Shown here: positions 1-38,329 of the stretch, piece after piece | How the letters are laid out: each line of letters opens with the position of its first letter | Numbering within the stretch: position 1 is the first letter of the stretch | DNA from: a virus | DNA length: 38,329 nucleotides | Direction: 5' to 3' (one strand) | UHGV virus genome: UHGV-1488451 | The notes under the pieces: generated by a model | Told to the model about the DNA's origin: nothing | Databases searched by the model: none | Seen by the model: the letters and a program-made list of their open reading frames with translations, nothing else | Program-made: the position numbers and the translations under genes

Positions 1-75
1 GGACACCCACGCGTCGCCGGACACCCACGCGTCGCCGAACACCCACGCGTCGCCGGACACCCACGCGTCGCCGGA
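1..75. repeat. 18-bp tandem repeat array (4 units plus partial), unit ggacacccacgcgtcgcc with A/G variants; encodes hexapeptide repeats on minus strand
   Basis: Direct reading: units at 1-18, 19-36, 37-54, 55-72; same array family as 38008-38277. Confidence 0.9.
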
Positions 76-645
76 CAAGTTCGATTCCTTTTCAATGAAA
101 CCGCCGAGTTCGCCTTTATCCACATATCGGCTTGGGATGTTCTCGGTGGCTTGAATACGGTACAGCGTGCGGCCAAAGACCGTGATTGTTTCGTCAGTGA
201 GGCGGTACTTTCTTTCGCTCATTATTCTTTCCTTTTTGGTGAATCTTTCGATGCATCGGTTGATGTCGTCGATGGTGATGTTTCCCCAGGGTTCGTTGAT
301 GTCCCTGTCAAGTTGCGGGGTTCGTGCGGGGAGTGTTCCTCCTAATGCGTATGGACGTTGGTTGTTTTTTGGGGTGAATTTCATCGGGTGCGGCATGTTG
401 GATGCGCTGGCATGGTTGCTGAAAGTTCCTGGGATGATTTGCAGCAGCCCGACCCCGTGTTCTACTGGGGCGTTTTGGTCTCGAATAGGCGCTATTGCGG
501 GGCCTGATTCGGCTTGGATTTCCTCGAGCACCCGTTTTATGTGGATTGCGTTTAGGATTCTTTGGCAAATGAGAGCTGTTGCTTTGATTTTGAGAAGTTG
601 TTGCATTGCTGTTAGCGGCTCAAAACTGCGGATGGTGTTAGGCAT
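1..645 (-). CDS. N-terminal portion of SLT-like (lytic transglycosylase) domain protein fused to hexapeptide repeats; 3' end runs off window start
   Basis: Manual minus-strand translation is open from 819 down to position 1; in-frame ATG at 645 (also 765, 606, 222). Contains IQAESG...EHGVGLLQIIPGTF, closely matching the SLT motif inside the tape measure protein. Not in ORF track because no stop lies within the window. Confidence 0.5.
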   Translation of the reverse strand, partial: MPNTIRSFEPLTAMQQLLKIKATALICQRILNAIHIKRVLEEIQAESGPAIAPIRDQNAPVEHGVGLLQIIPGTFSNHASASNMPHPMKFTPKNNQRPYALGGTLPARTPQLDRDINEPWGNITIDDINRCIERFTKKERIMSERKYRLTDETITVFGRTLYRIQATENIPSRYVDKGELGGFIEKESNLSGDAWVSGDAWVFGDAWVSGDAWVS

Positions 646-910
646 GCTCCGTGGATGGTGCCGATGTTGGGGTTGGGGGTGAGGGCGTTTCGAATGGGGC
701 GGGCATTTTCTTTGGTCTTTCTTTGGTAGTGGTTTTGATGGTTTGAGGCCCCCTGTGTTGTTCATCCACTGTGGGGGCTTTGTGGCGTGGCGCGGGGTTG
801 CACCGCGCTTTTGTGCTGCTCACGCCTTTGCTGTGTTCTTTCTCGTGTTCGTTCCCTCCGGTTTTTGTCCGGGTTCCTGGTGTCCTTGCCGATGCTTTGC
901 GAGAGCTTCG

Positions 911-929
911 TCACGTTATCCCAACGTGA
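911..929. promoter_or_regulatory. Perfect inverted repeat TCACGTT-N5-AACGTGA in divergent intergenic region; operator candidate
   Basis: Seen directly; lies between leftward and rightward gene sets. Confidence 0.3.
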
Positions 930-1123
930 GGTAAGTATCTTTCACGAGGCAGCTAATTAAATTTTCACACATCATAAGGTTCTTTTTATCTTCCGCTTGT
1001 GTTGCTCTTAGCGGGCGATGACTTCATTTAAGACCAGCTGATCGAATCTTGCAACAGCCACCATCAAATGCCACCCCCGACCGCTACCCCCATTTGATTA
1101 AAAAACATTAATCTACCTGCCTC

Positions 1124-1154
1124 ATTGCATAGTGACCTCAAATGAGGTTACGCT
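1124..1154 (+). promoter_or_regulatory. Candidate promoter (TTGCAT, 18-bp spacer, TACGCT) with embedded palindrome ACCTCA-AA-TGAGGT (1135-1148); would give a near-leaderless transcript for the ORF at 1161
   Basis: -35/-10-like hexamers with 18-bp spacing ending 7 nt before the ATG at 1161; no strong SD upstream of that ATG. Confidence 0.3.
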
Positions 1155-1160
1155 GTAGGC

Positions 1161-1535
1161 ATGAGACACAAAGACTGGGTAGAAAACCTTATTGGCCCCG
1201 ACTCCATGCGCACAGCAGCAGCCAAACTTGGCCTATCCCCCGGCGCAGTGTCCCAGCAGATTAGCCGTGGAAGTTTGAAGCCAGACATGGTGATCGCGCT
1301 TTGCCGCGCTTATGGGCGGTCACCGATTGATGGGCTTGTAGAGACCGGGTTTCTTGAGCGGTTCGAGGCGGGCGCAGCTAGCCCTGCTTCGGCGCTTAGG
1401 GAGGCGACGAATCAGCAGATTCTTGGTGAGATTATGCGGCGTTCCGATGCTGATGCGGTGCGGCTATTTAGGGCTGAGGATGAGGATGTGGCGGTGTCGT
1501 CGCAGGTGAGGGCGGATGGTCCTTACAGTGATTGA
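1161..1535 (+). CDS. HTH DNA-binding protein, candidate immunity repressor/regulator
   Basis: 124 aa; HTH-like segment AAKLGLSPGAVSQQISRG; first gene of rightward arm next to palindromes. Confidence 0.5.
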   Translation: MRHKDWVENLIGPDSMRTAAAKLGLSPGAVSQQISRGSLKPDMVIALCRAYGRSPIDGLVETGFLERFEAGAASPASALREATNQQILGEIMRRSDADAVRLFRAEDEDVAVSSQVRADGPYSD

Positions 1536-1664
1536 CTGTAGTTACCCCTTTATTGGTGGGGTTGCTGAACTGCCATCTTGTTAATTGCAGAGTGGCGCTG
1601 TAATATAAATCTTGTAAGGCAAACAAGCCTCACGCCCACCTCAAACCCGAAAGGACCAAGACCA

Positions 1665-2000
1665 ATGACCACCATCACCCTCAACAACCTCGACTGGAAC
1701 ATCGCCCCCGCTGAATGGGGCATCGCATACGGCGAAATGGCAAGCCTCCCCACAGAAGAATCCACCCACAACGGCCCACAGTTCATTGTCGATTTCGATC
1801 TTGACGGCACCCGCAAAGCACGCCTCGCAGTAGACCCAACCATTGCTGGAATGAGCCGCGAAAAGGGCATGGCATTCAGCGACGACACCAACGATTGGCC
1901 AGTACTCGATGCACTGTTTGGGCGCGAACAATGGCAGCAATGGCTTGCTGACAAGACCGAGGAAATGCGCGCCCTAGACTCCGAAGACCTCGACGACTAA
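1665..2000 (+). CDS. Hypothetical protein
   Basis: ORF track 1578-2000; ATG at 1665 preceded by AAGGA at 9-nt spacing. Confidence 0.5.
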   Translation: MTTITLNNLDWNIAPAEWGIAYGEMASLPTEESTHNGPQFIVDFDLDGTRKARLAVDPTIAGMSREKGMAFSDDTNDWPVLDALFGREQWQQWLADKTEEMRALDSEDLDD

Positions 2001-2014
2001 CCACCATGCAAACC

Positions 2015-2034
2015 CCGGGGGCTTCGGCCCCTGG
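2015..2034 (+). terminator. Intergenic hairpin with UUCG-type tetraloop (GGGGC-TTCG-GCCCC)
   Basis: Seen directly; short T-run only, so may be an attenuator or stability element rather than a strong terminator. Confidence 0.3.
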
Positions 2035-2049
2035 ATTAAGGAACCAACA

Positions 2050-2346
2050 ATGAACACCCCCTACACCTTCAAGCACGTCATGTCAGGACGCTGGGAAGTC
2101 ATCCACAAAGGCAAAGCATTCGCAGTCATCGAGAGAAGCACCTGCTATTCCTCAAAAGACGGCATCATGGAATCAGCTGAATTGTGGGTAATCATTGACC
2201 CCGTAACTGAAATTCACCAGCAAGGGAAACTCCTGAACACCCTCTACCCGACTGAGTGGGGGCACCGCACCTACCGCGAGGCAGCAGCCACTGCCTGGGA
2301 AAACTACCAGAAATACGGCGCACCTGTTCCCATCGGACGAAACTAA
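2050..2346 (+). CDS. Hypothetical protein
   Basis: 98-aa ORF with AAGGAAC upstream of ATG. Confidence 0.5.
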   Translation: MNTPYTFKHVMSGRWEVIHKGKAFAVIERSTCYSSKDGIMESAELWVIIDPVTEIHQQGKLLNTLYPTEWGHRTYREAAATAWENYQKYGAPVPIGRN

Positions 2347-2392
2347 ACCAGACCCCCGCCACCATGCGGGGTTTCATGAAAAGGAAGCAATA

Positions 2393-2557
2393 ATGAACTG
2401 CGATATTCTTATCCTCGTTGTTATTATATCGAACTTAGCCATGCTGGCGGTATTATATCCGCGCGAAATGGATAGGGTACTCGATTCGTATATAGAAACT
2501 ATCCGCAATTGGATTCAGGCTATCTGCAAAATTTACAGGAAGGTGCACCGTGGATAA
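2393..2557 (+). CDS. Small hydrophobic protein (54 aa) in AT-rich islet
   Basis: ATG at 2393 preceded by AAAGGAAG; translation MNCDILILVVIISNLAMLAVLYPREMDR...; below the ORF-track length cutoff. Confidence 0.4.
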   Translation: MNCDILILVVIISNLAMLAVLYPREMDRVLDSYIETIRNWIQAICKIYRKVHRG

Positions 2558-2650
2558 TCAAACCCGAAACTCTGATGGTGTTTCTCGCCACAATCCCGCT
2601 TTGCCCACCAGTTCCCCGGCGGAGCGCGGGCGCATGGTTTATGATCAGGG

Positions 2651-2893
2651 GTGCCGCGTATGACCACCCCGCTCGTCGAAATCACGCTACCCGGCGGCGG
2701 GGTGGCCTGGTCCATCACCGCAGTGCTTGACCACACCGGCCTATCACAATCATCATTCACCGCATACGTTGCACGCGGACAAGCCCCCGCCCCCACCCAT
2801 CATGTTGAGCGCACTAGGCTATGGGACGCTAAGGAAATCAAAGCCTGGTGGGCAACCCGCCCCGGAAAACCCGGCCGCCCCGCACGAACCTAA
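2651..2893 (+). CDS. Excisionase-like HTH DNA-binding protein
   Basis: HTH-like core ITAVLDHTGLSQSSFTAYVARGQ followed by W-rich tail; directly upstream of integrase; start 2651 (GTG) or 2660 (ATG). Confidence 0.55.
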   Translation: MPRMTTPLVEITLPGGGVAWSITAVLDHTGLSQSSFTAYVARGQAPAPTHHVERTRLWDAKEIKAWWATRPGKPGRPART

Positions 2894-3010
2894 CCCAGCC
2901 CCCACCCCGCACGGTGGGGGCTTTCCGCATGACAAAACAATGCGGACACAAAACCCCCAATAATTAAATAAAAACCACATCTGACCTGCAACAATGCAAG
3001 GACAAAAACA

Positions 3011-4135
3011 ATGGCATCAATCAAACGATATGACACCGCCAAAGGAACAAAATGGCGCGTCCAATACCGCACCCCAGACGGCAAAAGCCGCACCAAAACC
3101 GGATTCCGCACCAAAAGCGAAGCCGAAAGATGGGTGGCCACACACACCACCTCCATCATCAATGGCACCTGGGTTGACCCCAACGCAGGCAACATAACCA
3201 TCCAGGCCCTCGGCACACGATGGATGGAAACCCGCACCCACCTGAAACCCTCAACAGCACGCGTCGAAGCCCTCGACTACAAAAACCACGTCCTCCCACA
3301 CTGGGGGCACCGGCGCATCAAAACTATCAAACCGTCGGAAGTGCAAGCCTGGGTGTCAGCCAGCGCCCAATCACCCTCAACCACCAGGCACCACCATGCG
3401 ATCTTGTCGAAGATTCTAGACATGGCCGTCCTCGACAACCTCATACCCGCGAACCCGGCTAAAAGCGTCACCCTGCCCCGCAAGAACAACCCAACAAAGG
3501 TGTACCTCACCATCAGCCAATTGAAGCGCCTAGCGGACGAGGCAACGGTTCGGGGTGAGCTGATCTGGCTGTTGGGAACCACTGGCCTTAGGTGGGGTGA
3601 GGCCGCTGGCTTGCAGGCGCAAGACTTGGACCCGCTGAACGGGCGCATCAGGGTGGCGAGGAACGCAGTAACGGTAGGGGGCGAGGTGGTTGTCGGAACC
3701 CCGAAAACTCATGAGCGGCGCACAGTGGCTTGCCCTGGGCATGTGATGGGGATGCTTGAAGATGCGGCACGTGGTAAGCCGCGCACCGGGTGGTTGTGGG
3801 AGTCGCCTGCGGGCGGGCCTATGCGGCTTCCGGGGAAGGGTTCTTTTTTTCATTCGGCGTTGGGGCGCGTGCGCGCCGAAGACCCGTCGTTTCCTTCGTT
3901 GACTATTCATGGTCTTAGGCATGTGGCAGCCGGACTTTTAGTTTCGGCGGGGGCGAATGTGAAGGTGGTGCAAAAGCAGCTTGGACACAAGTCTGCGGCT
4001 ATGACGTTGGATGTGTATGCGGAGTTGTTTGACGATGACTTGGATGCGGTGCGTGGGGCGTTGGATGCTTTGGTGGGTTCTTTGGGGAATGTCGTCAAAT
4101 TGTCGTCAAATCGGGGTTTTGGTGACGCGGTTTAG
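3011..4135 (+). CDS. int: Tyrosine integrase (phage integrase family)
   Basis: 374 aa; catalytic-domain motifs GLRWGEA, HGLRH, LGH...TLDVYAELF (R, H-x-x-R, H, Y); AAGGA before ATG. Confidence 0.9.
   Translation: MASIKRYDTAKGTKWRVQYRTPDGKSRTKTGFRTKSEAERWVATHTTSIINGTWVDPNAGNITIQALGTRWMETRTHLKPSTARVEALDYKNHVLPHWGHRRIKTIKPSEVQAWVSASAQSPSTTRHHHAILSKILDMAVLDNLIPANPAKSVTLPRKNNPTKVYLTISQLKRLADEATVRGELIWLLGTTGLRWGEAAGLQAQDLDPLNGRIRVARNAVTVGGEVVVGTPKTHERRTVACPGHVMGMLEDAARGKPRTGWLWESPAGGPMRLPGKGSFFHSALGRVRAEDPSFPSLTIHGLRHVAAGLLVSAGANVKVVQKQLGHKSAAMTLDVYAELFDDDLDAVRGALDALVGSLGNVVKLSSNRGFGDAV
4088..4110 (+). repeat. Direct repeat AATGTCGTCAAATTGTCGTCAAA (two TGTCGTCAAA half-units), copy 1; candidate integrase arm-type binding site
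   Basis: Exact 23-bp copy also at 4298-4320; the two copies flank the tRNA-like core. Confidence 0.45.
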
Positions 4136-4156
4136 GGGTTTGACCTTGGGTTTTTT

Positions 4157-4200
4157 TGGTGCCCCCAGTCGGACTCGAACCGACTTTCTGGGTTTTGTCC
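4157..4200 (-). other. attP-like core: 3' half of a tRNA gene (T-arm, acceptor 3' strand, discriminator, CCA) on minus strand
   Basis: Minus strand reads GTCGG-TTCGAGT-CCGAC-TGGGGGC-A-CCA; no matching 5' acceptor strand upstream, so not a complete tRNA. Confidence 0.55.
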
Positions 4201-4297
4201 ATACCGTTGTTTACCTGCATGTTTGCTGGTCAAGTGCGGTTTTTGCCGTGTAGCAACCCTGTTGAATTTGCGTGTATTTACGTGTGTTTTAGTGTGA

Positions 4298-4320
4298 AAT
4301 GTCGTCAAATTGTCGTCAAA
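4298..4320 (+). repeat. Direct repeat AATGTCGTCAAATTGTCGTCAAA, copy 2
   Basis: Exact match to 4088-4110. Confidence 0.45.
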
Positions 4321-4341
4321 AATGACCCCACCCCGAAACGC

Positions 4342-4384
4342 AAAAAACGCCCCCGCAACCACCAACAACGGTGGCGCGGGGGCG
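4342..4384 (-). terminator. Rho-independent terminator at end of leftward late/lysis operon
   Basis: 9-bp GC stem (CGCCCCCGC / GCGGGGGCG) followed on minus strand by a T6 tract (plus-strand A-run 4342-4347), just downstream of the last lysis gene. Confidence 0.5.
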
Positions 4385-4399
4385 CATCTTCACAAGGGG

Positions 4400-4912
4400 C
4401 TAAACCTCATCACGAGCCTGCTTAGCAAGCTCCCGAATGTCCGCCTGAATTATCTGCGGAATCACCGGCAAATCATCCGGACGCTTACCCGGCCACTTCC
4501 TCGACGCCCATTCCTCACGAGCCGCGATATGCTTCACAGCCGTGCGGTGACGTTGGTTGATGTCCGTCATGCGGGTGGTCAGGTCGGTGATCTGGGTGTC
4601 TTGATTGGTTAGCTTGGTGTGCATGTCTGTGACTTGCTGTGCGAGCCGGTCATGTTGCGCGGTCACGGTGTTCAGGGTGGTTTCCATCACCCCGACGGTG
4701 GCGGTTAGGTTGTTCACAATTTGTTGTGACTCGTCCAAGACTAGGCGTCTTTCCTCCACCTTCCCGTCAGCGTGCCCTTTGCGGTGCGCTGTCCACGCGG
4801 CAAGAATCACACTCACAGCGGTGGCGATGCCACCCACCCAGCCAACGATCTCACTGATGCTCACGGCCTCAGCCACCTGCGGTGGCGGCATTTGTGCCGC
4901 CAACCACCACAT
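4400..4912 (-). CDS. Membrane-anchored coiled-coil protein, lysis-associated
   Basis: 170 aa; one N-terminal TM segment (IVGWVGGIATAVSVILAAW) then heptad-like Q/T-rich region; last gene of lysis cassette. Confidence 0.45.
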   Translation of the reverse strand: MWWLAAQMPPPQVAEAVSISEIVGWVGGIATAVSVILAAWTAHRKGHADGKVEERRLVLDESQQIVNNLTATVGVMETTLNTVTAQHDRLAQQVTDMHTKLTNQDTQITDLTTRMTDINQRHRTAVKHIAAREEWASRKWPGKRPDDLPVIPQIIQADIRELAKQARDEV

Positions 4913-4915
4913 GGC

Positions 4916-5263
4916 TTACCCCTGGTGAGAGTCAAACGTTGGAAGCGGTGCCTCCTGAGAAGCCGCATCAACTGCGGCTGCCTCATCAGACACACGCTCC
5001 ACAACCGACGGAGTGATGCTGCCCTTCATGGAAGCCTGAATGACAACACCTGCGGCACCTGCGATGACAGCCACGACAGCGGCAACATCAGCGGGCAGCT
5101 GGCCAGCCATGAGGCCAACAACACTCAGCACCTGCAGCACCGCCTGGGCAGCTGCGACCAGGGTGTTCTTGCGGCGCGCGAACCACGGCTGCTCAGCAAG
5201 CAGGTTCGTTGCGGCCTCTTCGATGATCTGCACGGACTTGGAATTCAGGTTATGGCGTGCCAT
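4916..5263 (-). CDS. Holin-like protein with two TM segments
   Basis: 115 aa; hydrophobic segments LVAAAQAVLQVLSVVGLMAG and VAAVVAVIAGAAGVVI; immediately downstream of endolysin. Confidence 0.55.
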   Translation of the reverse strand: MARHNLNSKSVQIIEEAATNLLAEQPWFARRKNTLVAAAQAVLQVLSVVGLMAGQLPADVAAVVAVIAGAAGVVIQASMKGSITPSVVERVSDEAAAVDAASQEAPLPTFDSHQG

Positions 5264-5264
5264 T

Positions 5265-6749
5265 TTATTTTCCCTTCATGGTTTGGATTTGCTGTTGAAT
5301 GTTGGCGATGTCGCGCCGGGCGGCGGCGACACCATCCACGAGGGTGAGGTTTTCACCCTTCGAGTTCTGGCCCAACTGCGGCCAGGGGCCAAGCTGACCG
5401 CTGATGTATTCCACTTGTTGGATTAGTCGGTCAAGCTTTTTGTTGGTTTCCTGCGCCGCGACTTTGGCGTCGTTCAGCGCGGCGACTTGCTCATGTCCGA
5501 ATAGGGACACTGGTCCTCCTTTGATTTGGATGTTTGGGTTTGCGGGTGCGGTCGAGTAGGCGTAGCCCTTCGGCAGTATCAGCGAGGCCAGCTGGTCAAG
5601 GCTGATCCAGTAGCCGTATGGGCTGAACCATGAATCCGCTATCCACACGGCACGCCCCTGGTCACCGTCTCGATATCCCATTGCGGCAATGTAGTGGTAC
5701 ACCACGCCCCCGCCATAGGCTGGGGAGACGGAGCCGTACACGCCGCGCGGGTAGTTCGACGGTGGAGCAACGATGTTGCAGATGACACCATGACCAGCTT
5801 TGACTGAGGTTTTGATGTCGTTCCACAGGCGTTCCTGCTGGTCCGCCGTTGGTGGGTCATTAGGCATCTCTACTGACTGGTATTCAGCCCCTGGGATGTG
5901 TTTGTTCAGCACCTTCGGGAAGAACCCAATCCAGTCTGTGCCGTTGACTGTGGTGCCCAGCTCCACAGCGAAATCGCCTTCCGGCTTGAGAACACCGGTG
6001 GCGGCGAACACCACAGTCTGGGTGGATGCGGGCCCGCAATTGTAGTAGGTGTCCTGTACCACGGCCTCACGGCTGTAGGGGATTTCTACTTCTTCACCAG
6101 CCTGGTTGACCAGGGTTTCACCCGCGCCGCCGCCGGTTGAACCTTCAGGAAGCAGTGACTCCCCCAAGGTCAGGCAGAAGTCGAAGCGGCGTTGCCGGTC
6201 GTCGATTCCGTTGGTTCCTCCATTGATCGCGCGGGTTGCGGCTTTGAATCCTTCGTACCGCTGCCAGCCCTCTAGGTTCGGGTCTGCTGCCTGGTCAGCA
6301 AATTCATTGAGCAGTGGCCGAGCCACCACCCAGTACCAAGCAGCAGCCATGAATCCCCACTTCGGGGTGGCCACCAAATCCGGGTCATTCACAAACAGGT
6401 TCGGGTCGCTGGTGATTCCACGATCATGGCACCATCGACCGAACGACCCGTAGTTGTTCCGTCCCGTGAGCTGTATGGGGCCGCGACCATGGAAACGTGC
6501 ACCATCACCAGGGTAGACGTTGCCGAGATCGCCACGGCCCTCATAGTTGCTGGTGAAGTAGTCATACCCGCCAAGTTCCTGCATGAATTGCAGGCCCACG
6601 GACTCATGTCCGATCTGCGCGCACCACATTGCTGCGCGCGCCACGGTCGTGATGTCCGCGAACTTCATGGCTTCATTCATGGGTTGCACAAACGCCGAAT
6701 CGACGTTGGAACCCATTGCTCGGTTAAGTGTTCCTAGGTCCATATTCAC
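5265..6749 (-). CDS. Modular endolysin: N-terminal GH19 glycosidase domain plus central cysteine-peptidase-like domain
   Basis: GH19-like motifs FHGRGPIQLTGRNNYG and KWGFMAAAWYWV; YYNCGPAS with downstream His suggests a papain-like peptidase; likely start ATG 6743 after GAAAGGAG. Confidence 0.8.
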   Translation of the reverse strand: MNMDLGTLNRAMGSNVDSAFVQPMNEAMKFADITTVARAAMWCAQIGHESVGLQFMQELGGYDYFTSNYEGRGDLGNVYPGDGARFHGRGPIQLTGRNNYGSFGRWCHDRGITSDPNLFVNDPDLVATPKWGFMAAAWYWVVARPLLNEFADQAADPNLEGWQRYEGFKAATRAINGGTNGIDDRQRRFDFCLTLGESLLPEGSTGGGAGETLVNQAGEEVEIPYSREAVVQDTYYNCGPASTQTVVFAATGVLKPEGDFAVELGTTVNGTDWIGFFPKVLNKHIPGAEYQSVEMPNDPPTADQQERLWNDIKTSVKAGHGVICNIVAPPSNYPRGVYGSVSPAYGGGVVYHYIAAMGYRDGDQGRAVWIADSWFSPYGYWISLDQLASLILPKGYAYSTAPANPNIQIKGGPVSLFGHEQVAALNDAKVAAQETNKKLDRLIQQVEYISGQLGPWPQLGQNSKGENLTLVDGVAAARRDIANIQQQIQTMKGK

Positions 6750-6772
6750 TCCTTTCGCTGTTGTTTGTGCTC

Positions 6773-9700
6773 CTACCCGTATTCGATGGGGAGGATGTAG
6801 TTTCCTTCACGACGCACCCATGCGATGGTTTCGCGCAGTACATCGGGGTCCGGTGCGTTGTCCCACGGGTTGTTCCATTCGGATTCACTACCCAGCTCAC
6901 CGGTGAATGTGTCAGTGGTGAGCCAGATTTGCCCAACGTTCGATACGCTGGCACGCTTGAGTACTTGTTTGGCCTGCTCAACATCGTTTACGTTGTGTAC
7001 CGCGTGCCAGAACCTCAGCGGGTTATGCCCTCTGTAGTGCCCAGGACAAATAGTCTCGTCGTCAATGTAGCGTTGCGCGGATTGTTCGAAAGCCATGAGC
7101 GTATCCGCCGCACCCAGCATGCCCTCAACAGTGTTGCCGCCCGGGTTCGCTGTGATGTAGAAGGCGCTTCCGTACTTTTTGCGGAGTTCCTGGTACAGCG
7201 TTACATAGCCTTGCACTTTGTTTGCCTGGTCGCCCCAGCCATTGACAGCCTCATCAAGGAACACACCGTGAATACGGTGACGCCCGTACCAGTCTATGAA
7301 CTGGTCGATCTCCTTGATGATCTCGGAGTGGCTGCGACCGCCCCACTGGGTGAGCACGTAGGCGATGTTGACCATGCCGAGCGCCGCAGTGGTGGTTAGC
7401 GTCAACTCGTAGTCGTTCTCTTTCTTCGTGCCCACACCACTATGAGGGTTGGCGATGAACGGCCCTGCGATCTGCGGATTGTGAAGGTAGTTGGCGGTGA
7501 CGTCGCGCGCGTGCTCAACCGCCTCCCAATATTTAGGCCAAGAATAGGTGACCGGCGCAAGCCTGCGTGCCCCACGCGTCCACAACTGGAATGGGTGAAT
7601 ATGCAAACCAGGGGTAGGCCCCTCGCGGGTTTCCAACGCTTTCAACAAAGGCGAAGCCTCACTAGCCGCCGGAGCAGGCGCGGGCGCGGGAGGAAGTTTC
7701 TTCAACCGCTCATCAACAACCTCACCAGCCAAAACCCGAACACGCTCCTCATCAGGCTTATCAAGAAGCTTCTTCCACTCCTCAATCGTGATGATCATAT
7801 CCGGGCGCGCCGGGTTGAAATTCCCATTGAAGATGAAATCCTTCTTCACAGTGCCTTCCTGGGCGTTGTTACCAATGATGGTGTTGCCGCCAACCTGCTC
7901 CTTCTTCGTTCCCTTGCGCAACACAATCTTCACCATGTGCGCGCAGTCAGCCTTGGGGTTGTCCTGCGCGTAGCTGTTGCCAATGACGGTGCAGCCGATG
8001 GGGTCTTCCAGTGCGACGGCCGCCCAGTCTTTAGGGCCGTCTGCGGGTGGGCGTAGTTGGTTTTCAAGGCCCACGTTCCAGATGTCGTTGCCTTGGATTT
8101 TTGTGCCGTGCCCGGAGCAGGCGATGCCGTGGTTCCAGGTTTCGCCGATGGTGTTGGCCATGACCACGCTGTACCCGCCCACGCTGATTCCGTTGTCCTT
8201 GGACACGGGGAGCATGTTGCCGGTGATGTTCGTGCGGTAGCACTTGATGGTGAAGCCGATAGGCTCGAAAGCGATTGACTGGTTCTCGGCCATGACCACA
8301 CTGTTCCCAGACACGAGGGTGTCTTTCGGTGCGCCCTGAATCAATGTCTCAGGCCGCAAAGCCGGGTCGGTAGTATCACGCCCACCAATGCCCATGCCGC
8401 AGGATGCGCGGCGAATCTGGTTGCCAATGATCTGGTTGCGGTTCGACTCGTCTTTGATCATGATGCCGAACCCGGATGCACCCTCCTGCGCCGTGTTCTG
8501 CTTCAAACCGCTACCATCAGTCCAGCAGTTCAGAACCAGGGAATCGTTCGTTCCGTTGCCGGTTGGCTTCTCTTTCCGCACAAACCCCTGCAAAAGGAAC
8601 GCATTTGCGCCGGAGTTCATGACCCCGATCTGAACCATCTTCACGTAATCAGCGTTCGTGATCTGCAGCGCCGTGGCAGGCCGCTCACCCGTCACCCAGT
8701 CCATGTCGATAACAAACCCGGACATGTAGCCGCGCCGCAGATTGCCGCCACTGGTTGACTGCATGGCGTTCTTCCCGACGCCGCGTTTCATCTTCAACAC
8801 CGTGGCGTCACCCTGCCCCATCATGACCTTGCCGGAAAGCTTGTCGAGGTTAATCGTGTTCGACAACCCCCACTCACCAGCAGGCAACTGGATTACCTTC
8901 TTCGACGCGTCGTTAATGGCTGCCTGCAAAGCAGTGGTGATGTCAGTGCCCTCGGCTGGTTTGACGTTGATGACACCAGCATCACCTGCGGCTGTGACGA
9001 TTTCCTTGATCTGGGTTTCCACCAGCTTCGTAACAGCCTTGTTGACTTCCTCGGAGATCTTGTTTCCAACTGCCTGCTGGATAGCCTCAGGTGTGGGGGC
9101 CGCGCCACCGCCGCCTTGCGGGTGTTGCCGGAAGTATTCTTCCACGGCCTTGCCGATTTTCTCCGGGTCAACGCCTTCGCCTGCGGGGAGCTTCCCGATT
9201 TGCCTAGTGATCTCGTCACGCACCAGGCCGCTGAGGTCGTTCATTGCCTGCTGCACAGCGTCCTGGGAGGCTGCGCTTGCGGCTTGTTTCGCCTGGTTGA
9301 CGGCTTCGCGTGCTTCGTCTCGTGCGGCGATGGTGTCTTTCTTCACCTGCTCAACCGTGCTTGCCGCCTGCTGTGCTTGGGTGACGGCTTCTTCGGCTTT
9401 GCGTTTGCTTTCCGACGCGGCGGTGGCTGCCTGCTGCGCTTCACCCACGACAGCGGGCGGGTACTCTGTTTGCGCGCCGATCAGGTTGGCTAGGTTCGCC
9501 TCACCTGATTCAGGCAGTGTCACAGTCCACGAGGTTCCATGCACAGTGCCGCCTTCAAGCGTCACTGTGACAGGCCCGGGGAACATGTCAGGGCTGCGGA
9601 AAACCCCACCGGTGCCTTCCATGTGGATTCGCCGCAGTTCCCGCGTGACCACCGTTCCACCCTCGACACGTTCACCCGATGACTGCAGCACCACATAGCA

Positions 9701-9781
9701 GTCAGGGCCGTCAAAAGGTTGCTTGGTGATGCTCTTCAAATCACCAGTCAAAATAGTCATTAGCACCTTCCTAAAGCGCAT
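6773..9781 (-). CDS. Tail fiber/tailspike protein: coiled-coil stalk, beta-helix (pectate-lyase-like) domain, Pro/Ala linker, C-terminal putative glycoside-hydrolase-like domain
   Basis: 1002 aa; A/Q/E-rich stalk, G/N/S/T-rich beta-helix-like repeats, PPAPAPAPAA linker; likely true start ATG at 9760 after AGGAAGG. Confidence 0.7.
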   Translation of the reverse strand: MRFRKVLMTILTGDLKSITKQPFDGPDCYVVLQSSGERVEGGTVVTRELRRIHMEGTGGVFRSPDMFPGPVTVTLEGGTVHGTSWTVTLPESGEANLANLIGAQTEYPPAVVGEAQQAATAASESKRKAEEAVTQAQQAASTVEQVKKDTIAARDEAREAVNQAKQAASAASQDAVQQAMNDLSGLVRDEITRQIGKLPAGEGVDPEKIGKAVEEYFRQHPQGGGGAAPTPEAIQQAVGNKISEEVNKAVTKLVETQIKEIVTAAGDAGVINVKPAEGTDITTALQAAINDASKKVIQLPAGEWGLSNTINLDKLSGKVMMGQGDATVLKMKRGVGKNAMQSTSGGNLRRGYMSGFVIDMDWVTGERPATALQITNADYVKMVQIGVMNSGANAFLLQGFVRKEKPTGNGTNDSLVLNCWTDGSGLKQNTAQEGASGFGIMIKDESNRNQIIGNQIRRASCGMGIGGRDTTDPALRPETLIQGAPKDTLVSGNSVVMAENQSIAFEPIGFTIKCYRTNITGNMLPVSKDNGISVGGYSVVMANTIGETWNHGIACSGHGTKIQGNDIWNVGLENQLRPPADGPKDWAAVALEDPIGCTVIGNSYAQDNPKADCAHMVKIVLRKGTKKEQVGGNTIIGNNAQEGTVKKDFIFNGNFNPARPDMIITIEEWKKLLDKPDEERVRVLAGEVVDERLKKLPPAPAPAPAASEASPLLKALETREGPTPGLHIHPFQLWTRGARRLAPVTYSWPKYWEAVEHARDVTANYLHNPQIAGPFIANPHSGVGTKKENDYELTLTTTAALGMVNIAYVLTQWGGRSHSEIIKEIDQFIDWYGRHRIHGVFLDEAVNGWGDQANKVQGYVTLYQELRKKYGSAFYITANPGGNTVEGMLGAADTLMAFEQSAQRYIDDETICPGHYRGHNPLRFWHAVHNVNDVEQAKQVLKRASVSNVGQIWLTTDTFTGELGSESEWNNPWDNAPDPDVLRETIAWVRREGNYILPIEYG

Positions 9782-9788
9782 AAAAACA

Positions 9789-9816
9789 AGGCACCCAACT
9801 TGATTAGTGAGTGCCT
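9789..9816 (-). terminator. Hairpin (AGGCAC / GTGCCT) followed by T-tract on minus strand, upstream of tail fiber gene
   Basis: Seen directly; long loop, so weak or partial terminator. Confidence 0.3.
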
Positions 9817-9842
9817 AAAATAATGAGTAGAAACAATGCGGG

Positions 9843-10568
9843 CTAGCGCGTACGCCCCGTAGCCGTTCCTTTGCCGCCGTCAATCTCCCTATTCAGGTGC
9901 CACACCATCAAGTGGTTTCTGTCAGCACCACCGTAGAACTCACGAGACAAAGATATATTGTGCGTGATAACTACCTGTACCGTGTAGCCAACATCAGGCA
10001 CAGCCACCACGGTGGACAAGATGGAATGGTCCTTCTCACGCGACGTGATGTAGCCACGCTTGACGTGCCACATTTCGCCGGTGCGAGTTTTCACTTCGAT
10101 CTGCCATTCCACCACATGGGAAGATGCGATAGCGATAAGGCCAGACACGCTAATCATGGCATCGATACGCCACACGCCTTTATCCATGAGTCGGATAGCA
10201 TGGGGAATGCGCTCAAACTCGACGCCGCGCGAACCCACAAGCATTTCGTCAAAAGGAAAAACACCATGAATACTCTTCTCCCCGCTGGACATGAACAGCG
10301 TGCCGGTCTCCTCCAGAGGGGATTTGAGTTCTTCGATGCGGCTTTGCAGCGCAGCCTGTCCATCGCGGTAGACTTGCGAAGCGCTAACAATTGGCTTGAA
10401 AATCGCCCCGCCGATGCCGCGTAGGGCGTCGCCGATGCCTTTGATGAGGCCGTTAAAACCCTGGGCTAGCAGGTTGCCCATGTCGCCGCCTGCGTGTTCC
10501 AGGGCTTTGCCCATTGTTTGTGGGGAGCCGTCCCATTTGGGTTGGTACTTGTCTGGCGAAATGCCCAT
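9843..10568 (-). CDS. Minor tail protein (hypothetical)
   Basis: 241-aa ORF in tail module between tape measure and tail fiber. Confidence 0.5.
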   Translation of the reverse strand: MGISPDKYQPKWDGSPQTMGKALEHAGGDMGNLLAQGFNGLIKGIGDALRGIGGAIFKPIVSASQVYRDGQAALQSRIEELKSPLEETGTLFMSSGEKSIHGVFPFDEMLVGSRGVEFERIPHAIRLMDKGVWRIDAMISVSGLIAIASSHVVEWQIEVKTRTGEMWHVKRGYITSREKDHSILSTVVAVPDVGYTVQVVITHNISLSREFYGGADRNHLMVWHLNREIDGGKGTATGRTR

Positions 10569-10570
10569 GA

Positions 10571-11146
10571 CTATTCCTCGCTACCCTTTTCGTCACTGTT
10601 ATTTTTTTGCAGTTCCGCCAACAACAAAGCCCGCTGCTTCGCCGTCAACTTCGACACATCAATCGGAGCCGCAGCATCCTCCACAACCTGCACGGCACCT
10701 TGCCGCTCCTCCAAAGCACCAATCCAACGCCCATCCTCATTCGGGGAACCAACACCACCCAAAGCATCAAACTTGATCTGCGGCCCAACATGCACAGTCC
10801 ACGACCAAACCCCCTCAGGCAAAGTGCCCTTCATCAACCCAGTACGCGGGTCAAGCGACAACCCCGGAGGCAACACCGGACACCACACCGCAGCCAACGA
10901 ACCACCAGGAACCAACTCATCAACCTCACGCGAATCATCCCACCCACGCGAATACTCCACCGTAGTTGGCTCCTGATCATGCAACTTCACCCCCACAAGA
11001 TCAAACAAAAACCTGCACAAATCATTAATCAGATCAATGTCCATGTTGAACCCCAGGGGCTTAATCAACAAAGGCGCATACGGGTGCATGCCCTCAGGCA
11101 CCGGATAAGGCCACATGAAATCCAACTGCTTATTACCAGTAGACAC
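10571..11146 (-). CDS. Minor tail protein (hypothetical)
   Basis: 191-aa ORF in tail module, tightly packed with neighbours. Confidence 0.45.
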   Translation of the reverse strand: MSTGNKQLDFMWPYPVPEGMHPYAPLLIKPLGFNMDIDLINDLCRFLFDLVGVKLHDQEPTTVEYSRGWDDSREVDELVPGGSLAAVWCPVLPPGLSLDPRTGLMKGTLPEGVWSWTVHVGPQIKFDALGGVGSPNEDGRWIGALEERQGAVQVVEDAAAPIDVSKLTAKQRALLLAELQKNNSDEKGSEE

Positions 11147-11158
11147 AACAAAACCCTT

Positions 11159-12757
11159 CTAAGGAATCAAAGTCTTAATACGATCAGTCGCCGCCGCCAA
11201 AGTCTTCAACGACCGCTCCAACGACCGTGCCGAAGACTCACGCAAACGCGGGTCACCCAACCCAATATCAACATCATCACCACCACGACCAGGCTTAATC
11301 GTCACCGACTGAACAAACGTCGCAAAGTTCACACCACGCGAACGAAACACCGCTTGATCACCCACACGATAATCACGCCCAAACAAATACGGGGAACCGT
11401 CACCAGCCTCAAAAGCCACCGACACTTTCCCCTGCGTCTCCTGCAAAGCGGTAAACGCTTGCTGCAGCGTCGACAAGCTGAAACCCTCACCAGGCTTCAC
11501 CAAACCCCGGTACCGGTATTTACCTAGCGCGTCCTCACGTGACCACGCCCGGAACTCCGACCAAGCGAACAGTTTGTCCTTCAAAGCGTTAGCTTGCAAC
11601 GTGCCCAGGAACGCGCCACCAGCAGCAGACAACGCGGCAAACGGGGGGAACAACGCCCCAATCGCCGCGCCGATACCCTGCCACAACGCCTGCGAACCAG
11701 CCGCAATGAGACTGTTCACAATCTGCGGGGACTTGCCCCCCACGATCACGGCACTATCAGTGGCCTTGCGTAGAACAACCTTCGACGACACGCCCCGCAT
11801 GTGGTCACCATCCCACACGCACCAGGCTTTAGGGTTGTCACCATTGAATGCGGTGTCGTCGATAACAATGGCCTTTGACACATTGTCACCAGCGATTTTC
11901 TCCTTCACGCCCCTGATGACGTCGCCAACCCCGCCGGTGGACGACGCAAAGTTCCTGGCCTTCACGTCAATCACAATGGTGGGGTTCTTTAACGTGGCAT
12001 GGTTCCTGAACGGCTGCGGGTCACCGGGTAGCCAGAGTTCAGCGACCAGTTGCAGCCCGGCCGCATCCAACGTTGCTTTGAACATGTCCCCAGCAATATT
12101 GAATCGACTGTCAAGCACAGTCCATTCGGTGTTTTCCGACTCGTGCACAGGGTTCACAATCAACGGCCACCACTCAGGCCGCAGGTCACGCCATGTTGAC
12201 GCTGACCATACATCCCAGTTCTTCAGCAACTGCGGCTGAAAATCCTTAGCCAGGTTGCGGAACAGGTAGTTTTTGATAACCCTGAGCGAATCACCAGCCT
12301 GCACATCCGACCATTTCAGCTGAGCCACAATCGGCGCGCCTGGTGATGCCCACAACGGCAAGTGATTAAACAGCTCCCACAAGCCTTCACCATGCACTGT
12401 GAACACGTCACCGTCAGAATCTGAGTTGATCTCCACCTCAACGACACGGTATGCGAAACGATAGTGCTTCGTTTCAACAACCACCCAAAGGGATTCATTC
12501 AACACACGGTTCAGGTCAGGGGTGTTGGTGTCCTCATCCGCGAACATCAACGTCCGCACCGCCGGGTGAGTGCCAGGCAAATCAATCTGCATCTTGCCCG
12601 GCGCGTTGCACTCGTCGCCAAACTGCGTGCCCTCGAGAAACCCAGACAGCGACACCAAAGGCTCCATGTTCTTATCGAACAGCCACACAGTGCGGCCACC
12701 GGAATCATGCACGCTTTTCTGCGACTTGCCCCAAAGCTCCCATGCGAAAGCCACCAA
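11159..12757 (-). CDS. Minor tail protein, tail-tip (Tal-like) candidate
   Basis: 532 aa; second gene after tape measure, the position typical of tail-tip proteins in siphoviruses. Confidence 0.55.
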   Translation of the reverse strand: MVAFAWELWGKSQKSVHDSGGRTVWLFDKNMEPLVSLSGFLEGTQFGDECNAPGKMQIDLPGTHPAVRTLMFADEDTNTPDLNRVLNESLWVVVETKHYRFAYRVVEVEINSDSDGDVFTVHGEGLWELFNHLPLWASPGAPIVAQLKWSDVQAGDSLRVIKNYLFRNLAKDFQPQLLKNWDVWSASTWRDLRPEWWPLIVNPVHESENTEWTVLDSRFNIAGDMFKATLDAAGLQLVAELWLPGDPQPFRNHATLKNPTIVIDVKARNFASSTGGVGDVIRGVKEKIAGDNVSKAIVIDDTAFNGDNPKAWCVWDGDHMRGVSSKVVLRKATDSAVIVGGKSPQIVNSLIAAGSQALWQGIGAAIGALFPPFAALSAAGGAFLGTLQANALKDKLFAWSEFRAWSREDALGKYRYRGLVKPGEGFSLSTLQQAFTALQETQGKVSVAFEAGDGSPYLFGRDYRVGDQAVFRSRGVNFATFVQSVTIKPGRGGDDVDIGLGDPRLRESSARSLERSLKTLAAATDRIKTLIP

Positions 12758-12758
12758 A

Positions 12759-13550
12759 TCACCTCCACATCGACGTGAACAATGGGGTCACCATGCCGGT
12801 AGCCCCACCACCAAAAACCCACGTGGCCCTACCACCAGGGGGGATAGGCTGCGGAAACACACGCCCCCGCAACCTACGCCACAAATCCGGGGCGGGCTCA
12901 CCACCAACCGTGATCATTGAGGCTTTAGCCGGGTCAGTGTCCAACACCGCCACCCTGTTACCAGTGTGGGGCAATTCCACCTGCCCCACACCAGGGGCGG
13001 TCACCGTTGTAACCCCGTTGCCCTGCCACCTGACGCGCGGCCACAAAGGCAAATCACCAGGGTTATGAATCACAACCTCCCCAGTGTGGCGGGTAGTTTC
13101 ACCACGCCAACACCCCTCATAGCAGACAACAGGCACATCAACCGTGAACGACCGCAAACCCAACGTGGCGGGAGAAACCCCAGGGTCAGGCACACGGTCT
13201 TTCACCAACAACCTGCACGACAATGCTGTCTTACCGGGCACAACAACCCGCAAAACAGACTCATCAAACGGAGTCACATTCCGCACAAACAACCGCCACG
13301 ACTCCGCAAGCGGAGCATCCTCAGCATGGAAACCCAGTTTCAGGGTGCCCTCCATCTTGTCGATGCTCCACCCAATCGGCGTGGCACCCACCTGTGTTGT
13401 CGTTGCCCTGGTCTTCACGTCAACCTTCGCAGACAATTCAGGTGGCCCCATCAACCACATGCCCCTACGGCCATGCGCATACCGGGTGAGTGCCCACGTC
13501 ACCCCCGCACTATCGTCAAGTGAAACGTTGTACAGGGATTCCATGAACAC
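12759..13550 (-). CDS. Minor tail protein, distal tail (Dit-like) candidate
   Basis: 263 aa; immediately downstream of tape measure. Confidence 0.55.
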   Translation of the reverse strand: MFMESLYNVSLDDSAGVTWALTRYAHGRRGMWLMGPPELSAKVDVKTRATTTQVGATPIGWSIDKMEGTLKLGFHAEDAPLAESWRLFVRNVTPFDESVLRVVVPGKTALSCRLLVKDRVPDPGVSPATLGLRSFTVDVPVVCYEGCWRGETTRHTGEVVIHNPGDLPLWPRVRWQGNGVTTVTAPGVGQVELPHTGNRVAVLDTDPAKASMITVGGEPAPDLWRRLRGRVFPQPIPPGGRATWVFGGGATGMVTPLFTSMWR

Positions 13551-13560
13551 TCACTCCTTG

Positions 13561-16500
13561 CTATGTGAGAACAGTGGGCGCGCCACCAACATGACGCTCA
13601 CCCTTGATCTTTTTCAGGTCTTTGGTGTTCACCTCGACCTTGCCCTCCACAGCCTCCACACGCTGCCGCAGGACTTCCTCACCATCCACGTTCACCACCA
13701 GGGTTAGCTGACCACCATCGCCCTTATCGGCGATTTGTTTCAGCACACCCCACTGGTCGTTAGTGAGAATCGCTTCCGGCTTGCCGGACAGGTTCACCGC
13801 CGCACCCTCATGAGGCAGCACACCGCCCTGGTCATACAGGCGTGTACCACCACGGGCACGCTGACCAGCCCAACCAGCGAGGTTCACCAACCCGTGTGCC
13901 GCGTCGATGTCCTCCATCAGGCTAGCCAAACCACCAAACCCATCATCACCACCATTAAAAGCGGCACCGAGTTCACCCCACGCGGCACCAGCATCAGCGG
14001 CCTTGTTGACAAGGAACTTGGCGCGCTCCTCACCAACAACACCAGCTGTTGCGCCGTACCCGTAGTCGCCACCGTTGAAGGCGGTCGTGAACTCCTCGGC
14101 CACGTTCGCGGCCAGGCTGTTGCGCACCATGCGGCCGAAATTACCGGTGGCGTTCACCAGTGTTTTCGCGTGCGTGTCGCCGATCAGCTGGCCGAGCCCG
14201 CCGAAGCCGTCATCACCGCCGTGGAACGCTGTTGTGAGTTCTTCACGTGCAGCATCCACGGGGTTGATCTGCGGCCCTGTTGGGTTAATGTCCTGCGGGT
14301 TTTCCGGTTTTGCGTCGGCAACTGCGGCTGCGGCACCATCAACCCCGGAAGCAGCGGTGTTAGAATCGCCTGCCTGTTTGGCCTGCTCTTCTTCCTTCTT
14401 CTTCTGGTCGCGGGTGAACCAATCCGGTACAGGCGCAAGCTTGTCCGGTGGGGTTGTGGCCAGCTTCTTGATCAGGCCGTTTCCGCCGCCGATGAACTCG
14501 AAGAACGCGTCTTGTGCAAGTGCGTCCGGGGACTTGTTGCCAAGGGTTTTCCAGAACACTTCGTTGGCGATGCCAGCGCCGTAGGCCCCGGCGTCTTGCC
14601 AGCGTTTTACTTCGTTCTGGGCGTTGACGATTCCTTGGTGTGCGGCTAGTGCCGCGACTACTGCGGGGTGGTCTTCTTCGAGGTGGGTTGCGTCTGCGCC
14701 GAGGTATTCGCCGGTGTTGATGACGTGCATGAGTGCGTCTGCGGCTTGTTTCCAGGCTGCGGGGCCTTTGTTGCCGAGTTCGACGAGGGCTGGGATTGCG
14801 TTTCGGAGGTCTCCGAAGTTGCGTTCCAGCATGTCCCACTGTTCAGCGGTTAGGACAGCCTCTGGCTTTCCTGTGTGGTTCCAGTAGGTGCCGAACCCTC
14901 CTGGGGTGGGTTTGAGCCAGCCGCCGGAATCGTAGCCATGTCCATGACCCCACATTGTGGTCAAATCAGTGCCGTACCTGCTCTTGTAGTAGCGGAGCGC
15001 GGCGTTCATATTGGCCCACGGGTCACGCCTATCGTTCGGCAATTCGGGGTCACGGTTGGCTGCGAATGTGCCGGGGATGATCTGCAGCAAGCCAACGCCC
15101 GCACTGTCGCCAGTTCCGTTGACGTCGACAATCTGCTGTGCAATACCCGGGTTGCCACCAGACTCAGACTGAATCTGGGCCAGCATGGCGTTGACCTGCG
15201 CCGGGTCATCAGCATTAAAGCCTTGACGACGCATCGCGGCCATTGCCATTTCGCGCCACGACTCGGCATTACCAGCCACACCAGCGGCACCGGAGAAGGT
15301 GCCCACCTTCGACTTGATAAAGTCCCAAGCCTTGTCAGCGAGGGTTTTAGCGATAGCTCCGGGGAGCTTGCCGAAGTCGCCGTGCTGCTCCTTGCCTGGG
15401 AAGTCGCCGATCTTATTGATCGCCGCGTCCCACAGGCCCTTGACCATTGCTCCGAGGTTGAAGCCGCCACCGCCACCAGCGCCACCTGAAATGAACTCCC
15501 CAAGGAACTCCTTCAAAGTGTAGGTGTGGTTGAACAGGCTGTTATCGGAGCCACGTGCCGCACCGCCGATCTGCACGCCGTGATCGCCCGCCGATTCCAA
15601 GTTAACCCCGTCGATAGTGCCCGCCATGTGGCCGTTCTCGCCGCCGCCTTTGCCGGACAGCACGCCAATGGTCACGCGGCCAGACAAGCCGGGGACGAAC
15701 CCGAAGTTACCAAAGTTACTTTCGGTGTTGAAGATACGTCCTGCGCGCAGCGAACCGCCGTTCAGGAACTGCGTAATGCCTGACCACAGGCCCGAGCAAT
15801 CCCAGCTGGGGTTGCCGGTGCCCCCATACTGATAGGGCTTGCCGTGCTCAGATTTGAGTTCATTGAACAAGGCCGCAATGCGCTCAGTCAGGTGATCGCG
15901 CTGATCAGTGCCGCCATTAGGGAACACGCCGCCCTTAGCGAACGCAAGGGCACGGTACACGCCGCCGCGCGCGAACGCGGCACCCTCACCCAGCATCTTC
16001 TTGACGCGGCTCACGCCACCACCAATGGCGGCTTTGTTCAGCGCATCAACAGCAGGCTTACCGCCCATAGCCTTAGTGACCTCTGGGCGCATGATCGCCT
16101 CACCGCCGGACAAGCCAAGCAGCCCGCCAGTGGGGCTGTAGAAATGGTGAATATCCTTACCAGGACTGTAACCAGGCAGGACACCACCGGTTGCGAAATG
16201 ATGCTCTGGGAGTTCACCAAGGCCAACCAGCTTGGCCACCGTGTTCCAGGCTTTCCTGATGCCACCGTTGTAGACCGTGTTGACCACGAACTCAACAGGT
16301 TTTTTCGTCTTGTCCTTGATGCCGTCCCAGATGCGGCCGATATTATCGACGGTCTGACTGAACCAGTCTTTGACTTTCGTCAACCCGTCTTTCAGCCCGT
16401 TGAACACCGGGTGCACCACATTATCAGCAACCCAGCGTATGCCGTTGCCGAGGGCTTCCCACGTTGGTTTGATGTAGCCGTTCCAGATGCTGGAGAAGAA

Positions 16501-19500
16501 GTCCCCCAACGCCTGCAAACCGGCCTGCATCAGGTTCCACGTTGGTGTAACAACCGTGTCGAACACCCACTTGATGCCAGCGCCAAGACCGTTCCACACA
16601 GCCTTGATGAACTCGACCATCGGGTTAAACACATTGTTGGCCAGCCATGTGATTCCCGCGATCATTAAATCCCAGGTGGGTTTGATGATCGTGTCCCACG
16701 CGAATCGAATGGCAAGGCTCAGGCCGTCCCACTCGAATTTGATGAAACCGAAAATCGGCATGAGGACGTTGTTCCACATGAAGTTTGCCGCGCCTTGCAG
16801 CAAATCCCACGCGGGTTTAATCACGTTGTCCCAACCAGCTTTGATGCCCCATGACAGGGCTTCCCAGGCCAGCAGCAGCGGTGTCAGCACGATCGTTCCG
16901 ATCAGCGCCAGGCCAAACTTCGCCGCGTACTCCAACGCGTCCCACGCCGGTTTGATCAGCGTGTTCCACGCCCAGGCGATGCCAGCGGAAATAGCATTCC
17001 ACGTGTCACCCAGGAACTGGATACCAACACGCACAGCATCAGCCAAGTAGTTGCCCACCCATTGGATGACCACACCAACCACACTGATTAGCGGGTTGAA
17101 ACCATTGGTGATAATCCACGACAAAATGTTCGTGGCCTGCGACAAAATCCACGCTAATCCCTCAACGGCTTTCACCGCCCCAAGGATTGCGCCCACCACC
17201 ACGCCACCAACAATGATACCGATGGTTTGCAGCACCGGCATCAGCACCGGTTCAAGCAGGTTCCACAGCTGCACAAGCAGATTCCACAAGCCTTGCAGCG
17301 CACCCCACACAGCACCCGTGATCGTCTGGCCAAGACTATTCAAAGTCGTGGCCAAGGTCGTGACAGTGTTCCACAGGCTCGTGAAAGTGCCACTCAGCGA
17401 ATCCACAATTATGCCGCGAATCCACTCCATTGCATTACCGACGGTGGTGAAAGCATCAGCAATCATCTGCGCTTTGTCCGCGCCGAAAAGGGCGGTCAGC
17501 CCGCCGATGCCAGCATCATCGCCCTGGAACGCGGCGAACAGCTCACCAATGGATGCCTTCACATTCTGGAACGCAACGCCCATGCGCTCAGCAAAATCAA
17601 CAATCGCCTGGGCTTTATCAGCCCCGAAGATCGCCATGAGGCCACCAAACCCGGCGTCGCCGCCGTTGAAAGCCTCAGTGATTTCACCCCACGCGGCTTT
17701 CAGGTTGCTGAACAGAGTGAACACCGGCTGTAGGGCTTGCCCCATGAAGCTGGTGAACTCGCCCCAAATCCGCTTGCCCGTCTCGGTCTTCGTGAAGAAC
17801 AAGACCAGGGCACCAACAACGGCGGCTATGCCAGCGACAATCAAGCCTATGGGGTTGATCAGCATGGCTGTGTTCAAGCCCATTTGTGCGGCCGTGGCCT
17901 GCAAAGTGCCCGCGCGCTGCGCCGCAAGCAGGGCAGGCAAAACTTTCATCTGCGCTGCAAACGAACTAATCGCAGACACCGCAAACAAACCAGCCTGCGC
18001 CGCCCGCAAAGCAGCCATGCCAGCAACAACACCACCAACAGCGCCGCCAATAACAACCAGCAAATCCTTATTGCGGCCCAGCCACTCAGCCACAGCAGGA
18101 AGCTGATTAGTCAACGCGCCAATGGAGTTCCCCAGACGATCACCCCACGCCGAAAGCGTAGGCTCAGCCAAGGCGTACAGCTGCAGCTGCAAATCATCAA
18201 TCGCGTTTCCGATACGGTCCATCACACCATTCAGGCCAGCGAGCTTAGCCCCCGCAGTTTCACCAGCGGAGCCTTGCCGGTCGAGAGAAGCACGCAGCTT
18301 ATCAAACCCCTCGACACCACTGTTCGCCGCAGTAGTCGCAAACGATACAGCCTCACGCCCAAACGCGGTTGCAGCAGCGGCGGTAAACGCACTCTCACCC
18401 ATGCGGTCCTGCGCGGCCGCCAGCTGCGCGGTGATTTCCCGCATACCCACGAACTTGCCTTGCGCATCGAACGCATTGACACCCATCTCAGCAAGCGCCT
18501 TAGCGCCTTCTTTTGACGGGTTAGTAAGCGACAGCAACGCCGAACGCATCGCCGTACCAGCCTCGGAACCCTTGATGCCAAGGTTGGCGAACAAGCCAAG
18601 ATACGTACTCGCATCCTGCAAAGACACACCCAGAGTGGAGGCAATAGGTGCCGTGTACTTGATGGAGTCGCCTAGCTCAGTCAAGCCTGTAGCACTGTTA
18701 TTAGCGGTGTTAGTCAACACGTCAGCAACAAGTGACGCATCCTTAGCCGCCAGGTGGAAACCATTCAACGCCGCGATCTGAATATCAGCAGCAGTGCCAG
18801 CATCAACCTGAGCAGCACCCGCAAGCTGAATGGAACCCTTTGCCGCGTCCATAGCATCAGACACCGACAAACCACCCTTAGCCAACGCCAGCATCGCATC
18901 AGTAGCAGATGCGGCACTAGTGCCAGCCAGGGTTTCATCGTTGCCAAGGTCGCGGGCACGCTGCGACACCATCTTCATAGTGTCCCCAGTCGAACCCGTC
19001 ACAGCCTGCAACGACCCCATCACCTGCGACAGCTCACGGCCTTTACCAATGGCATCACCAAAAAACGCGGCACCACCAGCAACACCAAGACCACCAGCAA
19101 TAACCCCACCAAGACGACCAACCGTCCCCACAAGGGAACTAATCTTCCCGCCCACACTATCCACATCACCAGAAAGGCTCAGCGCCCAAGCCTTCGACTT
19201 CTCAGCCGCGCCAGTGAACGTGAAACCAGTCTTCTTAACCTGGTCCCCAACATGCCCAGCAGCCTCAGCAGCCTTACGCTGCGACGCTGCGGCGTCCTCC
19301 ATTGTGGCCTTGTACAGTTTCTCCTTGGCGCTCACCTGGTCGTTGGCGTTCGCTAAATCAACCTTAGCTTTCTTAAGCTCCCCCTCCGACTTCACCAAAG
19401 CAAGTGACGCACGGTCAGACTGGCGTTTAGCAGTCTCTAGCTCACGCTCCGCGCGCTGAACCTCCTTCGAGTCAGCGTCATTAGCGTTACGCGCGTCCTG

Positions 19501-20076
19501 AAGTTTCTTCTCCGCAGCCGCGACTTTCTCATTAGCTGCGGCGACTTTATCCCGCTGCTCCCCCACAGCAAGATCAGCGGCCTTTACCTTCCCCGATGCC
19601 TCAGCTGCGGCAATACGAGCCTTCCCAAGGTTATCCTCAGTACGTGCCACCTGAGCCGCGGTTGCGACGCCGCCCTCACGAATAGCCTTAAGGTCAGTCT
19701 CACCACGTGCGACCTGGGCGGTAGCCTGATCAAGCTTGGCTTTGGCCACTGCCGCATCAGACTCCGCGCGCGCCACCTGCGACGCCGTGGCCGTGCTGCT
19801 GTTACGCGCCTGCTGCAGTCGCTCCTCAGCCACCGCAACATCCTGCGCCGCCTGCGCCTCAGCCTTACGGGCCGCAGCAACCACGCGGGTTTGCTTCTCG
19901 ACGCCCTCAGCCAGCGCGGCACCGGCGTTCTGGCCGGACTTCTCAAAGCTCTTCTCGATCAGGGCGCCAGCATCATCAGCAGCCTTCGACGCGCCCTTCA
20001 CCACCTCAGCGGCGAAACCACGCATCGAAGCATTAACCGGAACCCACACAGTAGACGCCACCGCGCCACACTCCAA
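13561..20076 (-). CDS. Tail tape measure protein with embedded NlpC/P60-like peptidase and SLT-like lytic transglycosylase domains
   Basis: 2171 aa; N-terminal coiled coil, Gly/Ala TM-like stretches, W-rich periodic repeats, motif WDCSGLW (about 15784-15804) and QSESGG...GVGLLQIIPGTF (about 15071-15099). Confidence 0.9.
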   Translation of the reverse strand: MECGAVASTVWVPVNASMRGFAAEVVKGASKAADDAGALIEKSFEKSGQNAGAALAEGVEKQTRVVAAARKAEAQAAQDVAVAEERLQQARNSSTATASQVARAESDAAVAKAKLDQATAQVARGETDLKAIREGGVATAAQVARTEDNLGKARIAAAEASGKVKAADLAVGEQRDKVAAANEKVAAAEKKLQDARNANDADSKEVQRAERELETAKRQSDRASLALVKSEGELKKAKVDLANANDQVSAKEKLYKATMEDAAASQRKAAEAAGHVGDQVKKTGFTFTGAAEKSKAWALSLSGDVDSVGGKISSLVGTVGRLGGVIAGGLGVAGGAAFFGDAIGKGRELSQVMGSLQAVTGSTGDTMKMVSQRARDLGNDETLAGTSAASATDAMLALAKGGLSVSDAMDAAKGSIQLAGAAQVDAGTAADIQIAALNGFHLAAKDASLVADVLTNTANNSATGLTELGDSIKYTAPIASTLGVSLQDASTYLGLFANLGIKGSEAGTAMRSALLSLTNPSKEGAKALAEMGVNAFDAQGKFVGMREITAQLAAAQDRMGESAFTAAAATAFGREAVSFATTAANSGVEGFDKLRASLDRQGSAGETAGAKLAGLNGVMDRIGNAIDDLQLQLYALAEPTLSAWGDRLGNSIGALTNQLPAVAEWLGRNKDLLVVIGGAVGGVVAGMAALRAAQAGLFAVSAISSFAAQMKVLPALLAAQRAGTLQATAAQMGLNTAMLINPIGLIVAGIAAVVGALVLFFTKTETGKRIWGEFTSFMGQALQPVFTLFSNLKAAWGEITEAFNGGDAGFGGLMAIFGADKAQAIVDFAERMGVAFQNVKASIGELFAAFQGDDAGIGGLTALFGADKAQMIADAFTTVGNAMEWIRGIIVDSLSGTFTSLWNTVTTLATTLNSLGQTITGAVWGALQGLWNLLVQLWNLLEPVLMPVLQTIGIIVGGVVVGAILGAVKAVEGLAWILSQATNILSWIITNGFNPLISVVGVVIQWVGNYLADAVRVGIQFLGDTWNAISAGIAWAWNTLIKPAWDALEYAAKFGLALIGTIVLTPLLLAWEALSWGIKAGWDNVIKPAWDLLQGAANFMWNNVLMPIFGFIKFEWDGLSLAIRFAWDTIIKPTWDLMIAGITWLANNVFNPMVEFIKAVWNGLGAGIKWVFDTVVTPTWNLMQAGLQALGDFFSSIWNGYIKPTWEALGNGIRWVADNVVHPVFNGLKDGLTKVKDWFSQTVDNIGRIWDGIKDKTKKPVEFVVNTVYNGGIRKAWNTVAKLVGLGELPEHHFATGGVLPGYSPGKDIHHFYSPTGGLLGLSGGEAIMRPEVTKAMGGKPAVDALNKAAIGGGVSRVKKMLGEGAAFARGGVYRALAFAKGGVFPNGGTDQRDHLTERIAALFNELKSEHGKPYQYGGTGNPSWDCSGLWSGITQFLNGGSLRAGRIFNTESNFGNFGFVPGLSGRVTIGVLSGKGGGENGHMAGTIDGVNLESAGDHGVQIGGAARGSDNSLFNHTYTLKEFLGEFISGGAGGGGGFNLGAMVKGLWDAAINKIGDFPGKEQHGDFGKLPGAIAKTLADKAWDFIKSKVGTFSGAAGVAGNAESWREMAMAAMRRQGFNADDPAQVNAMLAQIQSESGGNPGIAQQIVDVNGTGDSAGVGLLQIIPGTFAANRDPELPNDRRDPWANMNAALRYYKSRYGTDLTTMWGHGHGYDSGGWLKPTPGGFGTYWNHTGKPEAVLTAEQWDMLERNFGDLRNAIPALVELGNKGPAAWKQAADALMHVINTGEYLGADATHLEEDHPAVVAALAAHQGIVNAQNEVKRWQDAGAYGAGIANEVFWKTLGNKSPDALAQDAFFEFIGGGNGLIKKLATTPPDKLAPVPDWFTRDQKKKEEEQAKQAGDSNTAASGVDGAAAAVADAKPENPQDINPTGPQINPVDAAREELTTAFHGGDDGFGGLGQLIGDTHAKTLVNATGNFGRMVRNSLAANVAEEFTTAFNGGDYGYGATAGVVGEERAKFLVNKAADAGAAWGELGAAFNGGDDGFGGLASLMEDIDAAHGLVNLAGWAGQRARGGTRLYDQGGVLPHEGAAVNLSGKPEAILTNDQWGVLKQIADKGDGGQLTLVVNVDGEEVLRQRVEAVEGKVEVNTKDLKKIKGERHVGGAPTVLT

Positions 20077-20867
20077 TCAGATTTCAAGACTCTTCAAATA
20101 CGCAAGTGCCTCCTCCTGGGTGTGATCACCCAGGGAACCAATGCGTGAAGAATTAGCGTTCTTAATCTCCGACCACGGATAGGCAGGTGTTTCTTCGGCC
20201 GGCATTTTTGCTTTGCTGTTTCCGTTCACGCGGGCCAGCAAAACCTGTGTTTCCCACGTCGCCCACAACAGCCGCCACAACAGGGAGTCGGTAATGCCGT
20301 AGGGCTTGCCGTCGGTTTGATGCCAACGCGCCGGGGAATCCTTAGGCAGGTTCTCAACAAGGACGCGGAGTTTCCGCAAGGTGATCTCACCCCGCCAGAA
20401 CTCCGCCATAACATCCCTGTGGTACGCCTGCTCTAGTGACGCTTCGAGGACTTCCGCGCCACCGCACGACGCTGCAAGCGATTCAACGGTGAAGATTTTC
20501 CCTCACTGTTGACAGCCTCCATAGCTTTGCGATGCTCAGCGAACACCAAGCCCCACAGAGACGACGAGCCACCAGCCTCGAGGAACCGGTCGTACTCTTC
20601 CTCACCCATGAACCAGGCACACAAATCAGGCCCGTACTCTGGCAGGTCATTCAGCTCATCCAACTGGGCATCATTCAGGAACATCGGGTCAGCGAAAGTA
20701 AAGGTTTCACCCTTGAATGTGAAGGCGATACGGTCACCCTCAATGCCGGTGGCTTCCTTCCGCTGAGCGATCAAAGTATCCAAATCATAGGACATGGCAG
20801 ACCCCTTCCAAAGTCTCACAAGCAGGCCAAACAACAAAAGGTTGGTGGGGGCGGGCCTGCCAAACAC
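20077..20867 (-). CDS. Tail assembly chaperone GT-type fusion product made by programmed -1 frameshift at 20496-20502
   Basis: Zero frame ends ...NSEGKSSPLNRLQRRAVARKSSKRH at 20433; the -1 frame opens right after a TGA exactly at heptamer G_GGA_AAA and runs to the tape measure start. Confidence 0.6.
20433..20867 (-). CDS. Tail assembly chaperone (G-like, zero-frame product)
   Basis: 144-aa acidic protein immediately upstream of tape measure. Confidence 0.7.
   Translation of the reverse strand: MFGRPAPTNLLLFGLLVRLWKGSAMSYDLDTLIAQRKEATGIEGDRIAFTFKGETFTFADPMFLNDAQLDELNDLPEYGPDLCAWFMGEEEYDRFLEAGGSSSLWGLVFAEHRKAMEAVNSEGKSSPLNRLQRRAVARKSSKRH
20496..20502 (-). promoter_or_regulatory. Slippery heptamer GGGAAAA (X_XXY_YYZ) for -1 ribosomal frameshifting
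   Basis: Plus strand reads ttttccc; on minus strand the zero-frame codons are gaG GGA AAA. Confidence 0.6.
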
Positions 20868-20888
20868 TCCCCCACCACCACCTAAAAT

Positions 20889-20915
20889 GCTGGCCTTTGA
20901 TAACCCGGGGCCAGC
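20889..20915 (-). terminator. Stem-loop (GCTGGCC / GGCCAGC) followed by a T-run on minus strand, downstream of major tail gene
   Basis: 7-bp perfect stem, 13-nt loop, then ATTTTA on minus strand. Confidence 0.4.
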
Positions 20916-20947
20916 AAGAAACCGGGGATTCGAACAACAATCAGACG

Positions 20948-21895
20948 CTAAGCATCAGCAATGACAAGCTGCAGTTTCTGCGTCGCAGTGCGCTTTTTAC
21001 CATCCTCCACCTTGAAGGTGATCTCAGTGGTACTAGCAGCCGTCGGGCTGCCCGTGATCTTGCCGTCCTTGTTCAGACTCAGGCCAGCGGGCAGGGCGGG
21101 CGTGCCGTCAACAGACCAGTTGTAGGGGGCCTCACCACCAAGTGCAGCAAGGGTGACGGAATACTCCTGGCCCTTCGTGCCAGCAGGCAGCTGCTGGGTC
21201 TGCACCTTAAGCGGCACAGCACCATCATCAGATGAAGACGTGGCGCCCTTAGCGCCGGAACCATCCCAGCCAGCGGAGAACAGCCACCGCGCGGTCTTGC
21301 CGGACAGCTGCTGATCTGCGTATTCCTTGCCAGCGGGGAAACCAGTCAGGGTGATTTCCAGGCCGATAGCGTCTTCACGCTTGAACGTCATGCCGGAGCG
21401 GCCGGTAACCTGAGCATCAAGCAGGGTGATGCGCATGGCCTTGTCGCCGTCAACGACGTCGAGCACGCACTGTTGGTGCTCAAACTCAGGCAGGTTGCCT
21501 TCATCGAAGTACCAGGAACCGTCGTCGTTGACCTTGATCTGACCACCGGGGACACCAAAGTACAGGCTCGCGTTGTCACGCGTGAACTGCCACAGAGTGA
21601 CCTTGATTGCCTTCACAGACTTCGTGATGTCACGACGAATAGGCAGGGCCTCCTGCCACGGAATGAACTCGTTAGTGTCCTCGTCGAAACTGATTTCCAC
21701 ACCATCCGGGCTGATGTAACCACGGTTCAGGTAGATGCTGGTGTCGTACTTTTCCTTGAAATCGGTCATGACTTTGGTGCCGATTGCTGCGGTTCGCAGC
21801 GCACCGGTGACACCGACGCGCAGGGCGGCGGCTTCGAATCCTTCGAGGGTTGCCTGTTCGGCCATTTGTTTTCCTCCTGTTGCGGAATGCCCCAC
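20948..21895 (-). CDS. Major tail protein with C-terminal Ig-like domain
   Basis: C-terminal LPAGTKGQEYSVTLAALGGEAPYNWSVDGTPALPAGLSLNKDGKITG resembles putative bacterial Ig-like domains; likely start ATG 21865 after GGAGG. Confidence 0.75.
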   Translation of the reverse strand: MGHSATGGKQMAEQATLEGFEAAALRVGVTGALRTAAIGTKVMTDFKEKYDTSIYLNRGYISPDGVEISFDEDTNEFIPWQEALPIRRDITKSVKAIKVTLWQFTRDNASLYFGVPGGQIKVNDDGSWYFDEGNLPEFEHQQCVLDVVDGDKAMRITLLDAQVTGRSGMTFKREDAIGLEITLTGFPAGKEYADQQLSGKTARWLFSAGWDGSGAKGATSSSDDGAVPLKVQTQQLPAGTKGQEYSVTLAALGGEAPYNWSVDGTPALPAGLSLNKDGKITGSPTAASTTEITFKVEDGKKRTATQKLQLVIADA

Positions 21896-21932
21896 CCGGG
21901 TTTCGGATGGGGCGTAGATTTGCTTACTTTCT

Positions 21933-22337
21933 CTATGTGGGCACGTGAAGTGTCACTGTGACACCAAGGCGGCGTATGTGCGGGTTGTAGTCAGGCCGCG
22001 TCGAGAACCCGGGGCAATCAACATAAGTCACATTCGCCCCTGCATAGTTCGGGAGATTATGCATCAACTGCCTAATCAAAACCCCAGTGGGATGAGCCAA
22101 CGCCCGCGACGCCGCGAACACGTCAATGTCCAACACGACGAAATCCCGAACGGGCCCACGCCCACCCCACGCGACAACCTCCTCACCTGGGAGCAGGTCA
22201 ACCATCACATACGGCAACTGCTGGTCAAGCTCCCCAGGCGGGGGCATACGGTCAGCCACAGTCACATCAGGCAAGGTGGAGGAAAGCATCTCAATCACCA
22301 TGCGCAAAGTATCTGACCAGGCGCGATCATTCATCAA
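21933..22337 (-). CDS. Head-tail joining protein (tail terminator candidate)
   Basis: 134-aa ORF between connector genes and major tail gene. Confidence 0.45.
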   Translation of the reverse strand: MMNDRAWSDTLRMVIEMLSSTLPDVTVADRMPPPGELDQQLPYVMVDLLPGEEVVAWGGRGPVRDFVVLDIDVFAASRALAHPTGVLIRQLMHNLPNYAGANVTYVDCPGFSTRPDYNPHIRRLGVTVTLHVPT

Positions 22338-22338
22338 C

Positions 22339-22629
22339 TTACTTCACCTCCCTTGCCGCACGCCGTAAGGCGCGTATGCGCTTCTTCTCCGACGTGCCGT
22401 ACTCTTCATCGCTTTCGGAAACCACGTCGTATGAGGCACGGCCGTTCGCGTGGTATCGACGCCGAACATCAATGACGGCTTCACCGCCTTCACGCAGGGT
22501 TATTTGCCTAGCGCGCGCCGCGATCTTCGCTGCCTGCTGCTCAGTGCCACCCACAACCTGATCTGTATCCATGACCTGCTTGAACAGGTCATCTAGGTCA
22601 AGCTCAACCCGGGTTGATTCCCTACCCAT
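22339..22629 (-). CDS. Head-tail joining protein (hypothetical)
   Basis: 96-aa ORF in neck-gene block. Confidence 0.4.
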   Translation of the reverse strand: MGRESTRVELDLDDLFKQVMDTDQVVGGTEQQAAKIAARARQITLREGGEAVIDVRRRYHANGRASYDVVSESDEEYGTSEKKRIRALRRAAREVK

Positions 22630-22978
22630 GAATCACCTTCAACCTGGCCTCCACATGATGCACCCGGCCAGTAAACGGGTCAGGCCATTTCATCGGAGTG
22701 CCGTCGACATCCAACACCAGTGAGCCACCAACCCGCACACGGTCACCCGCCCGCAGGTCAATATCAAACCCAATCTGGGTGTACAGCATGAACACCGTTG
22801 TCAGAGTGCCAGCACGGCCAGAATCCTCCGACGTGGAAACCGGCTGCACACTCACCAAATGCGGATACGCGATAACCTCCGGGTCGTCAAACGACGCGGT
22901 TCCACGCTTCGGGTTATAAGGGTCTCGCACCAACTTGGGGCGCAGAACCTCCACCGACTGATTGAAAATCAAGCTCAT
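22622..22978 (-). CDS. Head-tail joining / head closure protein candidate
   Basis: 118-aa ORF, overlapping stop/start with neighbours. Confidence 0.45.
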   Translation of the reverse strand: MSLIFNQSVEVLRPKLVRDPYNPKRGTASFDDPEVIAYPHLVSVQPVSTSEDSGRAGTLTTVFMLYTQIGFDIDLRAGDRVRVGGSLVLDVDGTPMKWPDPFTGRVHHVEARLKVIHG

Positions 22979-23478
22979 GGCAACGGCCCCAACTTATACA
23001 GGTCAACGATGCGCCACTCCGACGACTGCGGCGTCGCACCAGTCGCAGCACCAACACTGATACTGCCAACACTGATGTTCCCCGCAGGGCGCATGGACCT
23101 AGCTGCCATTTCCAACGCCACAGCTGCTAAATCAGGTGCCGCATCATGACCGTGCGTAATCGTCACGGCGACATTCCTGAACCCACATGGGAAACCCCCA
23201 CGCCGATGCAGCAGACCATCATCCGACCAGCCGATCTTATCGATGCCAATCTGTTCACCATTCACAGTGAGCGCCGTGACGTCGACGAGTCGTTTCGTTG
23301 GGAGAATCATGGTCTCATCCCCAGTGCCGTCTAAGCGCAGGGTTTCCGTTCGGCGTGGCCACACATGCCAGCCGCAGAGTTGCCGGATGGTGGCCACGGC
23401 CTTGTCGATCTGGTCTTGTGTGGGGCGTTCACCGCCAACAGCCGTGGCCATGCTTGGGATTAGACCGTGGTCATTCAC
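22975..23478 (-). CDS. Head-tail connector (adaptor) protein candidate
   Basis: 167-aa ORF following capsid gene. Confidence 0.45.
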   Translation of the reverse strand: MNDHGLIPSMATAVGGERPTQDQIDKAVATIRQLCGWHVWPRRTETLRLDGTGDETMILPTKRLVDVTALTVNGEQIGIDKIGWSDDGLLHRRGGFPCGFRNVAVTITHGHDAAPDLAAVALEMAARSMRPAGNISVGSISVGAATGATPQSSEWRIVDLYKLGPLP

Positions 23479-23489
23479 CCCACACCTCC

Positions 23490-23723
23490 TTACTCGGCGG
23501 CCTCAGCCTCAGCATCAGTAGTGTCTGCGGCTGCGGCTGCTTTCTTGGTTGTACGTTTCGGGGTTGCCTCCACTGGCTCAGTAACCTCAGCCTCCGCCGG
23601 TGCCGCAGAGGAATCATCCTCAACCAGCACAGCATCAGGGAAATCACGCTGCTGGTGAATCTCAGTCAGCAGCAGCACCGTCTCAAACCCATCATGAAAC
23701 GTCACACGATACGGACGCAACAT
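23490..23723 (-). CDS. Small acidic protein (hypothetical, head-associated)
   Basis: 77 aa, A/E/T-rich C-terminus, directly downstream of capsid gene. Confidence 0.4.
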   Translation of the reverse strand: MLRPYRVTFHDGFETVLLLTEIHQQRDFPDAVLVEDDSSAAPAEAEVTEPVEATPKRTTKKAAAAADTTDAEAEAAE

Positions 23724-23725
23724 GA

Positions 23726-24940
23726 CTACGCACCCGCCGTCAGCGTCACCTTGACGAAAGCCGAAGGCAGCGGAACCATCAGACCGATACGCTCCTCAGC
23801 ACGCAAAGTAACAAGGTTCTTCTCGAAATCATCAGCGTTGGTGTTCGAGGAATCCACACGCAAACCACCCTTGCGGAGGATGGTGGAACCCTGACGGAAC
23901 GCACCCACAAGGGCGGTACCCTTCGGAATGTTGTTCGTCACAACAGTACGGTAGCCCCACACCGGCGGGTCAACCAGAATGCCACCAACACCGTACTGAC
24001 CCTGGAACGGGCCACCAGCAATGTACTGGCCGTTACCGTCCTTAGCGAGACGCAGAACCTCATAGTCAGCGGTGTTCATGATGATGCCGTCAGCAGTCAG
24101 CGGGGTTGCCTGAGCAACCTTAGAGATCGCACTGTACAGGTCATCAAACCAATTGGCTTTCTTAGCAGACGTCACCGTCTGAATGCCGGAGCGGTTCAGG
24201 ATGCCACGCACATTGCTGCCCGTGCCGTCGCCGCTGATCAGCTGCTTTTCCTCCACAACGGAAAGCTCGTAGATGAGCTGGTTGTTAATCCAGTCAGCCA
24301 CGAACCCGAAGTCCGCGATCATCTCGTCGGAAAGCTTCGTCAACGCGGCGATCTTCGACAGAGATTCAGTCACAATGTCAAGATCAGCGAACCGGACATA
24401 GGGTTTCTGCGCCCCCTCAGCCACAGACGCAGGCGCACCCTCGGCGATGCGGTTGGCCTTCTCCACCAAATATTTGATGGTGGGGAGGTCCACATTCGCG
24501 GAACCCATCAGGTCAGCGGCAACCAGCTTCTCACGACGCTGGTTAACAATGCTGCGCTGGTACATGGTGCCGAAACCATCAACCAGCGGGGTTGTCTTAG
24601 CCGGGTCGCCAGCGGCCTTGAACTCAGGTGCGGAAATCTCCAGGCGTCGGGAACCTTGCTGCTTAAGGCTTTCGCCAGCAGACTTCACGAAATGCTCACC
24701 CAGGGATTTAGCCTCAGGCTGCAGCGGGGTTTCACCGGTGTCGATGTTGCGCAGCTTCTCGAAAACCGAGTTGGCTTCCTTCACCTTTGCAAGTTCAGCG
24801 TCGAGGGCTTCGGCCTCGTGGAGGGCTTCTTTCAGTTCGGCGAGCTGCGCATCTGTCACCTCCTCGCCAAACTGCGAGTAGAGGCTTTTTGCATGGTCAA
24901 ACGCGGCGTCACGACGCTTACGCAGGGTTTTGTTACCCAT
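23726..24940 (-). CDS. Major capsid protein (HK97 fold) with N-terminal coiled-coil delta-like region
   Basis: 404 aa; position after protease; N-terminal coiled coil AQLAELKEALHEAEALDAELAKVKE; AAAGGAG before ATG. Confidence 0.85.
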   Translation of the reverse strand: MGNKTLRKRRDAAFDHAKSLYSQFGEEVTDAQLAELKEALHEAEALDAELAKVKEANSVFEKLRNIDTGETPLQPEAKSLGEHFVKSAGESLKQQGSRRLEISAPEFKAAGDPAKTTPLVDGFGTMYQRSIVNQRREKLVAADLMGSANVDLPTIKYLVEKANRIAEGAPASVAEGAQKPYVRFADLDIVTESLSKIAALTKLSDEMIADFGFVADWINNQLIYELSVVEEKQLISGDGTGSNVRGILNRSGIQTVTSAKKANWFDDLYSAISKVAQATPLTADGIIMNTADYEVLRLAKDGNGQYIAGGPFQGQYGVGGILVDPPVWGYRTVVTNNIPKGTALVGAFRQGSTILRKGGLRVDSSNTNADDFEKNLVTLRAEERIGLMVPLPSAFVKVTLTAGA

Positions 24941-26088
24941 TAGTGTTTCTCCTTTTCCAAGATCATGAGGCGGGCACCCAGCTTGTTCAGGGCGCCCTGG
25001 TTATCGCCGCTCTTCTTGGCGGCATGAGAAAACCCCGGGGGTGGTGTTCCCTCGGGGCTAGTGTCGTTTCCGGTCAGCGCGTCACGCATTGATTTCAGCA
25101 TCAACGCCATTGCCTTCGACATTTCCGCGCCGGACTCGGCGGCTTTCACCGCGAGCACTTCGGTTTCCTGGTTCGCGCCGATAGGAACGACACTGACCTC
25201 GTACAGGCGCACCTTGCGAATCTCGAAAACCCAATTGTCGTTGTCTTTCATTTCCGCGCCTTCGACAACATCAAACGCGAAACTCATTTGCGACAAGCGG
25301 CGCTCTTTCAGCAGACGGTAAACCTGGCTAGCTTTCTCATTATCCAGGTCAAGCTTCGCACGGATTTTCAAACCATGATCATCCTCAACAGCCTCAACCA
25401 CCGTGCCAATATTGCTGAACGGGTCTCGGAAATCATGGCCATACAGCAAAGGCAGCTGATTACCGGATTCCTCCCACTCCTTCAACGTGTCCGCAAACGC
25501 GCCCTTACGGATAACATCACCGTAAGAATCCACATTATCGAACACACTTGCATAGGCGACAATCTCGCCCGCCTCAACCTCAACATCATCAGGCTCTTTA
25601 ACCCGAACCTTCAAATCCTTCAACTTCATAAGGGCAACACCTCCTTTCTCACCCCCAGGCAACTCCGGGGGATTCTCATACCAAGCATCAATCCGCGCCA
25701 ACACATCATCAGACGCGCCAGCCTCAGTAGCACGCTCCACACAAACATCGCGCCCAGGGTCAACCAAATGGAACACCGCACCAGCCCCCTCAAACTTGCT
25801 GACAAGCGCAGCAGGTGGATTCTCCGACACAAACCACAACTCATCAACAATCGTCTCAGGGTCAAGCAGCCACCCCACCAAGCCCCTACGCATAGCCAAC
25901 ACCGCATCAACAACACCAGGCGGAACATCAGCCTCCGGCTTGTCGACGCCCCCCACCACCGCAGCAACCGCATCAAAATCAAAACGCGGCACCCCAGCGC
26001 TAGCATTCTCCGCAACAAACACAGACTTGCCAGCAAACGGGGGGCCAACCACAACGTTAACCGCCACCGTCATCACCTCCATCAACAC
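24940..26088 (-). CDS. Prohead protease (HK97 family) with N-terminal P-loop (Walker A) domain
   Basis: Protease motifs AYASVFDNVDSYGDVIRKGAF, LLYGHD, SVVPIGAN; N-terminal roughly 150 aa has GPPFAGKS and VFHLVD in the same frame; GGAGGAG before start. Confidence 0.75.
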   Translation of the reverse strand: MLMEVMTVAVNVVVGPPFAGKSVFVAENASAGVPRFDFDAVAAVVGGVDKPEADVPPGVVDAVLAMRRGLVGWLLDPETIVDELWFVSENPPAALVSKFEGAGAVFHLVDPGRDVCVERATEAGASDDVLARIDAWYENPPELPGGEKGGVALMKLKDLKVRVKEPDDVEVEAGEIVAYASVFDNVDSYGDVIRKGAFADTLKEWEESGNQLPLLYGHDFRDPFSNIGTVVEAVEDDHGLKIRAKLDLDNEKASQVYRLLKERRLSQMSFAFDVVEGAEMKDNDNWVFEIRKVRLYEVSVVPIGANQETEVLAVKAAESGAEMSKAMALMLKSMRDALTGNDTSPEGTPPPGFSHAAKKSGDNQGALNKLGARLMILEKEKH

Positions 26089-27310
26089 TAGGGGGCTCCT
26101 CCCCCGGGTCCACCGCAGTGTTCAACGGCACCAACAAATCATCCCCACCGTCAACCGAAGGCAGGTTGTTCATCGCACGCGCCTCATTACGTGTCATCCA
26201 CGGGCCACCAACAGCGGTACTGGTGACCTGCGCCTTTTCCTCAAACGAGGCGCGCAGCTTCTCCTCAATGTTGAACTCAAAGTAAACGTCGTCTTCAACG
26301 CCGAGCTTTTCCAGCAGGAACACGTTCAGCGTGTCCTCAATCTGTTTGATGATCGGGCCGAGGGAATCCCCGTAGAGACTCTTCCGAAACTCCCTGACGT
26401 TTGAATAGTTCGCATTATCCAGCAAACCAACCATCGTCGGATTGACCTGGAAAACACTAGCCACCGTCGCAAGGGACAACTTGGCCACATCAACGACATC
26501 CTCATCAGACGCTTTAAGATGCATCGACTTGAAAGACATGCCGTCCTCAAGAATCGGAGTGCCACCCGCACCAGAACCACGCCCCGAATACTGCGACTGC
26601 CAAGCCGCCTTAAACCGGCGACGGTCCATACCCTCCCAACGCGGAGCACCCGCAGGACGCTCAATCACACCACTAATACGCGGCCCGTTCTTCCACAACT
26701 GACCACGATACGCAGCAGATTCCAACTGCTCCTTAAGCAAGTCTTTCAGCGTGCGCACCTTCGAAGCACCACGTTTATAACTCCCCGGGGAATAGCCATG
26801 CACACGAATGATCTTCTCCGCCGGAATCTCCAACGGCTCACCAGTCTTATCATCCGTAATCACAATGGATTTCAACGTCCATTTATCTTCCCACCGCAGA
26901 CGATGAACCCACGTCGGAGAAACAGGGTAAATCTCCGGGCCGTCACCAGCGTCACTGATCACCCAAATGAACTCGTCATACAGGCACAGGTCCATGACAG
27001 ACGCATACAGCAGATCATAGAAAACCTGCCCCGCATTGGCCTTCTTCACTAGCCTCGCCAGCGGGCCGGTTCGCACACGCTCACGCCCACCATCCTCAGC
27101 ATGACGATAAACATGAACCCCAATCGACGCGATATTCCGGGCAATGAAATCCGTGACCGTCCGAAGGTGCGGTTGGGAATCCCAAAGCTGCTCCACACTG
27201 AAACCATCAATCGACGCCGCCAACGATTCAAGAATCGGCAACGCCAAACCCTCAGGCTCAGGAACAGACACCGCCGTCGGAAGAAACCCCAAACGCTGCA
27301 AAATCCCCAC
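26057..27310 (-). CDS. Portal protein
   Basis: 417 aa between terminase and protease; acidic C-terminus. Confidence 0.85.
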   Translation of the reverse strand: MGILQRLGFLPTAVSVPEPEGLALPILESLAASIDGFSVEQLWDSQPHLRTVTDFIARNIASIGVHVYRHAEDGGRERVRTGPLARLVKKANAGQVFYDLLYASVMDLCLYDEFIWVISDAGDGPEIYPVSPTWVHRLRWEDKWTLKSIVITDDKTGEPLEIPAEKIIRVHGYSPGSYKRGASKVRTLKDLLKEQLESAAYRGQLWKNGPRISGVIERPAGAPRWEGMDRRRFKAAWQSQYSGRGSGAGGTPILEDGMSFKSMHLKASDEDVVDVAKLSLATVASVFQVNPTMVGLLDNANYSNVREFRKSLYGDSLGPIIKQIEDTLNVFLLEKLGVEDDVYFEFNIEEKLRASFEEKAQVTSTAVGGPWMTRNEARAMNNLPSVDGGDDLLVPLNTAVDPGEEPPSVDGGDDGGG

Positions 27311-27323
27311 CAGAAATCACCTC

Positions 27324-28943
27324 CTAAACAATCAACAAATAATCATCATCACTATCATCTTCACCAGCGTAAATATCATCGAAATCAGGCTCCTCACCCC
27401 CAAAGAAATCCTCATCCGCATACGCCGAACGCCGCTCCTCAGGCTCATGCCCAAGCAACCACCACGCCACATTGCACGCCACCAAAGGCGAAACATCATT
27501 ACGACTACCCGACCTATCCCAAATGAACAGGTCACCAGCCTTCTTATCCTGCGCACCCTCAACAGCCAGATCAAGAACAGGCTGCGAACGATGCCGAAGC
27601 TCACCAGTCGCAATCGCATCAAAAAACCCAAGCACAGACGAAGACATATCCCCACCCTGCCAAGGCACCACCGTCAAACCAGCCTCCTCCAACAACGGAG
27701 CCAAACCAGCAGCCGGAGCACCCTTCACCTGCATTGCTACACGACCATCAAACCAATCGACGGCCCCAACACGAGCTGCGAACCACTCGGCAACCCATCT
27801 AAAACCGGCTCGTTGGGCGACGACTTCAACGTGCGTTCGCCCATCATCACGAACACCAGCGACCGCGACATAGGCGAACTTGCCGTCCACCGCGACATCA
27901 ACCGCCGCCGCCACAGGATTCCCCTCCGCAACACGGGAACCAGCATCAGCGCAAGCACCCCACACGTCAGCAGGAATCTTCCCCGGCTCCAGGGACTCCA
28001 CCCACACACACATTTTCTCAGTGCGGAAACCATCGGGATTCTTCGTCTCCTTCGCCTCAGCCAACAAATTCTTCAAAGTGATGCCGCCCCAACCCATCGA
28101 CGGGTTAGCCTGACGCAGCGCATCAACGTCCGTTATCTCCGCGTCCTGCGACGCTGACCACGAGAACAACGCCGTGGCCATGTCCTCAGTGTCCCCAAGG
28201 TTGATGCGCTCAACCGCTGAATCACGCAGGGATTTCAGCACAATCGAGCGGGCGTCACCAGCGTTGGAGAACCCCCACAATTGCGACTCTGGGCGCGCCG
28301 CAATGGTTGGCTCAATCGAGTTCCAGCCGTCCCACGTAAGCAGCTCACGCATCTCATCAATGAATGCCGTGTCAGCCGAAGCTGAACGCCCACCTTTACG
28401 GTCAGCAGTAGTCACCGACCATGTGGGCAAAGTGCCGAACACATCCAAGCGGCCAGGCACAGGAACCTTGCACAACTCAATCTGCTTGCTACCGTTCGTT
28501 TCCCGCATCCAAGCGCCGTTGAACTCGTTGTCCTTCGGCCTCGGGTCGTTCGGCAAGTACTCACGTAGCACCTCATTATGAGCGGCGATCTTAAACGCGT
28601 CTTTCAACGTGTCCTCAGCAACAGTAAGTTTCTGAGCTGCGGAAACAATCTCCGATGCGCCGAACACAAACAAACGCCACAAGCCGATCACAACCATCAG
28701 CGTTGTCTTGCCGTTCTGGCGGGCCACCTCAACTATGACGCGCTTAAACCGGAAGTCAGTGCCGTCGAGGTTCAGTTCCAGGCCGTGAATCAACAGCCAT
28801 TTTTGCCACGGGTACAGGCGAATACCTAGGAACTCCGCAAACTCAATGGCCTCAAACCCCTTCGACGTCTCCGGGGTTAGTGGGCGCAACGGCGGGGGAA
28901 ACAGGCGCGGCTGCTCGAAGCCCTTAACCTGCTCGACCACCAC
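27324..28943 (-). CDS. Terminase large subunit
   Basis: 539 aa; Walker A VARQNGKTT; acidic C-terminal tail. Confidence 0.9.
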   Translation of the reverse strand: MVVEQVKGFEQPRLFPPPLRPLTPETSKGFEAIEFAEFLGIRLYPWQKWLLIHGLELNLDGTDFRFKRVIVEVARQNGKTTLMVVIGLWRLFVFGASEIVSAAQKLTVAEDTLKDAFKIAAHNEVLREYLPNDPRPKDNEFNGAWMRETNGSKQIELCKVPVPGRLDVFGTLPTWSVTTADRKGGRSASADTAFIDEMRELLTWDGWNSIEPTIAARPESQLWGFSNAGDARSIVLKSLRDSAVERINLGDTEDMATALFSWSASQDAEITDVDALRQANPSMGWGGITLKNLLAEAKETKNPDGFRTEKMCVWVESLEPGKIPADVWGACADAGSRVAEGNPVAAAVDVAVDGKFAYVAVAGVRDDGRTHVEVVAQRAGFRWVAEWFAARVGAVDWFDGRVAMQVKGAPAAGLAPLLEEAGLTVVPWQGGDMSSSVLGFFDAIATGELRHRSQPVLDLAVEGAQDKKAGDLFIWDRSGSRNDVSPLVACNVAWWLLGHEPEERRSAYADEDFFGGEEPDFDDIYAGEDDSDDDYLLIV

Positions 28944-29232
28944 CGGCCGCCTTCATACGCTCCATCACCGAAACAACCGCCACAGGGCGGTCACGGTCCT
29001 CAGGAATTCCCCGCGCCTCCGGCGTGCACCCCAACGCCCCCAACGCCTTCAACAAATGAGGCCCCAAATACAACGCCTTTGTGCGGTCATACCCAGCATC
29101 AACAGGCACGAAATCAATCTGCCGAGCATACGACAGCGCCAGCTCCTGCAATGCCTTATCTGCACCGGTGACGTTCTCGCCACGCGCCTCAATTGAATCA
29201 AGTACAGCCTGTTCAAGCGGCCCAACAGTCAT
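28924..29232 (-). CDS. Putative terminase small subunit
   Basis: About 103 aa from ATG 29232 (GGAAGGAG upstream); overlaps start of large terminase; assignment by position only. Confidence 0.4.
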   Translation of the reverse strand: MTVGPLEQAVLDSIEARGENVTGADKALQELALSYARQIDFVPVDAGYDRTKALYLGPHLLKALGALGCTPEARGIPEDRDRPVAVVSVMERMKAAGGGRAG

Positions 29233-29364
29233 GATTAAAGCTCCTTCCAGAAACCAGGTCTTGCGCGCGCGATACCCCCAAAAACGAGTGGGGGGAGAGG
29301 ACAGGCCCACCCGGCTCAAATGTCCTGGTCAGGTGTGCTGGTGATTTGCTACCCCCTACCGTTG

Positions 29365-29649
29365 TTACCAGGTTTGGCTGGGTTGTCCGAGGGTTGGTTG
29401 GGGTGGTTGGTTGTGGCGTGCGCGGTTGCAGTTGGTGTGTGTTGGTTTGATGTTGTTGGGGTCGTTTTCGAGGTGTGGGTGTGTGCTTGTGGGGTGGATG
29501 TGGTCGAGGTCGCATGCGTTTGGGGTGTGTGGTGGTGCGGTGTAGTCGATTGGTTGGCCGCAGAGGTAGCAGGGGGTGTTGTTTTCTGCGTGTTGTTGGC
29601 GGAGTTGTTGGCGGAGTTTTTTGTTTGCGCGGGTTTCTTTGAATGGCAT
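29365..29649 (-). CDS. HNH endonuclease
   Basis: CYLCGQPIDY...CDLDHIHP...HLENDPNNIKPTHTNCN (two Cys pairs, H-N-H); adjacent to terminase genes. Confidence 0.8.
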   Translation of the reverse strand: MPFKETRANKKLRQQLRQQHAENNTPCYLCGQPIDYTAPPHTPNACDLDHIHPTSTHPHLENDPNNIKPTHTNCNRARHNQPPQPTLGQPSQTW

Positions 29650-29676
29650 GGGGTTTTGGGGGTTGATATGGGTAAA

Positions 29677-29700
29677 CCCCCATGCTTTTTGGCATGGGGG
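29677..29700 (-). terminator. Strong GC hairpin (CCCCCATGC / GCATGGGGG) upstream of HNH gene
   Basis: 9-bp perfect stem, 6-nt loop; only short T-runs flank it, so terminator versus attenuator role is unclear. Confidence 0.3.
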
Positions 29701-29740
29701 TTGTCTGCGACTGAGTTTAGCAGTGTGGTTGCCCGTTTTG

Positions 29741-30310
29741 TCAATGTGACAGTTTTTTATCTATGTCTGTTTGTGAGTATTTGAGTGTGCCGTCGAGGCT
29801 GTGGTGTGCTCTGATGTGTCCTCGTGCTCTCCAGTGGTGGATTTGTTTGCGGGTGATGTTGTGGCCTTGTTGCCATGCGTGGTCGATGGCTTGTTGGATG
29901 GTGAGCCATTGGCCGTGGGGGTTGATGGGTGGTTCGCGGTGGTGGCGTTGGGTGAGGTCTTGTTCGATGGTGCGTAGTCCTTGTTCGATGGTGTCGGGTT
30001 CGGGGTGGTGGTTGATGAGGTGGGTGTTGTGGCTGAGCCAGGTGCACCAGCGTGAGAGTGGTTGGTTGGCTGCGCTGGCTGGGAGGTGGATGTTTGCGTG
30101 TTTGAGGATTTGGTGGATGATGTCGCGGAGTTCGTCTTCGGTGGTGATTTTGTTTTCGAGTTGGGTGAGGTTGAGGGGTGGGCGTGGTCCGGGGGTGGTG
30201 TGGCCTCCTTCTTTGGGGATGGTGGAGTCGATGTGTGTGGGGTGGAGGTCGGTTTCGAGTTCGTGGGTGAGGGTGGCGAGGTTGGTGAGGATTTTGTTGA
30301 TGGTGATCAT
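29741..30310 (-). CDS. Hypothetical protein, possible DNA-binding
   Basis: 189 aa; strongly A+C-biased codons (T/H/N/Q/P-rich protein). Confidence 0.4.
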   Translation of the reverse strand: MITINKILTNLATLTHELETDLHPTHIDSTIPKEGGHTTPGPRPPLNLTQLENKITTEDELRDIIHQILKHANIHLPASAANQPLSRWCTWLSHNTHLINHHPEPDTIEQGLRTIEQDLTQRHHREPPINPHGQWLTIQQAIDHAWQQGHNITRKQIHHWRARGHIRAHHSLDGTLKYSQTDIDKKLSH

Positions 30311-30474
30311 GGTTTGGGTTCTTGGAGTTCTTTGGTGGCTTTGGTGGTGAGGATGATGGAGCCGTAGGTGTCGAAGGCTAGGTATCCGTGGTCGATGAGG
30401 ATGTTGGTCATGGTGTGGTTGATGCGTTTGCCGGAGGCGAAGCGTCGGAGGGCGTTGATGTGGTTGGGGGTCAT
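30307..30474 (-). CDS. Small hypothetical protein
   Basis: ATG at 30474 (MTPNHINALRRF...); the His-rich extension to 30558 in the ORF track is probably compositional artefact. Confidence 0.35.
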   Translation of the reverse strand: MTPNHINALRRFASGKRINHTMTNILIDHGYLAFDTYGSIILTTKATKELQEPKP

Positions 30475-30574
30475 TGGTTTGTGTCTTTCTTGGTGGTGAG
30501 GTGGGTGATTGTTCCGGGGTGGGTGAGGGTGCTTATGGCGGTGGTGATGATGATGCACGCGATGATGGTGAGGG

Positions 30575-31108
30575 TCATTGTTCGTCTTTCTGGATTTCGT
30601 ATCGTTCTTCTTGGTGGTCGCGTTCGAGCCTGTCTGCGCGTTCCCAGTCTGGGAGGGTGTCGTCGTTGGTGTCGTCGTGGGGGTAGGGGTGTGCCATGTG
30701 GGTTTCTTTCTGGGTGAGGTGGATGTGTGCGCCGGGTGTTTCGCCGGGGTGTGCGTAGCGTTTGTGGGTTATCCAGGTTGTGATTTGGCTGTCGTCGTTG
30801 ATTGCTCCTGATTGGGTGAGGGCGTCGCCGAGGGCGCGTTGTAGTTTGTCGAGGTCGGGGGTTTTGGTGTGTGGTTCGGTTTTGTTTTTGAGGCGTTTGG
30901 GGCGGGGGAAGATGAAGATTGCGGTGATGGTGATTGGTCCTTGGATTGGGGGTTTGTGGTTGTGGGTGAGGGTTGCGGTTTGGGTGAGGGCTTTGCGCCA
31001 GGCGGGTAGGTGTTTGCTGGATTCGATACTGCGGCCGCCGCCGATGTAGCGTTTGGAGCCTTGGGGTCTGGGGGTGCCTGGGGTGAAGAATGTGAGCGTT
31101 TGGGTCAT
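30575..31108 (-). CDS. rusA: RusA-like Holliday junction resolvase
   Basis: Motif TPDLDKLQRALGDALTQSGAINDDSQI...K matches the RusA Asp-rich catalytic core. Confidence 0.75.
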   Translation of the reverse strand: MTQTLTFFTPGTPRPQGSKRYIGGGRSIESSKHLPAWRKALTQTATLTHNHKPPIQGPITITAIFIFPRPKRLKNKTEPHTKTPDLDKLQRALGDALTQSGAINDDSQITTWITHKRYAHPGETPGAHIHLTQKETHMAHPYPHDDTNDDTLPDWERADRLERDHQEERYEIQKDEQ

Positions 31109-31238
31109 TGGAACATGCTTTCTATGTGGGGGTGGTGGTTTGTTTTGGGTTGGGGGTGGGTGTTATTTTCGCGCGTGAGGCTTGGGGCGGGTTGGTGGCG
31201 CCTGGTGGCCTGTTGGGCGGAGCGTGGTCACAACAGTC

Positions 31239-32426
31239 TCAAAACGGGGGTTTTGCGGCGTTGGAATTGCCGAACCATACACGACTACCCGCCGAGGGGT
31301 TTTCGGGCGTGTGAGGCGGCAATGAGGGCGGATTTGGGGCATTCTCGTTTCGTCTGGCCGCCCGGAGTTGAGCGTATTCCGGTGGGAGGTCCACCGGCTC
31401 GGGGGGTGTCCGATGGTCGCATTTGCGGGCTACGCTGCGGTTTTCCGGCGAATCCGGGTCGATTCCTCGGGTCGGGACCAGGACAAAACCCCGCTCGTCG
31501 CACCACGGGCAAGCGTCGATTTCGGCGCGTCGTGCCTGCTTGGCTTGGGTTTTCTGGTCCTGGAACCAGCGTCTGGCGGCTGCGCAGGCCCCGCAGGGTG
31601 GCACCTGGTCGCGTGGCAGCCCGGCGTGTTCGCGGCATCGGGGGTCATCCGGCGTGGACCAATCGGCGGGTGTGTCGCCGGTCACGGTTGGGGTGTTGGG
31701 GGGCGGCGCGTCAGCGGCCGCCGAACCCTGGTCGAAACTCGGGGCGGGGGCGTGTGCGCTTGCGCTCTCGCTCGGAAGATTTTCTCTCTTAAGCTCCCCT
31801 TTATTGGTATTGGTCGGGCGCAGGTCCGGGCGCGCGCGTCGCGCGCGAGGAGTGGACATGCGGGTGGCGTCCGGGGTGGACATTTCGGCGTTTTCGCTGG
31901 TAGAGGAAAAATCGCTCGACCTATTCGGATTCATTTCGTTTTCATTTCGATTTCGATTCGCGTTCGATTCGGATTCATTTCGATTTCGATTCGGATTCAT
32001 TTCGCGTTCGGATAGGTCGAGCCTCCCTGTTTCAGTATCGGCGTTGCAGCCCCTCCTGCGGGCCTTTGACTCGCGTTCAATACGGCGTCGATTCGAGCGT
32101 TGTTCGCGGGTCTGCTGATAGTCCCCCCAGTCCCTAAAAGTGAACACGATCACACCATTTTCATTGACTGATTGCGTCCACAACCCCGCATCAACAAGCG
32201 CCTGAATCTGAACCGCGCTCCCCCGCAAAGCCCGCACCTGCTGACGAGGAATCACCCCATCAGTCTCAAATTCAGCGCACCAACTCCCAGCCTTCGCCCA
32301 TAAACCCACCGCAGCATTAGGAAGGGAGGAAATCTTAGGATGCGCATGAAAACGGTCGTCAATCATGAACCAGCTCATTACGCACCGAGTCCAACATTCA
32401 AGCAGACAACACTGATTGACCTGCAC
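31239..32426 (-). CDS. Replication initiation (O-like) protein candidate with internal iteron-encoded low-complexity linker and C-terminal Cys cluster
   Basis: N-terminal folded-looking domain, central NPNRNRNESESNANRNRNENEMNPNR linker encoded by the tandem repeats, C-terminal CGAC...CPWC; start uncertain (32426 GTG, 32378 or 32366 ATG). Confidence 0.5.
   Translation of the reverse strand: MQVNQCCLLECWTRCVMSWFMIDDRFHAHPKISSLPNAAVGLWAKAGSWCAEFETDGVIPRQQVRALRGSAVQIQALVDAGLWTQSVNENGVIVFTFRDWGDYQQTREQRSNRRRIERESKARRRGCNADTETGRLDLSEREMNPNRNRNESESNANRNRNENEMNPNRSSDFSSTSENAEMSTPDATRMSTPRARRARPDLRPTNTNKGELKRENLPSESASAHAPAPSFDQGSAAADAPPPNTPTVTGDTPADWSTPDDPRCREHAGLPRDQVPPCGACAAARRWFQDQKTQAKQARRAEIDACPWCDERGFVLVPTRGIDPDSPENRSVARKCDHRTPPEPVDLPPEYAQLRAARRNENAPNPPSLPPHTPENPSAGSRVWFGNSNAAKPPF
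31914..32020. repeat. Iteron-like array: about 8 tandem copies of an 11-bp unit (nnTTCnnTTCG family) flanked by imperfect inverted repeats; candidate origin of replication
   Basis: Seen directly: GATTCATTTCG / TTTTCATTTCG / ATTTCGATTCG / CGTTCGATTCG ...; 11-bp period; flanks CTCGACCTATTCGGA and TTCGGATAGGTCGAG. Confidence 0.5.
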
Positions 32427-32545
32427 GTTTCCTTATCCAGGAACAAGCCGTACCGGCGAACAGCGAAAATGGCGATGCCTTGCGGCGTGAACAAATTCAC
32501 CCATTCAGGTTTCGGGGCATTCATTTCCCTTATCTTTCATCAAAA

Positions 32546-32573
32546 CCACCCCCACAACACACGCTGCGGGGGT
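32546..32573 (-). terminator. Stem-loop (CACCCCC / GGGGGTG) with T-run on minus strand downstream of SSB gene
   Basis: 7-bp G/C stem; plus-strand AAAA at 32541-32544 gives UUUU after the hairpin on the minus transcript. Confidence 0.4.
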
Positions 32574-32590
32574 GGCAAAAACAAATACTG

Positions 32591-33028
32591 TTAGAACGGA
32601 GGTTCGCCCGTATCCTGCGGGGTGGCCGGGGGTGAAGAACCCCACGCGCCCCCCTGCTGAGAAGGCGCATACCCAGGGCGCGCCTGCGAACCAGCAACCT
32701 CAACATCAGCCACAGACTGCAACGCATCAACCGCCATGACCTTAATCATCGACCGTTGACTACCGTCCTTGGCTTCCCACTCCTCAGTGACCAGCTTTCC
32801 AACCACCGTGACCTTAGAACCCTTCCTCAGGTAGGACATTGGTTCAGCAGCCTCACCCCACAAGGTGACTTGGATGAACAACTGGTTTGTGGTCTCCCAC
32901 TCACCAGTCGGGGTTTTCCTGCTGTCGGAGCACGCGAGGCGGAAGGTGCTGCATGGTTTGCCGTTGGAGGTGAACCGGAGTTCAGGGTCGCTGACCAGTC
33001 TTCCGGGGAAATGCTGGTACGGAATCAT
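32591..33028 (-). CDS. ssb: Single-stranded DNA-binding protein
   Basis: N-terminal GRLVSDPELRFTSNGKPCSTFRLA (OB-fold SSB signature), Gly/Gln-rich tail ending in acidic-aromatic tip EPPF. Confidence 0.85.
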   Translation of the reverse strand: MIPYQHFPGRLVSDPELRFTSNGKPCSTFRLACSDSRKTPTGEWETTNQLFIQVTLWGEAAEPMSYLRKGSKVTVVGKLVTEEWEAKDGSQRSMIKVMAVDALQSVADVEVAGSQARPGYAPSQQGGAWGSSPPATPQDTGEPPF

Positions 33029-33894
33029 GGCATGCCTCCCTCGGCTTCGGCCGCGAGGGCTTCCATCTCAGCAAGGGTGTTGTAGCGCTCACTGTAGGCG
33101 TGCTCTGCGGCTTCGCGCTGCGGGTGATCGGCGGGGATTCCCCTGGCTTGCTCGGCCACCGTGTTCAGGTCGTCGATGCTGGCTGCGGTGTTGAATGCCG
33201 CGATGATGCTGTCAACGTCGATCTGTGGTGCCTGCTTGGATTCGAGGGCGGCTTTCACGCCTGAGGCGCCGCGCTGCTGGCGGGGCTTGTCGAGGCGTGT
33301 GGCCTTGGCCTGCACGCGGCTTTCCTCGAGCTGCAAATCCTCAGCCGTGTAGGTGATTCCCAACAACACGTCGGGGGCCAGTTTGCGGCACACCTCGGAT
33401 AGTGCCTTGGCGTAAAGCATGGCTTGCGGGTCGCTTTGGTACTTCTTGTTTGAGGTGTAGCCTGCACGCTTTGCCCGGTCGATGGTCCATGTACTGGTTT
33501 CCTGCTCACCCTTCGGCGAGGTTCCAGTCACCGTGACGCTTTCATCTGTGGACTCAATGGTGTCAAACCTGTAGCCGCGCGCCTTCAAAAGCCCAGACAT
33601 AGTGCGCGCGTAGATCGCGGGTGTGCCGTGCACAACGAAAATCTGCTGCAGGGACTGCAGGGGCTTCAACCCCAATTCAGCACCGTAGAGTATTGCCGCT
33701 GCTCCGTTTTCCGGCTTGCCCTTGTAGGTCTGTGGCACCATGTCGGTGCTGCACAATGCCACCGCTAGTTTGTGGGCGGTTTCCATTGCCTGTGCTTGCC
33801 GCATTAGCAGGTCTATGGCGTCGTCACTGACGTCGCCGGTGGGCATTACCTCAGCCTCGGCGGGTGGGGTGATGCGGTCGATTTCCTGGCTCAC
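33025..33894 (-). CDS. recT: RecT-like single-strand annealing protein
   Basis: NGAAAILYGAELGLKPLQSLQQIFVVHGTPAIYA resembles the RecT family core; paired with YqaJ-like exonuclease. Confidence 0.7.
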   Translation of the reverse strand: MSQEIDRITPPAEAEVMPTGDVSDDAIDLLMRQAQAMETAHKLAVALCSTDMVPQTYKGKPENGAAAILYGAELGLKPLQSLQQIFVVHGTPAIYARTMSGLLKARGYRFDTIESTDESVTVTGTSPKGEQETSTWTIDRAKRAGYTSNKKYQSDPQAMLYAKALSEVCRKLAPDVLLGITYTAEDLQLEESRVQAKATRLDKPRQQRGASGVKAALESKQAPQIDVDSIIAAFNTAASIDDLNTVAEQARGIPADHPQREAAEHAYSERYNTLAEMEALAAEAEGGMP

Positions 33895-34322
33895 TGGTTG
33901 CCCTCCTTATTGGGGTTTACGACGTAGATTTCGTAGCCTCGGCCGTAGAACCCGTTGTCTTCGTAGCCTTTGGCGGTGATGATTTCGGTGGCCTTGACTT
34001 CAGACTCTGCCCACACGAACACTCGAACGATGTGGTCGCCGATTGCGTTGTAATCCTGGGTGAGGTCTTCTTCGGCGATCTTCACGCCGGTGATTGCATG
34101 GTCGTAGGGCGCAAGGCGGCTTATCCACCAGTTCCCCGCGCTGCAGCCTCCGCAGCCCTCGTTGCCTACGGTGTAAAGTCGGACACCGTTGTCGAGGATG
34201 AGGGCTTCATCGTCGTCATCGACTTCAACGATTTTACGGCCGATGAGAAGTTCTTTGAGGTCTTCGAGGCTTTCACCATCGATTTTCTTATCCCAGTCGC
34301 CTTCGTAGTGGTTGAAGGTCAT
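33891..34322 (-). CDS. Hypothetical protein
   Basis: 143-aa ORF; contains GCGGCSAGNWW; no recognised family. Confidence 0.45.
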   Translation of the reverse strand: MTFNHYEGDWDKKIDGESLEDLKELLIGRKIVEVDDDDEALILDNGVRLYTVGNEGCGGCSAGNWWISRLAPYDHAITGVKIAEEDLTQDYNAIGDHIVRVFVWAESEVKATEIITAKGYEDNGFYGRGYEIYVVNPNKEGNQ

Positions 34323-34579
34323 TGTTCAAGCTCCTTTGCTTCCGTAATGCCGTCTTTGGTGAGCAGGTGGGTTACACCACGGGGGTGGTTGTCCATGTTG
34401 ATTGCGGCGGGCTGGAAAATCCCCACCCATTCGCCGCTTATGTGCTTTTTCACCAGGTCTTGGCACTGCATGTACGTTTCGGCCTGCACCGCCAAGATCA
34501 TGTCAGGGTGGGCGGGCGCCCACTCAGGGTGCGTGTTTTTACGGTACTTCTCGTGAAATATCACGTAAAGGGTTTTCAT
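34319..34579 (-). CDS. Hypothetical protein
   Basis: 86-aa ORF, translationally coupled to neighbours. Confidence 0.4.
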   Translation of the reverse strand: MKTLYVIFHEKYRKNTHPEWAPAHPDMILAVQAETYMQCQDLVKKHISGEWVGIFQPAAINMDNHPRGVTHLLTKDGITEAKELEQ

Positions 34580-35586
34580 AGCTTTGCTTTCAGGTTCGGG
34601 CGCAGCATGACCCCACCGCGTGAGGTTGCTGCGCGGGTAGCGATGGTGGTTTCACCCATGAGGGCTTTTTTGGCGTTGCCCATGCGGTCAAGCAGCCTGG
34701 TTTTCGCCGCTGTCGCTGCCTGCGCGGCGGCTTTCTCCATGCGCAGGGCGGTGAGGATTTCTTCGGCCTCGGCAGGGGTGAGCTGCACTTCCTCATCCGG
34801 GTTGATGTCCGTATGCAGGCCCCGCACTGTTTGGTAGGTGCTGGTCGTGTCATCAAGCGGCGGCGGAGTGTCTTCCTGCAGGGATGCCCACCAGCCTTTG
34901 GCCACGTCCACCAGCCCGTCGAACAGGTCAGCGTCCCAGGGGATTTCATGTTCCTCGGCTTGGTGGAACGGCCCCAGCACAAGAACACTTGCCTGGTGAA
35001 TGCCGCTGACTCCCATTTGCCACACCACTTGCGTGTGGTAATCCGCTGGCACACTGTCTGGTTCGCCGGGTTTCCCCCAGTCGTCGAGGCTTCTAGCGGT
35101 TTTGCATTCCAGGATTCGGAATGCCCTGCCCCTGCGTGCCCTGCGGTCGAGTGTGGCCAGGTTGGGGAATGGCAGGTCATCACGGGTGTAGGCGACTTCC
35201 CCGGCGTTTAGTTGCCATGTTTTGGGTTGGCGGCGTGCCCACCAGTCAGCTAGCGCCAACTCGGCGGCGTGCCCCCAGTCCGCAATGTCTTGTTTCATCG
35301 GGGTTGGCGGGATTCGGCCGGCCATTTCGTGCCACAGGGTGTATTGGCTGGTGAATCTGCTGACTCCGAGGATTGCTGGGATTTTCGACGCGGTGATCAT
35401 TCCCCGCCATTCGTCGGAGCCTGGCGGCGGGGGATTCTTGACGGTTCGGCTTGTCATCGTCACAGCACCAGGATTAGCGACAGTGTGAAGATCAGGGTGC
35501 ATAGCGCACCGAGGATTGCGATGCTGATGACTGGTGGTGGTTCTTGGAATCGTTGTGGGGGTTTGCGGTGGGTCATAGTAGTTCAC
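34576..35586 (-). CDS. YqaJ-like (lambda-exonuclease-type) recombination exonuclease
   Basis: ITASKIPAILGVSRFTSQYTLWHEM and ILECKTARSLDDWG...QVVWQMGVSG match the YqaJ PD-(D/E)XK pattern; true start probably an internal Met. Confidence 0.7.
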   Translation of the reverse strand: MNYYDPPQTPTTIPRTTTSHQHRNPRCAMHPDLHTVANPGAVTMTSRTVKNPPPPGSDEWRGMITASKIPAILGVSRFTSQYTLWHEMAGRIPPTPMKQDIADWGHAAELALADWWARRQPKTWQLNAGEVAYTRDDLPFPNLATLDRRARRGRAFRILECKTARSLDDWGKPGEPDSVPADYHTQVVWQMGVSGIHQASVLVLGPFHQAEEHEIPWDADLFDGLVDVAKGWWASLQEDTPPPLDDTTSTYQTVRGLHTDINPDEEVQLTPAEAEEILTALRMEKAAAQAATAAKTRLLDRMGNAKKALMGETTIATRAATSRGGVMLRPNLKAKL

Positions 35587-35848
35587 CTACTTCGAATGTG
35601 CGGTCAATGTATTTGGTGGGGTTGAGTACGACATCGGCTAGGGTGTCGTGAAAGCCGCAGAGGAACAGGTCACTGTCCGGGGCTTGTTTGCGGTCGCAGC
35701 CGGTGTAACAGCATGTCTTCTCCTCTGCCCCTGGTTTTGGGCAGGGGTTGGGGGCTAGCATGAGTTCGATTTTCCGGCGGATTGCGGCTACCCTGCTCGG
35801 GGCTATTACCCTGCGCCCTGGGCGTTGGGGTGCCTCGTCGTCTAGCAT
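35573..35848 (-). CDS. Cys-rich small protein (hypothetical)
   Basis: 91 aa; CPKPGAEEKTCCYTGC...LFLCGFH suggests a metal-binding motif. Confidence 0.35.
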   Translation of the reverse strand: MLDDEAPQRPGRRVIAPSRVAAIRRKIELMLAPNPCPKPGAEEKTCCYTGCDRKQAPDSDLFLCGFHDTLADVVLNPTKYIDRTFEVGELL

Positions 35849-35985
35849 GCTGTGAGGTCTTCCATGTGCAGCACGTCTATGAGGTTAACCAGGGCGTTTT
35901 TGATGTTCTGGTTGCTGTCGATCTCCGGCTGGTACACCTTGTGGAGGATGTGCACGGCGTCTTGGAGCTGTTCGAGTTTGCTCAT
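35842..35985 (-). CDS. Small hypothetical protein (47 aa)
   Basis: Manual translation MSKLEQLQDAVHILHKVYQPEIDSNQNIKNALVNLIDVLHMEDLTAC; its stop overlaps the ATG of the next gene; below ORF-track cutoff. Confidence 0.3.
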   Translation of the reverse strand: MSKLEQLQDAVHILHKVYQPEIDSNQNIKNALVNLIDVLHMEDLTAC

Positions 35986-35988
35986 CAC

Positions 35989-36249
35989 TTATCCCACCCA
36001 CTCCCTGGCCATGAGGCCGAGCATGAACGCGACCAGCACCATCGCCCCGATGCTGAGTGCCCCGAGGATTTCCCCCACGGTCATTTCCTCATTGGTGGAG
36101 CCGTGTTTCGGTGCGCGGCTTTCGCGTTCGGTGAGCACCCCAACCGCGCGGGCAAGCGCGGTTTCCGGGTCGTTTTCTTTCGCCCTCATGGCTTGCCCCG
36201 CAGGGTGCCGAAGACGGGCAAGCTCATACTCAAACTGCTTATCGGTCAT
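35989..36249 (-). CDS. Small membrane protein (hypothetical)
   Basis: 86 aa; C-terminal hydrophobic segment VGEILGALSIGAMVLVAFMLGLMA. Confidence 0.4.
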   Translation of the reverse strand: MTDKQFEYELARLRHPAGQAMRAKENDPETALARAVGVLTERESRAPKHGSTNEEMTVGEILGALSIGAMVLVAFMLGLMAREWVG

Positions 36250-36473
36250 GCTGTTTCCTTCATGTATTCAATGGCTGTGCGGTAGCTGATCAGGATGCGC
36301 GCTCCGGGGCGGCGTTGGCTTGCGGGGAGTTCGCCGGAGCGAATCAGGTTGCGGATGGTGCTGTGGTGGAACCCGGTTAGCCTGCAGAACTCTCCGACGG
36401 TGAGCCATGTTTTCTTTTCCCCGAACAGGGCTTCAATGTCGTCGAGGGTTTGCTTTTCGATTTGGTCTAGCAT
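36246..36473 (-). CDS. HTH DNA-binding protein, excisionase/MerR-like family
   Basis: LTVGEFCRLTGFHHSTIRNLIRSGELPA...GARILISY matches the excisionase-family HTH pattern. Confidence 0.6.
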   Translation of the reverse strand: MLDQIEKQTLDDIEALFGEKKTWLTVGEFCRLTGFHHSTIRNLIRSGELPASQRRPGARILISYRTAIEYMKETA

Positions 36474-37390
36474 TAGTTGCTCTCCTCAAACATGTCGTTG
36501 ATTGCGAAGAAGCCTTGGTTGCGTTCGATTGGGAGGTTTTTGCGTTCCCCGATGTTTTCCCGCCGGACTGTGACCGTGCCGAAGCAGTCGCCGTTGTTGG
36601 CGACGAATGGTGTGAGGGTGCTTTCGGTTGAGGTGGTGAGGATGGTGGCGTCTTTGATGTGCTTGATGCGTGTGGTGTTGATGCGCATTGGGGGCACAAT
36701 ATCGGGGGCTTTGGCGTTGAATGCGGCTTGCGCTCGGTGGATTACACCATCAATCCAGTCGTGTTTGCTTGCCCGGAACACGCGGTATTTCATTTGGTGT
36801 TTGGTTGCGGCGATGAGTTTACGGCGCGTGACGAACAGGGTGATTGACTGTTTTGATTTGGGGATTTTCGCCACCCATGTGTTGAGGATGTGCAGCTCTT
36901 CGGCGGGTAGCAGGATTTCCGTGTCGTGTGGGAGGCTGTCGTCAAGCATCCCCACCCTGTGTGTCACTGTGACGTTTTTATCTGTGGCGATGATGAACGC
37001 CTCGGAGTCCTTCACTATGAGCTTCATCTGCTGAACTTCATCATCCCCGTCGGTTTCCTTCGACGTCGCAACCGGATACACCGCAGCCAAAGCCTGCTTC
37101 AAAACCGGCTGCTCGCACCGCACAATCGCAAACCCGCGATCAAGGTTCTTGTCCTCCAGATCGCCCCGGAGAACCGCCCACTCGAACACCCCTTGCAGGT
37201 GCTCGAAGCGCGCGTCGATGAACTGCTTGCACTCGTCAGGCAGCATGCCGCGTTCAATCAGTTTGCCGGGGTTGTTCATCACCCATTGTTGAATGATCTT
37301 CTCGATGTCTTCGGTTTGGATGTTGAGCTTTGGGTATGCGCTTCGGAAGGCTTCGAGTGTTTCTTCGGTGGTGTAGGTATAGTGGGGCAT
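36473..37390 (-). CDS. Hypothetical protein (305 aa), no recognised family
   Basis: ATG at 37390 with strong SD AAGGAGGAG; the ORF-track N-terminal extension to 37495 overlaps a terminator hairpin. Confidence 0.5.
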   Translation of the reverse strand: MPHYTYTTEETLEAFRSAYPKLNIQTEDIEKIIQQWVMNNPGKLIERGMLPDECKQFIDARFEHLQGVFEWAVLRGDLEDKNLDRGFAIVRCEQPVLKQALAAVYPVATSKETDGDDEVQQMKLIVKDSEAFIIATDKNVTVTHRVGMLDDSLPHDTEILLPAEELHILNTWVAKIPKSKQSITLFVTRRKLIAATKHQMKYRVFRASKHDWIDGVIHRAQAAFNAKAPDIVPPMRINTTRIKHIKDATILTTSTESTLTPFVANNGDCFGTVTVRRENIGERKNLPIERNQGFFAINDMFEESN

Positions 37391-37409
37391 TGTCTCCTCC
37401 TTGGAGTCG

Positions 37410-37456
37410 AAAAGGGCACCTGAACCAGTGATTGGCGTTACAAGTTTCAGGTGCCC
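37410..37456 (-). terminator. Rho-independent terminator/attenuator between small HTH gene and 305-aa gene
   Basis: Perfect 11-bp inverted repeat GGGCACCTGAA / TTCAGGTGCCC followed by TTTT on minus strand. Confidence 0.5.
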
Positions 37457-37481
37457 GCGTTTGTGTGTGAAGGGTTTTAGG

Positions 37482-37727
37482 TTAGATGTTGACAAGATCG
37501 AACCACCCGACCAGGTAGTCTGAGTCGCCCATCATGGTTGCAATGCGGAGGGCGTCGGCGGCGGTGACGTATTTCCGGCCATGCCTAAAAAGCTCCAAAT
37601 CCGATACCTGGTATCCGAGTGTGGCCGCCAACCGTTCATCGGTGTTCAGGTTCAGCATGTGCGCAATGTTTTCTAGCGCGCCGCGCCGGAATCGGTATTT
37701 AGGCGCGGTCATTGTCATCACTGTCAT
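37482..37727 (-). CDS. Small HTH DNA-binding protein (Cro/XRE-like candidate)
   Basis: 81 aa; HTH-like segment RLAATLGYQVSDLELFRHGRKYVTAADALRIA. Confidence 0.5.
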   Translation of the reverse strand: MTVMTMTAPKYRFRRGALENIAHMLNLNTDERLAATLGYQVSDLELFRHGRKYVTAADALRIATMMGDSDYLVGWFDLVNI

Positions 37728-38329
37728 TGGCTTCTCCTTTGTCTTCCTTCTCTGGTTTCCATGATTCGGCGCGAATGGCGATCATGTCGTGGATTGCTTG
37801 GTATTCGGCTTGCCAGCGTTCTTGTGTGGCTTCGTCGTGGCGCTTCCAGTAGTTGGCGCGGCGTTCGGCGACGGCTTGCATCATTGTGGTTAGGGTGCCT
37901 TCCCAGCATCCGATGCAGACGAATATTTCATCGGTTCCGGTGTGCGCCGCAGTTACCCAGCGGCTTTCTACTCCTGCAGGGCCAGCAACGAAGATGTGTT
38001 GTTTTTGGAACACCTCCGCGTTGCCGGACACCCGCGCGTTGCCGGACACCCACGCGTTGCCGGACACCCGCGCGTTGCCGGACACCCACGCGTTGCCGGA
38101 CACCCGCGCGTCGCCGGACACCCACGCGTTGCCGGACACCCACGCGTCGCCGGACACCCACGCGTCGCCGAACACCCACGCGTCGCCGAACACCCGCGCG
38201 TCGCCGGACACCCACGCGTTGCCGGACACCCACGCGTCGCCGAACACCCGCGCGTCGCCGGACACCCACGCGTTGCCGGACAAGTTCGATTCCTTTTCAA
38301 TGAAACCGCCGAGTTCGCCTTTATCCACA
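37699..38329 (-). CDS. C-terminal portion of hexapeptide-repeat protein (about 15 repeats plus about 95-aa C-terminal domain); 5' end continues beyond window end
   Basis: ORF-track GTG at 38328 is an edge artefact; the frame remains open to the window edge and matches the N-terminal part at window start. Confidence 0.6.
   Translation of the reverse strand, partial: VDKGELGGFIEKESNLSGNAWVSGDARVFGDAWVSGNAWVSGDARVFGDAWVFGDAWVSGDAWVSGNAWVSGDARVSGNAWVSGNARVSGNAWVSGNARVSGNAEVFQKQHIFVAGPAGVESRWVTAAHTGTDEIFVCIGCWEGTLTTMMQAVAERRANYWKRHDEATQERWQAEYQAIHDMIAIRAESWKPEKEDKGEANDSDDNDRA
38008..38277. repeat. 18-bp tandem repeat array, about 15 units with A/G and C/T variants, encoding [W/R]V[S/F]G[D/N]A hexapeptides
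   Basis: Direct reading; protein NAWVSG DARVFG DAWVSG ... NARVSG. Confidence 0.9.

Follow-up and report, generated by a model that had tools for sequence, protein, structure and literature searches.

Peptidoglycan-hydrolase motifs are found in phage tape measure proteins, with transglycosylase motifs present in the tape measures of Gordonia phages, and small host proteins that occur on their own and are related to tape measure motifs are on record (Piuri & Hatfull 2006, PMC1796659). Tape-measure-related proteins are also reused outside phage tails, as the Sle1-type effectors of actinobacterial contractile injection systems (PMC13277306). The SLT modules of actinophage tape measures display an E-S motif, GLLQ(I/V)IPGTF and R-x-P-x-L-x-x-D-x-x-x-P-W-x-N. 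Members of the YdcK family (PF18836; PHROG 5070/7964), often named 'polymer-forming cytoskeletal protein', combine a K-Y-x-L-T...TLYRI cap, a G[D/N]A[W/R/Q]V[S/Y/F] hexapeptide array and a C-terminal GC(W/F)xGTL domain. Both the muralytic motifs of tape measures and their reuse outside tails are already known; what is new at the locus described here is a probable orphan gene of tape-measure origin, with facultative read-through into the gene of a YdcK-type solenoid.

The window, that is, the whole 38,329-nucleotide stretch that we analyzed, carries on its minus strand an SLT-like open reading frame (ORF) adjoining a YdcK-type gene. The ORF shares the three motifs listed above with the tape-measure SLT modules. 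Unlike them, it is a free-standing frame of 128 codons at the head of an early operon and not within a tape measure. An insertion of 28 residues follows its GTF, and its C-terminal helix is unlike theirs. The ORF also differs from the SLT region of the resident tape measure in falling below the Pfam SLT threshold, and virion association would not be expected. The small host proteins related to tape measures offer a parallel to such a free-standing phage copy. Sle1-type effectors likewise exemplify tape-measure-related pieces reused as independent proteins in Actinobacteria, but they are cargo of tail-like particles and have a tape-measure-like modular architecture, whereas here only an SLT-like module of ~100 residues is present, in a phage early operon. 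The YdcK-type protein resembles its family in the cap, the hexapeptide array, the C-terminal domain and, when counted from the Met at 222, in size (210-290 aa class). It differs from the family in that, in this strain, it could gain a 128-residue N-terminal extension through read-through. The sequence-only reading of this DNA had drawn a comparison with cell-puncturing tail lysozymes such as T4 gp5, a likeness that proves superficial and consists of a muralytic-type motif followed by repetitive beta structure. Neither Pfam nor PHROG searches matched an OB-fold, a GH24 lysozyme or gp5_C repeats, and the baseplate wedge PHROGs gave only weak, composition-type matches over the repeats (E >= 3e-4). 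Moreover, T4 gp5 forms a trimeric intertwined helix and belongs to a baseplate module, whereas the gene considered here encodes a member of a single-chain YdcK/bactofilin-type solenoid family and lies in an early operon beside a repressor.

The phage is a temperate siphovirus of ~38.2 kb, and it probably infects Corynebacterium or a close relative. The closest cultured phages by TerL are Corynebacterium phages (54% identity). A scan of genome contigs with TerL returned only relatives at 30-39% identity from diverse Actinobacteria, with no host prophage found, and the same scan with the SLT-like ORF gave no match. Bases 1-124 duplicate 38206-38329 at 97.6% identity (three mismatches, from self-BLAST and the mismatch list), within an array of 18-bp tandem repeats. 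Hence the window is a circular assembly of ~38.2 kb, cut within the array. Independent sister contigs of 38.0-38.2 kb run uninterrupted across the cut point and confirm the YdcK-type gene; in two of them (L002 and L007) it was seen to be contiguous where the window is cut.

The minus-strand frame is free of stops between the TGA at 822-820 and base 1. It is missing from the ORF list because it runs off the window end, and the sequence-only reading had already pointed to it as an unannotated, edge-running frame from 819 to 1; translation found no stop in it. The SLT-like peptide which that reading had quoted is indeed encoded (...EIQAESGPAIAPIRDQNAPVEHGVGLLQIIPGTF...), and it is followed in the same frame by GDAWVS/GDAWVF repeats from ~77 to 1, of the pattern G[D/N]A[W/R]V[S/F]. 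Upon circular closure the frame goes on from 38205 to a stop at 37699-37701, and the full protein could thus be assembled across the window junction. By our estimate, which takes the T content of the minus strand here (12.5%) into account, 199 stop-free codons would arise by chance with a probability of ~0.002, making chance an unlikely explanation.

Not all of this open frame appears to be coding. Its upstream part (607-819, minus strand), which is basic and Pro/His-rich in translation, displays no codon periodicity, has a dN/dS of ~1 against L005 and contains indels that break the frame (29+1 nt in L001, 1 nt in L005) as well as a polymorphic A-run at ~812. It is probably a leader and not a conserved coding sequence. 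The ATG at 606-604 is kept in all 11 relatives described below. The ATG at 645, the upper coordinate of the sequence-only reading, is ATA or ATT in L001 and L003 and deleted in L005, and the ATG at 765 is likewise not conserved among the 11. Inspection of the sequence before ATG 606 revealed no convincing Shine-Dalgarno sequence. We define the SLT-like ORF core as 223-606 (minus strand; 128 codons, MQQLLKIK...RFTKKERI) on the basis of translation, codon-position variability, dN/dS and tape-measure homology.

The resident tape measure (2171 aa, gene 13561-20076) has an SLT-like module at residues 1627-1690 (15007-15198, minus strand), identified by PF01464 (3.6e-6; 27 bits, above the cut-off of 21.3), PF10145 and BLASTP. 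The SLT-like ORF aligns with this tape measure both in BLASTP (E = 4e-8, 33 identities) and in profile-profile comparison with hhalign (97% probability, E = 7e-11), in agreement with the homology claimed by the sequence-only reading. The SLT Glu-Ser motif and the downstream G-L-(L/M)-Q motif are both present in the ORF and align with their counterparts in the SLT segments of tape measures. Glu33-Ser34 (505-510, minus strand), located within an invariant EIQAESG, corresponds in the alignments to the E-S motif of the Pfam SLT region, and the motif GVGLLQIIPGTF (421-456, minus strand) is identical at the protein level to the tape measure residues encoded at 15064-15099. Likeness at the DNA level is confined to the 36-nt stretch over GVGLLQIIPGTF (28/36), and all eight differences fall on third codon positions. 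We also considered a hypermutated tape measure copy, but a 36-nt alignment is too short for any directional pattern.

Further searches define the distribution of the ORF. All 63 tblastn matches among 50,697 records of cultured phages lie within genes annotated as tape measures; the phages concerned are those of Gordonia, Nocardia, Rhodococcus and Corynebacterium. Identity is 30-33%, and residues ~19-109 are matched. A word-indexed protein search returned five relatives of the ORF, all from sister contigs, and an HMM profile search run exhaustively over 1.84 billion representatives added no real member from outside the clade; its two extras (P0125 and P0126) turned out to be repeat-protein artefacts. 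In the sequence collections searched, the SLT-like ORF is thus restricted to this phage clade, and the homologues that it has elsewhere are all SLT modules lying within the tape measures of actinophages. It stands free, ~13 kb from the resident tape measure gene, adjoining the HTH/integrase module. The sequence-only reading had proposed that the tape measure of this phage was duplicated long ago. Since the ORF matches that protein (41 bits, ~35% identity) no better than it matches the tape measures of Gordonia or Rhodococcus phages (42-45 bits, 30-33%), a resident duplication is not supported.

Family and structure searches were less informative. At E <= 1, Pfam returned no family for the 141-aa query, PF01464 included, NCBIfam returned nothing for the ORF, and PHROGs gave only a weak tape measure match (E = 0.008). 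A sequence-profile search against the PDB produced only chance-level matches (E >= 0.2). AlphaFold2 models reached a mean pLDDT of 56.9 with a six-row alignment and 54.9 with a 17-row alignment, and only two terminal helices were confident. The SLT-like ORF, the YdcK-type protein and the two genes that follow had no defence-system match in PADLOC. No signal peptide or transmembrane segment was found in either part of the fused frame (maximum Kyte-Doolittle 19-residue mean, 0.98), so that the wall could be reached only with the help of lysis, a holin or some other partner.

To assess selection, we used an alignment of 11 distinct relatives: the window (L002 is the same phage), L001, L003-L008 and L058-L060. 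Within 606-223, variable columns are distributed over the three codon positions as 30/19/47 (chi-square p = 0.002); the same count for the YdcK N-terminus is 4/2/16. Pairwise dN/dS of the SLT-like ORF (0.27-0.41) is relaxed compared to the neighbouring genes (~0.1 for the YdcK-type gene and 0.01 for the repressor). Indels inside the ORF are of 24, 3 and 3 nt only. EIQAESG is invariant in 11/11 relatives, GVGLLQIIPGTF is kept in ten (L003 has GVGLPQ), HGVGL(L/P)QIIPGTFS is nearly invariant and HGVGLLQIIPGTFS is kept except for one Leu -> Pro replacement in L003. The frame is open in 10 of the 11 relatives; L006 (1x coverage) has an in-frame TGA, which is missing from its sister contig L059. Taken together, these sequence comparisons make it most likely that 606-223 is a genuine gene whose constraint is relaxed. 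The missing Shine-Dalgarno sequence before ATG 606 and the missing export signal weaken this view. As for the opposite strand, the antisense ORF at 167-682 (plus strand), which has its third codon positions in common with the sense ORF, was rejected as a real gene since it is broken in at least five relatives.

The second part of the frame belongs to a well-populated family. The 5' part of the YdcK-type gene (1-222, minus strand; MSERKYRLTDETITVFGRTLYRIQA...) starts at the ATG at 222-220 and runs off the window edge. The remainder (37699-38205, minus strand) continues in frame with the hexapeptide array and the C-terminal domain (..IGCWEGTL..) up to the stop at 37699-37701. The assignment rests on phrog_5070, PF18836 and the starts of homologues. 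The repeat protein scores 62.1 bits with PF18836 (B_solenoid_ydck; cut-off 30) and matches phrog_7964 (9e-64) and phrog_5070 (2.5e-52, residues 3-146), the latter with profile position 2 aligned to residue 3 of MSERKY. A strong Shine-Dalgarno sequence, AAGGAAAG, precedes the ATG at positions 234-227 and is kept in relatives (GGAAAT in L008); Shine-Dalgarno and ATG are present in every one of them. When the whole 383-aa fusion was used as a query, 2660 proteins were found at E <= 0.001, nearly all of them 210-290 aa long and matching only the C-terminal ~60%. Among the matches listed, 119 of 120 homologues contain the YdcK part only, and both parts occur only in P0001, which comes from the same clade. 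All ten homologues that we inspected have a K(Y/F)xLT..TLYRI cap at the start and a GC(W/F)xGTL domain at the end. Judging by these sequence matches, the repeat protein is a member of the widespread stand-alone YdcK family, and the N-terminus of the family corresponds to the Met at 222. Orthology with E. coli YdcK does not hold, as the protein scores 47 bits against a cut-off of 350 with the equivalog model NCBIfam NF040481. The homologue in Mycobacterium phage Boilgate is a hypothetical protein sited among replication genes, and a literature search for YdcK in phages yielded nothing relevant.

The array itself (38017-38282, minus strand) consists of 14.8 copies of an 18-bp unit encoding G[D/N]A[W/R/E]V[S/F], as determined with TRF, which assigns 4.3 copies (1-77) to the left end. 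Across relatives the copy number ranges from 5 to 15. The D/N and W/R differences between the two end copies, along with the A-rich DNA, led us to consider a diversity-generating retroelement. We rejected it: the differences are the ordinary unit-to-unit variation of a cut tandem array. In the 20-kb loci of L002 and L003, which are part-genome loci, no reverse-transcriptase domain is listed for the called genes.

The junction between the two parts (TTCACCAAAAAGGAAAG, 227-243, minus strand) holds both the Shine-Dalgarno sequence of the YdcK-type gene and the A-run in which relatives carry frame-changing indels. In this genome, no stop separates the SLT part from the repeats, and the predicted peptide across the junction reads ...RFTKKERIMSERKYR... 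Among relatives, TTCACCAAAAAGGAAAGAATAATG is polymorphic: the two parts are in frame without a stop in 8/11 (the window and seven of the ten others) and split in 3/11. One A is missing in L003, so that the TGA ending the ORF overlaps the YdcK ATG (ATGA); one C is missing in L005, where the terminating TAA overlaps it as well (TAATG); and two nucleotides are missing in L004, which places a TAA stop 13 codons into the YdcK-type gene. ATGA and TAATG are classical overlaps of coupled genes. The three independent frame changes are packed into the last 15 nt, with none in the 380 nt upstream, which means that both frames are preserved and their linkage is not. Furthermore, as both parts are intact in the three natural splits, the covalent link is dispensable. 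The single fused gene claimed by the sequence-only reading therefore holds for this genome but is not fixed, given the splits and the start of its own that the YdcK-type gene has at Met 222. As far as these sequences tell, the fusion is a tolerated polymorphism of a two-gene module, in which most relatives, and probably the ancestor, have the two parts in frame. Gene calls reflect both states: in L002 the caller began the YdcK gene at MSERKY and left the SLT-like ORF uncalled, although this contig is near-identical to the window, and in L001 it produced the fused 310-aa P0001.

As the sequence-only reading had noted, the module sits beside the immunity switch. The lysogeny block on the plus strand begins with a divergent gene for a 124-aa HTH (repressor-like) protein (1161-1535; phrog_16278 at 8.5e-22, weaker matches to repressor PHROGs, dN/dS 0.01) and ends with the integrase (3011-4135). 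The SLT-like/YdcK module is the first minus-strand coding sequence beyond this HTH gene, and downstream of it follow a small HTH protein, an HTH_17 protein, YqaJ, RecT, SSB, RusA and then the terminase. A search for terminator-like sites on the minus strand from 1300 to 1 revealed none, making a single transcription unit plausible. Between the repressor-like gene and the ORF lies a nearly invariant, non-coding leader or regulatory region (741-1040, minus strand), with 2-10% variable columns compared to 13-47% in the flanks and an RNA folding z of -2.65 on the minus strand; Rfam gave no match on 1-1300. On the plus strand, a hairpin is located at 789-809. Gene callers also miss obvious RusA and HNH genes that have the same composition as the SLT-like ORF.

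We consider it probable that the locus is a two-cistron accessory module, in which a tape-measure-derived cistron 1 is facultatively read through into a YdcK-type cistron 2. The module would open the early operon on the minus strand. Cistron 1 (606-223) would be a clade-restricted gene of 128 codons, exapted from an SLT-type muralytic module of actinophage tape measures, that has retained the Glu-Ser and GLLQ-IPGTF motifs and gained the 28-residue insertion. Cistron 2 (222-1, then 38205-37699) would be an ordinary YdcK-family solenoid with its own Shine-Dalgarno sequence and start. Initiation at ATG 606 would then yield a read-through fusion of ~370 aa, and initiation at ATG 222 the solenoid alone (242 aa). 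In the split relatives, independent indels of 1-2 nt in the A-rich spacer restore a stop, located either over the YdcK start or 13 codons into the gene. Against this reading count the lack of a Shine-Dalgarno sequence before ATG 606, the silence of Pfam and of the PDB search on the ORF, the low AlphaFold confidence, the relaxed dN/dS, the L003 and L006 changes and the missing call in L002; the in-frame majority would also suit a functional fusion. We infer the functions of both cistrons from their sequences: cistron 1 would be translated, and its product may still bind or cut the glycan strands of peptidoglycan.

It might be argued that the SLT-like stretch is only a decaying fragment of a tape measure within a long 5' leader, that the YdcK-type gene alone is expressed and that the frame has stayed open by descent and owing to the T-poor strand. 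We regard this as unlikely, even though a number of observations fit it. ATG 606 comes without a Shine-Dalgarno sequence and the ATGs at 645 and 765 are not conserved; Pfam is silent and AlphaFold confidence low; dN/dS of 0.3-0.4 is three to four times that of neighbouring genes. The composition is also the same as that of the clearly non-coding 819-607 leader, a T content of 12.5% makes stops rare, L006 has its TGA and L003 its Leu -> Pro change, and the ORF is uncalled in L002. A decaying fragment, however, should not show an excess of variable sites at third positions (30/19/47, p = 0.002), nor internal indels that are all multiples of three while the frame-shifting ones are found at the junction only. 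Motifs whose residues (Gly, Val, Leu, Phe, Trp) call for G/T-rich codons have been kept against a strong A/C drift. Moreover, the L006 stop does not recur in its sister L059, and callers fail on the RusA and HNH genes of the same composition too.

Two further explanations place the emphasis on the junction. One is an obligate fusion enzyme, with the lysozyme-like head and the beta-helix acting as one protein in the manner of a cell-puncturing tail lysozyme or of a muralytic effector anchored to the wall. The stop-free state of 8/11 relatives, which is probably ancestral, and the fused P0001 put out by a caller would both be expected of such an enzyme. We nevertheless find it very unlikely, because the parts have been separated three times independently with both left intact and the YdcK Shine-Dalgarno and ATG are retained in all relatives. 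Matches to gp5, OB-fold, GH24 or gp5_C and an export signal are lacking, no further SLT+YdcK architecture occurs among the homologues listed, and the gene is in the early operon and not in the tail module. In addition, the solenoid comes from a non-structural, stand-alone family whose Boilgate member lies among replication genes. The other explanation is that translation of 606-223 mainly controls expression of the YdcK-type gene by coupling or read-through, with 1-nt A-run polymorphisms tuning the coupling. The ATGA and TAATG overlaps of the split variants would suit such an upstream ORF, as would the polymorphic A-runs at both ORF ends (~812 and 237-233) and the highly conserved, moderately structured leader. 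Yet a purely regulatory ORF need not keep catalytic-type motifs of a tape measure, A-runs of just 4-5 nt are too short for efficient slippage, and the YdcK-type gene has a strong Shine-Dalgarno sequence itself. We think that control of this kind is highly improbable as the main role of the ORF.

The finding has a bearing on annotation, as gene callers skip or mis-strand genes in the extremely A/C-rich blocks of these phages and ORFs such as this one are systematically absent from annotations. The presence of fused and split versions in one population is a ready-made test of how important covalent linkage is. It is unlikely that the in-frame state is functional in itself, with a tape-measure-derived head that binds or cuts peptidoglycan, tethered to a solenoid of 5-15 turns, made from the first gene position beside the immunity region and acting on the envelope. 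If so, the fusion would have an envelope role, e.g. in the exclusion of superinfecting phages that have the same tape-measure module or in wall remodelling, and the split/fused polymorphism together with the hypervariable array in near-identical phages would reflect an arms race. For the two-cistron module that we favour, the implications depend on cistron 1. If it is expressed, the locus would show cleanly, in nature, how the muralytic module of a virion can leave a tape measure as a copy and become an early or lysogenic accessory gene, and it would provide a first functional handle on the uncharacterised YdcK-type proteins of phages.

Third-codon-position composition forms an extreme mosaic along the window, even though all the genes concerned lie on a common strand (minus). 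In the RusA/HNH block (29380-31230), A and C together occupy 86-95% of third positions, with G at 4-6% and T at 1-8%, and within the A/C-rich region at 223-830 the SLT-like ORF, related to the SLT-type module of tape measures, reaches 80%. The late genes (10571-29319), in contrast, have only 12-30% A+C at these positions. The A/C-rich block also has a shifted amino-acid composition (Thr, Pro, His, Gln and Asn). The same third-position pattern is found in the sister genome L003, where the gene caller placed genes of the A/C-rich block on the wrong strand, and a milder form is seen in the right arm of Gordonia phage Reyja. The cumulative GC skew of the window turns at ~29 kb and ~1 kb.

Near the composition switch, a 22-nt repeat (ATTCGGATTCATTTCGCGTTCG) occurs in four copies at 31923-32010 (74% matches). 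It lies inside a minus-strand ORF (31239-32426; 395 aa) that is placed between SSB and RusA and has no match in Pfam. These repeats look like replication-origin iterons located inside an initiator gene.

Sister phages also differ by a module swap in the endolysin. The window protein (5265-6749) combines Glyco_hydro_19 with Peptidase_C39_2, a pair shared by L002, the near-identical genome of the same phage, while the endolysins of L003 (4114-5505) and L004 (695-2086) carry Peptidase_M23 and Glyco_hydro_25. A C-terminal Rv3766_C domain is recorded in the endolysins of L002, L003 and L004; it is absent from the window endolysin's own domain matches in a scan at E ≤ 0.01.

The 18-bp hexapeptide array of the YdcK-type (beta-solenoid) gene, at 1-77 and 38017-38282 of the window, varies in length across the window and contigs L001-L008, with 5, 9, 10 or 15 units between otherwise close relatives. 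L002 and the window have a single mismatch over 2.4 kb; L002 has 10 units versus ~15 in the circularised window, a copy number that is uncertain because the assembly broke within the array.

Upstream of the SLT-like ORF, a 1-nt length polymorphism in the A-run at ~812 (in GCAGCACAAAAG) changes the reading frame. The run is shorter in four relatives (L001, L005, L006 and L007), in which the frame is entered from GTG or ATG at ~823; in L006, for instance, the upstream reading includes MNSKKRGATPRH. At this point the window instead has an in-frame TGA. On the plus strand, antisense to the ORF and upstream of the divergent repressor-like gene, positions 789-809 hold a terminator-like hairpin, GGCGCGGGGTTGCACCGCGC, with TTTTGTG after it. 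This element may serve to terminate an antisense transcript or to shield the repressor gene as an insulator.

The ~300-nt non-coding region between the SLT-like ORF and the repressor-like gene (741-1040) is almost invariant across relatives (2-10% variable columns); synonymous-site differences in the flanking genes amount to 14-66%. Its minus-strand RNA folds better than each of 100 shuffled sequences (z = -2.65), and Rfam returned no match for it. The region may contain clustered promoter and operator sites or act as a structured leader.

Follow-up and report, generated by a model that had tools for sequence, protein, structure and literature searches.

Contigs of circular replicons that are assembled with SPAdes or MEGAHIT carry a k-mer terminal overlap, in which one walk around a circular graph is written out as a line and the prefix equals the suffix over a block of length k. 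Completeness tools use this overlap as a 'DTR' signal. Terminal repeats are also common in phages, and a circular map is expected for phages with headful (pac) packaging. The sequence analyzed here is the whole stretch of 38,329 nucleotides of the viral genome UHGV-1488451 (further referred to as the window). Its ends match over 124 bases, very probably as a result of the de Bruijn graph closure of a circular-mapping phage at a coding VNTR, with both array alleles carried by the contig. As in the ordinary k-mer overlap, the contig would represent one walk around a circular graph, and its shared blocks equal k (55). Whereas prefix and suffix are usually the same, an alternative route of 69 nt through the array here lengthens the overlap to 124 nt with three mismatches. 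The array itself resembles the coding VNTRs of bacteria and phages, as it has an in-frame unit (18 nt) with a copy number that varies among near-identical genomes. Unlike in VNTRs that serve as on/off phase switches, the unit length is a multiple of 3 and the array can therefore not be such a switch. The terminal overlap is thus an ordinary assembly closure at a variable repeat, which is a known kind of feature, and its value is mainly practical.

At the level of the genome, the window resembles temperate Corynebacterium siphoviruses (the prophage-derived LGCM-V, phi673/phi674 and BFK20), with which it shares an HK97-type module, an integrase and RecE/RecT, but it differs from them in having no nucleotide-level relative among the deposited phages. 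It encodes a tyrosine integrase (3011-4135, plus strand) as a marker of a temperate lifestyle, with a downstream region that is intact and without host flank in all assemblies, an HTH repressor-like protein (1161-1535, plus strand) and a replication initiator (31239-32366, minus strand). RecE-like and RecT-like proteins, SSB, RusA, a holin and an endolysin are also encoded, together with the HK97-type module (portal PF04860, S78 protease and capsid PF05065) and a tape measure protein of 2171 aa. Because of this gene set, the window is a complete temperate siphovirus. There are no tRNA genes in the window and no matches to Rfam families. Megablast comparison of the complete window with 50,697 phage records yielded only trivial matches (a repeat hit in gp64 of Mycobacterium phage Boilgate and tape-measure fragments) and no nucleotide-level relative, and an exact-pattern scan for the unique flank gave none in IMG/VR or the GTDB species genomes. 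No close prophage was found in 185,579 species genomes. The best integrase in a scan of genomes has 60% identity (Corynebacterium sp. 13CS0277), and none of the 29 integrase loci has neighboring phage genes. The large terminase subunit (TerL) is 45-54% identical to that of Corynebacterium phages, and the G+C content of the window is 57%. We infer from these sequences that the host is likely an oral Corynebacterium. Human oral metagenomes contain the phage very frequently: an identical protein of the small terminase subunit (TerS) is encoded in 361 index blocks, mostly of human oral origin, and contigs of 20-50 kb are found in 219 of these blocks. None of the 361 blocks has a contig above 200 kb, so that no case of the phage linked to a chromosome was observed. 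GenBank already includes one of the phage proteins (DAV83705.1, a TPA entry named 'Caudoviricetes sp.'). In the accessible part of the literature on Corynebacterium matruchotii prophages, this phage was not seen described.

Closure of the genome map at the repeat array

In an end-to-end comparison, 121 of the 124 bases are identical between positions 1-124 and 38206-38329. The three mismatches, at positions 15 (C/T), 45 (A/G) and 69 (C/T), are all transitions, and the direct comparison thereby confirms what an initial annotation of the window had noted. When overlap lengths from 60 to 400 nt were tested, only 124 nt reached a mismatch of at most 10%. The final 47 nt of both copies (78-124 and 38283-38329) are non-repetitive and match exactly. 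The unique flank adjoining the array reads AAGTTCGATTCC, and the flank motif occurs at just two sites in the window (73 and 38278). Chance is excluded as the source of the end match because of this exact non-repeat identity and the restriction of the motif to these two sites. The same annotation had placed both ends inside one coding sequence. Indeed, a single minus-strand frame starts with an ATG at 222-220, runs off the window at position 1, comes in again at 38329 and ends at a stop codon at 37699. The three mismatches are all non-synonymous in this frame (D/N, W/R and D/N within G[DN]A[WRE]V[SF]), and the swapped residues are also used by other repeat units.

At least ten other assemblies read through the junction, with one intact gene each. 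It is crossed by contigs L001, L002 and L004, by six contigs of more diverged strains (L064-L069) and by the 38,220-bp contig that encodes protein P0002. On ERZ989053 k127_45831 (38,260 bp), ERZ28667145 scaffold_216 and ERZ988860 k127_5728, the sequence around window position 37976 is joined to 91-160 on one contig; between the left and right flanks there is one array only, and the sequence continues past position 124. Residues 3-146 of the joined protein align in one stretch to phrog_5070 across the junction (E = 1.6e-52). All adjacencies of the circle are seen contiguous in the window or in crossing contigs, and all but the junction are found once in the window. The junction is real and the map is circular, without support for a second gene copy, because other assemblies read straight across it with one intact gene. 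The window represents the complete genome of a phage with a circular map. A true second copy had been kept as a residual option in the annotation, that is, tandem or dispersed paralogues in one molecule with the contig ending in each of them. The three differences between the ends would fit such paralogues. However, the gene is represented at the start by its N-terminal 74 codons alone and at the end by its C-terminal 209 codons alone, the 81-aa gene and the HTH gene enclose just one gene in each crossing contig (at least ten, of 9-76 kb), and the other adjacencies of the circle each occur once in the window, which leaves two gene copies with hardly any probability. Nor do the ends resemble those of a prophage bounded by att sites: the window ends inside a phage gene, and phage genes lie on both sides of the integrase in all contigs. 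Most other contigs of this phage of about 38 kb begin or end inside the array, which is a systematic assembly break point for this phage.

The boundaries of the exact matches are informative. The longest prefix of the window that recurs elsewhere is exactly 55 nt (1-55 = 38134-38188, within the array), and the longest recurring suffix is likewise exactly 55 nt (38275-38329 = 70-124). The 56-mers at the prefix and suffix boundaries are unique and neither block can be extended. A simple single-path circle would show an exact prefix equal to the suffix; the contig has none of at least 20 nt, and an exact 55-nt identity between a start block and an end block is found twice. The window is the whole of contig NODE_83_length_38329_cov_8.3186 from ENA ERZ772978 (L010, 100% identity). 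We take the NODE_..._cov_ naming to be in SPAdes style, and the largest default k of metaSPAdes is 55. The value k = 55 is inferred for this contig from its naming and the 55-nt boundaries. Because the exact overlaps are 55-mers, the overlap is a closure of the de Bruijn graph rather than physical redundancy or a concatemer junction.

Both blocks close the circle, at different periods. The short allele closes at the first 55-mer (V1; 1-55 = 38134-38188) with a period of 38,133 bp, giving a circle with 11 units and an intact in-frame gene of 218 aa. The long allele closes at the second (V2; 38275-38329 = 70-124) with a period of 38,205 bp, 15 units and an equally intact in-frame gene of 242 aa. 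Short and long allele are 72 nt, or four units, apart. The assembly graph would be a circle that is broken only at the 18-nt array inside the early beta-solenoid gene, and two versions of the promoter-proximal end of the array would be present in the sample or, at a minimum, in its k = 55 graph. The contig would then walk from V1 to V2 by the short route (bases 1-124), from V2 through the whole genome back to V1, and from there to V2 again by the long route (38134-38329). It would open with the last 124 nt of the short allele and close with the corresponding 124 nt of the long allele, and these two allele ends, laid together, would differ at three unit-variant sites. In such a graph, the start copy of the overlap (1-124) would be one edge (69 + 55 nt) that connects a 55-mer inside the array to the first one shared with the unique flank. 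The end copy (38206-38329) has the same position in the gene but would comprise the last units of the longer allele. The evidence supports that bases 1-124 are the promoter-proximal end of a shorter array allele, with 1-69 belonging to an allele that is four units shorter and not to a noisy copy of the end. The two alleles would arise by slippage or unequal recombination between units. The annotation had proposed a circular or terminally redundant genome of about 38.2 kb, linearized inside the repeat array. Its circular map and its break in the array stand, whereas the 55-mer boundaries speak against physical terminal redundancy or a concatemer junction. Its attribution of the mismatches to repeat heterogeneity is supported as well, as the start carries the alternative allele.

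Both alleles are also found in other assemblies. The predicted short allele (the sequence up to 38188 joined to the sequence from 56) equals ERZ989053 k127_45831 over 533 nt with one SNP. The length of this contig (38,260 bp) is 38,133 + 127, the latter being the k of its assembler (MEGAHIT), which points to a closure by arithmetic only. The haplotype of the long-allele end (T, G and T at 15, 45 and 69) is contiguous with 11.4 kb of downstream sequence in L003, which within 1-124 differs from the window at these three positions alone. The same haplotype is contiguous with downstream unique sequence in L002 and L004, too.

An alternative is that the sample contains a single array allele and that the mismatches and the 69-nt start segment are noise from mis-assembly, sequencing or PCR slippage. 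This would be in line with the low coverage (cov_8.3 in the contig name), with the internal array repeats of 57-59 nt that make loops in a k = 55 graph and with the many assemblies that break at the array. Nonetheless, none of the 69 consecutive 56-mers in bases 1-124 is found in the long allele, so that at least two overlapping reads must support the start segment. Deriving the short allele from the long one takes a 72-nt deletion and at least one transition, which is beyond a one-unit deletion, and the short allele was assembled independently by MEGAHIT (ERZ989053). Moreover, V2 holds 47 nt of single-copy flank yet has two different predecessors, which implies two sequences among the reads. 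A real co-occurring variant is favored over noise because of these two predecessors and the more than one-unit deletion that the short allele needs, and a single allele with noise is unlikely. Both alleles would be truly present in the sampled population, as judged from this graph signature at a low k-mer coverage (8.3).

Alternatively, the virion DNA could physically carry the 124 bp as a direct terminal repeat, or a concatemer junction could have been sequenced. Many phages carry terminal repeats, and two contigs of about 76 kb in related strains are head-to-tail dimers (ERZ21615918 NODE_52_length_75825, L056/L065; ERZ28573930 scaffold_201, L061/L068, 76,258 bp). Their copies are 100% identical over the 6309 nt compared, with an intact solenoid gene (176 and 242 aa, respectively) at the middle junctions. 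Yet, a de Bruijn assembler yields such 100% identical dimers (6.3 kb) only if the two passes are distinguishable, most simply by two array alleles, and the simplest reading of the dimers is a two-route array situation that was traversed twice. The repeat in the window contains mismatches and no exact prefix of at least 20 nt that equals the suffix, and its perfectly matching stretches stop at 55-mer boundaries. It lies inside a gene and about 9 kb from terS, and other assemblies stop at different array positions or cross the junction. A physical repeat or concatemer junction is thus most improbable, and the window ends are not physical ends: the duplication is not part of the DNA molecule.

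For practical use, under the preferred reading of a graph closure at two alleles, the contig should be trimmed to either 125-38329 (38,205 bp, long allele) or 1-38133 (short allele), which restores one gene of 242 or 218 aa, respectively, across the junction, and be treated as a complete circular-mapping genome. Because of the mismatches between its ends, tools that require an exact terminal repeat would fail to recognize this contig as complete, and exact-repeat tests would likewise overlook many of its sibling contigs, hundreds of which break in the array. A co-occurring repeat-length variant leaves a recognizable trace, i.e., exact k-mer blocks at two different periods. The analysis also draws attention to a beta-solenoid gene of variable length in an oral phage of very high prevalence, with all of these features being of kinds that are already known.

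Length variation of the array

The array spans 38017-38282 on the minus strand and encodes G[DN]A[WRE]V[SF] hexapeptides. Tandem Repeats Finder reports 14.8 copies of 18 nt with 92% matches, or about 15 units if the last unit that runs into the flank is counted. Its short-allele version at the start of the window (1-77, minus strand) comprises 4.3 copies. Two internal repeats of the array are longer than k (38017-38075 = 38053-38111, 59 nt at an offset of 36; 38172-38228 = 38226-38282, 57 nt at an offset of 54), and the unit number of the long allele is therefore insecure.

Copy number differs among otherwise near-identical genomes, all of them short-read assemblies. The gene encodes 218, 200 and 206 aa in L001, L002 and L004, respectively, 248, 176, 164, 224, 242 and 218 aa in the diverged strains L064-L069, and 212 aa in the 38,220-bp contig of protein P0002. 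These sizes always follow 164+6n within a range of 164-248 aa, some of which may be collapse artefacts of short-read assembly. Sizes of 200, 206, 218 and 242 aa occur among genomes that are 99.66-99.97% identical to the window. The 212 aa of P0002 represent a fifth allele of the window's type, assigned from the protein; the identity comparison covers the genomes of the other four. Over 20 kb, the backbones of the window and L001 differ by about three SNPs and by no indel besides the 72-nt difference in the array.

One tentative possibility, rather improbable at present, is that the array evolves rapidly in length and differs even within one human mouth, and that the length of the solenoid (from 2-3 to about 16 hexapeptides) would serve to adjust an interaction with either the host or competing phages. 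As an equally speculative part of this reading, the solenoid gene would be expressed early and adjoin the immunity switch, in a phage that ranks among the commonest of oral actinobacteria. If true, the near-universal break at the array and the exact-dimer contigs would be footprints of standing heterogeneity.

The beta-solenoid protein

The solenoid gene is split by the window ends. Its 5' part (1-222, minus strand) comprises the ATG at 222-220, a 50-aa N-terminal domain and the first repeats, and is covered by the phrog_5070 alignment that continues across the junction. The 3' part (37699-38329, minus strand) comprises repeats and a C-terminal alpha/beta domain of about 100 aa up to the stop codon at 37699-37701, and corresponds to phrog_7964 and phrog_20532. 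The solenoid grows by one hexapeptide with each 18-nt unit. The joined protein scores 65.3 bits against the YdcK beta-solenoid repeat (Pfam PF18836; cut-off 30), and a phmmer search of the protein against YdcK in the PDB (2F9C) gives E = 9e-9. The structure was modelled on the 212-aa allele P0002, standing in for the junction-split protein of the window. The AlphaFold model (pLDDT 84.5) predicts an N-terminal beta domain, the solenoid and a C-terminal alpha/beta domain. Its best fold matches in the PDB are 2F9C/2PIG (E = 6e-4 for 2F9C), followed by hexapeptide acyltransferases, with low TM-scores of 0.27-0.38, as only the solenoid aligns. The model thus predicts a left-handed beta-helix fold. 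YdcK (PF18836; 2F9C/2PIG) is both the same solenoid repeat family and the best fold match; unlike YdcK, the phage protein is much shorter and has its own N-terminal beta domain (about 50 aa) and C-terminal alpha/beta domain (about 100 aa, phrog_20532). More than 2600 relatives of 210-270 aa, mostly unnamed, occur in phages of many phyla, none of them with an established function. A literature search for YdcK-type solenoids in phages returned nothing relevant.

Two other families were considered and rejected. The bactofilin family (PF04519), from which the database name 'polymer-forming cytoskeletal protein' is derived, scores 19.7 bits against a threshold of 27.9. For the hexapeptide-repeat acyltransferases (PF00132), the protein has no hit at E ≤ 0.01.

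Upstream of the ATG, the frame remains open and in phase (223-760, minus strand) and is possibly coding (P0001, P0123). It extends over 171-200 codons in the window and six diverged strains, with indels of 3, 18 and 24 nt between 223 and about 660. Variable sites favor third codon positions (41/34/62, p about 0.01). The gene calls of P0001 and GenBank DAV83705.1 (393 aa) fuse the extension to the solenoid protein, and homologues in other phages begin at an MSERK-type ATG. Based on these sequence features, the extension may belong to a long isoform or result from a recent fusion. Its residues from about 40 to 80 weakly resemble the transglycosylase motif of tape measure proteins (phrog_7025, E = 0.008).

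Packaging and other regions of the genome

The large and small terminase subunits are encoded on the minus strand at 27324-28943 and 28924-29232 (terS), respectively. These genes lie about 9 kb from the window ends, and packaging consequently starts at that distance from them. A possible physical genome end (cos) at 29312-29325 is marked by two contig starts: L023 and L024, from different samples, begin at 29312 and 29318, only 6 nt apart. These starts are located about 80 nt upstream of terS in strain-invariant sequence. The records of the nearest TerL relatives, which are Corynebacterium phages, start just upstream of the terminase genes. Defined physical ends, if any, are probably near 29.3 kb, with a weak hint of cos-type ends at 29312-29325. 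Alternatively, the phage may use headful (pac) packaging, in which case its virions would be circularly permuted and terminally redundant and the assembly circular for that reason. A circular map is what such phages would give, but pac packaging would not create an imperfect overlap of 124 nt, which the graph explains. The two invariant starts within 6 nt and the records of the TerL relatives rather suggest defined ends, and headful packaging is a possible but somewhat doubtful option.

Three further regions stand out by their sequence. The non-coding stretch at 763-1032, between the solenoid gene and the divergent HTH gene, varies in 13 of its 270 columns, versus 137 of 540 in the flanking 223-762. 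It is presumably the lysis-lysogeny switch or an early promoter region. Inside the replication-initiator gene, about ten imperfect 11-nt repeats of the ATTCGGATTCA / TTTCGATTTCG type are located at 31912-32032. An inverted repeat (TCGCTCGACCTAT / ATAGGTCGAGC) brackets the run, which resembles an origin of the iteron type situated in the gene of its own initiator. Finally, the strand composition of the region from about 29300 to 32000 is very strongly biased (plus-strand GC skew about +0.4, AT skew about -0.45), much more so than elsewhere in the genome. The region contains many short G/T-rich direct repeats of the GGGTGAGGG type, small ORFs are called on both of its strands, and its gene content is strain-variable (154- versus 115/118-aa ORFs).

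Follow-up and report, generated by a model that had tools for sequence, protein, structure and literature searches.

In phage lambda, the genes for the repressor cI and for Cro diverge from the back-to-back promoters PRM and PR at OR, where the repressor, a helix-turn-helix (HTH) protein of the lambda/XRE fold, acts at palindromic operators lying over the promoters. There are three such operators, in tandem and 17 bp each; Cro binds OR3 first and thereby turns PRM off. The repressor mRNA made from the maintenance promoter starts at its AUG and is leaderless. Early transcripts of lambdoid phages (nut and N in lambda, the put RNA in HK022) begin with a promoter-proximal, hairpin-rich untranslated leader, with a strong terminator downstream; the put element consists of two stems. 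The lambda N/nut module has a small Arg-rich N protein, encoded close to the promoter, together with boxA and a boxB hairpin whose pentaloop is GNRA-like.

Skin, clinical and industrial Corynebacterium commonly carry prophages, and the switches of temperate corynephages are, to our knowledge, essentially uncharacterised; our literature searches found no study of such switches or of the repressor family described here. Among phages of actinobacterial hosts, BPs and Brujita have switches in which rep and int are transcribed one way and cro the other, from divergent promoters P_Rep and P_R within a control region of ~200 bp, with a short (12-bp) operator over the promoter (PMC3694055). On the host side, the -10 motif TAnnnT is found in 97% of the sigma-A promoters of Corynebacterium glutamicum, 3-11 nt from the transcription start site (TSS), and mRNAs without a leader make up 33% of the total (PMC3890552). 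In such sigma-A transcripts of Corynebacterium, the one from the bca gene among them, the TSS is the A of the AUG, TAnnnT lies ~6-7 nt before it, and there is no ribosome-binding site (PMC3890552, PMC4847777). The sites of RamA, a LuxR-type global carbon regulator of C. glutamicum, are single or tandem consensus boxes in a promoter region, with the consensus given as AC(4-5)D / HG(4-6)Y (PMC5014011) or as A/T/C-CCCC-N (PMC4847777).

The locus considered here lies in a 38,329-nt stretch of DNA, hereafter the window, which is the circularly permuted genome of a temperate phage. Its protein homologs point to Corynebacterium as the host genus; an integrase gene and an Xis-like gene are on the + strand, and early, structural and lysis genes are on the - strand. 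Region 766-1160 probably governs immunity (the choice between lysis and lysogeny) in a temperate siphophage of Corynebacterium, as a lambda-type bidirectional switch in which the repressor mRNA is leaderless and an inverted repeat at 911-929 acts at the RNA level. Taken as the earlier note described it, the feature amounts to an ordinary immunity region; in our comparison it is an ordinary lambda-like switch with two unexplained extras, a set of C-rich boxes and an ultraconserved leader. The comparison drew on ~20 Corynebacterium prophage relatives (22 homologous loci) and on an alignment of 11 clade sequences. Megablast of 1-4300 and blastn of 640-1165 against a phage DNA collection gave no match and, as a difference from BPs and Brujita, the proteins of the locus are unrelated in sequence to anything in that collection. 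The genes and the region they enclose are as follows.

766-1160, no strand: intergenic control region of 395 bp, between the conserved ATG 765 and a rightward N-terminus at 1161 that aligns family-wide
1161-1535, + strand: 124-aa XRE/lambda-type HTH protein, candidate prophage repressor, first gene of a rep...xis-int operon
37482-37727, - strand: 81-aa HTH protein, Cro-like partner (PHROG 638, transcriptional regulator)
224-765, - strand: first cassette ORF, in frame with a YdcK beta-solenoid ORF that crosses the window ends

The region had been described before as an AT-rich stretch at 820-1160, separating a leftward SLT/hexapeptide gene from the rightward HTH gene. Its right edge is correct; the left edge moves to 766, since the leftward ORF starts at ATG 765 and not near 820. 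ATG 765 is kept in 7/7 clade members examined, and the alternative start at ATG 645 was rejected, being lost in two of them (L001 and L038). The description as AT-rich holds for the right-hand ~230 bp (43.7% GC at 930-1160), whereas 766-929 has 58.5% GC and the window 57.3%. Similarly, the hexapeptide half of the gene's name is borne out by the YdcK beta-solenoid ORF and the SLT half is not, with no Pfam match at E<=1 and no PHROG match; the resemblance to SLT by eye is a short 'ES...GLLQI' only. Substitutions in the first cassette ORF are of the coding type, 34 being synonymous and 36 non-synonymous with third positions in excess; in L038 and L039 this ORF stands as a gene of its own, of 181-182 aa. 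Its stretch from 765->646 shows 4 synonymous versus 18 non-synonymous changes and no coding-type constraint. Together with the YdcK beta-solenoid ORF it makes up a clade-specific insertion of ~1.9 kb between the switch and cro.

The HTH genes at 1161 and 37482, put forward earlier as candidate binders of the palindromes, are the right candidates, the first repressor-like with an XRE/lambda fold and the second Cro-like. The 124-aa protein matches PHROG repressor/HTH families, has homologs in Corynebacterium prophages and gives weak Pfam matches to HTH_3 and HTH_1. Its gene has the position expected of a prophage repressor gene and is under purifying selection (50 synonymous versus 9 non-synonymous substitutions). 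Residues 1-65 of its AlphaFold model superpose on ClgR, P22 c2 and lambda cI with an rmsd of ~2.2 A and a probability of 0.96-1.0, at Foldseek E values of 0.08-0.5, and the C-terminal 50 aa are predicted to be disordered. No Pfam match to Peptidase_S24 was found in the protein; in contrast to lambda, it has no S24 peptidase/RecA-cleavage domain, and its induction must work in some other way. Homologs of the 81-aa protein are the immediate divergent neighbours of the repressor gene in ~16 relatives, 160-190 bp apart and preceded by a GGAGG Shine-Dalgarno sequence. In the window both of the divergent genes typical of a lambda-type switch are present, and the 1.9-kb cassette lies between the leftward promoter P_L and cro, so that, unlike in lambda, the cassette and a leader of ~250 nt separate the early promoter from cro.

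The integrase gene also differs from lambda in its place, being downstream of the repressor gene in the same direction. In this it resembles BPs and Brujita, from which the locus differs in that rep (1161-1535) and int (3011-4135) have four small ORFs, one of them Xis-like, between them, and in that the attP core, which is like a tRNA 3' end, lies at ~4157-4200, downstream of int rather than inside rep, so that integration-dependent immunity does not apply. The rightward transcript would carry, in order, the 124-aa repressor, the four small ORFs and the integrase. Composition shifts within the repressor and integrase genes suggest recombination joints.

Between the two transcription units lie the following elements. 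P_L, the ACCCCC and ACCTGC boxes and the cassette nature of the leftward gene did not figure in the earlier note.

1125-1154, + strand: predicted promoter P_rep, with -35 TTGCAT (1125-1130), an 18-nt spacer and -10 TACGCT (1149-1154); predicted TSS at the A of ATG 1161
1133-1150, no strand: operator candidate O_R, TGACCTCA-AA-TGAGGTTA, with a perfect core at 1135-1148, filling the P_rep spacer
1115-1120, + strand: ACCTGC box, 4 nt upstream of the -35
1096-1113, no strand: third inverted repeat, GATTAA-AAAACA-TTAATC, with an A-tract; clade-specific, adding about one helical turn
1073-1091, + strand: tandem ACCCCC boxes (1073-1078 and 1086-1091) at 13-bp spacing, between the divergent promoters
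1026-1054, - strand: leftward early promoter P_L, assigned by homology, with -35 TTGCAA (1054->1049), a 17-nt spacer and -10 TTAAAT (1031->1026)
1019-1026, + strand: O_L candidate half-site TGACTTCA, overlapping the P_L -10/+1 region
927-934, - strand: weak operator-like half-site TTACCTCA, overlapping the right arm of stem-loop B

The rightward promoter had been proposed from -35-like and -10-like hexamers on either side of a palindrome close to ATG 1161. The hexamers are indeed there, with 6 nt between the -10 and the ATG, and the 18-nt spacer is almost entirely palindrome. By itself, TACGCT with an 18-nt spacer is only a moderate promoter match, and a consensus scanner called neither P_rep nor P_L. 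The comparison with relatives is more informative: TAnnnT ends 6-7 nt 5' of the ATG in 20 of the 22 homologous loci, set against a background of ~4% per locus, while the proteins of these loci share only 36-55% identity. The -35 (A)TTGC is conserved 17-18 nt upstream in the relatives' loci, and the repressor N-terminus, M-x-x-x-(D/E)-W, aligns across the family. No correctly placed or usable Shine-Dalgarno sequence occurs at any of the 22 loci; the only GAGG in the window's upstream sequence is 13 nt from the ATG, within the palindrome. Within the clade, block 1123-1160 has just three variable columns (1123, 1137 and 1160) in the 11-sequence alignment.

The TAnnnT geometry and the lack of a Shine-Dalgarno sequence support the leaderless rightward start that had been suggested for this gene, and its mRNA is very probably leaderless. 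Transcription from P_rep (TTGCAT-18-TACGCT) would start at the A of ATG 1161, and the 124-aa repressor would therefore be translated from a leaderless mRNA, as the lambda repressor is known to be. The arrangement is that of the leaderless Corynebacterium transcripts, with the difference that these have their start at the AUG and the phage start is deduced from conservation.

The palindrome in the P_rep spacer is ACCTCA-AA-TGAGGT with perfect 6-bp arms at 1135-1148, just as reported earlier, and extends to TGACCTCAAATGAGGTTA at 1133-1150. Its sole variant in the clade is C1137T in L038, which yields TGACTTCA, identical to the P_L half-site. Three relatives, L026, L032 and L033, have palindromes with arms of at least 6 bp in a comparable place, and across the family they occur in the P_rep core at 6 of 21 loci, as against 1.6 expected (P=0.002); many relatives have asymmetric rather than palindromic motifs. 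Because it fills the promoter spacer, like the analogous palindromes in some relatives, 1135-1148 is a plausible operator, and the idea of an operator-controlled promoter holds to this extent; it does not extend to the repeat at 911-929, which is not in the divergent promoter pair. A protein bound in the P_rep spacer must exclude RNA polymerase. We propose that a dimeric protein of the HTH class would use the 14-18-bp palindrome (1133-1150) as its operator, the repressor being the likeliest such protein, and that RNA polymerase would be shut out while the site is occupied, which would limit the synthesis of the repressor. In lambda there are three operators, as against one perfect palindrome with half-sites here. 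The promoter/operator pair could be a compact repressible part for Corynebacterium engineering.

Which HTH protein would occupy the site bears directly on this proposal. The 81-aa Cro-like protein could be the one that binds 1135-1148, shutting off repressor synthesis in lytic growth, with the repressor acting mainly through other sites, such as the P_L half-sites or the conserved boxes. The only perfect palindrome is on P_rep, where binding can only repress the repressor, and at P_L the site is degenerate, a strange arrangement if the main task of the repressor is to silence P_L; there is also the parallel with lambda Cro and OR3. We nevertheless regard this assignment as unlikely, since the Cro-like proteins of L006, L008, L009, L016 and L019 are 85-94% identical and their spacer motifs are unrelated (14-57%), whereas loci with similar repressors share a motif although their Cro-like proteins are just 53-61% identical. 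Likewise, in Mantel tests the P_rep core block (-42..-8, which includes the operator) tracks the N-terminus of the repressor (P=0.003) but shows no significant correlation with the Cro-like protein (P=0.12); the co-variation of spacer motif and repressor is confounded by their physical linkage. The repressor thus stays the preferred partner of O_R. A DtxR box was considered and set aside, its half-site order being inverted relative to the consensus, TTAGGTTAGCCTAACCTAA.

In 16 relatives the cro-like gene is preceded by a promoter block with which the leftward promoter P_L aligns, and the P_L hexamers are invariant among the clade sequences (n=11). The exact -10 is ambiguous, with TGAAGT (1026->1021) as the alternative, and the predicted TSS is at ~1019-1014. 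P_L would lie ~140 bp from P_rep and, in relatives, would drive the Cro-like gene directly. The evidence for a shared operator at both promoters is weaker here than in most relatives: no 16-mer pairing of the P_rep core with the P_L region does better than 12/16 (P ~0.1), and of the 9 occurrences of T[GAT]AC[CT]TCA in the window 4 are in 927-1150, while a duplicated phage-specific motif at both promoters is significant in most relatives. The near-palindrome GAyCAGCTGrTC in the P_L spacer was discarded as an operator, since it is not conserved in the clade (variants at 1032, 1034, 1037 and 1038). A possible covarying hairpin in the conserved 5' block of the relatives' cro leaders (TCACCGGCGCAGAA...), read by eye from the alignment, gave inconsistent pairings.

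As a further difference from OR, P_L and P_rep would be ~140 bp apart, with conserved C-rich boxes between them. The ACCTGC box is found at -47/-46 in nearly all Corynebacterium relatives, regardless of operator class. ACCCC boxes, present in ~18 relatives, are exactly at -79 and -66 in most of them and at -88 and -75 in this clade, a shift explained by the repeat at 1096-1113, which the relatives lack. The ACCCCC boxes themselves are conserved, and their 7-nt spacer and flanks vary freely. The ACCCCC pair and the ACCTGC box keep a fixed helical phase across the whole prophage family. ACCCCCG (1073-1079) and ACCCCCA (1086-1092) fit the RamA consensus, of which AC(4-5)D is a low-information motif, with 38 ACCCCC in the window. 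Like RamA sites, the boxes are in tandem upstream of a -35; those sites are from C. glutamicum, whereas the hosts here are other Corynebacterium species, and RamA is a putative binder with the equally conserved Cro-like protein as the alternative. Some conserved factor probably binds the boxes, which would be RamA from the host or else the Cro-like protein of the phage. If they are RamA sites, the whole prophage family would couple lysis/lysogeny to host carbon status. The locus and its ~20 relatives offer a comparative map of one switch family, with a probable leaderless repressor promoter, phage-specific operators at both promoters and C-rich boxes in fixed phase.

Downstream of P_L, the window is conserved to an unusual degree. 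The elements of this block are given here, the stem-loops in the order in which the leftward transcript would contain them.

742-1031, no strand: ultraconserved block, comprising the P_L -10, an untranslated leader of ~250-265 nt and the first codons of the cassette ORF
993-1014, - strand: stem-loop A, CCGCU-N12-AGCGG, close to where the P_L transcript would begin; its four variable sites, 1001, 1002, 1005 and 1006, are loop positions
911-929, - strand: stem-loop B, 7-bp stem with a pentaloop; arms invariant (n=11), only variant, 921, in the loop
858-872, - strand: stem-loop C, CCGG-N7-CCGG; only variant, 868, in the loop
790-808, - strand: stem-loop D, GCGCGG-N7-CCGCGC; stem free of variation; on the + strand TTTTG follows, terminator-like
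748-778, - strand: stem-loop E, GCCCCC-N19-GGGGGC; loop holds ATG 765, and the only variant, 756, is in the loop

Only 15 of the 290 columns of block 742-1031 vary (5.2%; n=11 sequences), compared with 26% of those in 1032-1160, 30% in the repressor gene and 67/125 = 54% at repressor third codon positions (p=6e-28). The leader is nearly invariant across these 11 independent phage genomes, among which the genes on either side differ by 5-12%. Of the hairpin nucleotides, 52 are in loops and 56 in stems; 7 of the former vary and none of the latter (p=0.005), and the MFE and centroid structures both contain the hairpins. Four of the 11 sequences have a 1-nt indel at 813, which excludes an ORF across 813 on either strand, and the codon score is non-coding.

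The inverted repeat at 911-929, TCACGTT-ATCCC-AACGTGA, has the perfect 7-bp arms first reported for it, around a 5-nt loop. Its assignment to the divergent promoter pair, however, fails: it lies ~90-110 nt inside the predicted leftward transcript, in clade-specific DNA absent from relatives. It is most likely an RNA-level element, concerned with stability, translation or transcription control, and not a DNA operator. More tentatively, 766-1031 as a whole may be an undescribed cis-acting regulatory RNA of the phage early operon, a reading that we hold to be possible but doubtful. Such an RNA could be polymerase-modifying (put-like) or translation-gating, and could affect expression of the cassette and read-through to cro and the replication genes. 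It shares with the lambdoid early leaders its promoter-proximal position, its hairpins and a strong terminator downstream; it differs in having five hairpins over ~250 nt and no N-like gene, and in showing no sequence or Rfam similarity to nut or put. Rfam 15 gave no relevant match on either strand of 1-5000 (E<=1), and viral and metagenome scans for diverged copies of the leader found it in the same clade only, on 6 more contigs. Since no compensatory base changes were seen in the stems (n=11), the leader structure is not proven. The ultraconserved leader is a candidate for a new RNA element of phages.

The near-invariance of 742-1031 might, on the other hand, come from recent recombinational spread or gene conversion among co-circulating phages and have nothing to do with function. 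Phage genomes are mosaic, the composition shifts in the repressor and integrase genes suggest joints, and the stems show no compensatory base changes. Yet the 11 sequences are independent samples that are 98-99% identical here and 88-96% identical on both sides, the variable sites are distributed non-randomly between loops and stems, and the indel at 813 segregates inside the block, which is thus not a single recent copy. Recombination has, in our view, only a small chance of being the explanation.

It is less likely still that 911-929 is a DNA operator after all, belonging to a separate cassette promoter in the AT-rich stretch 935-975 and giving the cassette a moron-like independent control. 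On the minus strand the candidates are an extended -10-like string, TGTGAAAAT (969->961), and GATACT (942->937). The repeat would then be at about +1 to +20 and overlaps the half-site TTACCTCA (934->927), and the cassette is an insertion by comparison with other family members. These strings are weak, however, and the scanner made no minus-strand call; the block is equally conserved throughout and does not single them out, and, the adjacent half-site aside, the sequence of 911-929 is unrelated to O_R. An RNA-level role for the repeat accordingly remains our preference.

The palindromes might also be there by chance, without a binding function, the switch being controlled by the conserved boxes or by unrecognised asymmetric sites. 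Taken singly, each palindrome is within chance: inverted repeats whose arms reach 6 bp or more number 107 in the window (2.8 per kb), shuffling the region produces one with arms of 7 bp or longer in ~12% of cases, and no second copy of either palindrome occurs elsewhere in the 38 kb. Most relatives have no strong palindrome at the equivalent position. The earlier note did not list the third perfect repeat, GATTAA-N6-TTAATC (1096-1113); its positions 1097-1113 are invariant (n=11). Jointly, the repeats go weakly beyond chance, with 4 observed (a count that includes the nested 6-bp form of 911-929) versus 0.62 expected, the probability of at least this number being 0.0135 for 820-1160 and 0.0085 for 766-1160. 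The real support comes from position and from comparison with relatives rather than from the palindromes themselves. A palindrome exactly fills the promoter spacer; 1135-1148 is invariant (n=11) but for one change, and that change recreates the P_L half-site; palindromes are enriched at this position across the family; and 911-929 varies in its loop only. Chance is thus an improbable account of the palindromes, and the operator and RNA-level assignments are retained. Two stretches of long-range complementarity, 666-681/1072-1087 and 946-965/1104-1123, were judged to be chance, the second being weaker in other clade members.

Finally, a lambda N/nut-like module, with the Arg-rich 50-codon ORF 914->762 ('NRRERTRERTQQRREQHK') as N, 911-929 as boxB and read-through of the strong terminator after the SSB gene, is very improbable: the ORF is very basic, its stop overlaps ATG 765 as ATGA, the hairpin has a 5-nt loop (GGGAU, or GAGAU in L038) and the early operon contains, after the SSB gene, a hairpin of -28 kcal/mol followed by a U-run (32590->32545), but the 1-nt deletion at 813 shifts the frame in 4 of the 11 clade sequences, which largely refutes the reading, the codon score is -0.14 compared with 0.26 +/- 0.14 in real genes, with no frame preference, and the ORF was never called by gene callers and has no homolog or family match. 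The intrinsic-terminator scan of the minus strand of the early region gave nothing convincing, its loop-size limit having missed the post-SSB hairpin. An ORF of ~18 codons near 1064 showed no coding signal in its substitutions, the frame used being mis-set. ORF19 (975->919) lies in invariant DNA, and one of its start codons is lost in L042 and L043.

The DNA is the complete genome of a temperate phage in circularly permuted form. The final 49 nt (38281-38329) are identical to 76-124. Both ends fall within a YdcK-type beta-solenoid gene, in its 18-bp tandem repeats (GDAWVS-type), whose units are slightly different at the two ends, as expected from assembly collapse. The minus strand carries, from 38329 down to ~4400, the early genes (81-aa HTH protein, HTH_17 protein, YqaJ exonuclease, RecT, SSB, replication initiator, RusA and HNH), followed by terminase, portal, capsid, a 2171-aa tape measure, lysin and holin. 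On the plus strand follow one another a 124-aa HTH gene, three small ORFs, a Xis-like gene, a tyrosine integrase gene and a tRNA-3'-end-like attP core. The 124-aa protein has homologues in Corynebacterium genomes and in prophage-like viral contigs; no DNA similarity to deposited phages was found when 1-4300 and 640-1165 were searched against a phage collection. The features discussed below are as follows.

Features of the switch and its surroundings
1161-1535, plus strand, 124-aa HTH (repressor) gene
1115-1120, ACCTGC box
1073-1078 and 1086-1091 (-88 and -75 from the ATG), ACCCCC boxes
1054 to 1026, leftward, homologous promoter TTGCAA-17-TTAAAT
224-765, minus strand, first ORF of the inserted cassette
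1-223 and 37699-38328, minus strand, beta-solenoid ORF
37482-37727, minus strand, 81-aa HTH, the Cro-like partner
3011-4135, plus strand, tyrosine integrase
4100-4330, downstream of the integrase, attP-like region

The 124-aa product matches PHROG repressor/HTH families, and its gene is under purifying selection (50 synonymous versus 9 non-synonymous changes). The modelled structure has a predicted N-terminal five-helix XRE/lambda-repressor fold, which superposes on ClgR, P22 c2 and lambda cI; a Pfam profile search found no S24 peptidase domain in the protein. In ~16 relatives from the wider Corynebacterium prophage family, a homologue of the 81-aa HTH protein is encoded immediately divergent from the repressor gene, 160-190 bp away. 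In the clade of the phage's own close relatives, ~1.9 kb is inserted between the switch and the cro-like gene, comprising a ~210-nt clade-specific leader, a first ORF and the beta-solenoid ORF. The two ORFs are fused in one continuous frame here and in L001-L004, and are separate overlapping genes in L038 and L039, via 1- or 2-nt indels near 225-233. The first is broken by an in-frame stop in L002; coding-type constraint is absent from its first 40 codons (765 to 646), a stretch in which L001 has a 30-nt in-frame insertion.

An earlier note had described 820-1160 as an AT-rich intergenic region between this leftward "SLT/hexapeptide" gene and the rightward HTH gene, with a perfect 7-bp inverted repeat (911-929) and a second palindrome (1135-1148) lying between promoter-like hexamers 7 nt upstream of the ATG at 1161. 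Read directly from the sequence, the two palindromes and the hexamers are precisely as described, and so is the spacing to the ATG; a third perfect inverted repeat, at 1096-1113, had been overlooked. Since the leftward ORF begins at ATG 765, the intergenic region extends over 766-1160, and it is AT-rich in 930-1160 (43.7% GC) but not in 766-929 (58.5% GC; overall 57.3%). The SLT identity has no profile support. A repeat with 7-bp arms turns up in 12% of shuffles, so that a single one is unremarkable; inverted repeats with arms of at least 6 bp occur at 2.8 per kb in the genome, and their enrichment is mild for the region as a whole (probability of at least the observed value 0.0135 for 820-1160 and 0.0085 for 766-1160). 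Neither palindrome has further copies elsewhere in the genome.

Upstream regions from ~25 homologous loci (36-55% protein identity) were aligned on the repressor start codon, which is fixed because the protein N-terminus aligns across the whole family. A TAnnnT hexamer ends 6-7 nt 5' of the ATG in 20 of 22 non-redundant loci (chance background ~4% per locus), with an (A)TTGC -35 located 17-18 nt upstream of it. A Shine-Dalgarno sequence in range of the repressor start is missing from every aligned locus, whereas each of the divergent cro-like genes carries GGAGG. Such a geometry is canonical for leaderless sigma-A transcripts of Corynebacterium, where 97% of promoters have TAnnnT and a leader is missing from 33% of mRNAs (PMC3890552; a further example is described in PMC4847777). 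Among the clade's 11 sequences, 1123-1160 contains only three variable columns (1123, 1137 and 1160). Taken together, hexamer position, -35, lack of a Shine-Dalgarno sequence, geometry and clade conservation make a leaderless repressor mRNA well supported, with a start site that we infer from sequence. The main proposal of the earlier note, an operator-bearing promoter with a leaderless mRNA, is supported.

The 1135-1148 palindrome occupies the 18-nt spacer of this promoter, P_rep, and probably serves the repressor as its operator, at least for autoregulation. Palindromes with arms of at least 6 bp are present in the P_rep core of 6 of 21 loci, where 1.6 would be expected (P=0.002), at a comparable position in L026, L032 and L033; other family subgroups have asymmetric motifs instead. 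Most relatives duplicate a phage-specific motif at the leftward promoter, ~83-103 bp away (P<=0.05 in about half, P<0.1 in most). Here the best counterpart lies at the -10 of the leftward early promoter, P_L (1021-1036; 12/16, P ~0.1), and a shared half-site, T[GAT]AC[CT]TCA, occurs nine times in the genome, four of these within 927-1150. The only natural variant of the palindrome, C1137T in L038, converts the left arm to the P_L half-site, TGACTTCA. According to the main rival explanation, it is the Cro-like protein that binds the palindrome. Identity in the -42 to -8 core block of P_rep, spacer included, correlates with the identity of the repressor (Mantel P=0.003) and not with that of the Cro-like protein (Mantel P=0.12), a result that favours the repressor but is confounded by linkage. 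The arrangement in L009 (C. hiratae), at ~2900-3000, is a textbook one, with the perfect palindrome GGTTCAT(A/T)ATGAACC overlapping the repressor -10 and a further copy or two overlapping the cro promoter; this locus is a good model for the family's operator logic.

Leftward from the ATG, the relatives share the order P_rep, ACCTGC box, two ACCCC boxes, second promoter block, conserved 5' leader block, and Shine-Dalgarno sequence with cro; all these elements are present here. In relatives the ACCTGC box lies at -47, and the two ACCCC boxes, spaced by 13 bp, occupy exactly -79 and -66. Spanning different operator classes, ~18 Corynebacterium prophage switches (L006-L029) have the boxes at fixed places between their divergent promoters. 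The ACCCCC boxes of our phage are displaced by roughly a helical turn, owing to the clade-specific ATTAAAAAACATTAATC. Inside the clade the C-boxes are conserved, and the 7 nt that separate them, like the sequences on either side, are free to vary, a footprint-like pattern. The tandem ACCCC(C) boxes match the published RamA consensus AC(4-5)D (PMC5014011, PMC4847777), and host RamA and the conserved Cro-like protein are equally viable candidate binders. The locus has the organisation of a lambda-type CI/Cro switch and is similar to actinophage switches such as that of BPs (PMC3694055). It departs from them in lacking an S24 domain, in having its attP site downstream of int and a single palindrome accompanied by half-sites, in the conserved C-rich boxes that separate the promoters, and in the inserted cassette with its long conserved leader. 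Of the whole locus, it is the ultraconserved leader and the fixed-phase ACCCCC boxes that merit experiment. The sole consensus promoter match near the region, TTCACA-17-TATCTT at 964-992 on the plus strand, points rightwards; its predicted transcript would run antisense to the P_L RNA, at the latter's 5' end, and head to the repressor gene, P_RE-like. In L004 the -10 of this promoter match has lost its final T.

The 911-929 repeat lies in DNA absent from relatives, ~90-110 nt downstream of the P_L start placed by homology, and its proposed membership of a divergent promoter pair is not supported. Across the 11 clade sequences, which come from independent samples, variable columns make up 15 of 290 (5.2%) in 742-1031, 26% in 1032-1160 and 30% in the repressor gene, reaching 67 of 125 (54%) at its third codon positions (p=6e-28 against the block). 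The block is 98-99% identical across these contigs, the flanking genes 88-96%. It is non-coding, as a 1-nt deletion at 813 segregates (4 of 11 sequences) and an Arg-rich 50-codon ORF within it has a non-coding score. The minus-strand RNA is predicted to fold into five local stem-loops (993-1014, 911-929, 858-872, 790-808 and 748-778), the last enclosing the start codon at 765. Of the 15 variable sites, seven are in loops (52 nt), none in stems (56 nt; Fisher p=0.005) and eight in the remaining 182 nt; the single change in 911-929 is in the loop. This distribution of variable sites, with compensatory changes absent, is consistent with selection on leader structure and is not proof of it. No relevant Rfam match was found (1-5000, both strands, E<=1). 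The leader could serve in 5'-end stabilisation, in translation gating, as a polymerase-modifying leader or as DNA binding sites. The early operon contains a barrier, since a strong terminator-like hairpin (32590 to 32545, minus strand; CCACCCCC...GGGGGTGG, -28 kcal/mol, then UUUUG), missed by the terminator scanner, sits between the SSB gene, which it follows directly, and the replication-initiator gene. An N-like protein was excluded.

Read on the plus strand, 746-809 holds a pair of tandem hairpins with a short run of Ts after each, which resemble rightward terminators; no plus-strand gene or promoter lies upstream, and on the minus strand they are leader stem-loops 790-808 and 748-778. ARAGORN found no complete tRNA in the attP-like region. 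Its segment 4157-4200 reads, in reverse complement, as the 3' end of a tRNA, with T-arm, acceptor stem and CCA; it is flanked by three TGTCGTCAAA copies, at 4101, 4301 and 4312, which resemble integrase arm-type sites. Finally, GC and AT skew shift sharply at ~1300, within the repressor gene, and at ~3500, within the integrase gene, which suggests mosaic recombination joints inside both genes.

Follow-up and report, generated by a model that had tools for sequence, protein, structure and literature searches.

Depolymerase-bearing tail fibres are well known. In the phage beta-helix depolymerases that were compared here (Klebsiella K1 lyase 7W1C, coliphage K5A lyase 2X3H, K64-1 S2-4, Det7, the CBA120 TSPs, Sf6 and HK620), a beta-helix body follows an N-terminal virion adaptor, and the gene ends the tail module. 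The protein described here has the same arrangement, but its identity to these tailspike and capsule depolymerases is at most 17% and no catalytic motif is in common. It also differs from them by an extra, unrelated module of a glycosidase family, which is placed on a flexible tether after the helix.

By sequence and predicted structure, this extra module belongs to GH135. Among the members of this family are Sph3 of Aspergillus fumigatus and A. clavatus (5C5G, 5D6T). Sph3 is a retaining endo-alpha-1,4-N-acetylgalactosaminidase (PMC10485009); in the fungus it is anchored to the membrane and belongs to the galactosaminogalactan biosynthetic cluster (PMC12054363). The characterised GH135 members are fungal only (PMC12054363). 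In our literature search, no paper placed GH135 in phage fibres or treated it as a phage virion enzyme. Thus a family so far characterised only as a fungal biosynthetic enzyme is found here fused to a phage tail anchor. We consider it rather likely that a temperate siphovirus, most likely one on Corynebacterium, carries this protein as its distal fibre or spike, and that the GH135 domain cuts a surface glycan which the beta-helix binds and probably also cleaves.

Gene extent and predicted virion attachment

The window is the whole 38,329-nucleotide stretch of viral DNA that was analysed. The 1002-aa frame of the sequence-only reading is real: an uninterrupted ORF of 1002 codons occupies 6773..9781 on the minus strand. 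Translation probably begins at the second ATG (Met8, window position 9760), which would give a protein of 995 aa rather than 1002 aa. The Met8 ATG is preceded, at a distance of 5 nt, by an AGGAAGG Shine-Dalgarno sequence, a 97%-identical homologue and an identical sequence on record are both called as 995 aa, and residue 1 aligns to query residue 8 in all homologues carrying only the N-terminal domain. Domain and residue numbers below follow the 995-aa numbering, and composition figures follow the 1002-aa numbering. The features are as follows.

6773..9760, minus strand: tail-fibre gene in its probable extent (Met8 to the TAG stop, 995 aa; the maximal ORF reaches 9781)
9479..9760, minus strand: N-terminal beta-sandwich, aa 1-94, predicted virion (tail-tip) attachment domain (model, shared domain, profile match)
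8987..9478, minus strand: Ala/Gln/Glu-rich helical stalk, aa 95-258 (DSSP on the model, periodicity, composition)
7790..8986, minus strand: right-handed parallel beta-helix, aa 259-657, candidate polysaccharide-binding module and candidate depolymerase (predicted structure)
7928..8266, minus strand: polar ladder of the beta-helix, candidate active site (conservation and model)
8264-8266 (E499), 8192-8197 (D522-N523), 8129-8131 (H544) and 7928-7930 (K611), minus strand: residues of the ladder (alignment)
7574..7789, minus strand: neck and linker, aa 658-729, with a pair of short helices, the PPAPAPAPAA tether and a lead-in segment before the barrel
7664-7693, minus strand: PPAPAPAPAA tether, aa 690-699, or 697-706 in the 1002-aa numbering (sequence)
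6776..7573, minus strand: GH135 (Spherulin4/Sph3-like) (beta/alpha)8-barrel domain, aa 730-995 (Pfam, model, Foldseek)
7253-7255 (D836), 7250-7252 (E837) and 7085-7087 (E892), minus strand: putative catalytic residues of the GH135 domain (alignment to Sph3)

A chance ORF is excluded because the gene is conserved: its 90% cluster contains 125 member sequences on contigs of ~38 kb, and the protein gave 1451 matches at E<=1e-3 in the representative library. Megablast of the gene against 50,697 phage genome records gave no match. When phage genomes were searched by tblastn, only partial matches were obtained, in Rothia phage Spartoi, S. thermophilus phage VA460 and virus Rctr41k for the GH135 part and in Bacillus phage Finn for the beta-helix part.

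The first 94 residues were modelled as an all-beta domain (pLDDT ~90), and this domain is common to 13 other proteins with different distal parts. Its profile matches the chain 'Tail collar spacer, gp6' of PDB 9D93, the tail-tip structure of mycobacteriophage Bxb1, over the full length (E 1.3e-6), so that the N-terminal ~92 residues cover the whole 86-residue chain. The match was detected by the profile search alone; a single-sequence PDB search with the domain gave no match. The N-terminal anchor proposed earlier is supported by both the reuse of the domain and the gp6 match. The attachment domain alone is in common with gp6, and both phages infect Mycobacteriales if the present host is, as is probable, Corynebacterium.

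The gene is the last of the tail module, after the genes for the tape-measure, a Sipho_Gp37-like protein and two small tail proteins. An endolysin gene lies directly downstream, and the same order is found in sibling contigs. The gene fills the canonical siphovirus fibre slot, where the tail module ends and just ahead of the lysis genes. It is improbable that the protein is not a tail-tip fibre and instead acts as a soluble or lysis-associated matrix-degrading enzyme or as a head/neck decoration. Anchor-less GH135 relatives do occur in such places: one follows a capsid gene (L004), one is flanked by the tail tube and chaperone genes (L012), and one separates holin from lysin in phage VA460. 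Virion attachment is therefore not universal for the GH135 module. The present protein, however, has the N-terminal domain of a Bxb1 tail-tip component and a long stalk, its fibre slot is conserved in sibling phages, and PHROG tail-fibre families match residues 65-179 of its N-terminal region.

DSSP on the predicted model places the stalk helices at 102-189, 199-212 and 224-258, although the long helix 102-189 has a pLDDT of only 56-86. The hydrophobic power of the stalk at period 3.5 was 41, versus 9±9 in shuffles (p 0.013; higher than in 98.7% of the shuffles), and the a/d positions are mostly Ala or Val. Ala, Gln and Glu make up 40.6% of residues 106-270, versus 21.3% of the whole protein. 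Helicity, periodicity and composition all agree with the coiled-coil stalk rich in these residues that had been read from the sequence, and the stalk is probably a trimeric coiled coil. The NCBIfam search gave nothing but a coiled-coil match, which was spurious. The PPAPAPAPAA linker, also named in the earlier reading, is located at aa 690-699. The model has pLDDT < 50 at aa 681-693, and both sequence and length of the neck and linker differ among homologues.

The C-terminal GH135 domain

The C-terminal domain matches Pfam PF12138 (Spherulin4) with E 6.8e-25 and 88.4 bits, against a cut-off of 30.2 bits, over profile positions 22-224 of 239. We take PF12138 to be CAZy family GH135, and the Sph3 matches agree with this. 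The domain was modelled with pLDDT 92.3 and pTM 0.90. In Foldseek, the top two matches of the model are the Sph3 structures 5c5g and 5d6t (E 2.6e-12, TM 0.58/0.67), and the next match has E 1e-5, so that Sph3 is ahead by seven orders of magnitude in E-value. Structure prediction and Foldseek therefore returned a GH135 barrel with the acidic triad of Sph3 intact, instead of a non-catalytic binding or chaperone domain, and the glycoside-hydrolase-like fold proposed before could be made more specific. A C-terminal intramolecular chaperone or autoproteolytic domain was dropped in view of the TIM-barrel fold and its glycosidase residues. The domain had also been described as about 300 aa long and rich in Trp, Tyr and His. 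The enrichment is real (12.9% of residues 731-1002, versus 5.9% overall), but the size was overestimated: the folded domain has ~266 aa, or ~296 aa with the lead-in.

Other (beta/alpha)8 endo-alpha-1,4-galactosaminidases acting on GalNAc/GalN polymers are the PelA hydrolase domain (GH166), Ega3 (GH114) and GH191 (PMC12054363). None of these is among the top 50 Foldseek matches, whereas Sph3 is, and therefore the domain is assigned to GH135 rather than to those families.

D836, E837 and E892 align to the Sph3 motifs 'FFDE' and 'FE', that is, to Asp166, Glu167 and Glu222 (Sph3 numbers are the chain index + 50), which are the published putative catalytic residues (PMC10485009; PMC12054363). Across 60 homologues with 26-94% identity to the query, neither these three residues nor six other positions vary. 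Because D836, E837 and E892 are invariant in these homologues, the domain is very likely an active glycosidase.

Receptor-binding heads are usually the distal-most and fastest-diverging part of a fibre, and the GH135 domain is both in this protein; it is also only 17-18% identical to Sph3. It could thus be a former enzyme, now without catalysis, that binds the receptor as a lectin-like head. Catalytic-type residues are usually lost once an enzyme domain is inactivated, however, and the invariance of the three Sph3 acidic residues and the six further positions makes this reading improbable. An active glycosidase remains the preferred reading of the domain.

The Pfam family name points to sporulation, and large Spherulin4 proteins of Atacama soil viruses (averaging ~1265 aa, 'spherulation-specific family 4') were read as auxiliary sporulation genes, without a proposed structural or glycosidase role (Hwang et al. 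2021, PMC8269230). An auxiliary sporulation function is extremely unlikely for the present gene: the sole characterised member of the family is a glycoside hydrolase (PMC10485009; PMC12054363), and here the Spherulin4 domain belongs to a fusion protein of the tail module that also has a tail anchor, a stalk and a beta-helix. If the domain is active, this would correct the sporulation reading of viral Spherulin4 genes (PMC8269230). It would also open the first access to GH135 specificity from the bacterial or viral side.

The beta-helix and its polar ladder

Residues 259-657 were modelled with high confidence as a right-handed beta-helix, with depolymerase tailspikes among its structural neighbours. 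This fold agrees with the beta-helix region that had been proposed from a Gly/Asn/Ser/Thr-rich composition, though the enrichment itself is mild (31.7% of residues 271-690, versus 27.6% overall). A polar ladder was found on the helix. Among 35 beta-helix homologues that are <75% identical to one another, E499, D522 and N523 are kept in 100%, H544 in 88% and K611 in 94-97%; these homologues include bacterial proteins that join the beta-helix with a GH20 hexosaminidase. In the model, each ladder residue immediately precedes the corresponding strand in successive coils, at a spacing of one coil (22-23 residues) or three coils.

The helix lacks the AlgE motif YG[FI]DPH[DE] and the GH28 motifs NTD, DD and RIK, and a Pfam search with it gave no glycoside hydrolase, polysaccharide lyase or CAZy-linked family above threshold. 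Identification as an AlgE-type epimerase, GH28 or GH87 was rejected: the motifs are missing, and similarity at the sequence level is confined to the N-terminal cap. The A-module of the AlgE4 mannuronan C-5 epimerase (2PYG, 2PYH) thus differs from the present helix in its YG[FI]DPH[DE] motif, and AlgE4 also differs from the present protein in being a secreted bacterial enzyme acting on alginate. A genome scan with the beta-helix motifs gave zero confirmed relatives.

Two enzymatic modules in one fibre had been claimed from the sequence. For the GH135 domain the claim is tied to a characterised enzyme family; for the beta-helix no known catalytic motif is present, and 'two enzymes' remains a candidate claim because the AlgE and GH28 catalytic motifs are missing from it. 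A considerable minority of the probability falls on the helix being a non-catalytic trimerisation and receptor-binding body, like the adhesin PfbA or inactive tailspikes, with GH135 as the sole catalytic module. PfbA, which is not an enzyme, is among the top structural neighbours of the helix, and this counts against a second enzyme. On the other side, homologues at 25-40% identity, in very different protein contexts, keep E499 and D522 without exception and H544 and K611 with few exceptions, and the charged residues are stacked at one-coil spacing, which is the pattern of GH28- and GH87-type sites. Catalysis by the beta-helix is thus a plausible candidate function because the E499/D522/H544/K611 ladder is kept in the homologues.

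Probable host, candidate substrate and module pairing

The host is probably Corynebacterium. Both the endolysin and the Gp37-like tail protein have their closest counterparts in Corynebacterium phages, and the nearest homologues of both modules in named genomes lie inside Corynebacterium prophage-like regions. A second genome scan gave only two contigs of metagenome-assembled genomes, one with the label Streptococcus oralis and the other with Cardiobacteriaceae. Neither decides the host, and both could be phage contigs that were binned wrongly. The tRNA search found none, and therefore gave no tRNA-based clue to an attachment site.

In the mechanism that we propose for a fibre with both modules, the N-terminal beta-sandwich would plug the protein into the tail tip, and an Ala-rich coiled coil ~13 nm long would project from it and bear the beta-helix body. 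From the end of this body, one GH135 barrel per chain would hang on the flexible Pro/Ala tether. The barrel would act as a retaining endo-glycosidase of the Sph3 type, with D836/E837 and E892 cutting a surface or matrix polysaccharide that is alpha-linked and rich in N-acetylgalactosamine. The beta-helix would bind the same glycan in a groove lined by E499, D522, H544 and K611, and would probably cleave a second linkage of it. Together, the two modules could let the virion tunnel through the outer polysaccharide layer of the host to the cell envelope. The analysis itself shows the folds, the GH135 membership of the C-terminal domain, the conserved acidic residues, the location of the gene and the repeated joining of the two modules, while trimerisation, activity of either module, substrate and host are inferred.

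The substrate of the GH135 domain may be a Pel- or galactosaminogalactan-like alpha-GalNAc polymer, and the receptor may, as was suggested earlier, be a complex polysaccharide. If the domain is active, it would point to a GalNAc-rich polymer on Corynebacterium. No such polymer from this genus turned up in our literature search, and the Gram-positive pel survey names bacilli, clostridia, streptococci and bifidobacteria, with corynebacteria not among them. An active domain would also yield candidate enzymes for attacking biofilm matrices of the Pel or galactosaminogalactan type; Sph3 disperses Pel aggregates of Streptococcus intermedius.

Of 80 IMG/VR loci, 46 encode beta-helix and GH135 within a single reading frame; the order is one way round in 25 of these and the opposite in 21. 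The GH135 module itself occurs in at least 107 IMG/VR contigs, in most cases alongside one and the same beta-helix family. The recurrence of this pairing in many human-associated phages suggests that their hosts carry an N-acetylgalactosamine-rich coat. A more speculative and somewhat doubtful extension is that the cassette is a dedicated two-enzyme tool, each module cutting a different linkage, against an undescribed Pel- or galactosaminogalactan-like heteropolymer of alpha-linked GalNAc and possibly Gal, which would be carried by oral Corynebacterium and by the hosts of the other cassette-bearing human-associated phage lineages. If this is true, the cassette would be a marker for a new phage receptor class in mycolata and a source of enzymes dispersing GalNAc-rich biofilm matrix.

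The homologue P0003 is 87% identical to the present protein in the GH135 domain and 54% in the beta-helix, and in the 97%-identical sibling the most diverged part is the GH135 domain. These identities argue for modular exchange.

Reading frame and domain layout of the tail fibre

The tail-fibre gene (window 6773..9781, minus strand) is an unbroken reading frame of 1002 codons, and the ORF search of the window gave no supported plus-strand ORF overlapping it. The second ATG, at window 9760, is probably the true start, because an AGGAAGG ribosome-binding site precedes it by 5 nt, 995 aa is the length of both P0001 (the 97%-identical sibling protein) and the identical sequence on record, and residue 1 of the homologues with only the N-terminal domain in common pairs with ORF residue 8 in all cases. 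Residues are numbered on the 995-aa protein unless ORF residues are named (ORF number = +7). The compositional segments described for the 1002-aa protein in the sequence-only reading were present in the counts. A/Q/E accounts for 40.6% of the stalk (21.3% of the whole protein) and W/Y/H for 12.9% of the C-terminal third (5.9% of the whole protein), while G/N/S/T is only mildly raised in the middle of the fibre (31.7% versus 27.6%).

The model of residues 1–693 has a mean pLDDT of 87 and predicts the following parts:

1–94, beta-sandwich, pLDDT about 90
102–189 (88 residues), 199–212 and 224–258, helices
263–657, right-handed beta-helix, mostly pLDDT above 95
after the beta-helix, two short helices, then a disordered Pro/Ala tether

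The anchor, stalk, beta-helix and linker proposed earlier from sequence are all recovered in this layout. The family profile of the N-terminal domain matched over its full length the 'Tail collar spacer, gp6' chain (86 residues) of PDB 9D93, the mycobacteriophage Bxb1 tail tip (E 1.3e-6). The domain is common to 13 other proteins with different distal parts, and such reuse would be the expected behaviour of a virion adaptor. Helix 102–189 shows a significant 3.5-residue hydrophobic periodicity (p about 0.013 versus shuffles) with Ala or Val at the a/d positions, consistent with a coiled-coil stalk. The PPAPAPAPAA linker (ORF residues 697–706) belongs to the Pro/Ala tether.

The C-terminal domain belongs to GH135

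Residues 758–953 match Spherulin4 (PF12138), the Pfam family of CAZy GH135, with an E-value of 6.8e-25 and a score of 88 bits (cut-off 30). The only PDB sequence matches for the domain were the Aspergillus clavatus Sph3 structures 5D6T and 5C5G. Its model, built from a 60-sequence alignment (pLDDT 92.3, pTM 0.90), is a barrel of alternating strands and helices. In a Foldseek search of the PDB, the two Sph3 entries led (E 2.6e-12, TM 0.58/0.67) and the runner-up was weaker by seven orders of magnitude. Sph3 is the founder of GH135 and a retaining endo-alpha-1,4-N-acetylgalactosaminidase (PMC12054363, PMC10485009), with Asp166, Glu167 and Glu222 as putative catalytic residues (PMC10485009). In the HMMER alignment, 'VFLDE' and 'AFEQ' of the fibre stand opposite 'IFFDE' and 'VFEA' of Sph3; by our arithmetic, the 5C5G chain index + 50 gives exactly Sph3 residues 166, 167 and 222, whose counterparts are D836, E837 and E892. 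These three residues, together with N771, G775, Y801, F834, N872 and G874, are invariant in 60/60 homologues, whose identity to the fibre goes down to 26%. The fibre domain thus resembles Sph3 in family, fold and the aligned Asp-Glu...Glu, and the glycoside-hydrolase-like fold suggested earlier for it is borne out. The Sph3 family and fold and the invariant equivalents of the catalytic residues argue against the alternative that it is a non-catalytic binding or chaperone domain.

A sibling protein already carries the automated label 'Spherulation-specific family 4', and viral Spherulin4 proteins (mean about 1265 aa) were read as sporulation genes by Hwang et al. 2021 (PMC8269230). Our literature search found no paper on GH135 as a phage fibre enzyme. 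Depolymerase fibres are familiar, and this tail fibre remains one of that kind; its novelty lies in an enzyme family that had not been connected with virions before and in a recurrent two-module cassette.

GH135 genes were also seen in other settings. In a Corynebacterium sp. TAE3-ERU16 prophage (L004 10001..10975), the gene immediately behind the major capsid gene encodes GH135 on its own, as a 324-aa protein with 43% identity to the fibre domain. This is an uncommon position for a glycosidase, and the protein may be a decoration of the head or act as a free enzyme. GH135-domain proteins that are merely 'hypothetical' in their annotation also occur in two cultured phages that infect Gram-positive bacteria: Streptococcus phage vB_SthS_VA460 (L013 5866..7155), where the gene separates holin from lysin, and Rothia phage Spartoi from the human oral cavity (gp21, L010 6725..7813), where it stands between minor tail genes and lysin A. 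Among species-representative genomes, the only GH135 relatives found were on short contigs of metagenome-assembled genomes labelled Streptococcus oralis and Cardiobacteriaceae (L008, L009), which may be mis-binned phage contigs.

The beta-helix and its pairing with GH135

Two enzymatic modules had been proposed for the fibre. GH135 is tied to the Sph3 family, while the beta-helix has no known enzyme motif and its activity is still a candidate. No CAZy-linked Pfam family reached threshold on the beta-helix, and neither the AlgE motif nor the NTD, DD and RIK motifs of GH28 are present, so the beta-helix cannot be assigned to a known enzyme family. Across 35 beta-helix homologues mutually under 75% identical, E499, D522 and N523 are conserved in 100%, H544 in 88% and K611 in 94–97%. 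The 499, 522 and 544 positions are spaced by 22–23 residues, or one coil, each just ahead of the equivalent strand in the model, and K611 lies three coils beyond H544 on the same line. A ladder of stacked charged residues is the arrangement employed by beta-helical glycosidases, for example GH28 and GH87. The odds that the beta-helix is itself catalytic are about even. Large bacterial proteins with cadherin repeats (P0023, 1969 aa, with RTX repeats too, and P0025, 1002 aa) join a beta-helix of this family to a GH20 hexosaminidase domain, and this partnership hints that the helix family works on hexosamine-containing glycans.

The two modules also occur apart in many proteins. Among the proteins retrieved, the beta-helix precedes GH135 in P0001–P0008 and follows it in P0009, P0011 and P0205. 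A narrow two-pattern scan of IMG/VR picked up a GH135 relative in at least 107 contigs. From this set 80 were kept; the two modules share a reading frame in 46 (beta-helix first in 25, GH135 first in 21), and GH135 occurs without this beta-helix in the other 34. That the modules are fused in either order speaks for joint work on one substrate and against inheritance of a single chance fusion. The homologue P0003 is 87% identical in GH135 and 54% in the beta-helix, and GH135 is the most diverged part of the 97% sibling (93% versus 99%); these unequal identities indicate that the modules recombine independently.

Several relatives differ in architecture or position. The metagenomic P0006 (1220 aa) has two tandem GH135 domains after the beta-helix (residues 665–942 and 980–1194). 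Two proteins with GH135 before the beta-helix lack the N-terminal anchor and are unexpectedly placed, one flanked by a presumed tail tube gene on one side and by chaperone and tape-measure genes on the other (L012 8001..10250), the second behind a lysis cassette that breaks up the head-tail genes (L011 8001..10175). In Corynebacterium durum elements of about 27–36 kb (L005–L007), a beta-helix of this family is part of a 602-aa protein, whose gene separates the small terminase gene (Terminase_7) from the one that follows and stands right where the structural module begins.

Genome context, probable host and proposed action

The window carries terminase, portal, HK97-type capsid, 2171-aa tape-measure and integrase genes, and its 38,329 bases are phage genome-sized. 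The tail module ends with the fibre gene, preceded by a Sipho_Gp37-like protein and two small tail proteins, and a GH19 + C39-like endolysin follows directly downstream. The identical gene order is kept in sibling metagenome contigs of ~38 kb. The nearest relatives of the endolysin are Corynebacterium phage lysins (48–53% identity); those of the Gp37-like protein are from Corynebacterium phages (40–44%), with nearly all other matches from Mycobacteriales phages. In named genomes, the nearest homologues of the beta-helix and GH135 are in C. durum and Corynebacterium sp. TAE3-ERU16, both within prophage-like regions. Since the endolysin, the Gp37-like protein and the nearest module homologues all point to Corynebacterium, the host is most likely a member of this genus.

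In the proposed mechanism, residues 1–94 would anchor the fibre at the tail tip, and a coiled coil of ~13 nm (88 residues x 1.5 Å per residue, our arithmetic) would keep the distal part off the tip. The beta-helix body would bind, and possibly also cut, the host polysaccharide, and the tethered GH135 barrels would cleave an alpha-linked, GalNAc-rich polymer, so that the virion could clear a path to the envelope. We infer the GalNAc-rich substrate only from Sph3. Gram-positive bacteria with GalNAc-rich Pel include streptococci and bifidobacteria, and Sph3 dissolves Pel aggregates of Streptococcus intermedius; no report of such a polymer in Corynebacterium was found in the literature.

The endolysin of the window (5265..6749, minus strand, 494 aa) is entirely different from the one that the sibling phages L001–L003 encode at the same position (13021..14415), a 464-aa protein with M23 peptidase, GH25 and Rv3766_C, while their tail fibre is 97% identical. 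The lysis cassette has been swapped between these near-identical phages. GC skew turns strongly positive, up to +0.57, at window 29001..32000, and AT skew at 4–10 kb (tail fibre and lysin) is opposite in sign to that of the upstream structural genes at 10–28 kb; possible causes of these shifts are strand switches and a mosaic of modules.

Follow-up and report, generated by a model that had tools for sequence, protein, structure and literature searches.

A tape measure protein with two predicted cell-wall hydrolase domains and two families of internal repeats in a temperate siphophage of oral Corynebacterium

The longest ORF in UHGV virus genome UHGV-1488451 (38,329 nucleotides, referred to here as the window) extends over 6.5 kb. 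Inspection of the letters and translations alone (the sequence-only reading) had ascribed to it a very long tape measure protein (TMP) with two embedded cell-wall hydrolase domains and recurring internal motifs. The locus raises the question of whether a single protein of this kind is truly encoded, and whether it could serve both as a ruler of the phage tail and as an enzyme acting on the host envelope.

Results

Reading frame and gene neighbourhood

The ORF is uninterrupted, with 2171 codons counted from a TTG that immediately adjoins the stop codon of the upstream gene, and with zero internal stops. The start is most likely the GTG at codon 6. This codon is favoured because GGAG is found 5′ of it, because near-identical database proteins have the length that it predicts, and because the first residue of a relative, P0005, is the equivalent of the GTG residue. 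The IMG/NCBI annotation uses the ATG at codon 18, giving 2154 aa. Residues are numbered here from the TTG; numbering from the GTG is lower by 5. The features identified are collected in Table 1.

Table 1. Features of the TMP gene and its neighbours in the window
Feature	Position (nt)	Strand	Residues	Basis or remark
Tail assembly chaperone pair, G and G-T extension	20077..20867	-		PHROG chaperone matches split across one profile
Tape measure protein gene	13561..20076	-		Longest ORF from TTG 20076; likely start GTG 20061, 2166 aa
N-terminal Ala/Lys/Glu-rich coiled-coil region	19177..19989	-	~30-300	Composition
TP901-family tape measure core	18028..19077	-	~334-683	TIGR01760 and PF10145
Hydrophobic hairpin, then conserved FFTKTETGKR motif	17794..18063	-	672-690 + 743-761	
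AFxGGDxGxG units 1-2	17425..17706	-	791-884	~44-47 aa each
Third hydrophobic segment	17167..17223	-	952-970	
Five tandem 45-residue W-rich repeats	16327..17001	-	1026-1250	
Linker motif copy 1, FATGGVLPGY...LSGGEAIMRPE	16081..16206	-	1291-1332	Kept in BFK20
NlpC/P60-type cysteine peptidase domain	15442..15924	-	1385-1545	
Putative triad, Cys	15796-15798	-	1427	
Putative triad, His	15628-15630	-	1483	
Putative triad, Glu	15595-15597	-	1494	
SLT-type lytic transglycosylase domain	14929..15279	-	1600-1716	
Putative catalytic Glu, in QSESGGNP	15163-15165	-	1638	
Linker motif copy 2, YDSGGWLKP...GKPEAVLTAEQW	14836..14940	-	1713-1747	
Variable, partly low-complexity segment	14266..14835	-	1748-1937	
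AFxGGDxGxG units 3-5	13858..14265	-	1938-2073	
C-terminal region, linker copy 3 (YDQGGVLPH...GKPEAILTNDQW) and C-terminal tail	13564..13842	-		Conserved among relatives
Downstream minor tail genes	11159..13550	-		phrog_106 and phrog_110
Dit-like gene	12759-13550	-		
Tal-like gene	11159-12757	-		

The window is a metagenome-derived contig, and gp15 of phage BFK20, a relative, is annotated as two putative products; the ORF might on these grounds be regarded as an assembly or annotation artefact in which separate genes, one for a shorter tape measure and others for tail lysins, have been fused. That explanation is highly improbable, given the absence of any internal stop, and the occurrence of near-identical proteins of 2144-2166 aa on many independent contigs of ~38 kb, in a 122-member cluster represented at 98% identity by a 2166-aa protein. 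The same collinear architecture is seen, moreover, in Corynebacterium durum isolate genomes and in three cultured phages, BFK20, phi673 and phi674.

The TIGR01760 profile was matched at 165.8 bits (cut-off 28.8) over positions 3-347 of its 349, and PF10145 at 144.4 bits (E 5e-42; cut-off 33.2). Nearly every top match in the PHROG search was a TMP family, and the core can be aligned to a solved TMP chain (9g8s_w, E 4e-27). Judged by these profiles and by gene context, the product is a TP901-family phage tail tape measure protein, in agreement with the identity first proposed for it.

The PHROG assignments place the neighbouring genes in canonical order: major tail, chaperone, frameshift extension, TMP, Dit-like and Tal-like. 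Inside the chaperone gene, nt 20496-20502 read G GGA AAA, a -1 slippery site borne out by the heptamer and the reading frames. The major tail protein is of siphophage type, the window further encodes an endolysin and an integrase, and ORFs sized like terminase, portal and capsid are located upstream of the TMP gene. Its source is a temperate siphophage of oral Corynebacterium.

This context also bears on the idea that the product, instead of being a phage tail ruler, belongs to a contractile injection system or tailocin as an effector derived from a TMP. TMP-related effectors of such systems have been reported from actinobacteria (PMC13277306), and diffocin has an NlpC/P60 hub hydrolase (8v3w_H). 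The siphophage-type genes just listed, including the frameshifted G/G-T pair, the Dit/Tal-like genes and the putative head genes upstream, argue strongly against the idea, as does the scan of ten neighbouring ORFs, among which a tail sheath protein was not found; an effector is thus extremely unlikely.

The NlpC/P60-type and SLT-type domains

The WDCSGLW motif, previously taken as a sign of an NlpC/P60-like cysteine peptidase, occupies exactly the position given for it (aa 1425-1431, nt 15784-15804). By itself the query matches PF00877 at 16.6 bits, below the gathering score of 23, and covers profile positions 1-21 only. PF00877 was, in turn, matched at E < 0.01 by 12 of 16 homologous segments, and a profile constructed from the 16 homologues matched solved NlpC/P60 enzymes with E values of 2e-8 to 1e-3; the domain is 16-23% identical to solved enzymes. 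Cys1427, His1483 and Glu1494 are invariant in the 16 sequences, which are 35-91% identical to the query. The same peptidase domain is also present in 218 phage records, annotated as TMP or lysin A, and in TMPs in BFVD. The AF2 model of the domain (pLDDT 80) predicts a papain-like alpha+beta fold in which an N-terminal helix carries the Cys and the beta sheet the His; the best Foldseek match in the PDB reached only E 2.5e-2. In RipA the triad is Cys383-His432-Glu444, and the His-to-Glu spacing of 11 observed here resembles it. The profile, the invariant residues and the phage-record and BFVD matches support the peptidase assignment, and by analogy the domain is predicted to cleave peptidoglycan stem peptides. 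It is missing from the close and otherwise collinear relatives P0006-P0014, and must therefore be dispensable for basic TMP function.

The SLT-type domain is matched by PF01464 at 27.0-32.3 bits, above the gathering score of 21.3; in its family, 16 of 16 homologous segments match the profile, with a best E value of 8.8e-14. Nucleotides 15071-15099, singled out earlier as an SLT-like motif, code for GVGLLQIIPG (aa 1660-1669), in which GLLQ is aa 1662-1665. All of the SLT motifs (QSE1638S, GLLQ and ALRYY) are found in the query, and among 16 sequences 30-80% identical to it the alignment columns of the E-S, Q and Y show no variation or almost none. The E-S could be aligned with QSES of phi29 gp13 in a weak match (E 0.3), and a search of the family profile against solved structures returned none at E <= 0.01. 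Domain searches thus recovered both suspected hydrolases, the transglycosylase with PF01464 and the peptidase with its family profile. Through Glu1638, the SLT domain is predicted, again by analogy, to cleave glycan strands.

The two domains might, alternatively, be catalytically dead and persist only as length, spacer or wall-binding modules of a ruler without enzymatic function. The divergence of the NlpC/P60 domain, its score under the Pfam cut-off, its low identity to solved enzymes and its absence from P0006-P0014 are consistent with this, and mycobacteriophage TM4 is viable without motif 3 of its TMP (PMC1796659). We nevertheless consider it improbable, in view of the invariance of the peptidase Cys, His and Glu and of the SLT E-S across homologues as divergent as those described above. 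The same peptidase domain works in mycobacteriophage lysin A enzymes. TM4 motif 3, furthermore, has been shown to hydrolyse peptidoglycan and helps to infect stationary-phase cells (PMC1796659).

Internal repeats

The central W-rich periodicity that had been remarked upon resolves into five tandem 45-residue copies with the consensus W[DNE]xLxxxI[KR]xxWDx[VI][IV]KPxWDxL... and pairwise identities of 18-42%. There are 29 W residues in aa 890-1290 vs 24 in the remaining 1770 residues (binomial p 6e-13). Lags of 45 (z 7.5) and 90 (z 5.0) are enriched, neither being reached in any of 2000 shuffles, and lags of 26 and 71 are enriched as well; the corresponding DNA spacing is 135 nt (repeat D10). 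Tandem repeats marked by W/F with a period of 11 or 11-11-18 residues were described in TMPs by Belcaid et al. 2011 (PMC3271669). The present repeats are like them in having conserved Trp/Phe at fixed positions, in tandem, in the central TMP, and differ from them in their period; a lag of 11 was unenriched for W and for W+F.

The second family is that of the AFxGGDxGxG units, which had been counted as at least five copies in two clusters. Five copies of AFxGGD were confirmed, at aa 802, 849, 1950, 1999 and 2039, in clusters of two and three. The pattern originally written for them is matched exactly by three; the other two are degenerate (AFQGDDAGIGGL and AFNGGDYGYGAT). A profile built from such units detected all five at 49-67 bits, and four of them form DNA repeat family D1 (61-79% identical across 56 nt). 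The consensus of the 44-residue unit is AWGELxAAFxGGDxGYGALxxLxGxxxAxxxVN. For units 1-2, AF2 predicts helix, Gly-Asp loop, helix and helix, at a low pLDDT of 65; it is from this low-confidence secondary structure that a length-module role for the units is drawn.

The motif is not restricted to this phage. The unit occurs in only ~100 of 1.84 billion 50%-identity representatives, and where a carrier is known in full length it is nearly always a TMP-like protein of 1200-2440 aa. Carriers with a name all come from Corynebacterium, with one pattern match from a Propionibacteriales MAG. Tandem copies number from one to eight, and two sites are favoured, one directly behind the membrane hairpin and the other immediately ahead of the C-terminal plug. 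Searches of Pfam, NCBIfam and the PDB with the unit gave no match, and it is the sole undescribed element of the architecture. The strict conservation of a Glu, of Ala-Phe and of a Gly-Gly-Asp-x-Gly-x-Gly loop is not what one would expect of a segment that acts only as a ruler, and suggests that the unit could be a TMP-specific module with its own function. We regard this as much less plausible than a neutral length spacer; possible roles would include a hinge or hairpin required for packing or ejection, a loop that binds metal or the cell wall, or a site at which a chaperone docks.

Other segments

The N-terminal region resembles SMC coiled coils only weakly, in a match of low complexity, and differs between relatives. 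The two hairpin segments have 19-residue Kyte-Doolittle means of 2.3 and 2.8, and the hairpin with its FFTKTETGKR motif is kept in BFK20 gp15 and is present in 43 of 67 long proteins bearing the 44-residue unit. A fourth hydrophobic segment (aa 1056-1074) lies within the first W repeat. The variable segment between the SLT domain and the C-terminal units, for which a family search gave no match, is ~120 aa shorter in P0002 (a 79% relative). The C-terminal tail is presumed to be a plug in the Dit/Tal hub, by comparison with the TMP of mycobacteriophage Douge, residues 1658-1699 of which lie in the DTP-BHP lumen (PMC13033339).

Tail length

At 0.15-0.16 nm per residue, a tail of ~325-345 nm is predicted. 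In Douge, a TMP of 1699 aa and a tube of 269.6 nm yield an empirical 0.159 nm per residue (PMC13033339), and in TM4 the deletion of the 114-aa motif 3 shortened the tail by ~20 nm (PMC1796659). The expectation of an unusually long tail was overstated: such a tail would be long beside that of lambda but normal for the clade, in which TMPs measure 1948-2443 aa. Those of Gordonia and Rhodococcus phages reach 3192-3370 aa.

Discussion

Taken together, these data make it very likely that the ORF encodes the TMP of a temperate siphophage of oral Corynebacterium in which a ruler, an ejected conduit and a local wall cutter are probably united. As a ruler, extended TMP copies held by the G/G-T chaperones would fill the lumen of the tail tube and set its length, with the C-terminus fixed in the Dit/Tal hub. 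The W repeats and the 44-residue units are probably helical modules of length that came and went through duplication. On contact with the host the hub would open, the TMP would be expelled before the DNA, and its four hydrophobic segments would enter the envelope. The NlpC/P60 domain would then cut peptide stems and the SLT domain glycan strands, so that jointly they would perforate the peptidoglycan; to judge from TM4, such cutting may be of most importance on non-growing cells.

The protein itself adds little that is new, being one more actinophage TMP with its own predicted wall-cutting enzymes, from a phage whose host is Corynebacterium of the human mouth (C. durum group). That its peptidase domain falls under the Pfam threshold implies that automatic annotation under-reports the lytic content of these TMPs, and the A1 profile can recover the domain. 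Both domains are candidates for building enzybiotics against corynebacteria. The 44-residue AFxGGDxGYG unit, rare and uncatalogued as a TMP repeat, could be given its own family model, and would be a handy tool for testing how copy number tunes tail length.

Comparison with known systems

Among the relatives that derive from isolates, the closest is P0002, a prophage protein of C. durum with 79% identity; P0003 has 59%, in each case over ~77-81% of the length. The C. durum prophage TMPs (P0002, P0235 and P0236, and also P0003) share the NlpC/P60 and SLT domains of the query and bear AFxGGD units at the same two places, in varying number (four in P0002, two in P0003 and six in P0004, vs five in the query). 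Clg58 of the cultured Corynebacterium phage CL31 is 39-46% identical across much of the length and, at 2276 aa, shows that among corynephages a TMP of more than 2000 aa is nothing unusual; the CL31 TMP was detected in virions by MS (PMC8002715). Its counterpart P0018 is without the WDCSG motif, matches the NlpC/P60 segment marginally, and had no detected AFxGGD units. In Douge gp16 (PDB 8zdo/8zdq), a homologous segment of NlpC/P60-like type spans aa 1284-1435 (profile E 2.7e-12). As residues 1658-1699 alone are resolved, this enzyme domain is without an experimental structure; the Douge TMP has its C-terminus in the hub and was proposed to form an ejected channel (PMC13033339).

The combination of a TMP with two hydrolase domains is already known from BFK20, phi673 and phi674, and from many actinophage TMPs. 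BFK20 gp15 (minor tail / tape measure) and the phi673 and phi674 TMPs are 43% identical to the query over aa 967-1737, and gp15 keeps the same order of W repeats, GGVLPGY...GGEAIMRPE linker, NlpC/P60, SLT and GG-x-L-P motif. It differs in its length of 1604 aa, in an N-terminal half that is only ~24% identical, and in showing no AFxGGDxGxG unit where one would align. Its annotation describes processing into gp15a/gp15b, at a boundary that coincides with the start of linker copy 2, and the present protein may be processed similarly. The gp15 lytic transglycosylase domain is the subject of Papayova 2025, a study cited in PMC13232314. With TM4 gp17 and the Pedulla/Hatfull motifs 1-3 of mycobacteriophage TMPs the protein shares a principle, that of small host-like peptidoglycan-hydrolase modules in a long actinophage TMP; TM4 has the single motif mt3 (related to Rv0320/Rv1728c), whereas here NlpC/P60 and SLT domains stand in tandem.

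Identity of the gene and its neighbours

The gene, at 13561-20076 on the minus strand, is a single ORF without interruption; it has 2171 codons when read from a TTG. The TTG immediately follows the stop codon of the upstream gene, and a GTG at codon 6 (nt 20061) is preceded by GGAG. Initiation at the GTG would give 2166 aa, the length of the near-identical database proteins, and one relative (P0005) begins at the residue equivalent to that start; a product of 2166 aa is likely. The sequence-only reading had called the ORF a tape measure protein (TMP), and the searches agree: TIGR01760 (tape_meas_TP901) was matched at 165.8 bits (cut-off 28.8), PF10145 at E = 5e-42, the best PHROG matches were nearly all tape measure families, and the core aligned to the solved TMP chain 9g8s_w (E = 4e-27). 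Antisense ORFs of 219-351 aa within the gene were judged spurious, as they had no family matches and the DNA is G+C-rich.

Among the neighbouring genes are those for a major tail protein, a tail assembly chaperone and the extension downstream of the chaperone; the 3′ side of the TMP gene carries genes for minor tail proteins (Dit-like and Tal-like), an endolysin and an integrase. The phage is a temperate siphophage. Near the end of the chaperone gene, in the zero frame, is the canonical −1 slippery heptamer G GGA AAA. The post-shift frame reads GKIFTVESL... into the extension ORF; the chaperone ORF matches the N-terminal half, and the extension ORF the C-terminal half, of one PHROG profile, phrog_8183. 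Such a programmed frameshift is expected for a G/G-T pair.

A cluster of proteins 98% identical to the TMP has 122 members, mostly from ~38-kb contigs, among them DAV83672.1 ('MAG TPA: minor tail protein [Caudoviricetes sp.]'). A second cluster, at 79% identity, contains TMPs of Corynebacterium durum isolate genomes, and the top cultured-phage matches were the Corynebacterium phages CL31, phi674, phi673 and BFK20. Megablast against INPHARED detected no close phage genome, only short fragments of the TMP gene. The host is most likely an oral Corynebacterium.

Features of the TMP, from N- to C-terminus, and of its surroundings (residues counted from the TTG)
Feature	Residues	Nucleotides	Strand	Remark
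Ala/Lys/Glu-rich coiled coil	~30-300
TP901 core	334-683
Hydrophobic hairpin	672-690, 743-761			followed by FFTKTETGKR
AFxGGD units, two	791-884
Further hydrophobic segments, two	952-970, 1056-1074			latter within first W repeat
W repeats, five x 45 residues	1026-1250
Gly-rich linker				between W repeats and NlpC/P60 domain
Linker motif copy 1	1291-1332	16081-16206	-	before NlpC/P60 domain
NlpC/P60 domain	1385-1545
Poly-Gly linker		15463-15486	-	SGGAGGGGGF
SLT domain (predicted)	1600-1716
Linker motif copy 2	1713-1747	14836-14940	-	after SLT domain
Variable segment	1748-1937
AFxGGD units, three more	1938-2073
C-terminal region	2079-2171
Linker motif copy 3	2079-2109	13750-13842	-	near C-terminus
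Skew-reversed segment		14001-15000
Slippery heptamer		20496-20502	-
Chaperone gene		20433-20867
Extension ORF		20077-20409
Endolysin gene		5265-6749	-	494 aa

Predicted cell-wall hydrolase domains

An NlpC/P60 peptidase had been proposed from the motif WDCSGLW alone, and correctly so. With the single sequence, the Pfam score was 16.6 bits, under the cut-off of 23, and the match was confined to profile positions 1-21, which surround the Cys; PDB matches were weak, all of them to NlpC/P60 proteins. Homologous segments from 15 relatives (35-91% identical to the query) were aligned, and the putative catalytic residues Cys1427, His1483 and Glu1494 are invariant across them. The resulting family profile matched the TMP of mycobacteriophage Douge (chain 8zdo_S, E = 2.7e-12), a Clostridioides difficile autolysin (7cfl, E = 2e-8) and further solved chains, including a diffocin hub hydrolase, 'Endolysin A', LytE and SagA. 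By tblastn, the domain was found in 218 phage records, annotated in part as TMPs (phages of Corynebacterium, Rhodococcus, Gordonia, Streptomyces and Mycobacterium) and in part as lysin A (mycobacteriophages). Matches in BFVD included the TMPs of Corynebacterium phages P1201 and Juicebox and of Gordonia phages Suzy and Volt (E values from 1e-5 to 4e-9).

The SLT-like motif had been placed at 15071-15099, and these nucleotides do encode GVGLLQIIPG, a GLMQ-type motif. PF01464 scored 27.0 bits on the whole TMP (gathering score 21.3) and 31-32 bits on the excised segment, and was matched by all 16 homologous segments from relatives (best E = 8.8e-14). Little or no variation is seen at the E-S in QSE1638S, the Q in GLLQ or the aromatics in ALRYY. 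In the PDB, the family profile gave no match at E ≤ 0.01, and the single sequence matched phi29 gp13 only, weakly, at E = 0.3; the predicted SLT domain is therefore assigned from motif conservation and the curated Pfam model.

A short GCCACCACC tandem array codes for the poly-Gly linker, which lies between the NlpC/P60 domain and the next helix and differs in length among relatives.

The endolysin also has two domains, its N- and C-terminal halves each being matched separately by PHROG endolysin families. With the two domains of the TMP, the phage thus has at least four predicted wall-degrading domains.

Repeats and linker motifs

The AFxGGDxGxG motif, said to recur at least five times, is present in five copies in two clusters (2 + 3). 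Each copy lies at the core of a ~44-residue unit with the consensus AWGELxAAFxGGDxGYGALxxLxGxxxAxxxVN, against the profile of which the five copies score 49-67 bits; the first and last share 79% DNA identity across 56 nt (repeat family D1). Nor is it restricted to this phage, since a scan of 121 sequences (the query and 120 relatives) detected the unit in 30. Relatives have from 0 to 8 copies, the highest tandem number occurring in a C. aquilae prophage protein; copies are 39-50 residues apart, with preferred sites at ~30-40% and 80-100% of protein length. Only 98 proteins were recovered when the unit profile was searched against 1.84 billion representatives (E ≤ 0.001). Sixty-seven of them, of at least 1000 aa, share other TMP parts or match the TMP_3 family, and the rest look fragmentary. 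A degenerate DNA pattern, scanned against one genome per species, gave 7 loci, 3 of them genuine units (two from Corynebacterium and one from a Propionibacteriales MAG).

No relative of the unit was found in Pfam, NCBIfam or the PDB, where its profile had no credible match. An AF2 model of two units (pLDDT 65, pTM 0.45) showed a helix, loop, short helix and long helix per unit and no confident fold; only its secondary structure was used, the quality of the model being insufficient to search for similar folds. A helix-hairpin-helix reading was considered on account of a faint match to NCBIfam ComEA HhH (E = 0.013; 15.6 bits, with the cut-off at 53), but is unsupported, as no HhH family appeared among 22 two-unit segments scanned against Pfam. 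Matches in that scan (alignment A3) were weak and scattered; DUF7512 was commonest (5 of 22, best E = 2e-4), and no other family occurred in more than 3 segments. Of the elements of the TMP, only the rare 44-residue unit could not be assigned to a described family.

The W-rich periodic repeats reported for the central region are real. There are 29 Trp in this 401-residue region versus 24 in the other 1770 residues (p = 6e-13), and the period is 45 residues (z = 7.5 at lag 45 and 5.0 at lag 90, reached in 0 of 2000 shuffles), corresponding to five tandem copies of W[DNE]xLxxxI[KR]xxWDx[VI][IV]KPxWDxL... The repeats are spaced 135 nt apart in the DNA (repeat family D10); Tandem Repeats Finder detected no 135-nt repeats there, only short low-complexity arrays. 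Trp/Phe-marked repeats are known in TMPs, but with a described period of 11 residues (PMC3271669), whereas lag 11 showed no enrichment in the W-rich region.

A further motif, [FY][AD]xGG[VW]LP...G[KE]PEA[VI][LM][TR]..QW, occurs three times, and half-copies (FARGGVY and FAKGGVFPNGG) are present at aa 1368-1390. The TMP of phage BFK20, gp15, has an annotated gp15a/gp15b boundary at Tyr1298/His1299, precisely where the post-SLT copy begins; the equivalent position here is Tyr1715/Asp1716. The motif could denote sites of proteolytic processing, or else former C-termini.

Proposed mode of action

TMP length is proportional to tail length, and mycobacteriophage TM4 without the 114-aa lytic motif has a tail ~20 nm shorter; TM4 motif 3 hydrolyses peptidoglycan and improves infection of stationary-phase cells (PMC1796659). 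In Douge, a 1699-aa TMP accompanies a 269.6-nm tube, and the last 42 residues of the protein are lodged in the hub as a plug; the authors of that study proposed that the TMP is expelled and forms a trans-envelope channel (PMC13033339). When this established work is applied here, the TMP would set a predicted tail length of ~325-345 nm, hub opening would release it, its hydrophobic segments would insert into the envelope, and its two domains would cut the wall locally, in both the peptide and glycan parts.

Mosaicism and comparison with known TMPs

The relatives P0006-P0014 (2330-2420 aa) are collinear with the TMP to aa 1386 at 51% identity, lack the NlpC/P60 domain, have ~110 unrelated residues in its place, and rejoin at the SLT region. 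By sequence comparison this is a clean module swap inside a TMP, and the gene is mosaic. On the + strand, the skew-reversed segment has a GC skew of +0.05 and an AT skew of −0.30, opposite in sign to the remaining gene (about −0.1 to −0.26 and 0 to +0.2, respectively). It spans the end of the SLT domain, the variable segment and part of the C-terminal unit cluster, and its skew is consistent with a mosaic origin.

The observations of the sequence-only reading were thus confirmed, and its interpretation is supported, with one exception. The TMP had been called unusually long; the 2171 codons stand, but the length is typical of the clade, in which relatives have 1948-2443 aa. The CL31 TMP has 2276 aa (the CL31 paper gives no tail length), and TMPs longer than the one studied here occur in Gordonia phage PokyPuppy (3370 aa) and Rhodococcus phage Reynauld (3192 aa). 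Neither is the TMP unusual in kind. Its domain arrangement is already known from BFK20 gp15, the transglycosylase domain of which is the subject of a published study among those cited in PMC13232314; gp15 is 43% identical across aa 967-1737, shares the W repeats, and has these, the NlpC/P60 domain and the SLT domain in the same order.

What the first reader, a model, noticed from the sequence alone, without database searches (positions are those of the whole stretch)
20433..20520. Canonical -1 programmed frameshift site in the tail assembly chaperone
The zero-frame chaperone ORF contains heptamer G_GGA_AAA (plus-strand ttttccc at 20496-20502) 62 nt before its stop. The -1 frame is closed by a TGA immediately upstream of the heptamer and open from the heptamer to the tape measure start at 20077. 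This matches the conserved G/GT frameshift of long-tailed phages and would add about 135 aa.
Basis: partly seen in the sequence, partly recalled or inferred. Interest (0 to 1): 0.55.

Follow-up and report, generated by a model that had tools for sequence, protein, structure and literature searches.

The report
Phage tail chaperone -1 frameshift site
This is the ordinary, well-known programmed -1 ribosomal frameshift that long-tailed phages use to make a short and a long tail assembly chaperone from one gene, here in an uncultivated, probably Corynebacterium-type prophage where gene callers had missed it.

Summary
On the minus strand a 120-aa ORF (20795-20433) sits between the major tail protein gene and the tape measure gene. 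It holds G_GGA_AAA (20502-20496) in the X_XXY_YYZ register, 61 nt before its TAG. The -1 frame has a TGA immediately 5' of the heptamer and then runs open for 141 codons to a TGA at 20079-20077.

The conceptual 239-aa fusion matches PHROG 8183 (tail assembly chaperone) end to end (E 1.4e-56). In all 95 related loci where both halves could be located, the downstream part is in the -1 frame. Five of six annotated relatives examined carry a joined CDS. The closest relatives have the identical heptamer at the identical distance from the stop.

The ATG at 20409, which a gene caller used, aligns with a non-start codon in 59 of 78 relatives, and conserved -1-frame sequence lies upstream of it.

I found no downstream stimulatory RNA structure.

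Minor corrections: the tape measure gene probably starts at GTG 20061, not 20077, and the shift swaps 20 residues for 139.

Verdict: a real G/GT-type frameshift, a new member of a well-known kind, of low interest.

One aside: most of the wider family lacks a canonical heptamer and conserves CGC_CCT_ACN one codon downstream.

The parts
20433..20795 (-). Gene G. This is the zero-frame tail assembly chaperone ORF of 120 aa, from ATG 20795 to TAG 20435-20433.
   Evidence: Translation is. It matches phrog_5010 (tail assembly chaperone) over its full length at E 1.4e-29. The identical protein is called on a JGI metagenome contig.
20496..20502 (-). The slippery heptamer G_GGA_AAA. GGA sits in the P site and AAA in the A site. 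After a -1 slip the two tRNAs re-pair with GGG and AAA. Gly-Lys is encoded in both frames.
   Evidence: Shown. It is the only X_XXY_YYZ in the 70-nt overlap and the only in-register one in the window with a long -1 extension. It is invariant in six independent assemblies (L007, L023-L027). G_GGA_AAA/C/T is present at the homologous site in 29 non-redundant relatives.
20503..20505 (-). A TGA in the -1 frame immediately 5' of the heptamer. It sets the 5' limit of the window in which a productive shift can occur.
   Evidence: (the list of stops in the -1 frame).
20436..20502 (-). The G/T overlap, the stretch where both frames are open. With the G stop codon included it is 70 nt. It is the only place where a -1 shift can yield the fusion.
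20077..20502 (-). The T segment: the -1 frame read from the heptamer (GGG AAA ATC ...) to TGA at 20079-20077. That is 141 codons, 139 of them new after Gly-Lys.
   Evidence: Translation is. The fusion matches phrog_8183 end to end at E 1.4e-56. The motif WRGEITLRKLRVL and the upstream ESL..EA.EA.L..Y are conserved across 78 non-redundant relatives.
20407..20409 (-). An internal ATG in the T frame. The JGI gene caller used it as the start of a separate 110-aa gene. It is probably not the functional start.
   Evidence: The JGI gene table is. The aligned codon is a non-start codon in 59 of 78 relatives, and conserved T-frame peptide lies upstream of it.
20516..20520 (-). GGAGG, a Shine-Dalgarno-like pentamer 13 nt 5' of the heptamer. 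It could be an upstream stimulator of the -1 shift. This is unproven.
   Evidence: The sequence is shown. It is not conserved in position or sequence among relatives, so it may be incidental.
20948..21895 (-). The upstream neighbour, the major tail (tube) protein gene, with a C-terminal Ig-like domain.
   Evidence: It matches PF25681 Phage_TTP_17 at E 1e-17 and PF05345 He_PIG at E 1.4e-12. It also matches phrog_476 and phrog_117, major tail protein.
13561..20061 (-). The downstream neighbour, the tape measure protein gene. The probable start is GTG 20061. The ORF is open from 20076.
   Evidence: The ORF is listed. JGI's Pfam marks are PF10145 PhageMin_Tail and SLT. The start was chosen by comparing the N-terminus with annotated relatives and by the GGAG 9 nt upstream.

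Best explanation
This is a programmed -1 ribosomal frameshift of the lambda G/GT type.

Most ribosomes translating the chaperone mRNA on the minus strand read straight through and stop at TAG 20435-20433. That gives the 120-aa chaperone G. A minority pause with tRNA-Gly on GGA in the P site and tRNA-Lys on AAA in the A site. Both tRNAs slip back one base and re-pair with GGG and AAA. Translation then continues in the -1 frame to TGA 20079-20077 and gives a 239-aa GT fusion. GT has the same first 100 residues as G and a different 139-residue C-terminal T domain.

By analogy with lambda, the shared G part binds the tape measure protein. The T domain recruits the major tail protein. The fixed low GT:G ratio set by the slip frequency is needed for correct tail assembly. 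Neither protein ends up in the virion.

Shown here: the frames, the heptamer and its register, the gene order, homology of G and of the fusion to tail assembly chaperone families, and conservation of the -1 architecture and the slip position.

Inferred: that the shift really happens, how efficient it is, and what the two domains do.
For: Frames and register:
- Frames, heptamer and register were verified.

Homology and gene order:
- The fusion protein matches phrog_8183 (tail assembly chaperone) over 2-237 of 239 aa at E 1.4e-56.
- G alone matches phrog_5010 at E 1.4e-29.
- The neighbours are the major tail protein and the tape measure protein, in the canonical order.

Relatives:
- tblastn finds 116 phage records, each matching in two frames.
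- Five of six relatives examined are annotated with a joined two-piece CDS.
- In 95 of 95 related loci from phages, prophages and uncultivated viral genomes, T is in the -1 frame of G.
- G_GGA_AAA/C/T lies at the homologous position, 55-61 nt before the G stop, in 29 non-redundant relatives. The nearest clade (Corynebacterium phage IME1320_01 and Corynebacterium prophages) has the same heptamer and the same 61-nt distance.

Nucleotide-level constraint:
- When the Gly at this column is followed by AAN, its codon is GGA in 32 of 35 cases, 28 of them preceded by G. Otherwise it varies freely: GGT 6, GGC 5, GGG 4, GGA 6.
- GGA makes up only 7.8% of Gly codons in the window.

Uniqueness and reproducibility:
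- It is the only in-register slippery heptamer in the window with a long -1 extension.
- Six independent metagenome assemblies share the same frames and heptamer, which excludes an assembly indel.

Against independent initiation of T:
- The window's ATG 20409 aligns with a non-start codon in 59 of 78 relatives.
- The T-frame peptide upstream of it is conserved. This holds even in Streptomyces-type relatives whose G ORF stops 19-31 nt into the overlap, so that stretch is not also constrained by the G frame.

Literature:
- Lambda uses GGGAAAG, encoding Gly-Lys in both frames, with about 4% shifting (PMC3296357).
- gpG and gpGT are needed at about 30:1. G binds the tape measure, T binds the major tail protein, and the arrangement is widely conserved (PMC5009743).
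- 2,397 joined tail assembly chaperones are annotated in 3,679 SEA-PHAGES genomes (PMC10885494).
Against: - There is no direct evidence of the fusion protein.
- No downstream stimulatory structure was found. Fold z-scores were -0.26, +0.54 and 0.0. The consensus fold of 12 relatives gave only 3 invariant pairs and no covariation. No Rfam family matched.
- The heptamer by itself is not over-represented in the window.
- An ATG (20409) with a weak purine-rich stretch (CAGGGA) 4 nt upstream exists in the T frame. Some independent initiation of a shorter T-only product cannot be excluded in this particular phage.
- Most of the wider family (42 of 76) does not use a canonical heptamer at all. Conservation of the heptamer therefore rests on a subset of related, non-independent lineages.
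Confidence: 0.9

Rival explanations
1. There are two separate genes and no frameshift. The downstream ORF is translated on its own from ATG 20409 as a 110-aa protein, as the JGI gene caller has it. The heptamer is there by coincidence.
For: JGI calls a separate 110-aa gene. Corynebacterium phage IME1320_01 is likewise annotated as two hypothetical proteins. A purine-rich CAGGGA lies 4 nt upstream of the ATG. GGGAAAA is not rare in the window.
Against: - The aligned codon is CTC, ATC, GTC or another non-start codon in 59 of 78 non-redundant relatives.
- About 29 conserved T-frame residues (ESL..EA.EA.L..Y..DV) lie upstream of the ATG and would be lost.
- The same residues are conserved in relatives where no G frame overlaps them.
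- The full fusion, not the 110-aa piece, matches phrog_8183 end to end.
- The -1 relation holds in 95 of 95 loci.
Confidence: 0.05
2. The fusion is made, but by a different route. Either RNA polymerase slips on the A run, or the ribosome shifts elsewhere in the 70-nt overlap.
For: Transcriptional slippage is a documented route to frameshifted products in other systems (PMC5009743, whose title and text cover it). No stimulatory RNA structure marks the heptamer.
Against: - The run is only A4 preceded by G3. From general knowledge, productive transcriptional slippage needs far longer homopolymers.
- No other X_XXY_YYZ or X_XXY motif occurs in the overlap in the zero-frame register (and direct reading of the codons).
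- Relatives keep a slippery motif at this exact spot, not elsewhere.
Confidence: 0.03
3. It is an artefact or a decayed gene. A sequencing or assembly indel, or a real frameshift mutation, split one chaperone gene, and the downstream part is not expressed.
For: None beyond the bare fact of two frames.
Against: Six independent assemblies from at least four samples have the same frames. The same -1 architecture occurs in 95 of 95 relatives across several actinobacterial genera. The downstream frame is strongly conserved as protein.
Confidence: 0.01

Closest known systems
Bacteriophage lambda G/GT programmed -1 frameshift (Levin, Hendrix and Casjens 1993; Xu, Hendrix and Duda 2004, 2013, 2014; reviewed in PMC5009743)
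   Same: - The position is the same, between the major tail gene and the tape measure gene.
- A short ORF is overlapped at its 3' end by a -1 ORF.
- The heptamer G_GGA_AAN encodes Gly-Lys in both frames. Lambda has GGGAAAG (PMC3296357) and the window has GGGAAAA.
- No stimulatory RNA structure was found here. From memory, lambda is the same in this respect.
- The longer product shares the N-terminal G part.
   Different: - There is no detectable sequence similarity to lambda gpG or gpT. Membership rests on PHROG families of actinophage chaperones.
- The last base of the heptamer is A, not G.
- The heptamer lies 61 nt before the G stop. In lambda the stop is described as immediately downstream (PMC3296357).
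- The host is a high-GC Gram-positive bacterium, whose tRNA-Lys set differs from that of E. coli.
Annotated tail assembly chaperone frameshifts of SEA-PHAGES actinobacteriophages (Gordonia phages Archimedes, Ghobes and Fairfaxidum; Corynebacterium phage Adelaide; Gordonia phage Gsput1 'pre-TMP frameshift protein'); PHROGs 5010 and 8183
   Same: They are homologous proteins, with 37-49% identity over the whole fusion. The architecture is the same -1 arrangement with joined CDS features. The slip position is the same to within one codon.
   Different: Those phages use G_GGA_AAC overlapping A_AAC_CCT, or A_AAC_CCT alone in Adelaide. The window and its nearest clade use G_GGA_AAA and have lost the CCT codon. 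The window's own lineage is not in the phage collection at the DNA level. Its nearest deposited relative, IME1320_01, is annotated without the frameshift.
E. coli dnaX -1 frameshift (A_AAA_AAG with an upstream Shine-Dalgarno-like stimulator and a downstream hairpin)
   Same: It is a tandem -1 slip with a Lys codon in the A site. The window has GGAGG 13 nt 5' of the heptamer. From memory of Larsen et al. 1994, that is within the spacing range reported to stimulate -1 shifting.
   Different: There is no downstream hairpin here. The GGAGG is not conserved in relatives. In dnaX the -1 frame stops almost at once, giving the shorter gamma product, whereas here the -1 frame adds a 139-residue domain.

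Membership tests
G/GT-type tail assembly chaperone frameshift (Xu, Hendrix and Duda 2004) | The two ORFs lie between the major tail protein gene and the tape measure gene, on the same strand. | tested here: met
   The major tail protein gene is at 20948-21895(-), with PF25681 and phrog_476/117. G is at 20795-20433. T runs to 20077. The tape measure gene runs from about 20061 to 13561, with PF10145 marked by JGI.
G/GT-type tail assembly chaperone frameshift (Xu, Hendrix and Duda 2004) | The downstream ORF overlaps the 3' end of the upstream ORF in the -1 frame (rarely +1). | tested here: met
   The overlap is 70 nt and T is in the -1 frame. The same holds in 95 of 95 related loci.
G/GT-type tail assembly chaperone frameshift (Xu, Hendrix and Duda 2004) | There is a slippery sequence in the correct register inside the overlap. 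| tested here: met
   G_GGA_AAA at 20502-20496 has zero-frame codons GGA AAA. It is the only such site in the overlap.
G/GT-type tail assembly chaperone frameshift (Xu, Hendrix and Duda 2004) | The downstream segment has no conserved translation start of its own, and conserved coding sequence runs back to the slip site. | tested here: met
   ATG 20409 aligns with a non-start codon in 59 of 78 relatives, and the T-frame peptide is conserved from the slip site onward. Caveat: an ATG does exist in this phage, so minor independent initiation is not excluded.
G/GT-type tail assembly chaperone frameshift (Xu, Hendrix and Duda 2004) | Both products (G and GT) are made, in a fixed ratio, and both are needed for tail assembly. 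| not testable with these tools
   This needs proteomics, reporter assays or genetics. The lambda values (about 30:1, about 4% shifting) come from PMC5009743 and PMC3296357.
PHROG tail assembly chaperone families 5010 (G) and 8183 (GT fusion) | There is a significant full-length profile match. | tested here: met
   G matches phrog_5010 over 1-117 against 2-116/117 at E 1.4e-29. The fusion matches phrog_8183 over 2-237 against 3-259/259 at E 1.4e-56. There is no Pfam family and no sequence relative with a solved structure.
Canonical stimulated -1 PRF (slip site plus a downstream hairpin or pseudoknot 5-9 nt away) | There is a stable, conserved RNA structure just 3' of the heptamer. | tested here: not met
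   Fold z-scores were -0.26, +0.54 and 0.0 against shuffles. RNAalifold on 12 relatives gave 3 invariant pairs and no covariation. There was no Rfam match. Pseudoknots were not searched explicitly.

The most novel reading that the evidence does not exclude
The window's canonical G_GGA_AAA may be a lineage-specific replacement of a different, non-canonical slip site used by most of this chaperone family.

- 42 of 76 non-redundant relatives have no X_XXY_YYZ in the overlap.
- They keep zero-frame CGC_CCT_ACA/ACT/ACG one codon downstream. These are uncommon codons held almost invariant.
- That pattern fits a -1 slip of P-site tRNA-Pro alone (CCU to CCC) while a slowly decoded Thr codon waits in the A site.
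- Gordonia phages carry both motifs overlapped, as G_GGA_AAC_CCT_AC.

The family would then document turnover between mechanistically different slip sites at a fixed position. A smaller possibility is that the GGAGG 13 nt upstream acts as a dnaX-like stimulator in this phage.
Probability: 0.35. Interest if true: 0.35.

Novelty: new member of a known kind. Interest (0 to 1): 0.15.

Why it matters
It matters mainly for annotation. In this uncultivated phage lineage, and in its nearest deposited relative IME1320_01, automatic gene calling splits the chaperone into a 120-aa gene and a truncated 110-aa gene. The 239-aa GT product, which is probably essential for tail assembly, is therefore missing from protein catalogues.

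Biologically it adds one more case to a textbook phenomenon. The only mildly wider interest is the comparative picture: three kinds of slip motif alternate at one position across Corynebacterium, Gordonia, Pseudonocardia and Streptomyces phages. That could be used to study non-canonical -1 slippage in high-GC Gram-positive hosts.

Tried and rejected
- A megablast of 19500-21900 against deposited phages found nothing. The relatives had to be found at the protein level.
- Pfam has no family for G or for the fusion.
- A profile search against PDB sequences gave only noise, with E about 0.4. I did not attempt a fold-level comparison, because family membership was already clear from PHROGs and from annotated homologues.
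- I searched for a downstream stimulatory structure in three ways: single-sequence folds with shuffle controls, a consensus fold of 12 relatives and Rfam. All were negative. Pseudoknots were not searched explicitly.
- Enrichment of GGGAAAA in the window: none.
- The upstream GGAGG as a conserved stimulator: rejected as a family feature because relatives lack it at that spacing. It is kept only as a possibility for this phage.
- A paper search for Corynebacterium phage chaperone frameshifts found nothing.
- The terminator scan did not pick up the hairpin between the major tail gene and G, because its loop exceeds the scanner's limit. It appears only in the MFE fold, and the region as a whole is not unusually stable (z -0.14).
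- In my first printout of relatives lacking a heptamer the frame labels were swapped. The line ending in '*' is the G frame. The later tabulations use the correct register.

Full report
**1. The observation**

Read on the minus strand, an ORF starts at ATG 20795 and ends at TAG 20435-20433 (120 aa). The plus-strand TTTTCCC at 20496-20502 is GGGAAAA on the coding strand. The zero-frame codons are GGA (20501-20499) and AAA (20498-20496), so the register is G_GGA_AAA, the X_XXY_YYZ form.

The -1 frame has TGA at 20505-20503, directly 5' of the heptamer. It then stays open for 141 codons to TGA at 20079-20077. Sixty-one nucleotides separate the heptamer from the zero-frame stop codon. A slip at the heptamer would give a 239-aa protein. 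Residues 1-100 are shared with G, and 139 residues are read in the -1 frame in place of G's last 20.

It gave 62 nt where 61 is correct, and 'about 135 aa' where 139 is correct. It also placed the tape measure start at 20077, which is in fact the last base of the T-frame stop codon.

The tape measure gene most likely starts at GTG 20061. GGAG lies 9 nt upstream, and the N-terminus VASTVWVPVNA matches the annotated starts of four relatives.

**2. Is it more than chance?**

The heptamer alone is not special. GGGAAAA occurs 5 times in the window against 7.3 expected from shuffles.

The context is what counts. I built a rough gene set of 43 ORFs and scanned about 11,968 codons. I found 47 in-register X_XXY_YYZ sites, or 0.39% per codon. 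That predicts about 0.09 in a 23-codon overlap.

Only the site at 20502 leads into a -1 frame that runs far past the zero-frame stop. It extends 119 codons, and the next best values are 29, 7 and 6. GGA is the rarest Gly codon in the window, at 86 of 1,109 (7.8%).

**3. What the genes are**

- The upstream neighbour (20948-21895, minus) is a major tail tube protein with a C-terminal Ig-like domain. It matches PF25681 at E 1e-17 and PF05345 at E 1.4e-12, and phrog_476/117.
- Further upstream come the tail terminator, head-closure and adaptor proteins, major capsid protein, protease, portal and large terminase.
- Downstream is a tape measure ORF of about 2,170 aa (PF10145 in JGI's table).
- After that come minor tail proteins, endolysin, holin and an integrase.

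The window is a temperate siphovirus genome with 57.3% G+C.

G matches phrog_5010 (tail assembly chaperone) over its full length at E 1.4e-29. The conceptual frameshift fusion matches phrog_8183 (tail assembly chaperone) from residue 2 to 237 against profile positions 3-259 of 259, at E 1.4e-56. A profile built from other phages' joined products therefore recognises the fusion as one protein.

**4. Relatives**

No deposited phage is close at the DNA level. At the protein level the fusion finds 116 phage records: Gordonia 84, Corynebacterium 30 and Arthrobacter 2. Every one matches as two pieces in two frames.

Of six relatives inspected, five carry a two-piece joined CDS named tail assembly chaperone or 'pre-TMP frameshift protein'. 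The nearest, Corynebacterium phage IME1320_01 (49% identity), is annotated as two hypothetical proteins.

Scans of bacterial genomes and of IMG/VR gave 93 more loci:

- five uncultivated viral genomes 99% identical to the window, from several metagenomes. One has a 7000000-series sample number, which I take from memory to be a Human Microbiome Project sample;
- prophages in Corynebacterium, Tomitella, Pseudonocardia and Streptomyces;
- one locus in a Candidatus Avipropionibacterium MAG.

The identical G protein is also on a JGI metagenome contig, where the gene caller lists a 120-aa and a separate 110-aa gene.

In all 95 loci where both halves could be located, the T part is in the -1 frame of G.

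**5. The slip site across the family**

Among 76 non-redundant loci, the slip motifs at the homologous position are:

| Motif | Loci |
|---|---|
| G_GGA_AAA (the window's clade and the IME1320_01-like Corynebacterium prophages, always 61 nt before the G stop) | 11 |
| G_GGA_AAC overlapping A_AAC_CCT | 15 |
| G_GGA_AAC alone | 1 |
| G_GGA_AAT | 1 |
| A_AAC_CCT without the G-run | 4 |
| No canonical heptamer, only zero-frame C_CCT_ACN one codon downstream (41 as C_CCT_ACA/ACT/ACG, 1 as C_CCT_ATT) | 42 |
| None of these | 2 |

In 39 of the 42, the codon before CCT is CGC.

Nucleotide-level constraint on the heptamer is visible:

- Where the conserved Gly is followed by AAN, its codon is GGA in 32 of 35 cases, 28 of them preceded by G. 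Two of the three exceptions are mis-anchored.
- Where it is followed by another codon, the Gly codon varies freely (GGT 6, GGC 5, GGG 4, GGA 6).

The 99%-identical genomes differ from the window at positions just 3' of the heptamer (TCT to TAT, CCG to CGG) but not within it. These lineages are related, so the counts are not independent events.

**6. The main rival: independent translation of T**

The T frame has an ATG at 20409, which JGI used. A weak purine-rich stretch lies 4 nt upstream.

Aligned on the invariant WRGEITLRKLRVL motif, that position is ATG or GTG in only 19 of 78 non-redundant relatives. It is CTC, ATC, GTC, CTG, CTT, GCC or TTA in the other 59.

The T-frame peptide between the slip site and that position (ESL.A...EA.EA.L..Y..DV) is conserved across the family. 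This includes Streptomyces-type relatives in which G stops only 19-31 nt into the overlap. In those, the stretch is constrained as T-frame protein alone and is not a by-product of G-frame conservation.

A start at 20409 would remove about 29 conserved residues. I rate this rival at about 5%.

Transcriptional slippage is unlikely because the run is only A4. An assembly artefact is excluded by six concordant assemblies.

**7. Stimulatory elements**

- Folds of the 3' region are no more stable than dinucleotide shuffles, with z of -0.26, +0.54 and 0.0.
- A consensus fold of 12 diverse relatives gives three invariant pairs and no covariation.
- No Rfam family matches.

This does not count against the model. 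[quoted passage not shown] From my own recollection of Levin et al. 1993, which I did not read here, the lambda site needs no such structure.

A GGAGG lies 13 nt 5' of the heptamer (20520-20516). As I recall it from the dnaX literature, that spacing can stimulate -1 shifting. Relatives do not conserve it, so I list it only as a possibility.

**8. Mechanism**

Shown here: the frames, the register, the gene order, the homology, and conservation of the architecture and slip position.

Inferred from lambda (PMC5009743, PMC3296357):

- Most ribosomes make G.
- A few percent slip -1 with tRNA-Gly on GGA and tRNA-Lys on AAA, which re-pair to GGG and AAA. Gly-Lys is encoded in both frames, exactly as in lambda's GGGAAAG.
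- The G part binds the tape measure protein and the T domain recruits the major tail protein.
- The ratio fixed by the slip frequency (about 30:1 in lambda) is needed for tail assembly.
- Neither product is in the virion.

**9. Comparison and novelty**

This works like lambda G/GT. It meets every sequence-level criterion of the conserved frameshift described by Xu, Hendrix and Duda (2004, cited in PMC10885494 and PMC5009743).

Its proteins belong to actinophage chaperone families that are already annotated with the frameshift in many SEA-PHAGES genomes. PMC10885494 counts 2,397 joined chaperones in 3,679 genomes.

What is new is only the instance. This is an uncultivated phage lineage. Its host is probably a Corynebacterium-like actinobacterium, which I infer from the nearest prophages and from the G+C content. 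In this lineage, and in its nearest deposited relative, the frameshift is not annotated.

I class it as a new member of a known kind, with low interest (0.15).

**10. Side observation**

Most of the wider family appears to shift at a non-canonical site, CGC_CCT_ACN. In long ORFs of those loci, CCT is about 20% of Pro codons and ACA plus ACT about 14.5% of Thr codons. At the site, CCT is found in 42 of 42 loci and ACA or ACT in 38 of 42.

That pattern fits a -1 slip of P-site tRNA-Pro alone (CCU to CCC) while a slowly decoded A-site codon waits. Gordonia phages carry this motif overlapped with G_GGA_AAC.

PRFect's authors note that most annotated overlaps lack X_XXY_YYZ (PMC10885494). I did not find this particular motif described, but I did not search for it exhaustively.

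The codon-usage background was taken from crude long ORFs, and the loci are phylogenetically related. This is a lead, not a result.

Noticed in passing
Related loci L008-L012, L015, L017-L022, L029, L030, L038, L062-L100 (G/T overlap, about position 3300-3400 of each locus). The homologous window position is 20495-20487.: 42 of 76 non-redundant relatives have no X_XXY_YYZ heptamer in the overlap. They conserve zero-frame CGC_CCT_ACA (29), _ACT (7) or _ACG (3) one codon 3' of the window's heptamer. CCT and ACA/ACT are minority codons there (20% and 14.5%) yet nearly invariant at the site. This suggests a P-site-only -1 slip of tRNA-Pro with a slow A-site codon. Gordonia phages carry both motifs overlapped, as G_GGA_AAC_CCT_AC.
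   Followed up: partly
window 20516-20520 (minus strand): A GGAGG lies 13 nt 5' of the slippery heptamer. It is Shine-Dalgarno-like, at a spacing that stimulates -1 shifting in E. coli dnaX (from memory). It is not conserved in relatives.
   Followed up: partly
window 20829-20882 (minus strand), in the 152-nt gap between the major tail gene stop (20948) and the G start (20795): A GC-rich hairpin (GGTGGTGGTGGGGG ... CCCCCACCAACC) is followed by TTTTGTTGTTT. It may be an intrinsic terminator or attenuator lowering expression of the chaperone and tape measure genes relative to the major tail protein. It appears in the MFE fold but not in the simple terminator scan, because its loop is 17 nt. The region as a whole is not unusually stable (z -0.14).
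   Followed up: partly
window 20025-20076 (minus strand): The start of the tape measure gene is ambiguous. The ORF opens at TTG 20076 and JGI calls ATG 20025. GTG 20061, with GGAG 9 nt upstream, gives an N-terminus (VASTVWVPVNA) that matches the annotated starts of four relatives.
   Followed up: yes
window 20948-21895 (minus strand): The major tail protein carries a C-terminal Ig-like domain (PF05345 He_PIG, residues 230-312) fused in frame. From memory, in some phages such Ig domains are added by a second programmed frameshift. That is not the case here.
   Followed up: no
window 5268-5274 (minus strand): A second in-register G_GGA_AAA forms the last two sense codons of the endolysin ORF (5265-6749). 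The -1 frame runs only 9 codons, 7 past the stop, so it is very likely incidental.
   Followed up: partly
window 29213-29695 (minus strand): In-register C_CCA_AAA (29660) and A_AAC_CCG (29636) lie near the start of a 160-aa ORF with no PHROG match. The -1 frame is open for about 100 codons but ends before the zero-frame stop. This may simply mean the wrong one of two overlapping ORFs was picked in my crude gene set.
   Followed up: no
window 1-38329: The window looks like a near-complete temperate siphovirus: integrase 3011-4135(+), an HTH protein 1161-1535(+), holin and endolysin 4916-6749(-), RecT-like and RecE-like genes 33025-35586(-), and a replication initiator 31239-32426(-). There are no tRNA genes and no Rfam matches. 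Copies 99% identical occur in several metagenomes.
   Followed up: partly

Follow-up and report, generated by a model that had tools for sequence, protein, structure and literature searches.

The prohead protease gene of the viral genome UHGV-1488451 is a recurrent, unannotated mix of known themes (a head protease, a nested in-frame start and capsid-targeted cargo) with a P-loop domain that resembles polynucleotide kinases (Pnk). Its start signals suggest that two proteins are probably made, a long form in which the kinase-like domain precedes the protease and a short form that is the protease only; this two-product reading of the fused gene is new in this analysis. Slightly better than even chances can be given to the fuller proposal of a two-product head gene, in which the long form would carry the Pnk-like domain into the procapsid and the short form would be the protease alone.

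The whole stretch of DNA analysed, here called the window, is 38,329 nucleotides long and constitutes a temperate siphophage genome with an integrase, an endolysin, tail genes and a RecE/RecT/SSB/RusA block. The genes of its packaging and head module lie on the minus strand in the order HNH-TerS-TerL-portal-protease-MCP, so that the HNH gene adjoins the terminase genes. A stand-alone HNH endonuclease (29365-29649; Pfam HNH, 27.6 bits against a cut-off of 21.4) is encoded upstream of the small terminase subunit (28924-29319; Terminase_6, 2.3e-17). The assignment of the next gene (27324-28943) as the large terminase subunit rests on its place in the module and on a weak TerL_ATPase match (23.0 bits, E 7.2e-05), just under the 23.7-bit Pfam cut-off. 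It is followed by the portal protein (26057-27310; Phage_portal, 8.3e-74), the protease gene, and the major capsid protein (23726-24940; Phage_capsid, 6e-39), whose N-terminus bears a coiled propeptide and whose gene start overlaps the protease gene stop.

The protease ORF (24940-26088) encodes 382 amino acids when counted from the GTG at 26088, and contains a P-loop domain, a linker, an S78 prohead protease and a helical C-terminal tail in a single uninterrupted frame, with zero stop codons between the P-loop and protease parts. The initial annotation, made from the letters of the DNA, had described a P-loop domain fused in frame to the protease as an extension of about 150 residues ahead of the segment MKLKDLKV, and both claims hold: the Walker A motif GPPFAGKS occupies residues 15-22, and MKLKDLKV opens at M154 of the same ORF (ATG 25629-25627), with AYASVFDN further on.

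The protease portion, with its C-terminal helical tail, comprises the C-terminal 229 residues (24940-25629) and is of the HK97 gp4 type. Residues 167-315 match Peptidase_S78 (PF04586; 4.8e-37, 128.1 bits against a cut-off of 21) and TIGR01543 (4.2e-44, 150.1 bits against a cut-off of 59). H218 (25435-25437) and S269 (25282-25284) are invariant in 138 out of 138 aligned proteases and are the presumed counterparts of the HK97 catalytic residues. Like HK97, the window encodes a typical S78 protease, with His218 and Ser269 both invariant, between the portal gene and the gene of a propeptide-bearing capsid protein. HK97 gp4, however, has neither an N-terminal enzyme domain nor an internal start.

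Several lines of evidence show that the extension is a genuine protein domain. The whole ORF matches phrog_9644, a 341-position profile spanning both halves, at 4.3e-94; the N-terminal extension on its own also matches PHROG 9644, and its match to the family profile reaches 3.9e-41. An exhaustive HMMER search with the extension recovers 358 homologous clusters at 50% identity (E<=1e-3), whereas a word-indexed protein search with the domain alone gave a single match. Among the best 150 of the 358 clusters, 101 match Pfam AAA_33 (E<=1e-3) and 52 carry Peptidase_S78. A megablast comparison of the region with isolated phages gave no match; tblastn locates the extension under genes labelled 'head maturation protease' in the Corynebacterium phages BFK20 and phi673/674, and under a 'capsid and scaffold protein' gene in the LGCM phages. 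The full-length window protein aligns end to end with the BFK20, phi674 and LGCM proteins at 55-57% identity. Compared with viral contigs that are 97% identical, the extension shows 14-16 synonymous and 6-7 non-synonymous differences, counts that point to purifying selection. The very strong Shine-Dalgarno (SD) sequence and ATG at M154 would also be expected if the protease started only there and the upstream stretch were non-coding or the result of a sequencing or frameshift error. That reading is refuted by the end-to-end relatives, the profile match, the substitution counts and the confident predicted fold described below, and the same uninterrupted ORF is present in isolated, independently sequenced phages; its probability is negligible.

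An AlphaFold (AF2) model of the domain, built from a 59-sequence alignment, reaches a pLDDT of 90.7 and a pTM of 0.84, as opposed to a pLDDT of only 34 for a single-sequence prediction of the whole protein. The extension is confidently modelled as a P-loop kinase fold, a three-layer alpha/beta structure with a lid, so that a nucleotide-binding-type fold is predicted for the part originally described as NTPase-like. The folded domain covers residues 9-140 (25669-26064) and runs through beta1, the P-loop, alpha1, beta2, alpha2-3, beta3, alpha4, beta4 and the lid helices. In the Walker A motif (26023-26046), G15, G20 and K21 are present in 263 of the 263 aligned homologues, and position 22 is always S or T. 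Conservation is almost as high for D37 (266/267), D39 (263/267), R67 (257/267), R119 (253/267) and R125 (250/267). The segment VFHLVD (residues 105-110), which the initial annotation had called Walker B-like, was probably misread; it corresponds to strand beta4, after which comes a DPG turn that is also conserved, and was rejected as a canonical Walker B motif. A better candidate for metal and substrate handling is the conserved acidic pair of the D37-F-D39 (DxD) motif after beta2 (25972-25980), which may supply the Mg2+ ligand and the general base. In shikimate and gluconate kinases, a DxD pair after beta2 likewise has a metal or substrate role.

The closest known folds are those of Pnk-type kinases of the AAA_33 family, such as T4 Pnk, Clostridium thermocellum Pnkp, Pnkp1 and the archaeal PSTK. 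The family profile matches polynucleotide kinases among PDB sequences, weakly but across the whole domain. An hhalign comparison with the T4 Pnk kinase domain, for which a manually entered T4 sequence was used and whose aligned range agrees with that of the PDB search, gives a probability of 93%. In this alignment D39 is placed opposite Asp35, the general base, and the conserved lid arginine R119 (25732-25734) opposite Arg122, while the essential Arg126 is left without a clear counterpart. The likeness consists of the Walker A motif and, as candidate features, an aspartate after beta2 at the place of the general base of T4 Pnk and a lid arginine. The window domain nevertheless differs from these kinases in several respects: sequence identity does not go beyond 14-17%, the predicted kinase domain is very compact, with about 135 residues, and lacks a phosphatase or ligase partner, its family has DxD, DPG and WY..PP motifs of its own, and the window copy lies under Pfam thresholds and is minus one lid arginine. 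Searched against Pfam, the window domain has no match at E<=1 and is thus under the AAA_33 gathering threshold; the BFK20 copy scores 16.5 bits against the cut-off of 27, whereas the relatives P0194 and P0242 pass with 30.6 and 30.9 bits. A phmmer search of the domain against PDB sequences gave a chance match only, and NCBIfam holds no model for it.

The missing lid arginine is that of position 125, an alanine in the window where homologues have the second lid arginine. One of the two lid arginines is lost in 15 of the 46 protease-fused copies, against 0 of the 67 copies fused to HNH. Since the window lacks a near-invariant residue and a third of the protease-fused copies lack one lid arginine, catalysis may be weakened in these proteins. 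This specific relaxation, together with the retention of Walker A in 46 of 46 protease-fused copies, is what might be expected of a cis-regulator, that is, a nucleotide-binding domain that sets when or where the long-form protease acts, for instance by blocking it until assembly, with phosphotransfer not its main role. A parallel protease-only isoform, predicted from the internal start signals, would suit such a regulator as well. Against it, D37, D39 and R67 are largely conserved in the fused forms, and the same domain occurs free and on partners other than proteases, such as scaffold and HNH proteins; this explanation is accordingly held to be quite improbable.

The translation signals of the gene argue for two products. 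For the long form, the SD GGGGGAGGAG (26096-26105, minus strand; dG -11.8) lies 7 nt upstream of the GTG at 26088 and is a candidate signal for this codon or for the ATG at 26082. The portal stop codon TAA occupies 26057-26059, so that the portal and long-form ORFs overlap. The initial annotation had noted a strong SD and the overlap with the portal stop, and both are present; the true start may nevertheless be another one. An alternative (26065-26079, minus strand; dG -13.8) consists of the SD GGAGGTGA (26072-26079) and the GTG at 26067-26065. As the homologues begin 6-7 residues before the Walker A glycine, which corresponds to this GTG, and as it has an SD of its own, the long form may start at 26067 rather than at 26088. 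The SD of the upstream long-form start is of moderate strength, and in most cases this start lies across the stop of the portal gene.

The second set of signals is found at the border between the two domains, where the SD AGAAAGGAGGTG (25638-25649, minus strand; dG -19.8), which also encodes the residues E-K-G-G of the linker, precedes by 8 nt the ATG of M154 (25627-25629), the start of a putative protease-only product. The initial annotation did not mention this internal SD. Over 12 bases it can pair with the tail of the 16S rRNA, and its energy beats those of all 346 other in-frame start-like codons used as controls. The same border pattern of AAR-GGR-GGN, a few bases, ATG or GTG, and then Lys or Arg is seen in BFK20, phi674 and LGCM. 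In a first set of distinct fused lineages, all 18 show this pattern, with an ATG or GTG at the domain border; the median SD energy at these borders is -16.2 kcal/mol against -3.1 for the 346 controls, and 12 of the junctions beat every control. Viral contigs supplied a further 48 distinct fused genes; the short linker contains a start-like codon in 47 of them (ATG or GTG in 45), and 87% of those 47 sites lie beyond the 5th percentile of the controls in SD energy. The fused lineages are related, so these counts are not independent trials, although mutual identity is low. No such internal site is present in the P-loop-HNH fusion from a prophage of C. diphtheriae. A programmed frameshift at the border (SD followed by CTT ATG A) was also considered and dropped, as the conserved Met-Lys start is enough to account for the ATGA.

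Translation only from the internal Met, which would have undone the fusion claimed by the initial annotation, is thus half right: given the conserved internal SD and start, it is very likely that the protease is produced on its own as well, but the upstream domain is under apparent purifying selection and has a start of its own, which argues that translation is not solely from M154. A comparable arrangement is found in the C/Nu3 gene of phage lambda, where one frame gives a long and a short product with a common C-terminus by means of an internal ribosome-binding site. The window gene likewise has a conserved internal in-frame start with a ribosome-binding site, its products being predicted from the DNA. 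The distribution of functions is different: lambda makes its protease as the long product and its scaffold as the short one, whereas here the short product would be the protease and the long one would add an unrelated enzyme domain.

The P-loop/S78 fusion is widespread among the genomes compared, with dozens of different lineages from prophages and metagenomes, and lacks a stop codon in all fused lineages examined. Besides BFK20, phi674 and LGCM, it is kept in 30 of the 164 loci fetched by protease similarity (L001-L164), and of 80 further viral contigs retrieved by means of the P-loop motif, about 55 have the portal, the P-loop-S78 fusion and the capsid protein in that order. The arrangement had been called not standard for HK97-type head modules. 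That is true of the model phages; the architecture itself is recurrent (PHROG 9644) and was already present in GenBank, where the fusion sits unremarked in records labelled 'head maturation protease'. No description of the domain or of the fusion was found in the literature searched.

In 133 of the 164 loci there is no P-loop gene within 3 kb, which indicates that the domain is accessory for this protease type. Its position also varies. Free P-loop genes are found directly before HNH or TerS in some loci, between portal and protease without a targeting tail in L172 and about 17 other loci, and after the protease in three fetched loci (L169, L253 and L250). Such dispensability and variable position would fit a moron-type accessory enzyme, for example an RNA/DNA repair or counter-defence kinase, that settles at gene borders of the late operon and is unrelated to head assembly, its fusion to the protease being a neutral loss of a stop codon; PHROG polynucleotide-kinase profiles do match the domain weakly. 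This account has little probability, since the stop-free fused state persists in about 60 distinct lineages of low mutual identity, the domain is always inside the packaging and head module, and the C-terminal tails described below argue for selected targeting.

Of the 267 fetched homologues, 67 are P-loop-HNH fusions, all of which retain every catalytic-type residue and sit directly upstream of terminase genes. The stand-alone HNH protein of the window is homologous to these fused HNH domains (E 2.7e-14 against a profile of the HNH parts). Kala et al. (PNAS, 2014) are said to have described HNH-endonuclease-dependent cos packaging modules in HK97-like phages, and the layout of the window, with HNH-TerS-TerL-portal-protease-MCP in order, resembles them; that description is not known to include a P-loop partner of HNH. 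Here, HNH and the protease are alternative fusion partners of one and the same P-loop domain.

These observations make a role as packaging cofactor a serious rival to encapsidation, even if we rate it as rather unlikely. In such a role, the P-loop domain would work with HNH and terminase at cos cleavage or packaging initiation and would not be head cargo, and its fusion to the protease would secure late, portal-coupled expression or nearness to the portal vertex. The fully conserved HNH fusions and the free copies directly before HNH or TerS are consistent with it, as are the layout typical of HNH-dependent cos phages in both the window and BFK20, the 13-nt 3' cos ends of BFK20, and the fact that the nearest folds act on nucleic-acid ends. 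It leaves unexplained, however, the fusions to scaffolding proteins and to two unrelated protease families, as well as the copied protease tails, and prohead proteases are generally thought to be degraded before packaging starts.

Delivery into the procapsid accounts better for these partners and tails. N-terminal fusions of the domain are found not only to S78 proteases, but also to ClpP-type prohead proteases, head scaffolding proteins, S78-MCP fusions and collagen-like proteins. Two loci with a free P-loop gene after the protease point in the same direction. In L169, a Microbulbifer prophage with a ClpP-type protease, the protease (...YNHRTPLYARLTEIQTRAS) and the adjacent free P-loop protein (...YNHRTPLYARLTEIAARA) both end in YNHRTPLYARLTEI. 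In L253, a viral contig with an S78 protease, both the protease (...LEHRELLKLLDARLLKKV) and the free P-loop protein (...LEHRELLKLLDKRLKG) end in LEHRELLKLLD.RL. The third such locus, L250, shows no clear tail similarity between the two proteins, and in the window no other protein shares the C-terminal tail of the protease. Close relatives of the Microbulbifer protein P0151 were not found in viral contigs. The targeting element held in common with a procapsid-core protein is thus the whole protease in the window, and the C-terminal peptide of the protease in the free copies of L169 and L253.

The C-terminus of the HK97 protease reportedly takes both the protease and fused foreign cargo into the prohead (attributed to Duda, Oh and Hendrix 2013, J Mol Biol 425:2765, which is reference 35 in PMC9024508). 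The main argument for delivery of the domain into the procapsid is the combination of three kinds of procapsid-core fusion partner with the copied protease tails, from which we infer that the P-loop domain is an enzyme delivered into the procapsid. Comparable routes are used by other accessory proteins: the internal proteins of T4 enter the head by a capsid targeting sequence, and MuF-toxin fusions are brought there by fusion to a head-assembly protein. In phage P1, an N-terminal signal brings the accessory protein DarB into the head (PMC9024508). A short signal or a fusion to a head protein is the route in all of these cases; what differs here is that the vehicle would be the protease, the scaffold or the C-terminal peptide of the protease, and the cargo a predicted P-loop kinase-like domain. 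At the same time, the separate P-loop genes without a tail and the copies with or inside the HNH gene indicate that a covalent link to a procapsid protein is no general requirement, and the many lineages with an unfused, tail-less domain suggest that the encapsidation model may not hold for the whole family.

In the proposed mechanism for the window gene, translation from the upstream start, coupled to or overlapping the end of the portal gene, would give the long form, composed of a polynucleotide-kinase-like P-loop phosphotransferase domain of about 16 kDa, a short linker and the S78 prohead protease. Initiation where the two domains meet, at the conserved internal SD and its ATG, would give the short form, the protease alone, which is probably more abundant. 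That both products are made, with the long form minor and the protease-only form major, is suggested by the relative strength of these signals. As in HK97-type systems, the protease tail would take the protease into the assembling procapsid. Because both forms share the protease body and the C-terminal tail, the long form would bring the kinase-like domain inside with it, and encapsidation of the P-loop domain is expected on these grounds. Once there, the domain may act in maturation or packaging, or it may stay and leave with the DNA. Catalytic activity is likewise presumed, from the conservation of its residues in the family, and a 5'-OH nucleic-acid end as its substrate is only a guess. HNH and terminase nucleases normally leave a 5'-phosphate, so that their cuts create no obvious need for a DNA-end kinase. 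The nearest folds and the partnership with HNH, for their part, point to nucleic-acid ends as the substrate.

A broader version of this proposal would make the gene the type example of a widespread and so far undescribed class, in which a Pnk-like enzyme is loaded into the procapsid by fusion to a protease or scaffold, or by a copied tail, and is ejected with the DNA. At the very outset of infection it would phosphorylate a nucleic-acid end, either a cos end of the phage itself or one in damaged RNA or DNA of host or phage. This version is possible but doubtful. If true, it would add a new type of ejected enzyme to those of small temperate siphophages and offer a naturally occurring tag for protein delivery. 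Few virus assembly systems are as well understood as HK97-type head modules, yet a conserved enzyme-like domain on their protease has gone unremarked in isolated phages and many prophages. Should the domain be encapsidated, it would imply that simple siphophages have either an ATP-dependent step not yet known or an ejected enzyme, show how cargo is naturally loaded by way of the protease tail, and link the end-cutting machinery of HNH and terminase to the head interior. The question is open to direct test, since BFK20 and phi673/674 grow on Corynebacterium glutamicum. The GenBank record of BFK20 gp5 carries the note 'experimentally confirmed presence among structural proteins', which is consistent with delivery into the procapsid but may refer to a protease fragment.

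The lid arginines of the P-loop domain (R119 and R125 in the numbering of the window's protein) are differently conserved depending on the fusion partner. Relaxation at these positions is found only in copies fused to the prohead protease (n = 46), whereas both residues are kept in all 67 copies fused to an HNH endonuclease. Among the protease-fused proteins, R119 is replaced by glutamine in eight of the 46, and R125 is absent in seven, including the window's own copy, where codon 125 (25714-25716) encodes alanine.

The copies encoded near the terminase genes also carry short conserved motifs. Where a free P-loop gene precedes that of the small terminase (for example at the homologous loci L173:4001-4501 and L174:4001-4456), its product conserves a [ST]-R-x-W motif at the C-terminus, as do HNH-P-loop fusions (proteins P0212, P0169, P0205, P0216, P0224, P0225, P0231, P0247, P0030, P0125, P0149, and P0196). 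The P-loop-HNH fusions hold RG[YL]GW at the domain junction. This may act as a docking peptide. On the protease side, the prohead protease and the free P-loop protein encoded directly after it at L169:4297-5480 end in the same C-terminal peptide, YNHRTPLYARLTEI, and the equivalent pair at L253:3675-4983 has in common the C-terminal peptide LEHRELLKLLDxRL. No common C-terminal peptide was found at L250, a third locus with a free P-loop gene after the prohead protease. In Corynebacterium phage BFK20, an additional 93-aa gene (gp4, L001:3205-3486) is located between the portal gene and the P-loop-protease gene gp5, its stop codon overlapping the gp5 start as ATGA; the window has no counterpart of gp4.

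One phage protein and one PHROG family carry the label 'terminase small subunit', which looks like a misnomer. Mycobacterium phage Weirdo19 gp84 (L004:2755-3243) is an instance of the P-loop domain, and PHROG 4581 contains this domain at positions about 125-265, with the remainder matching HNH. The window itself encodes a 94-aa HNH endonuclease (29365-29649, minus strand) directly upstream of the small terminase gene; it was detected by a profile made from the P-loop-HNH fusions and confirmed by Pfam, and ORFs overlapping this interval had no match in the PHROG scans.

The window (1-38329; 57% G+C) is a near-complete temperate siphophage. Its integrase gene lies on the plus strand (3011-4135); the endolysin gene (5265-6749) and the RecE/RecT/SSB/RusA module (30575-35586) lie on the minus strand, and tRNA genes are absent. 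Within the region of tail and lysis genes, an ORF of 1002 aa (6773-9781, minus strand) has almost no family matches, phrog_32265 being the only one (7.6e-11 over 115 aa). Megablast against isolated phages returned no match. Four IMG/VR contigs (L085-L088) encode a protease 97% identical to that of the window, and the best match among cultured genomes, from a Corynebacterium sp., reaches only 54%.

Other domain arrangements were also observed. P0004 (429 aa) holds two tandem P-loop domains followed by an HNH domain. Collagen-like repeats are fused to the P-loop domain in P0005, P0016, P0082, P0013, P0041, and P0043, whose C-terminal domain also ends some 'portal protein' PHROGs (1289 and 2271).
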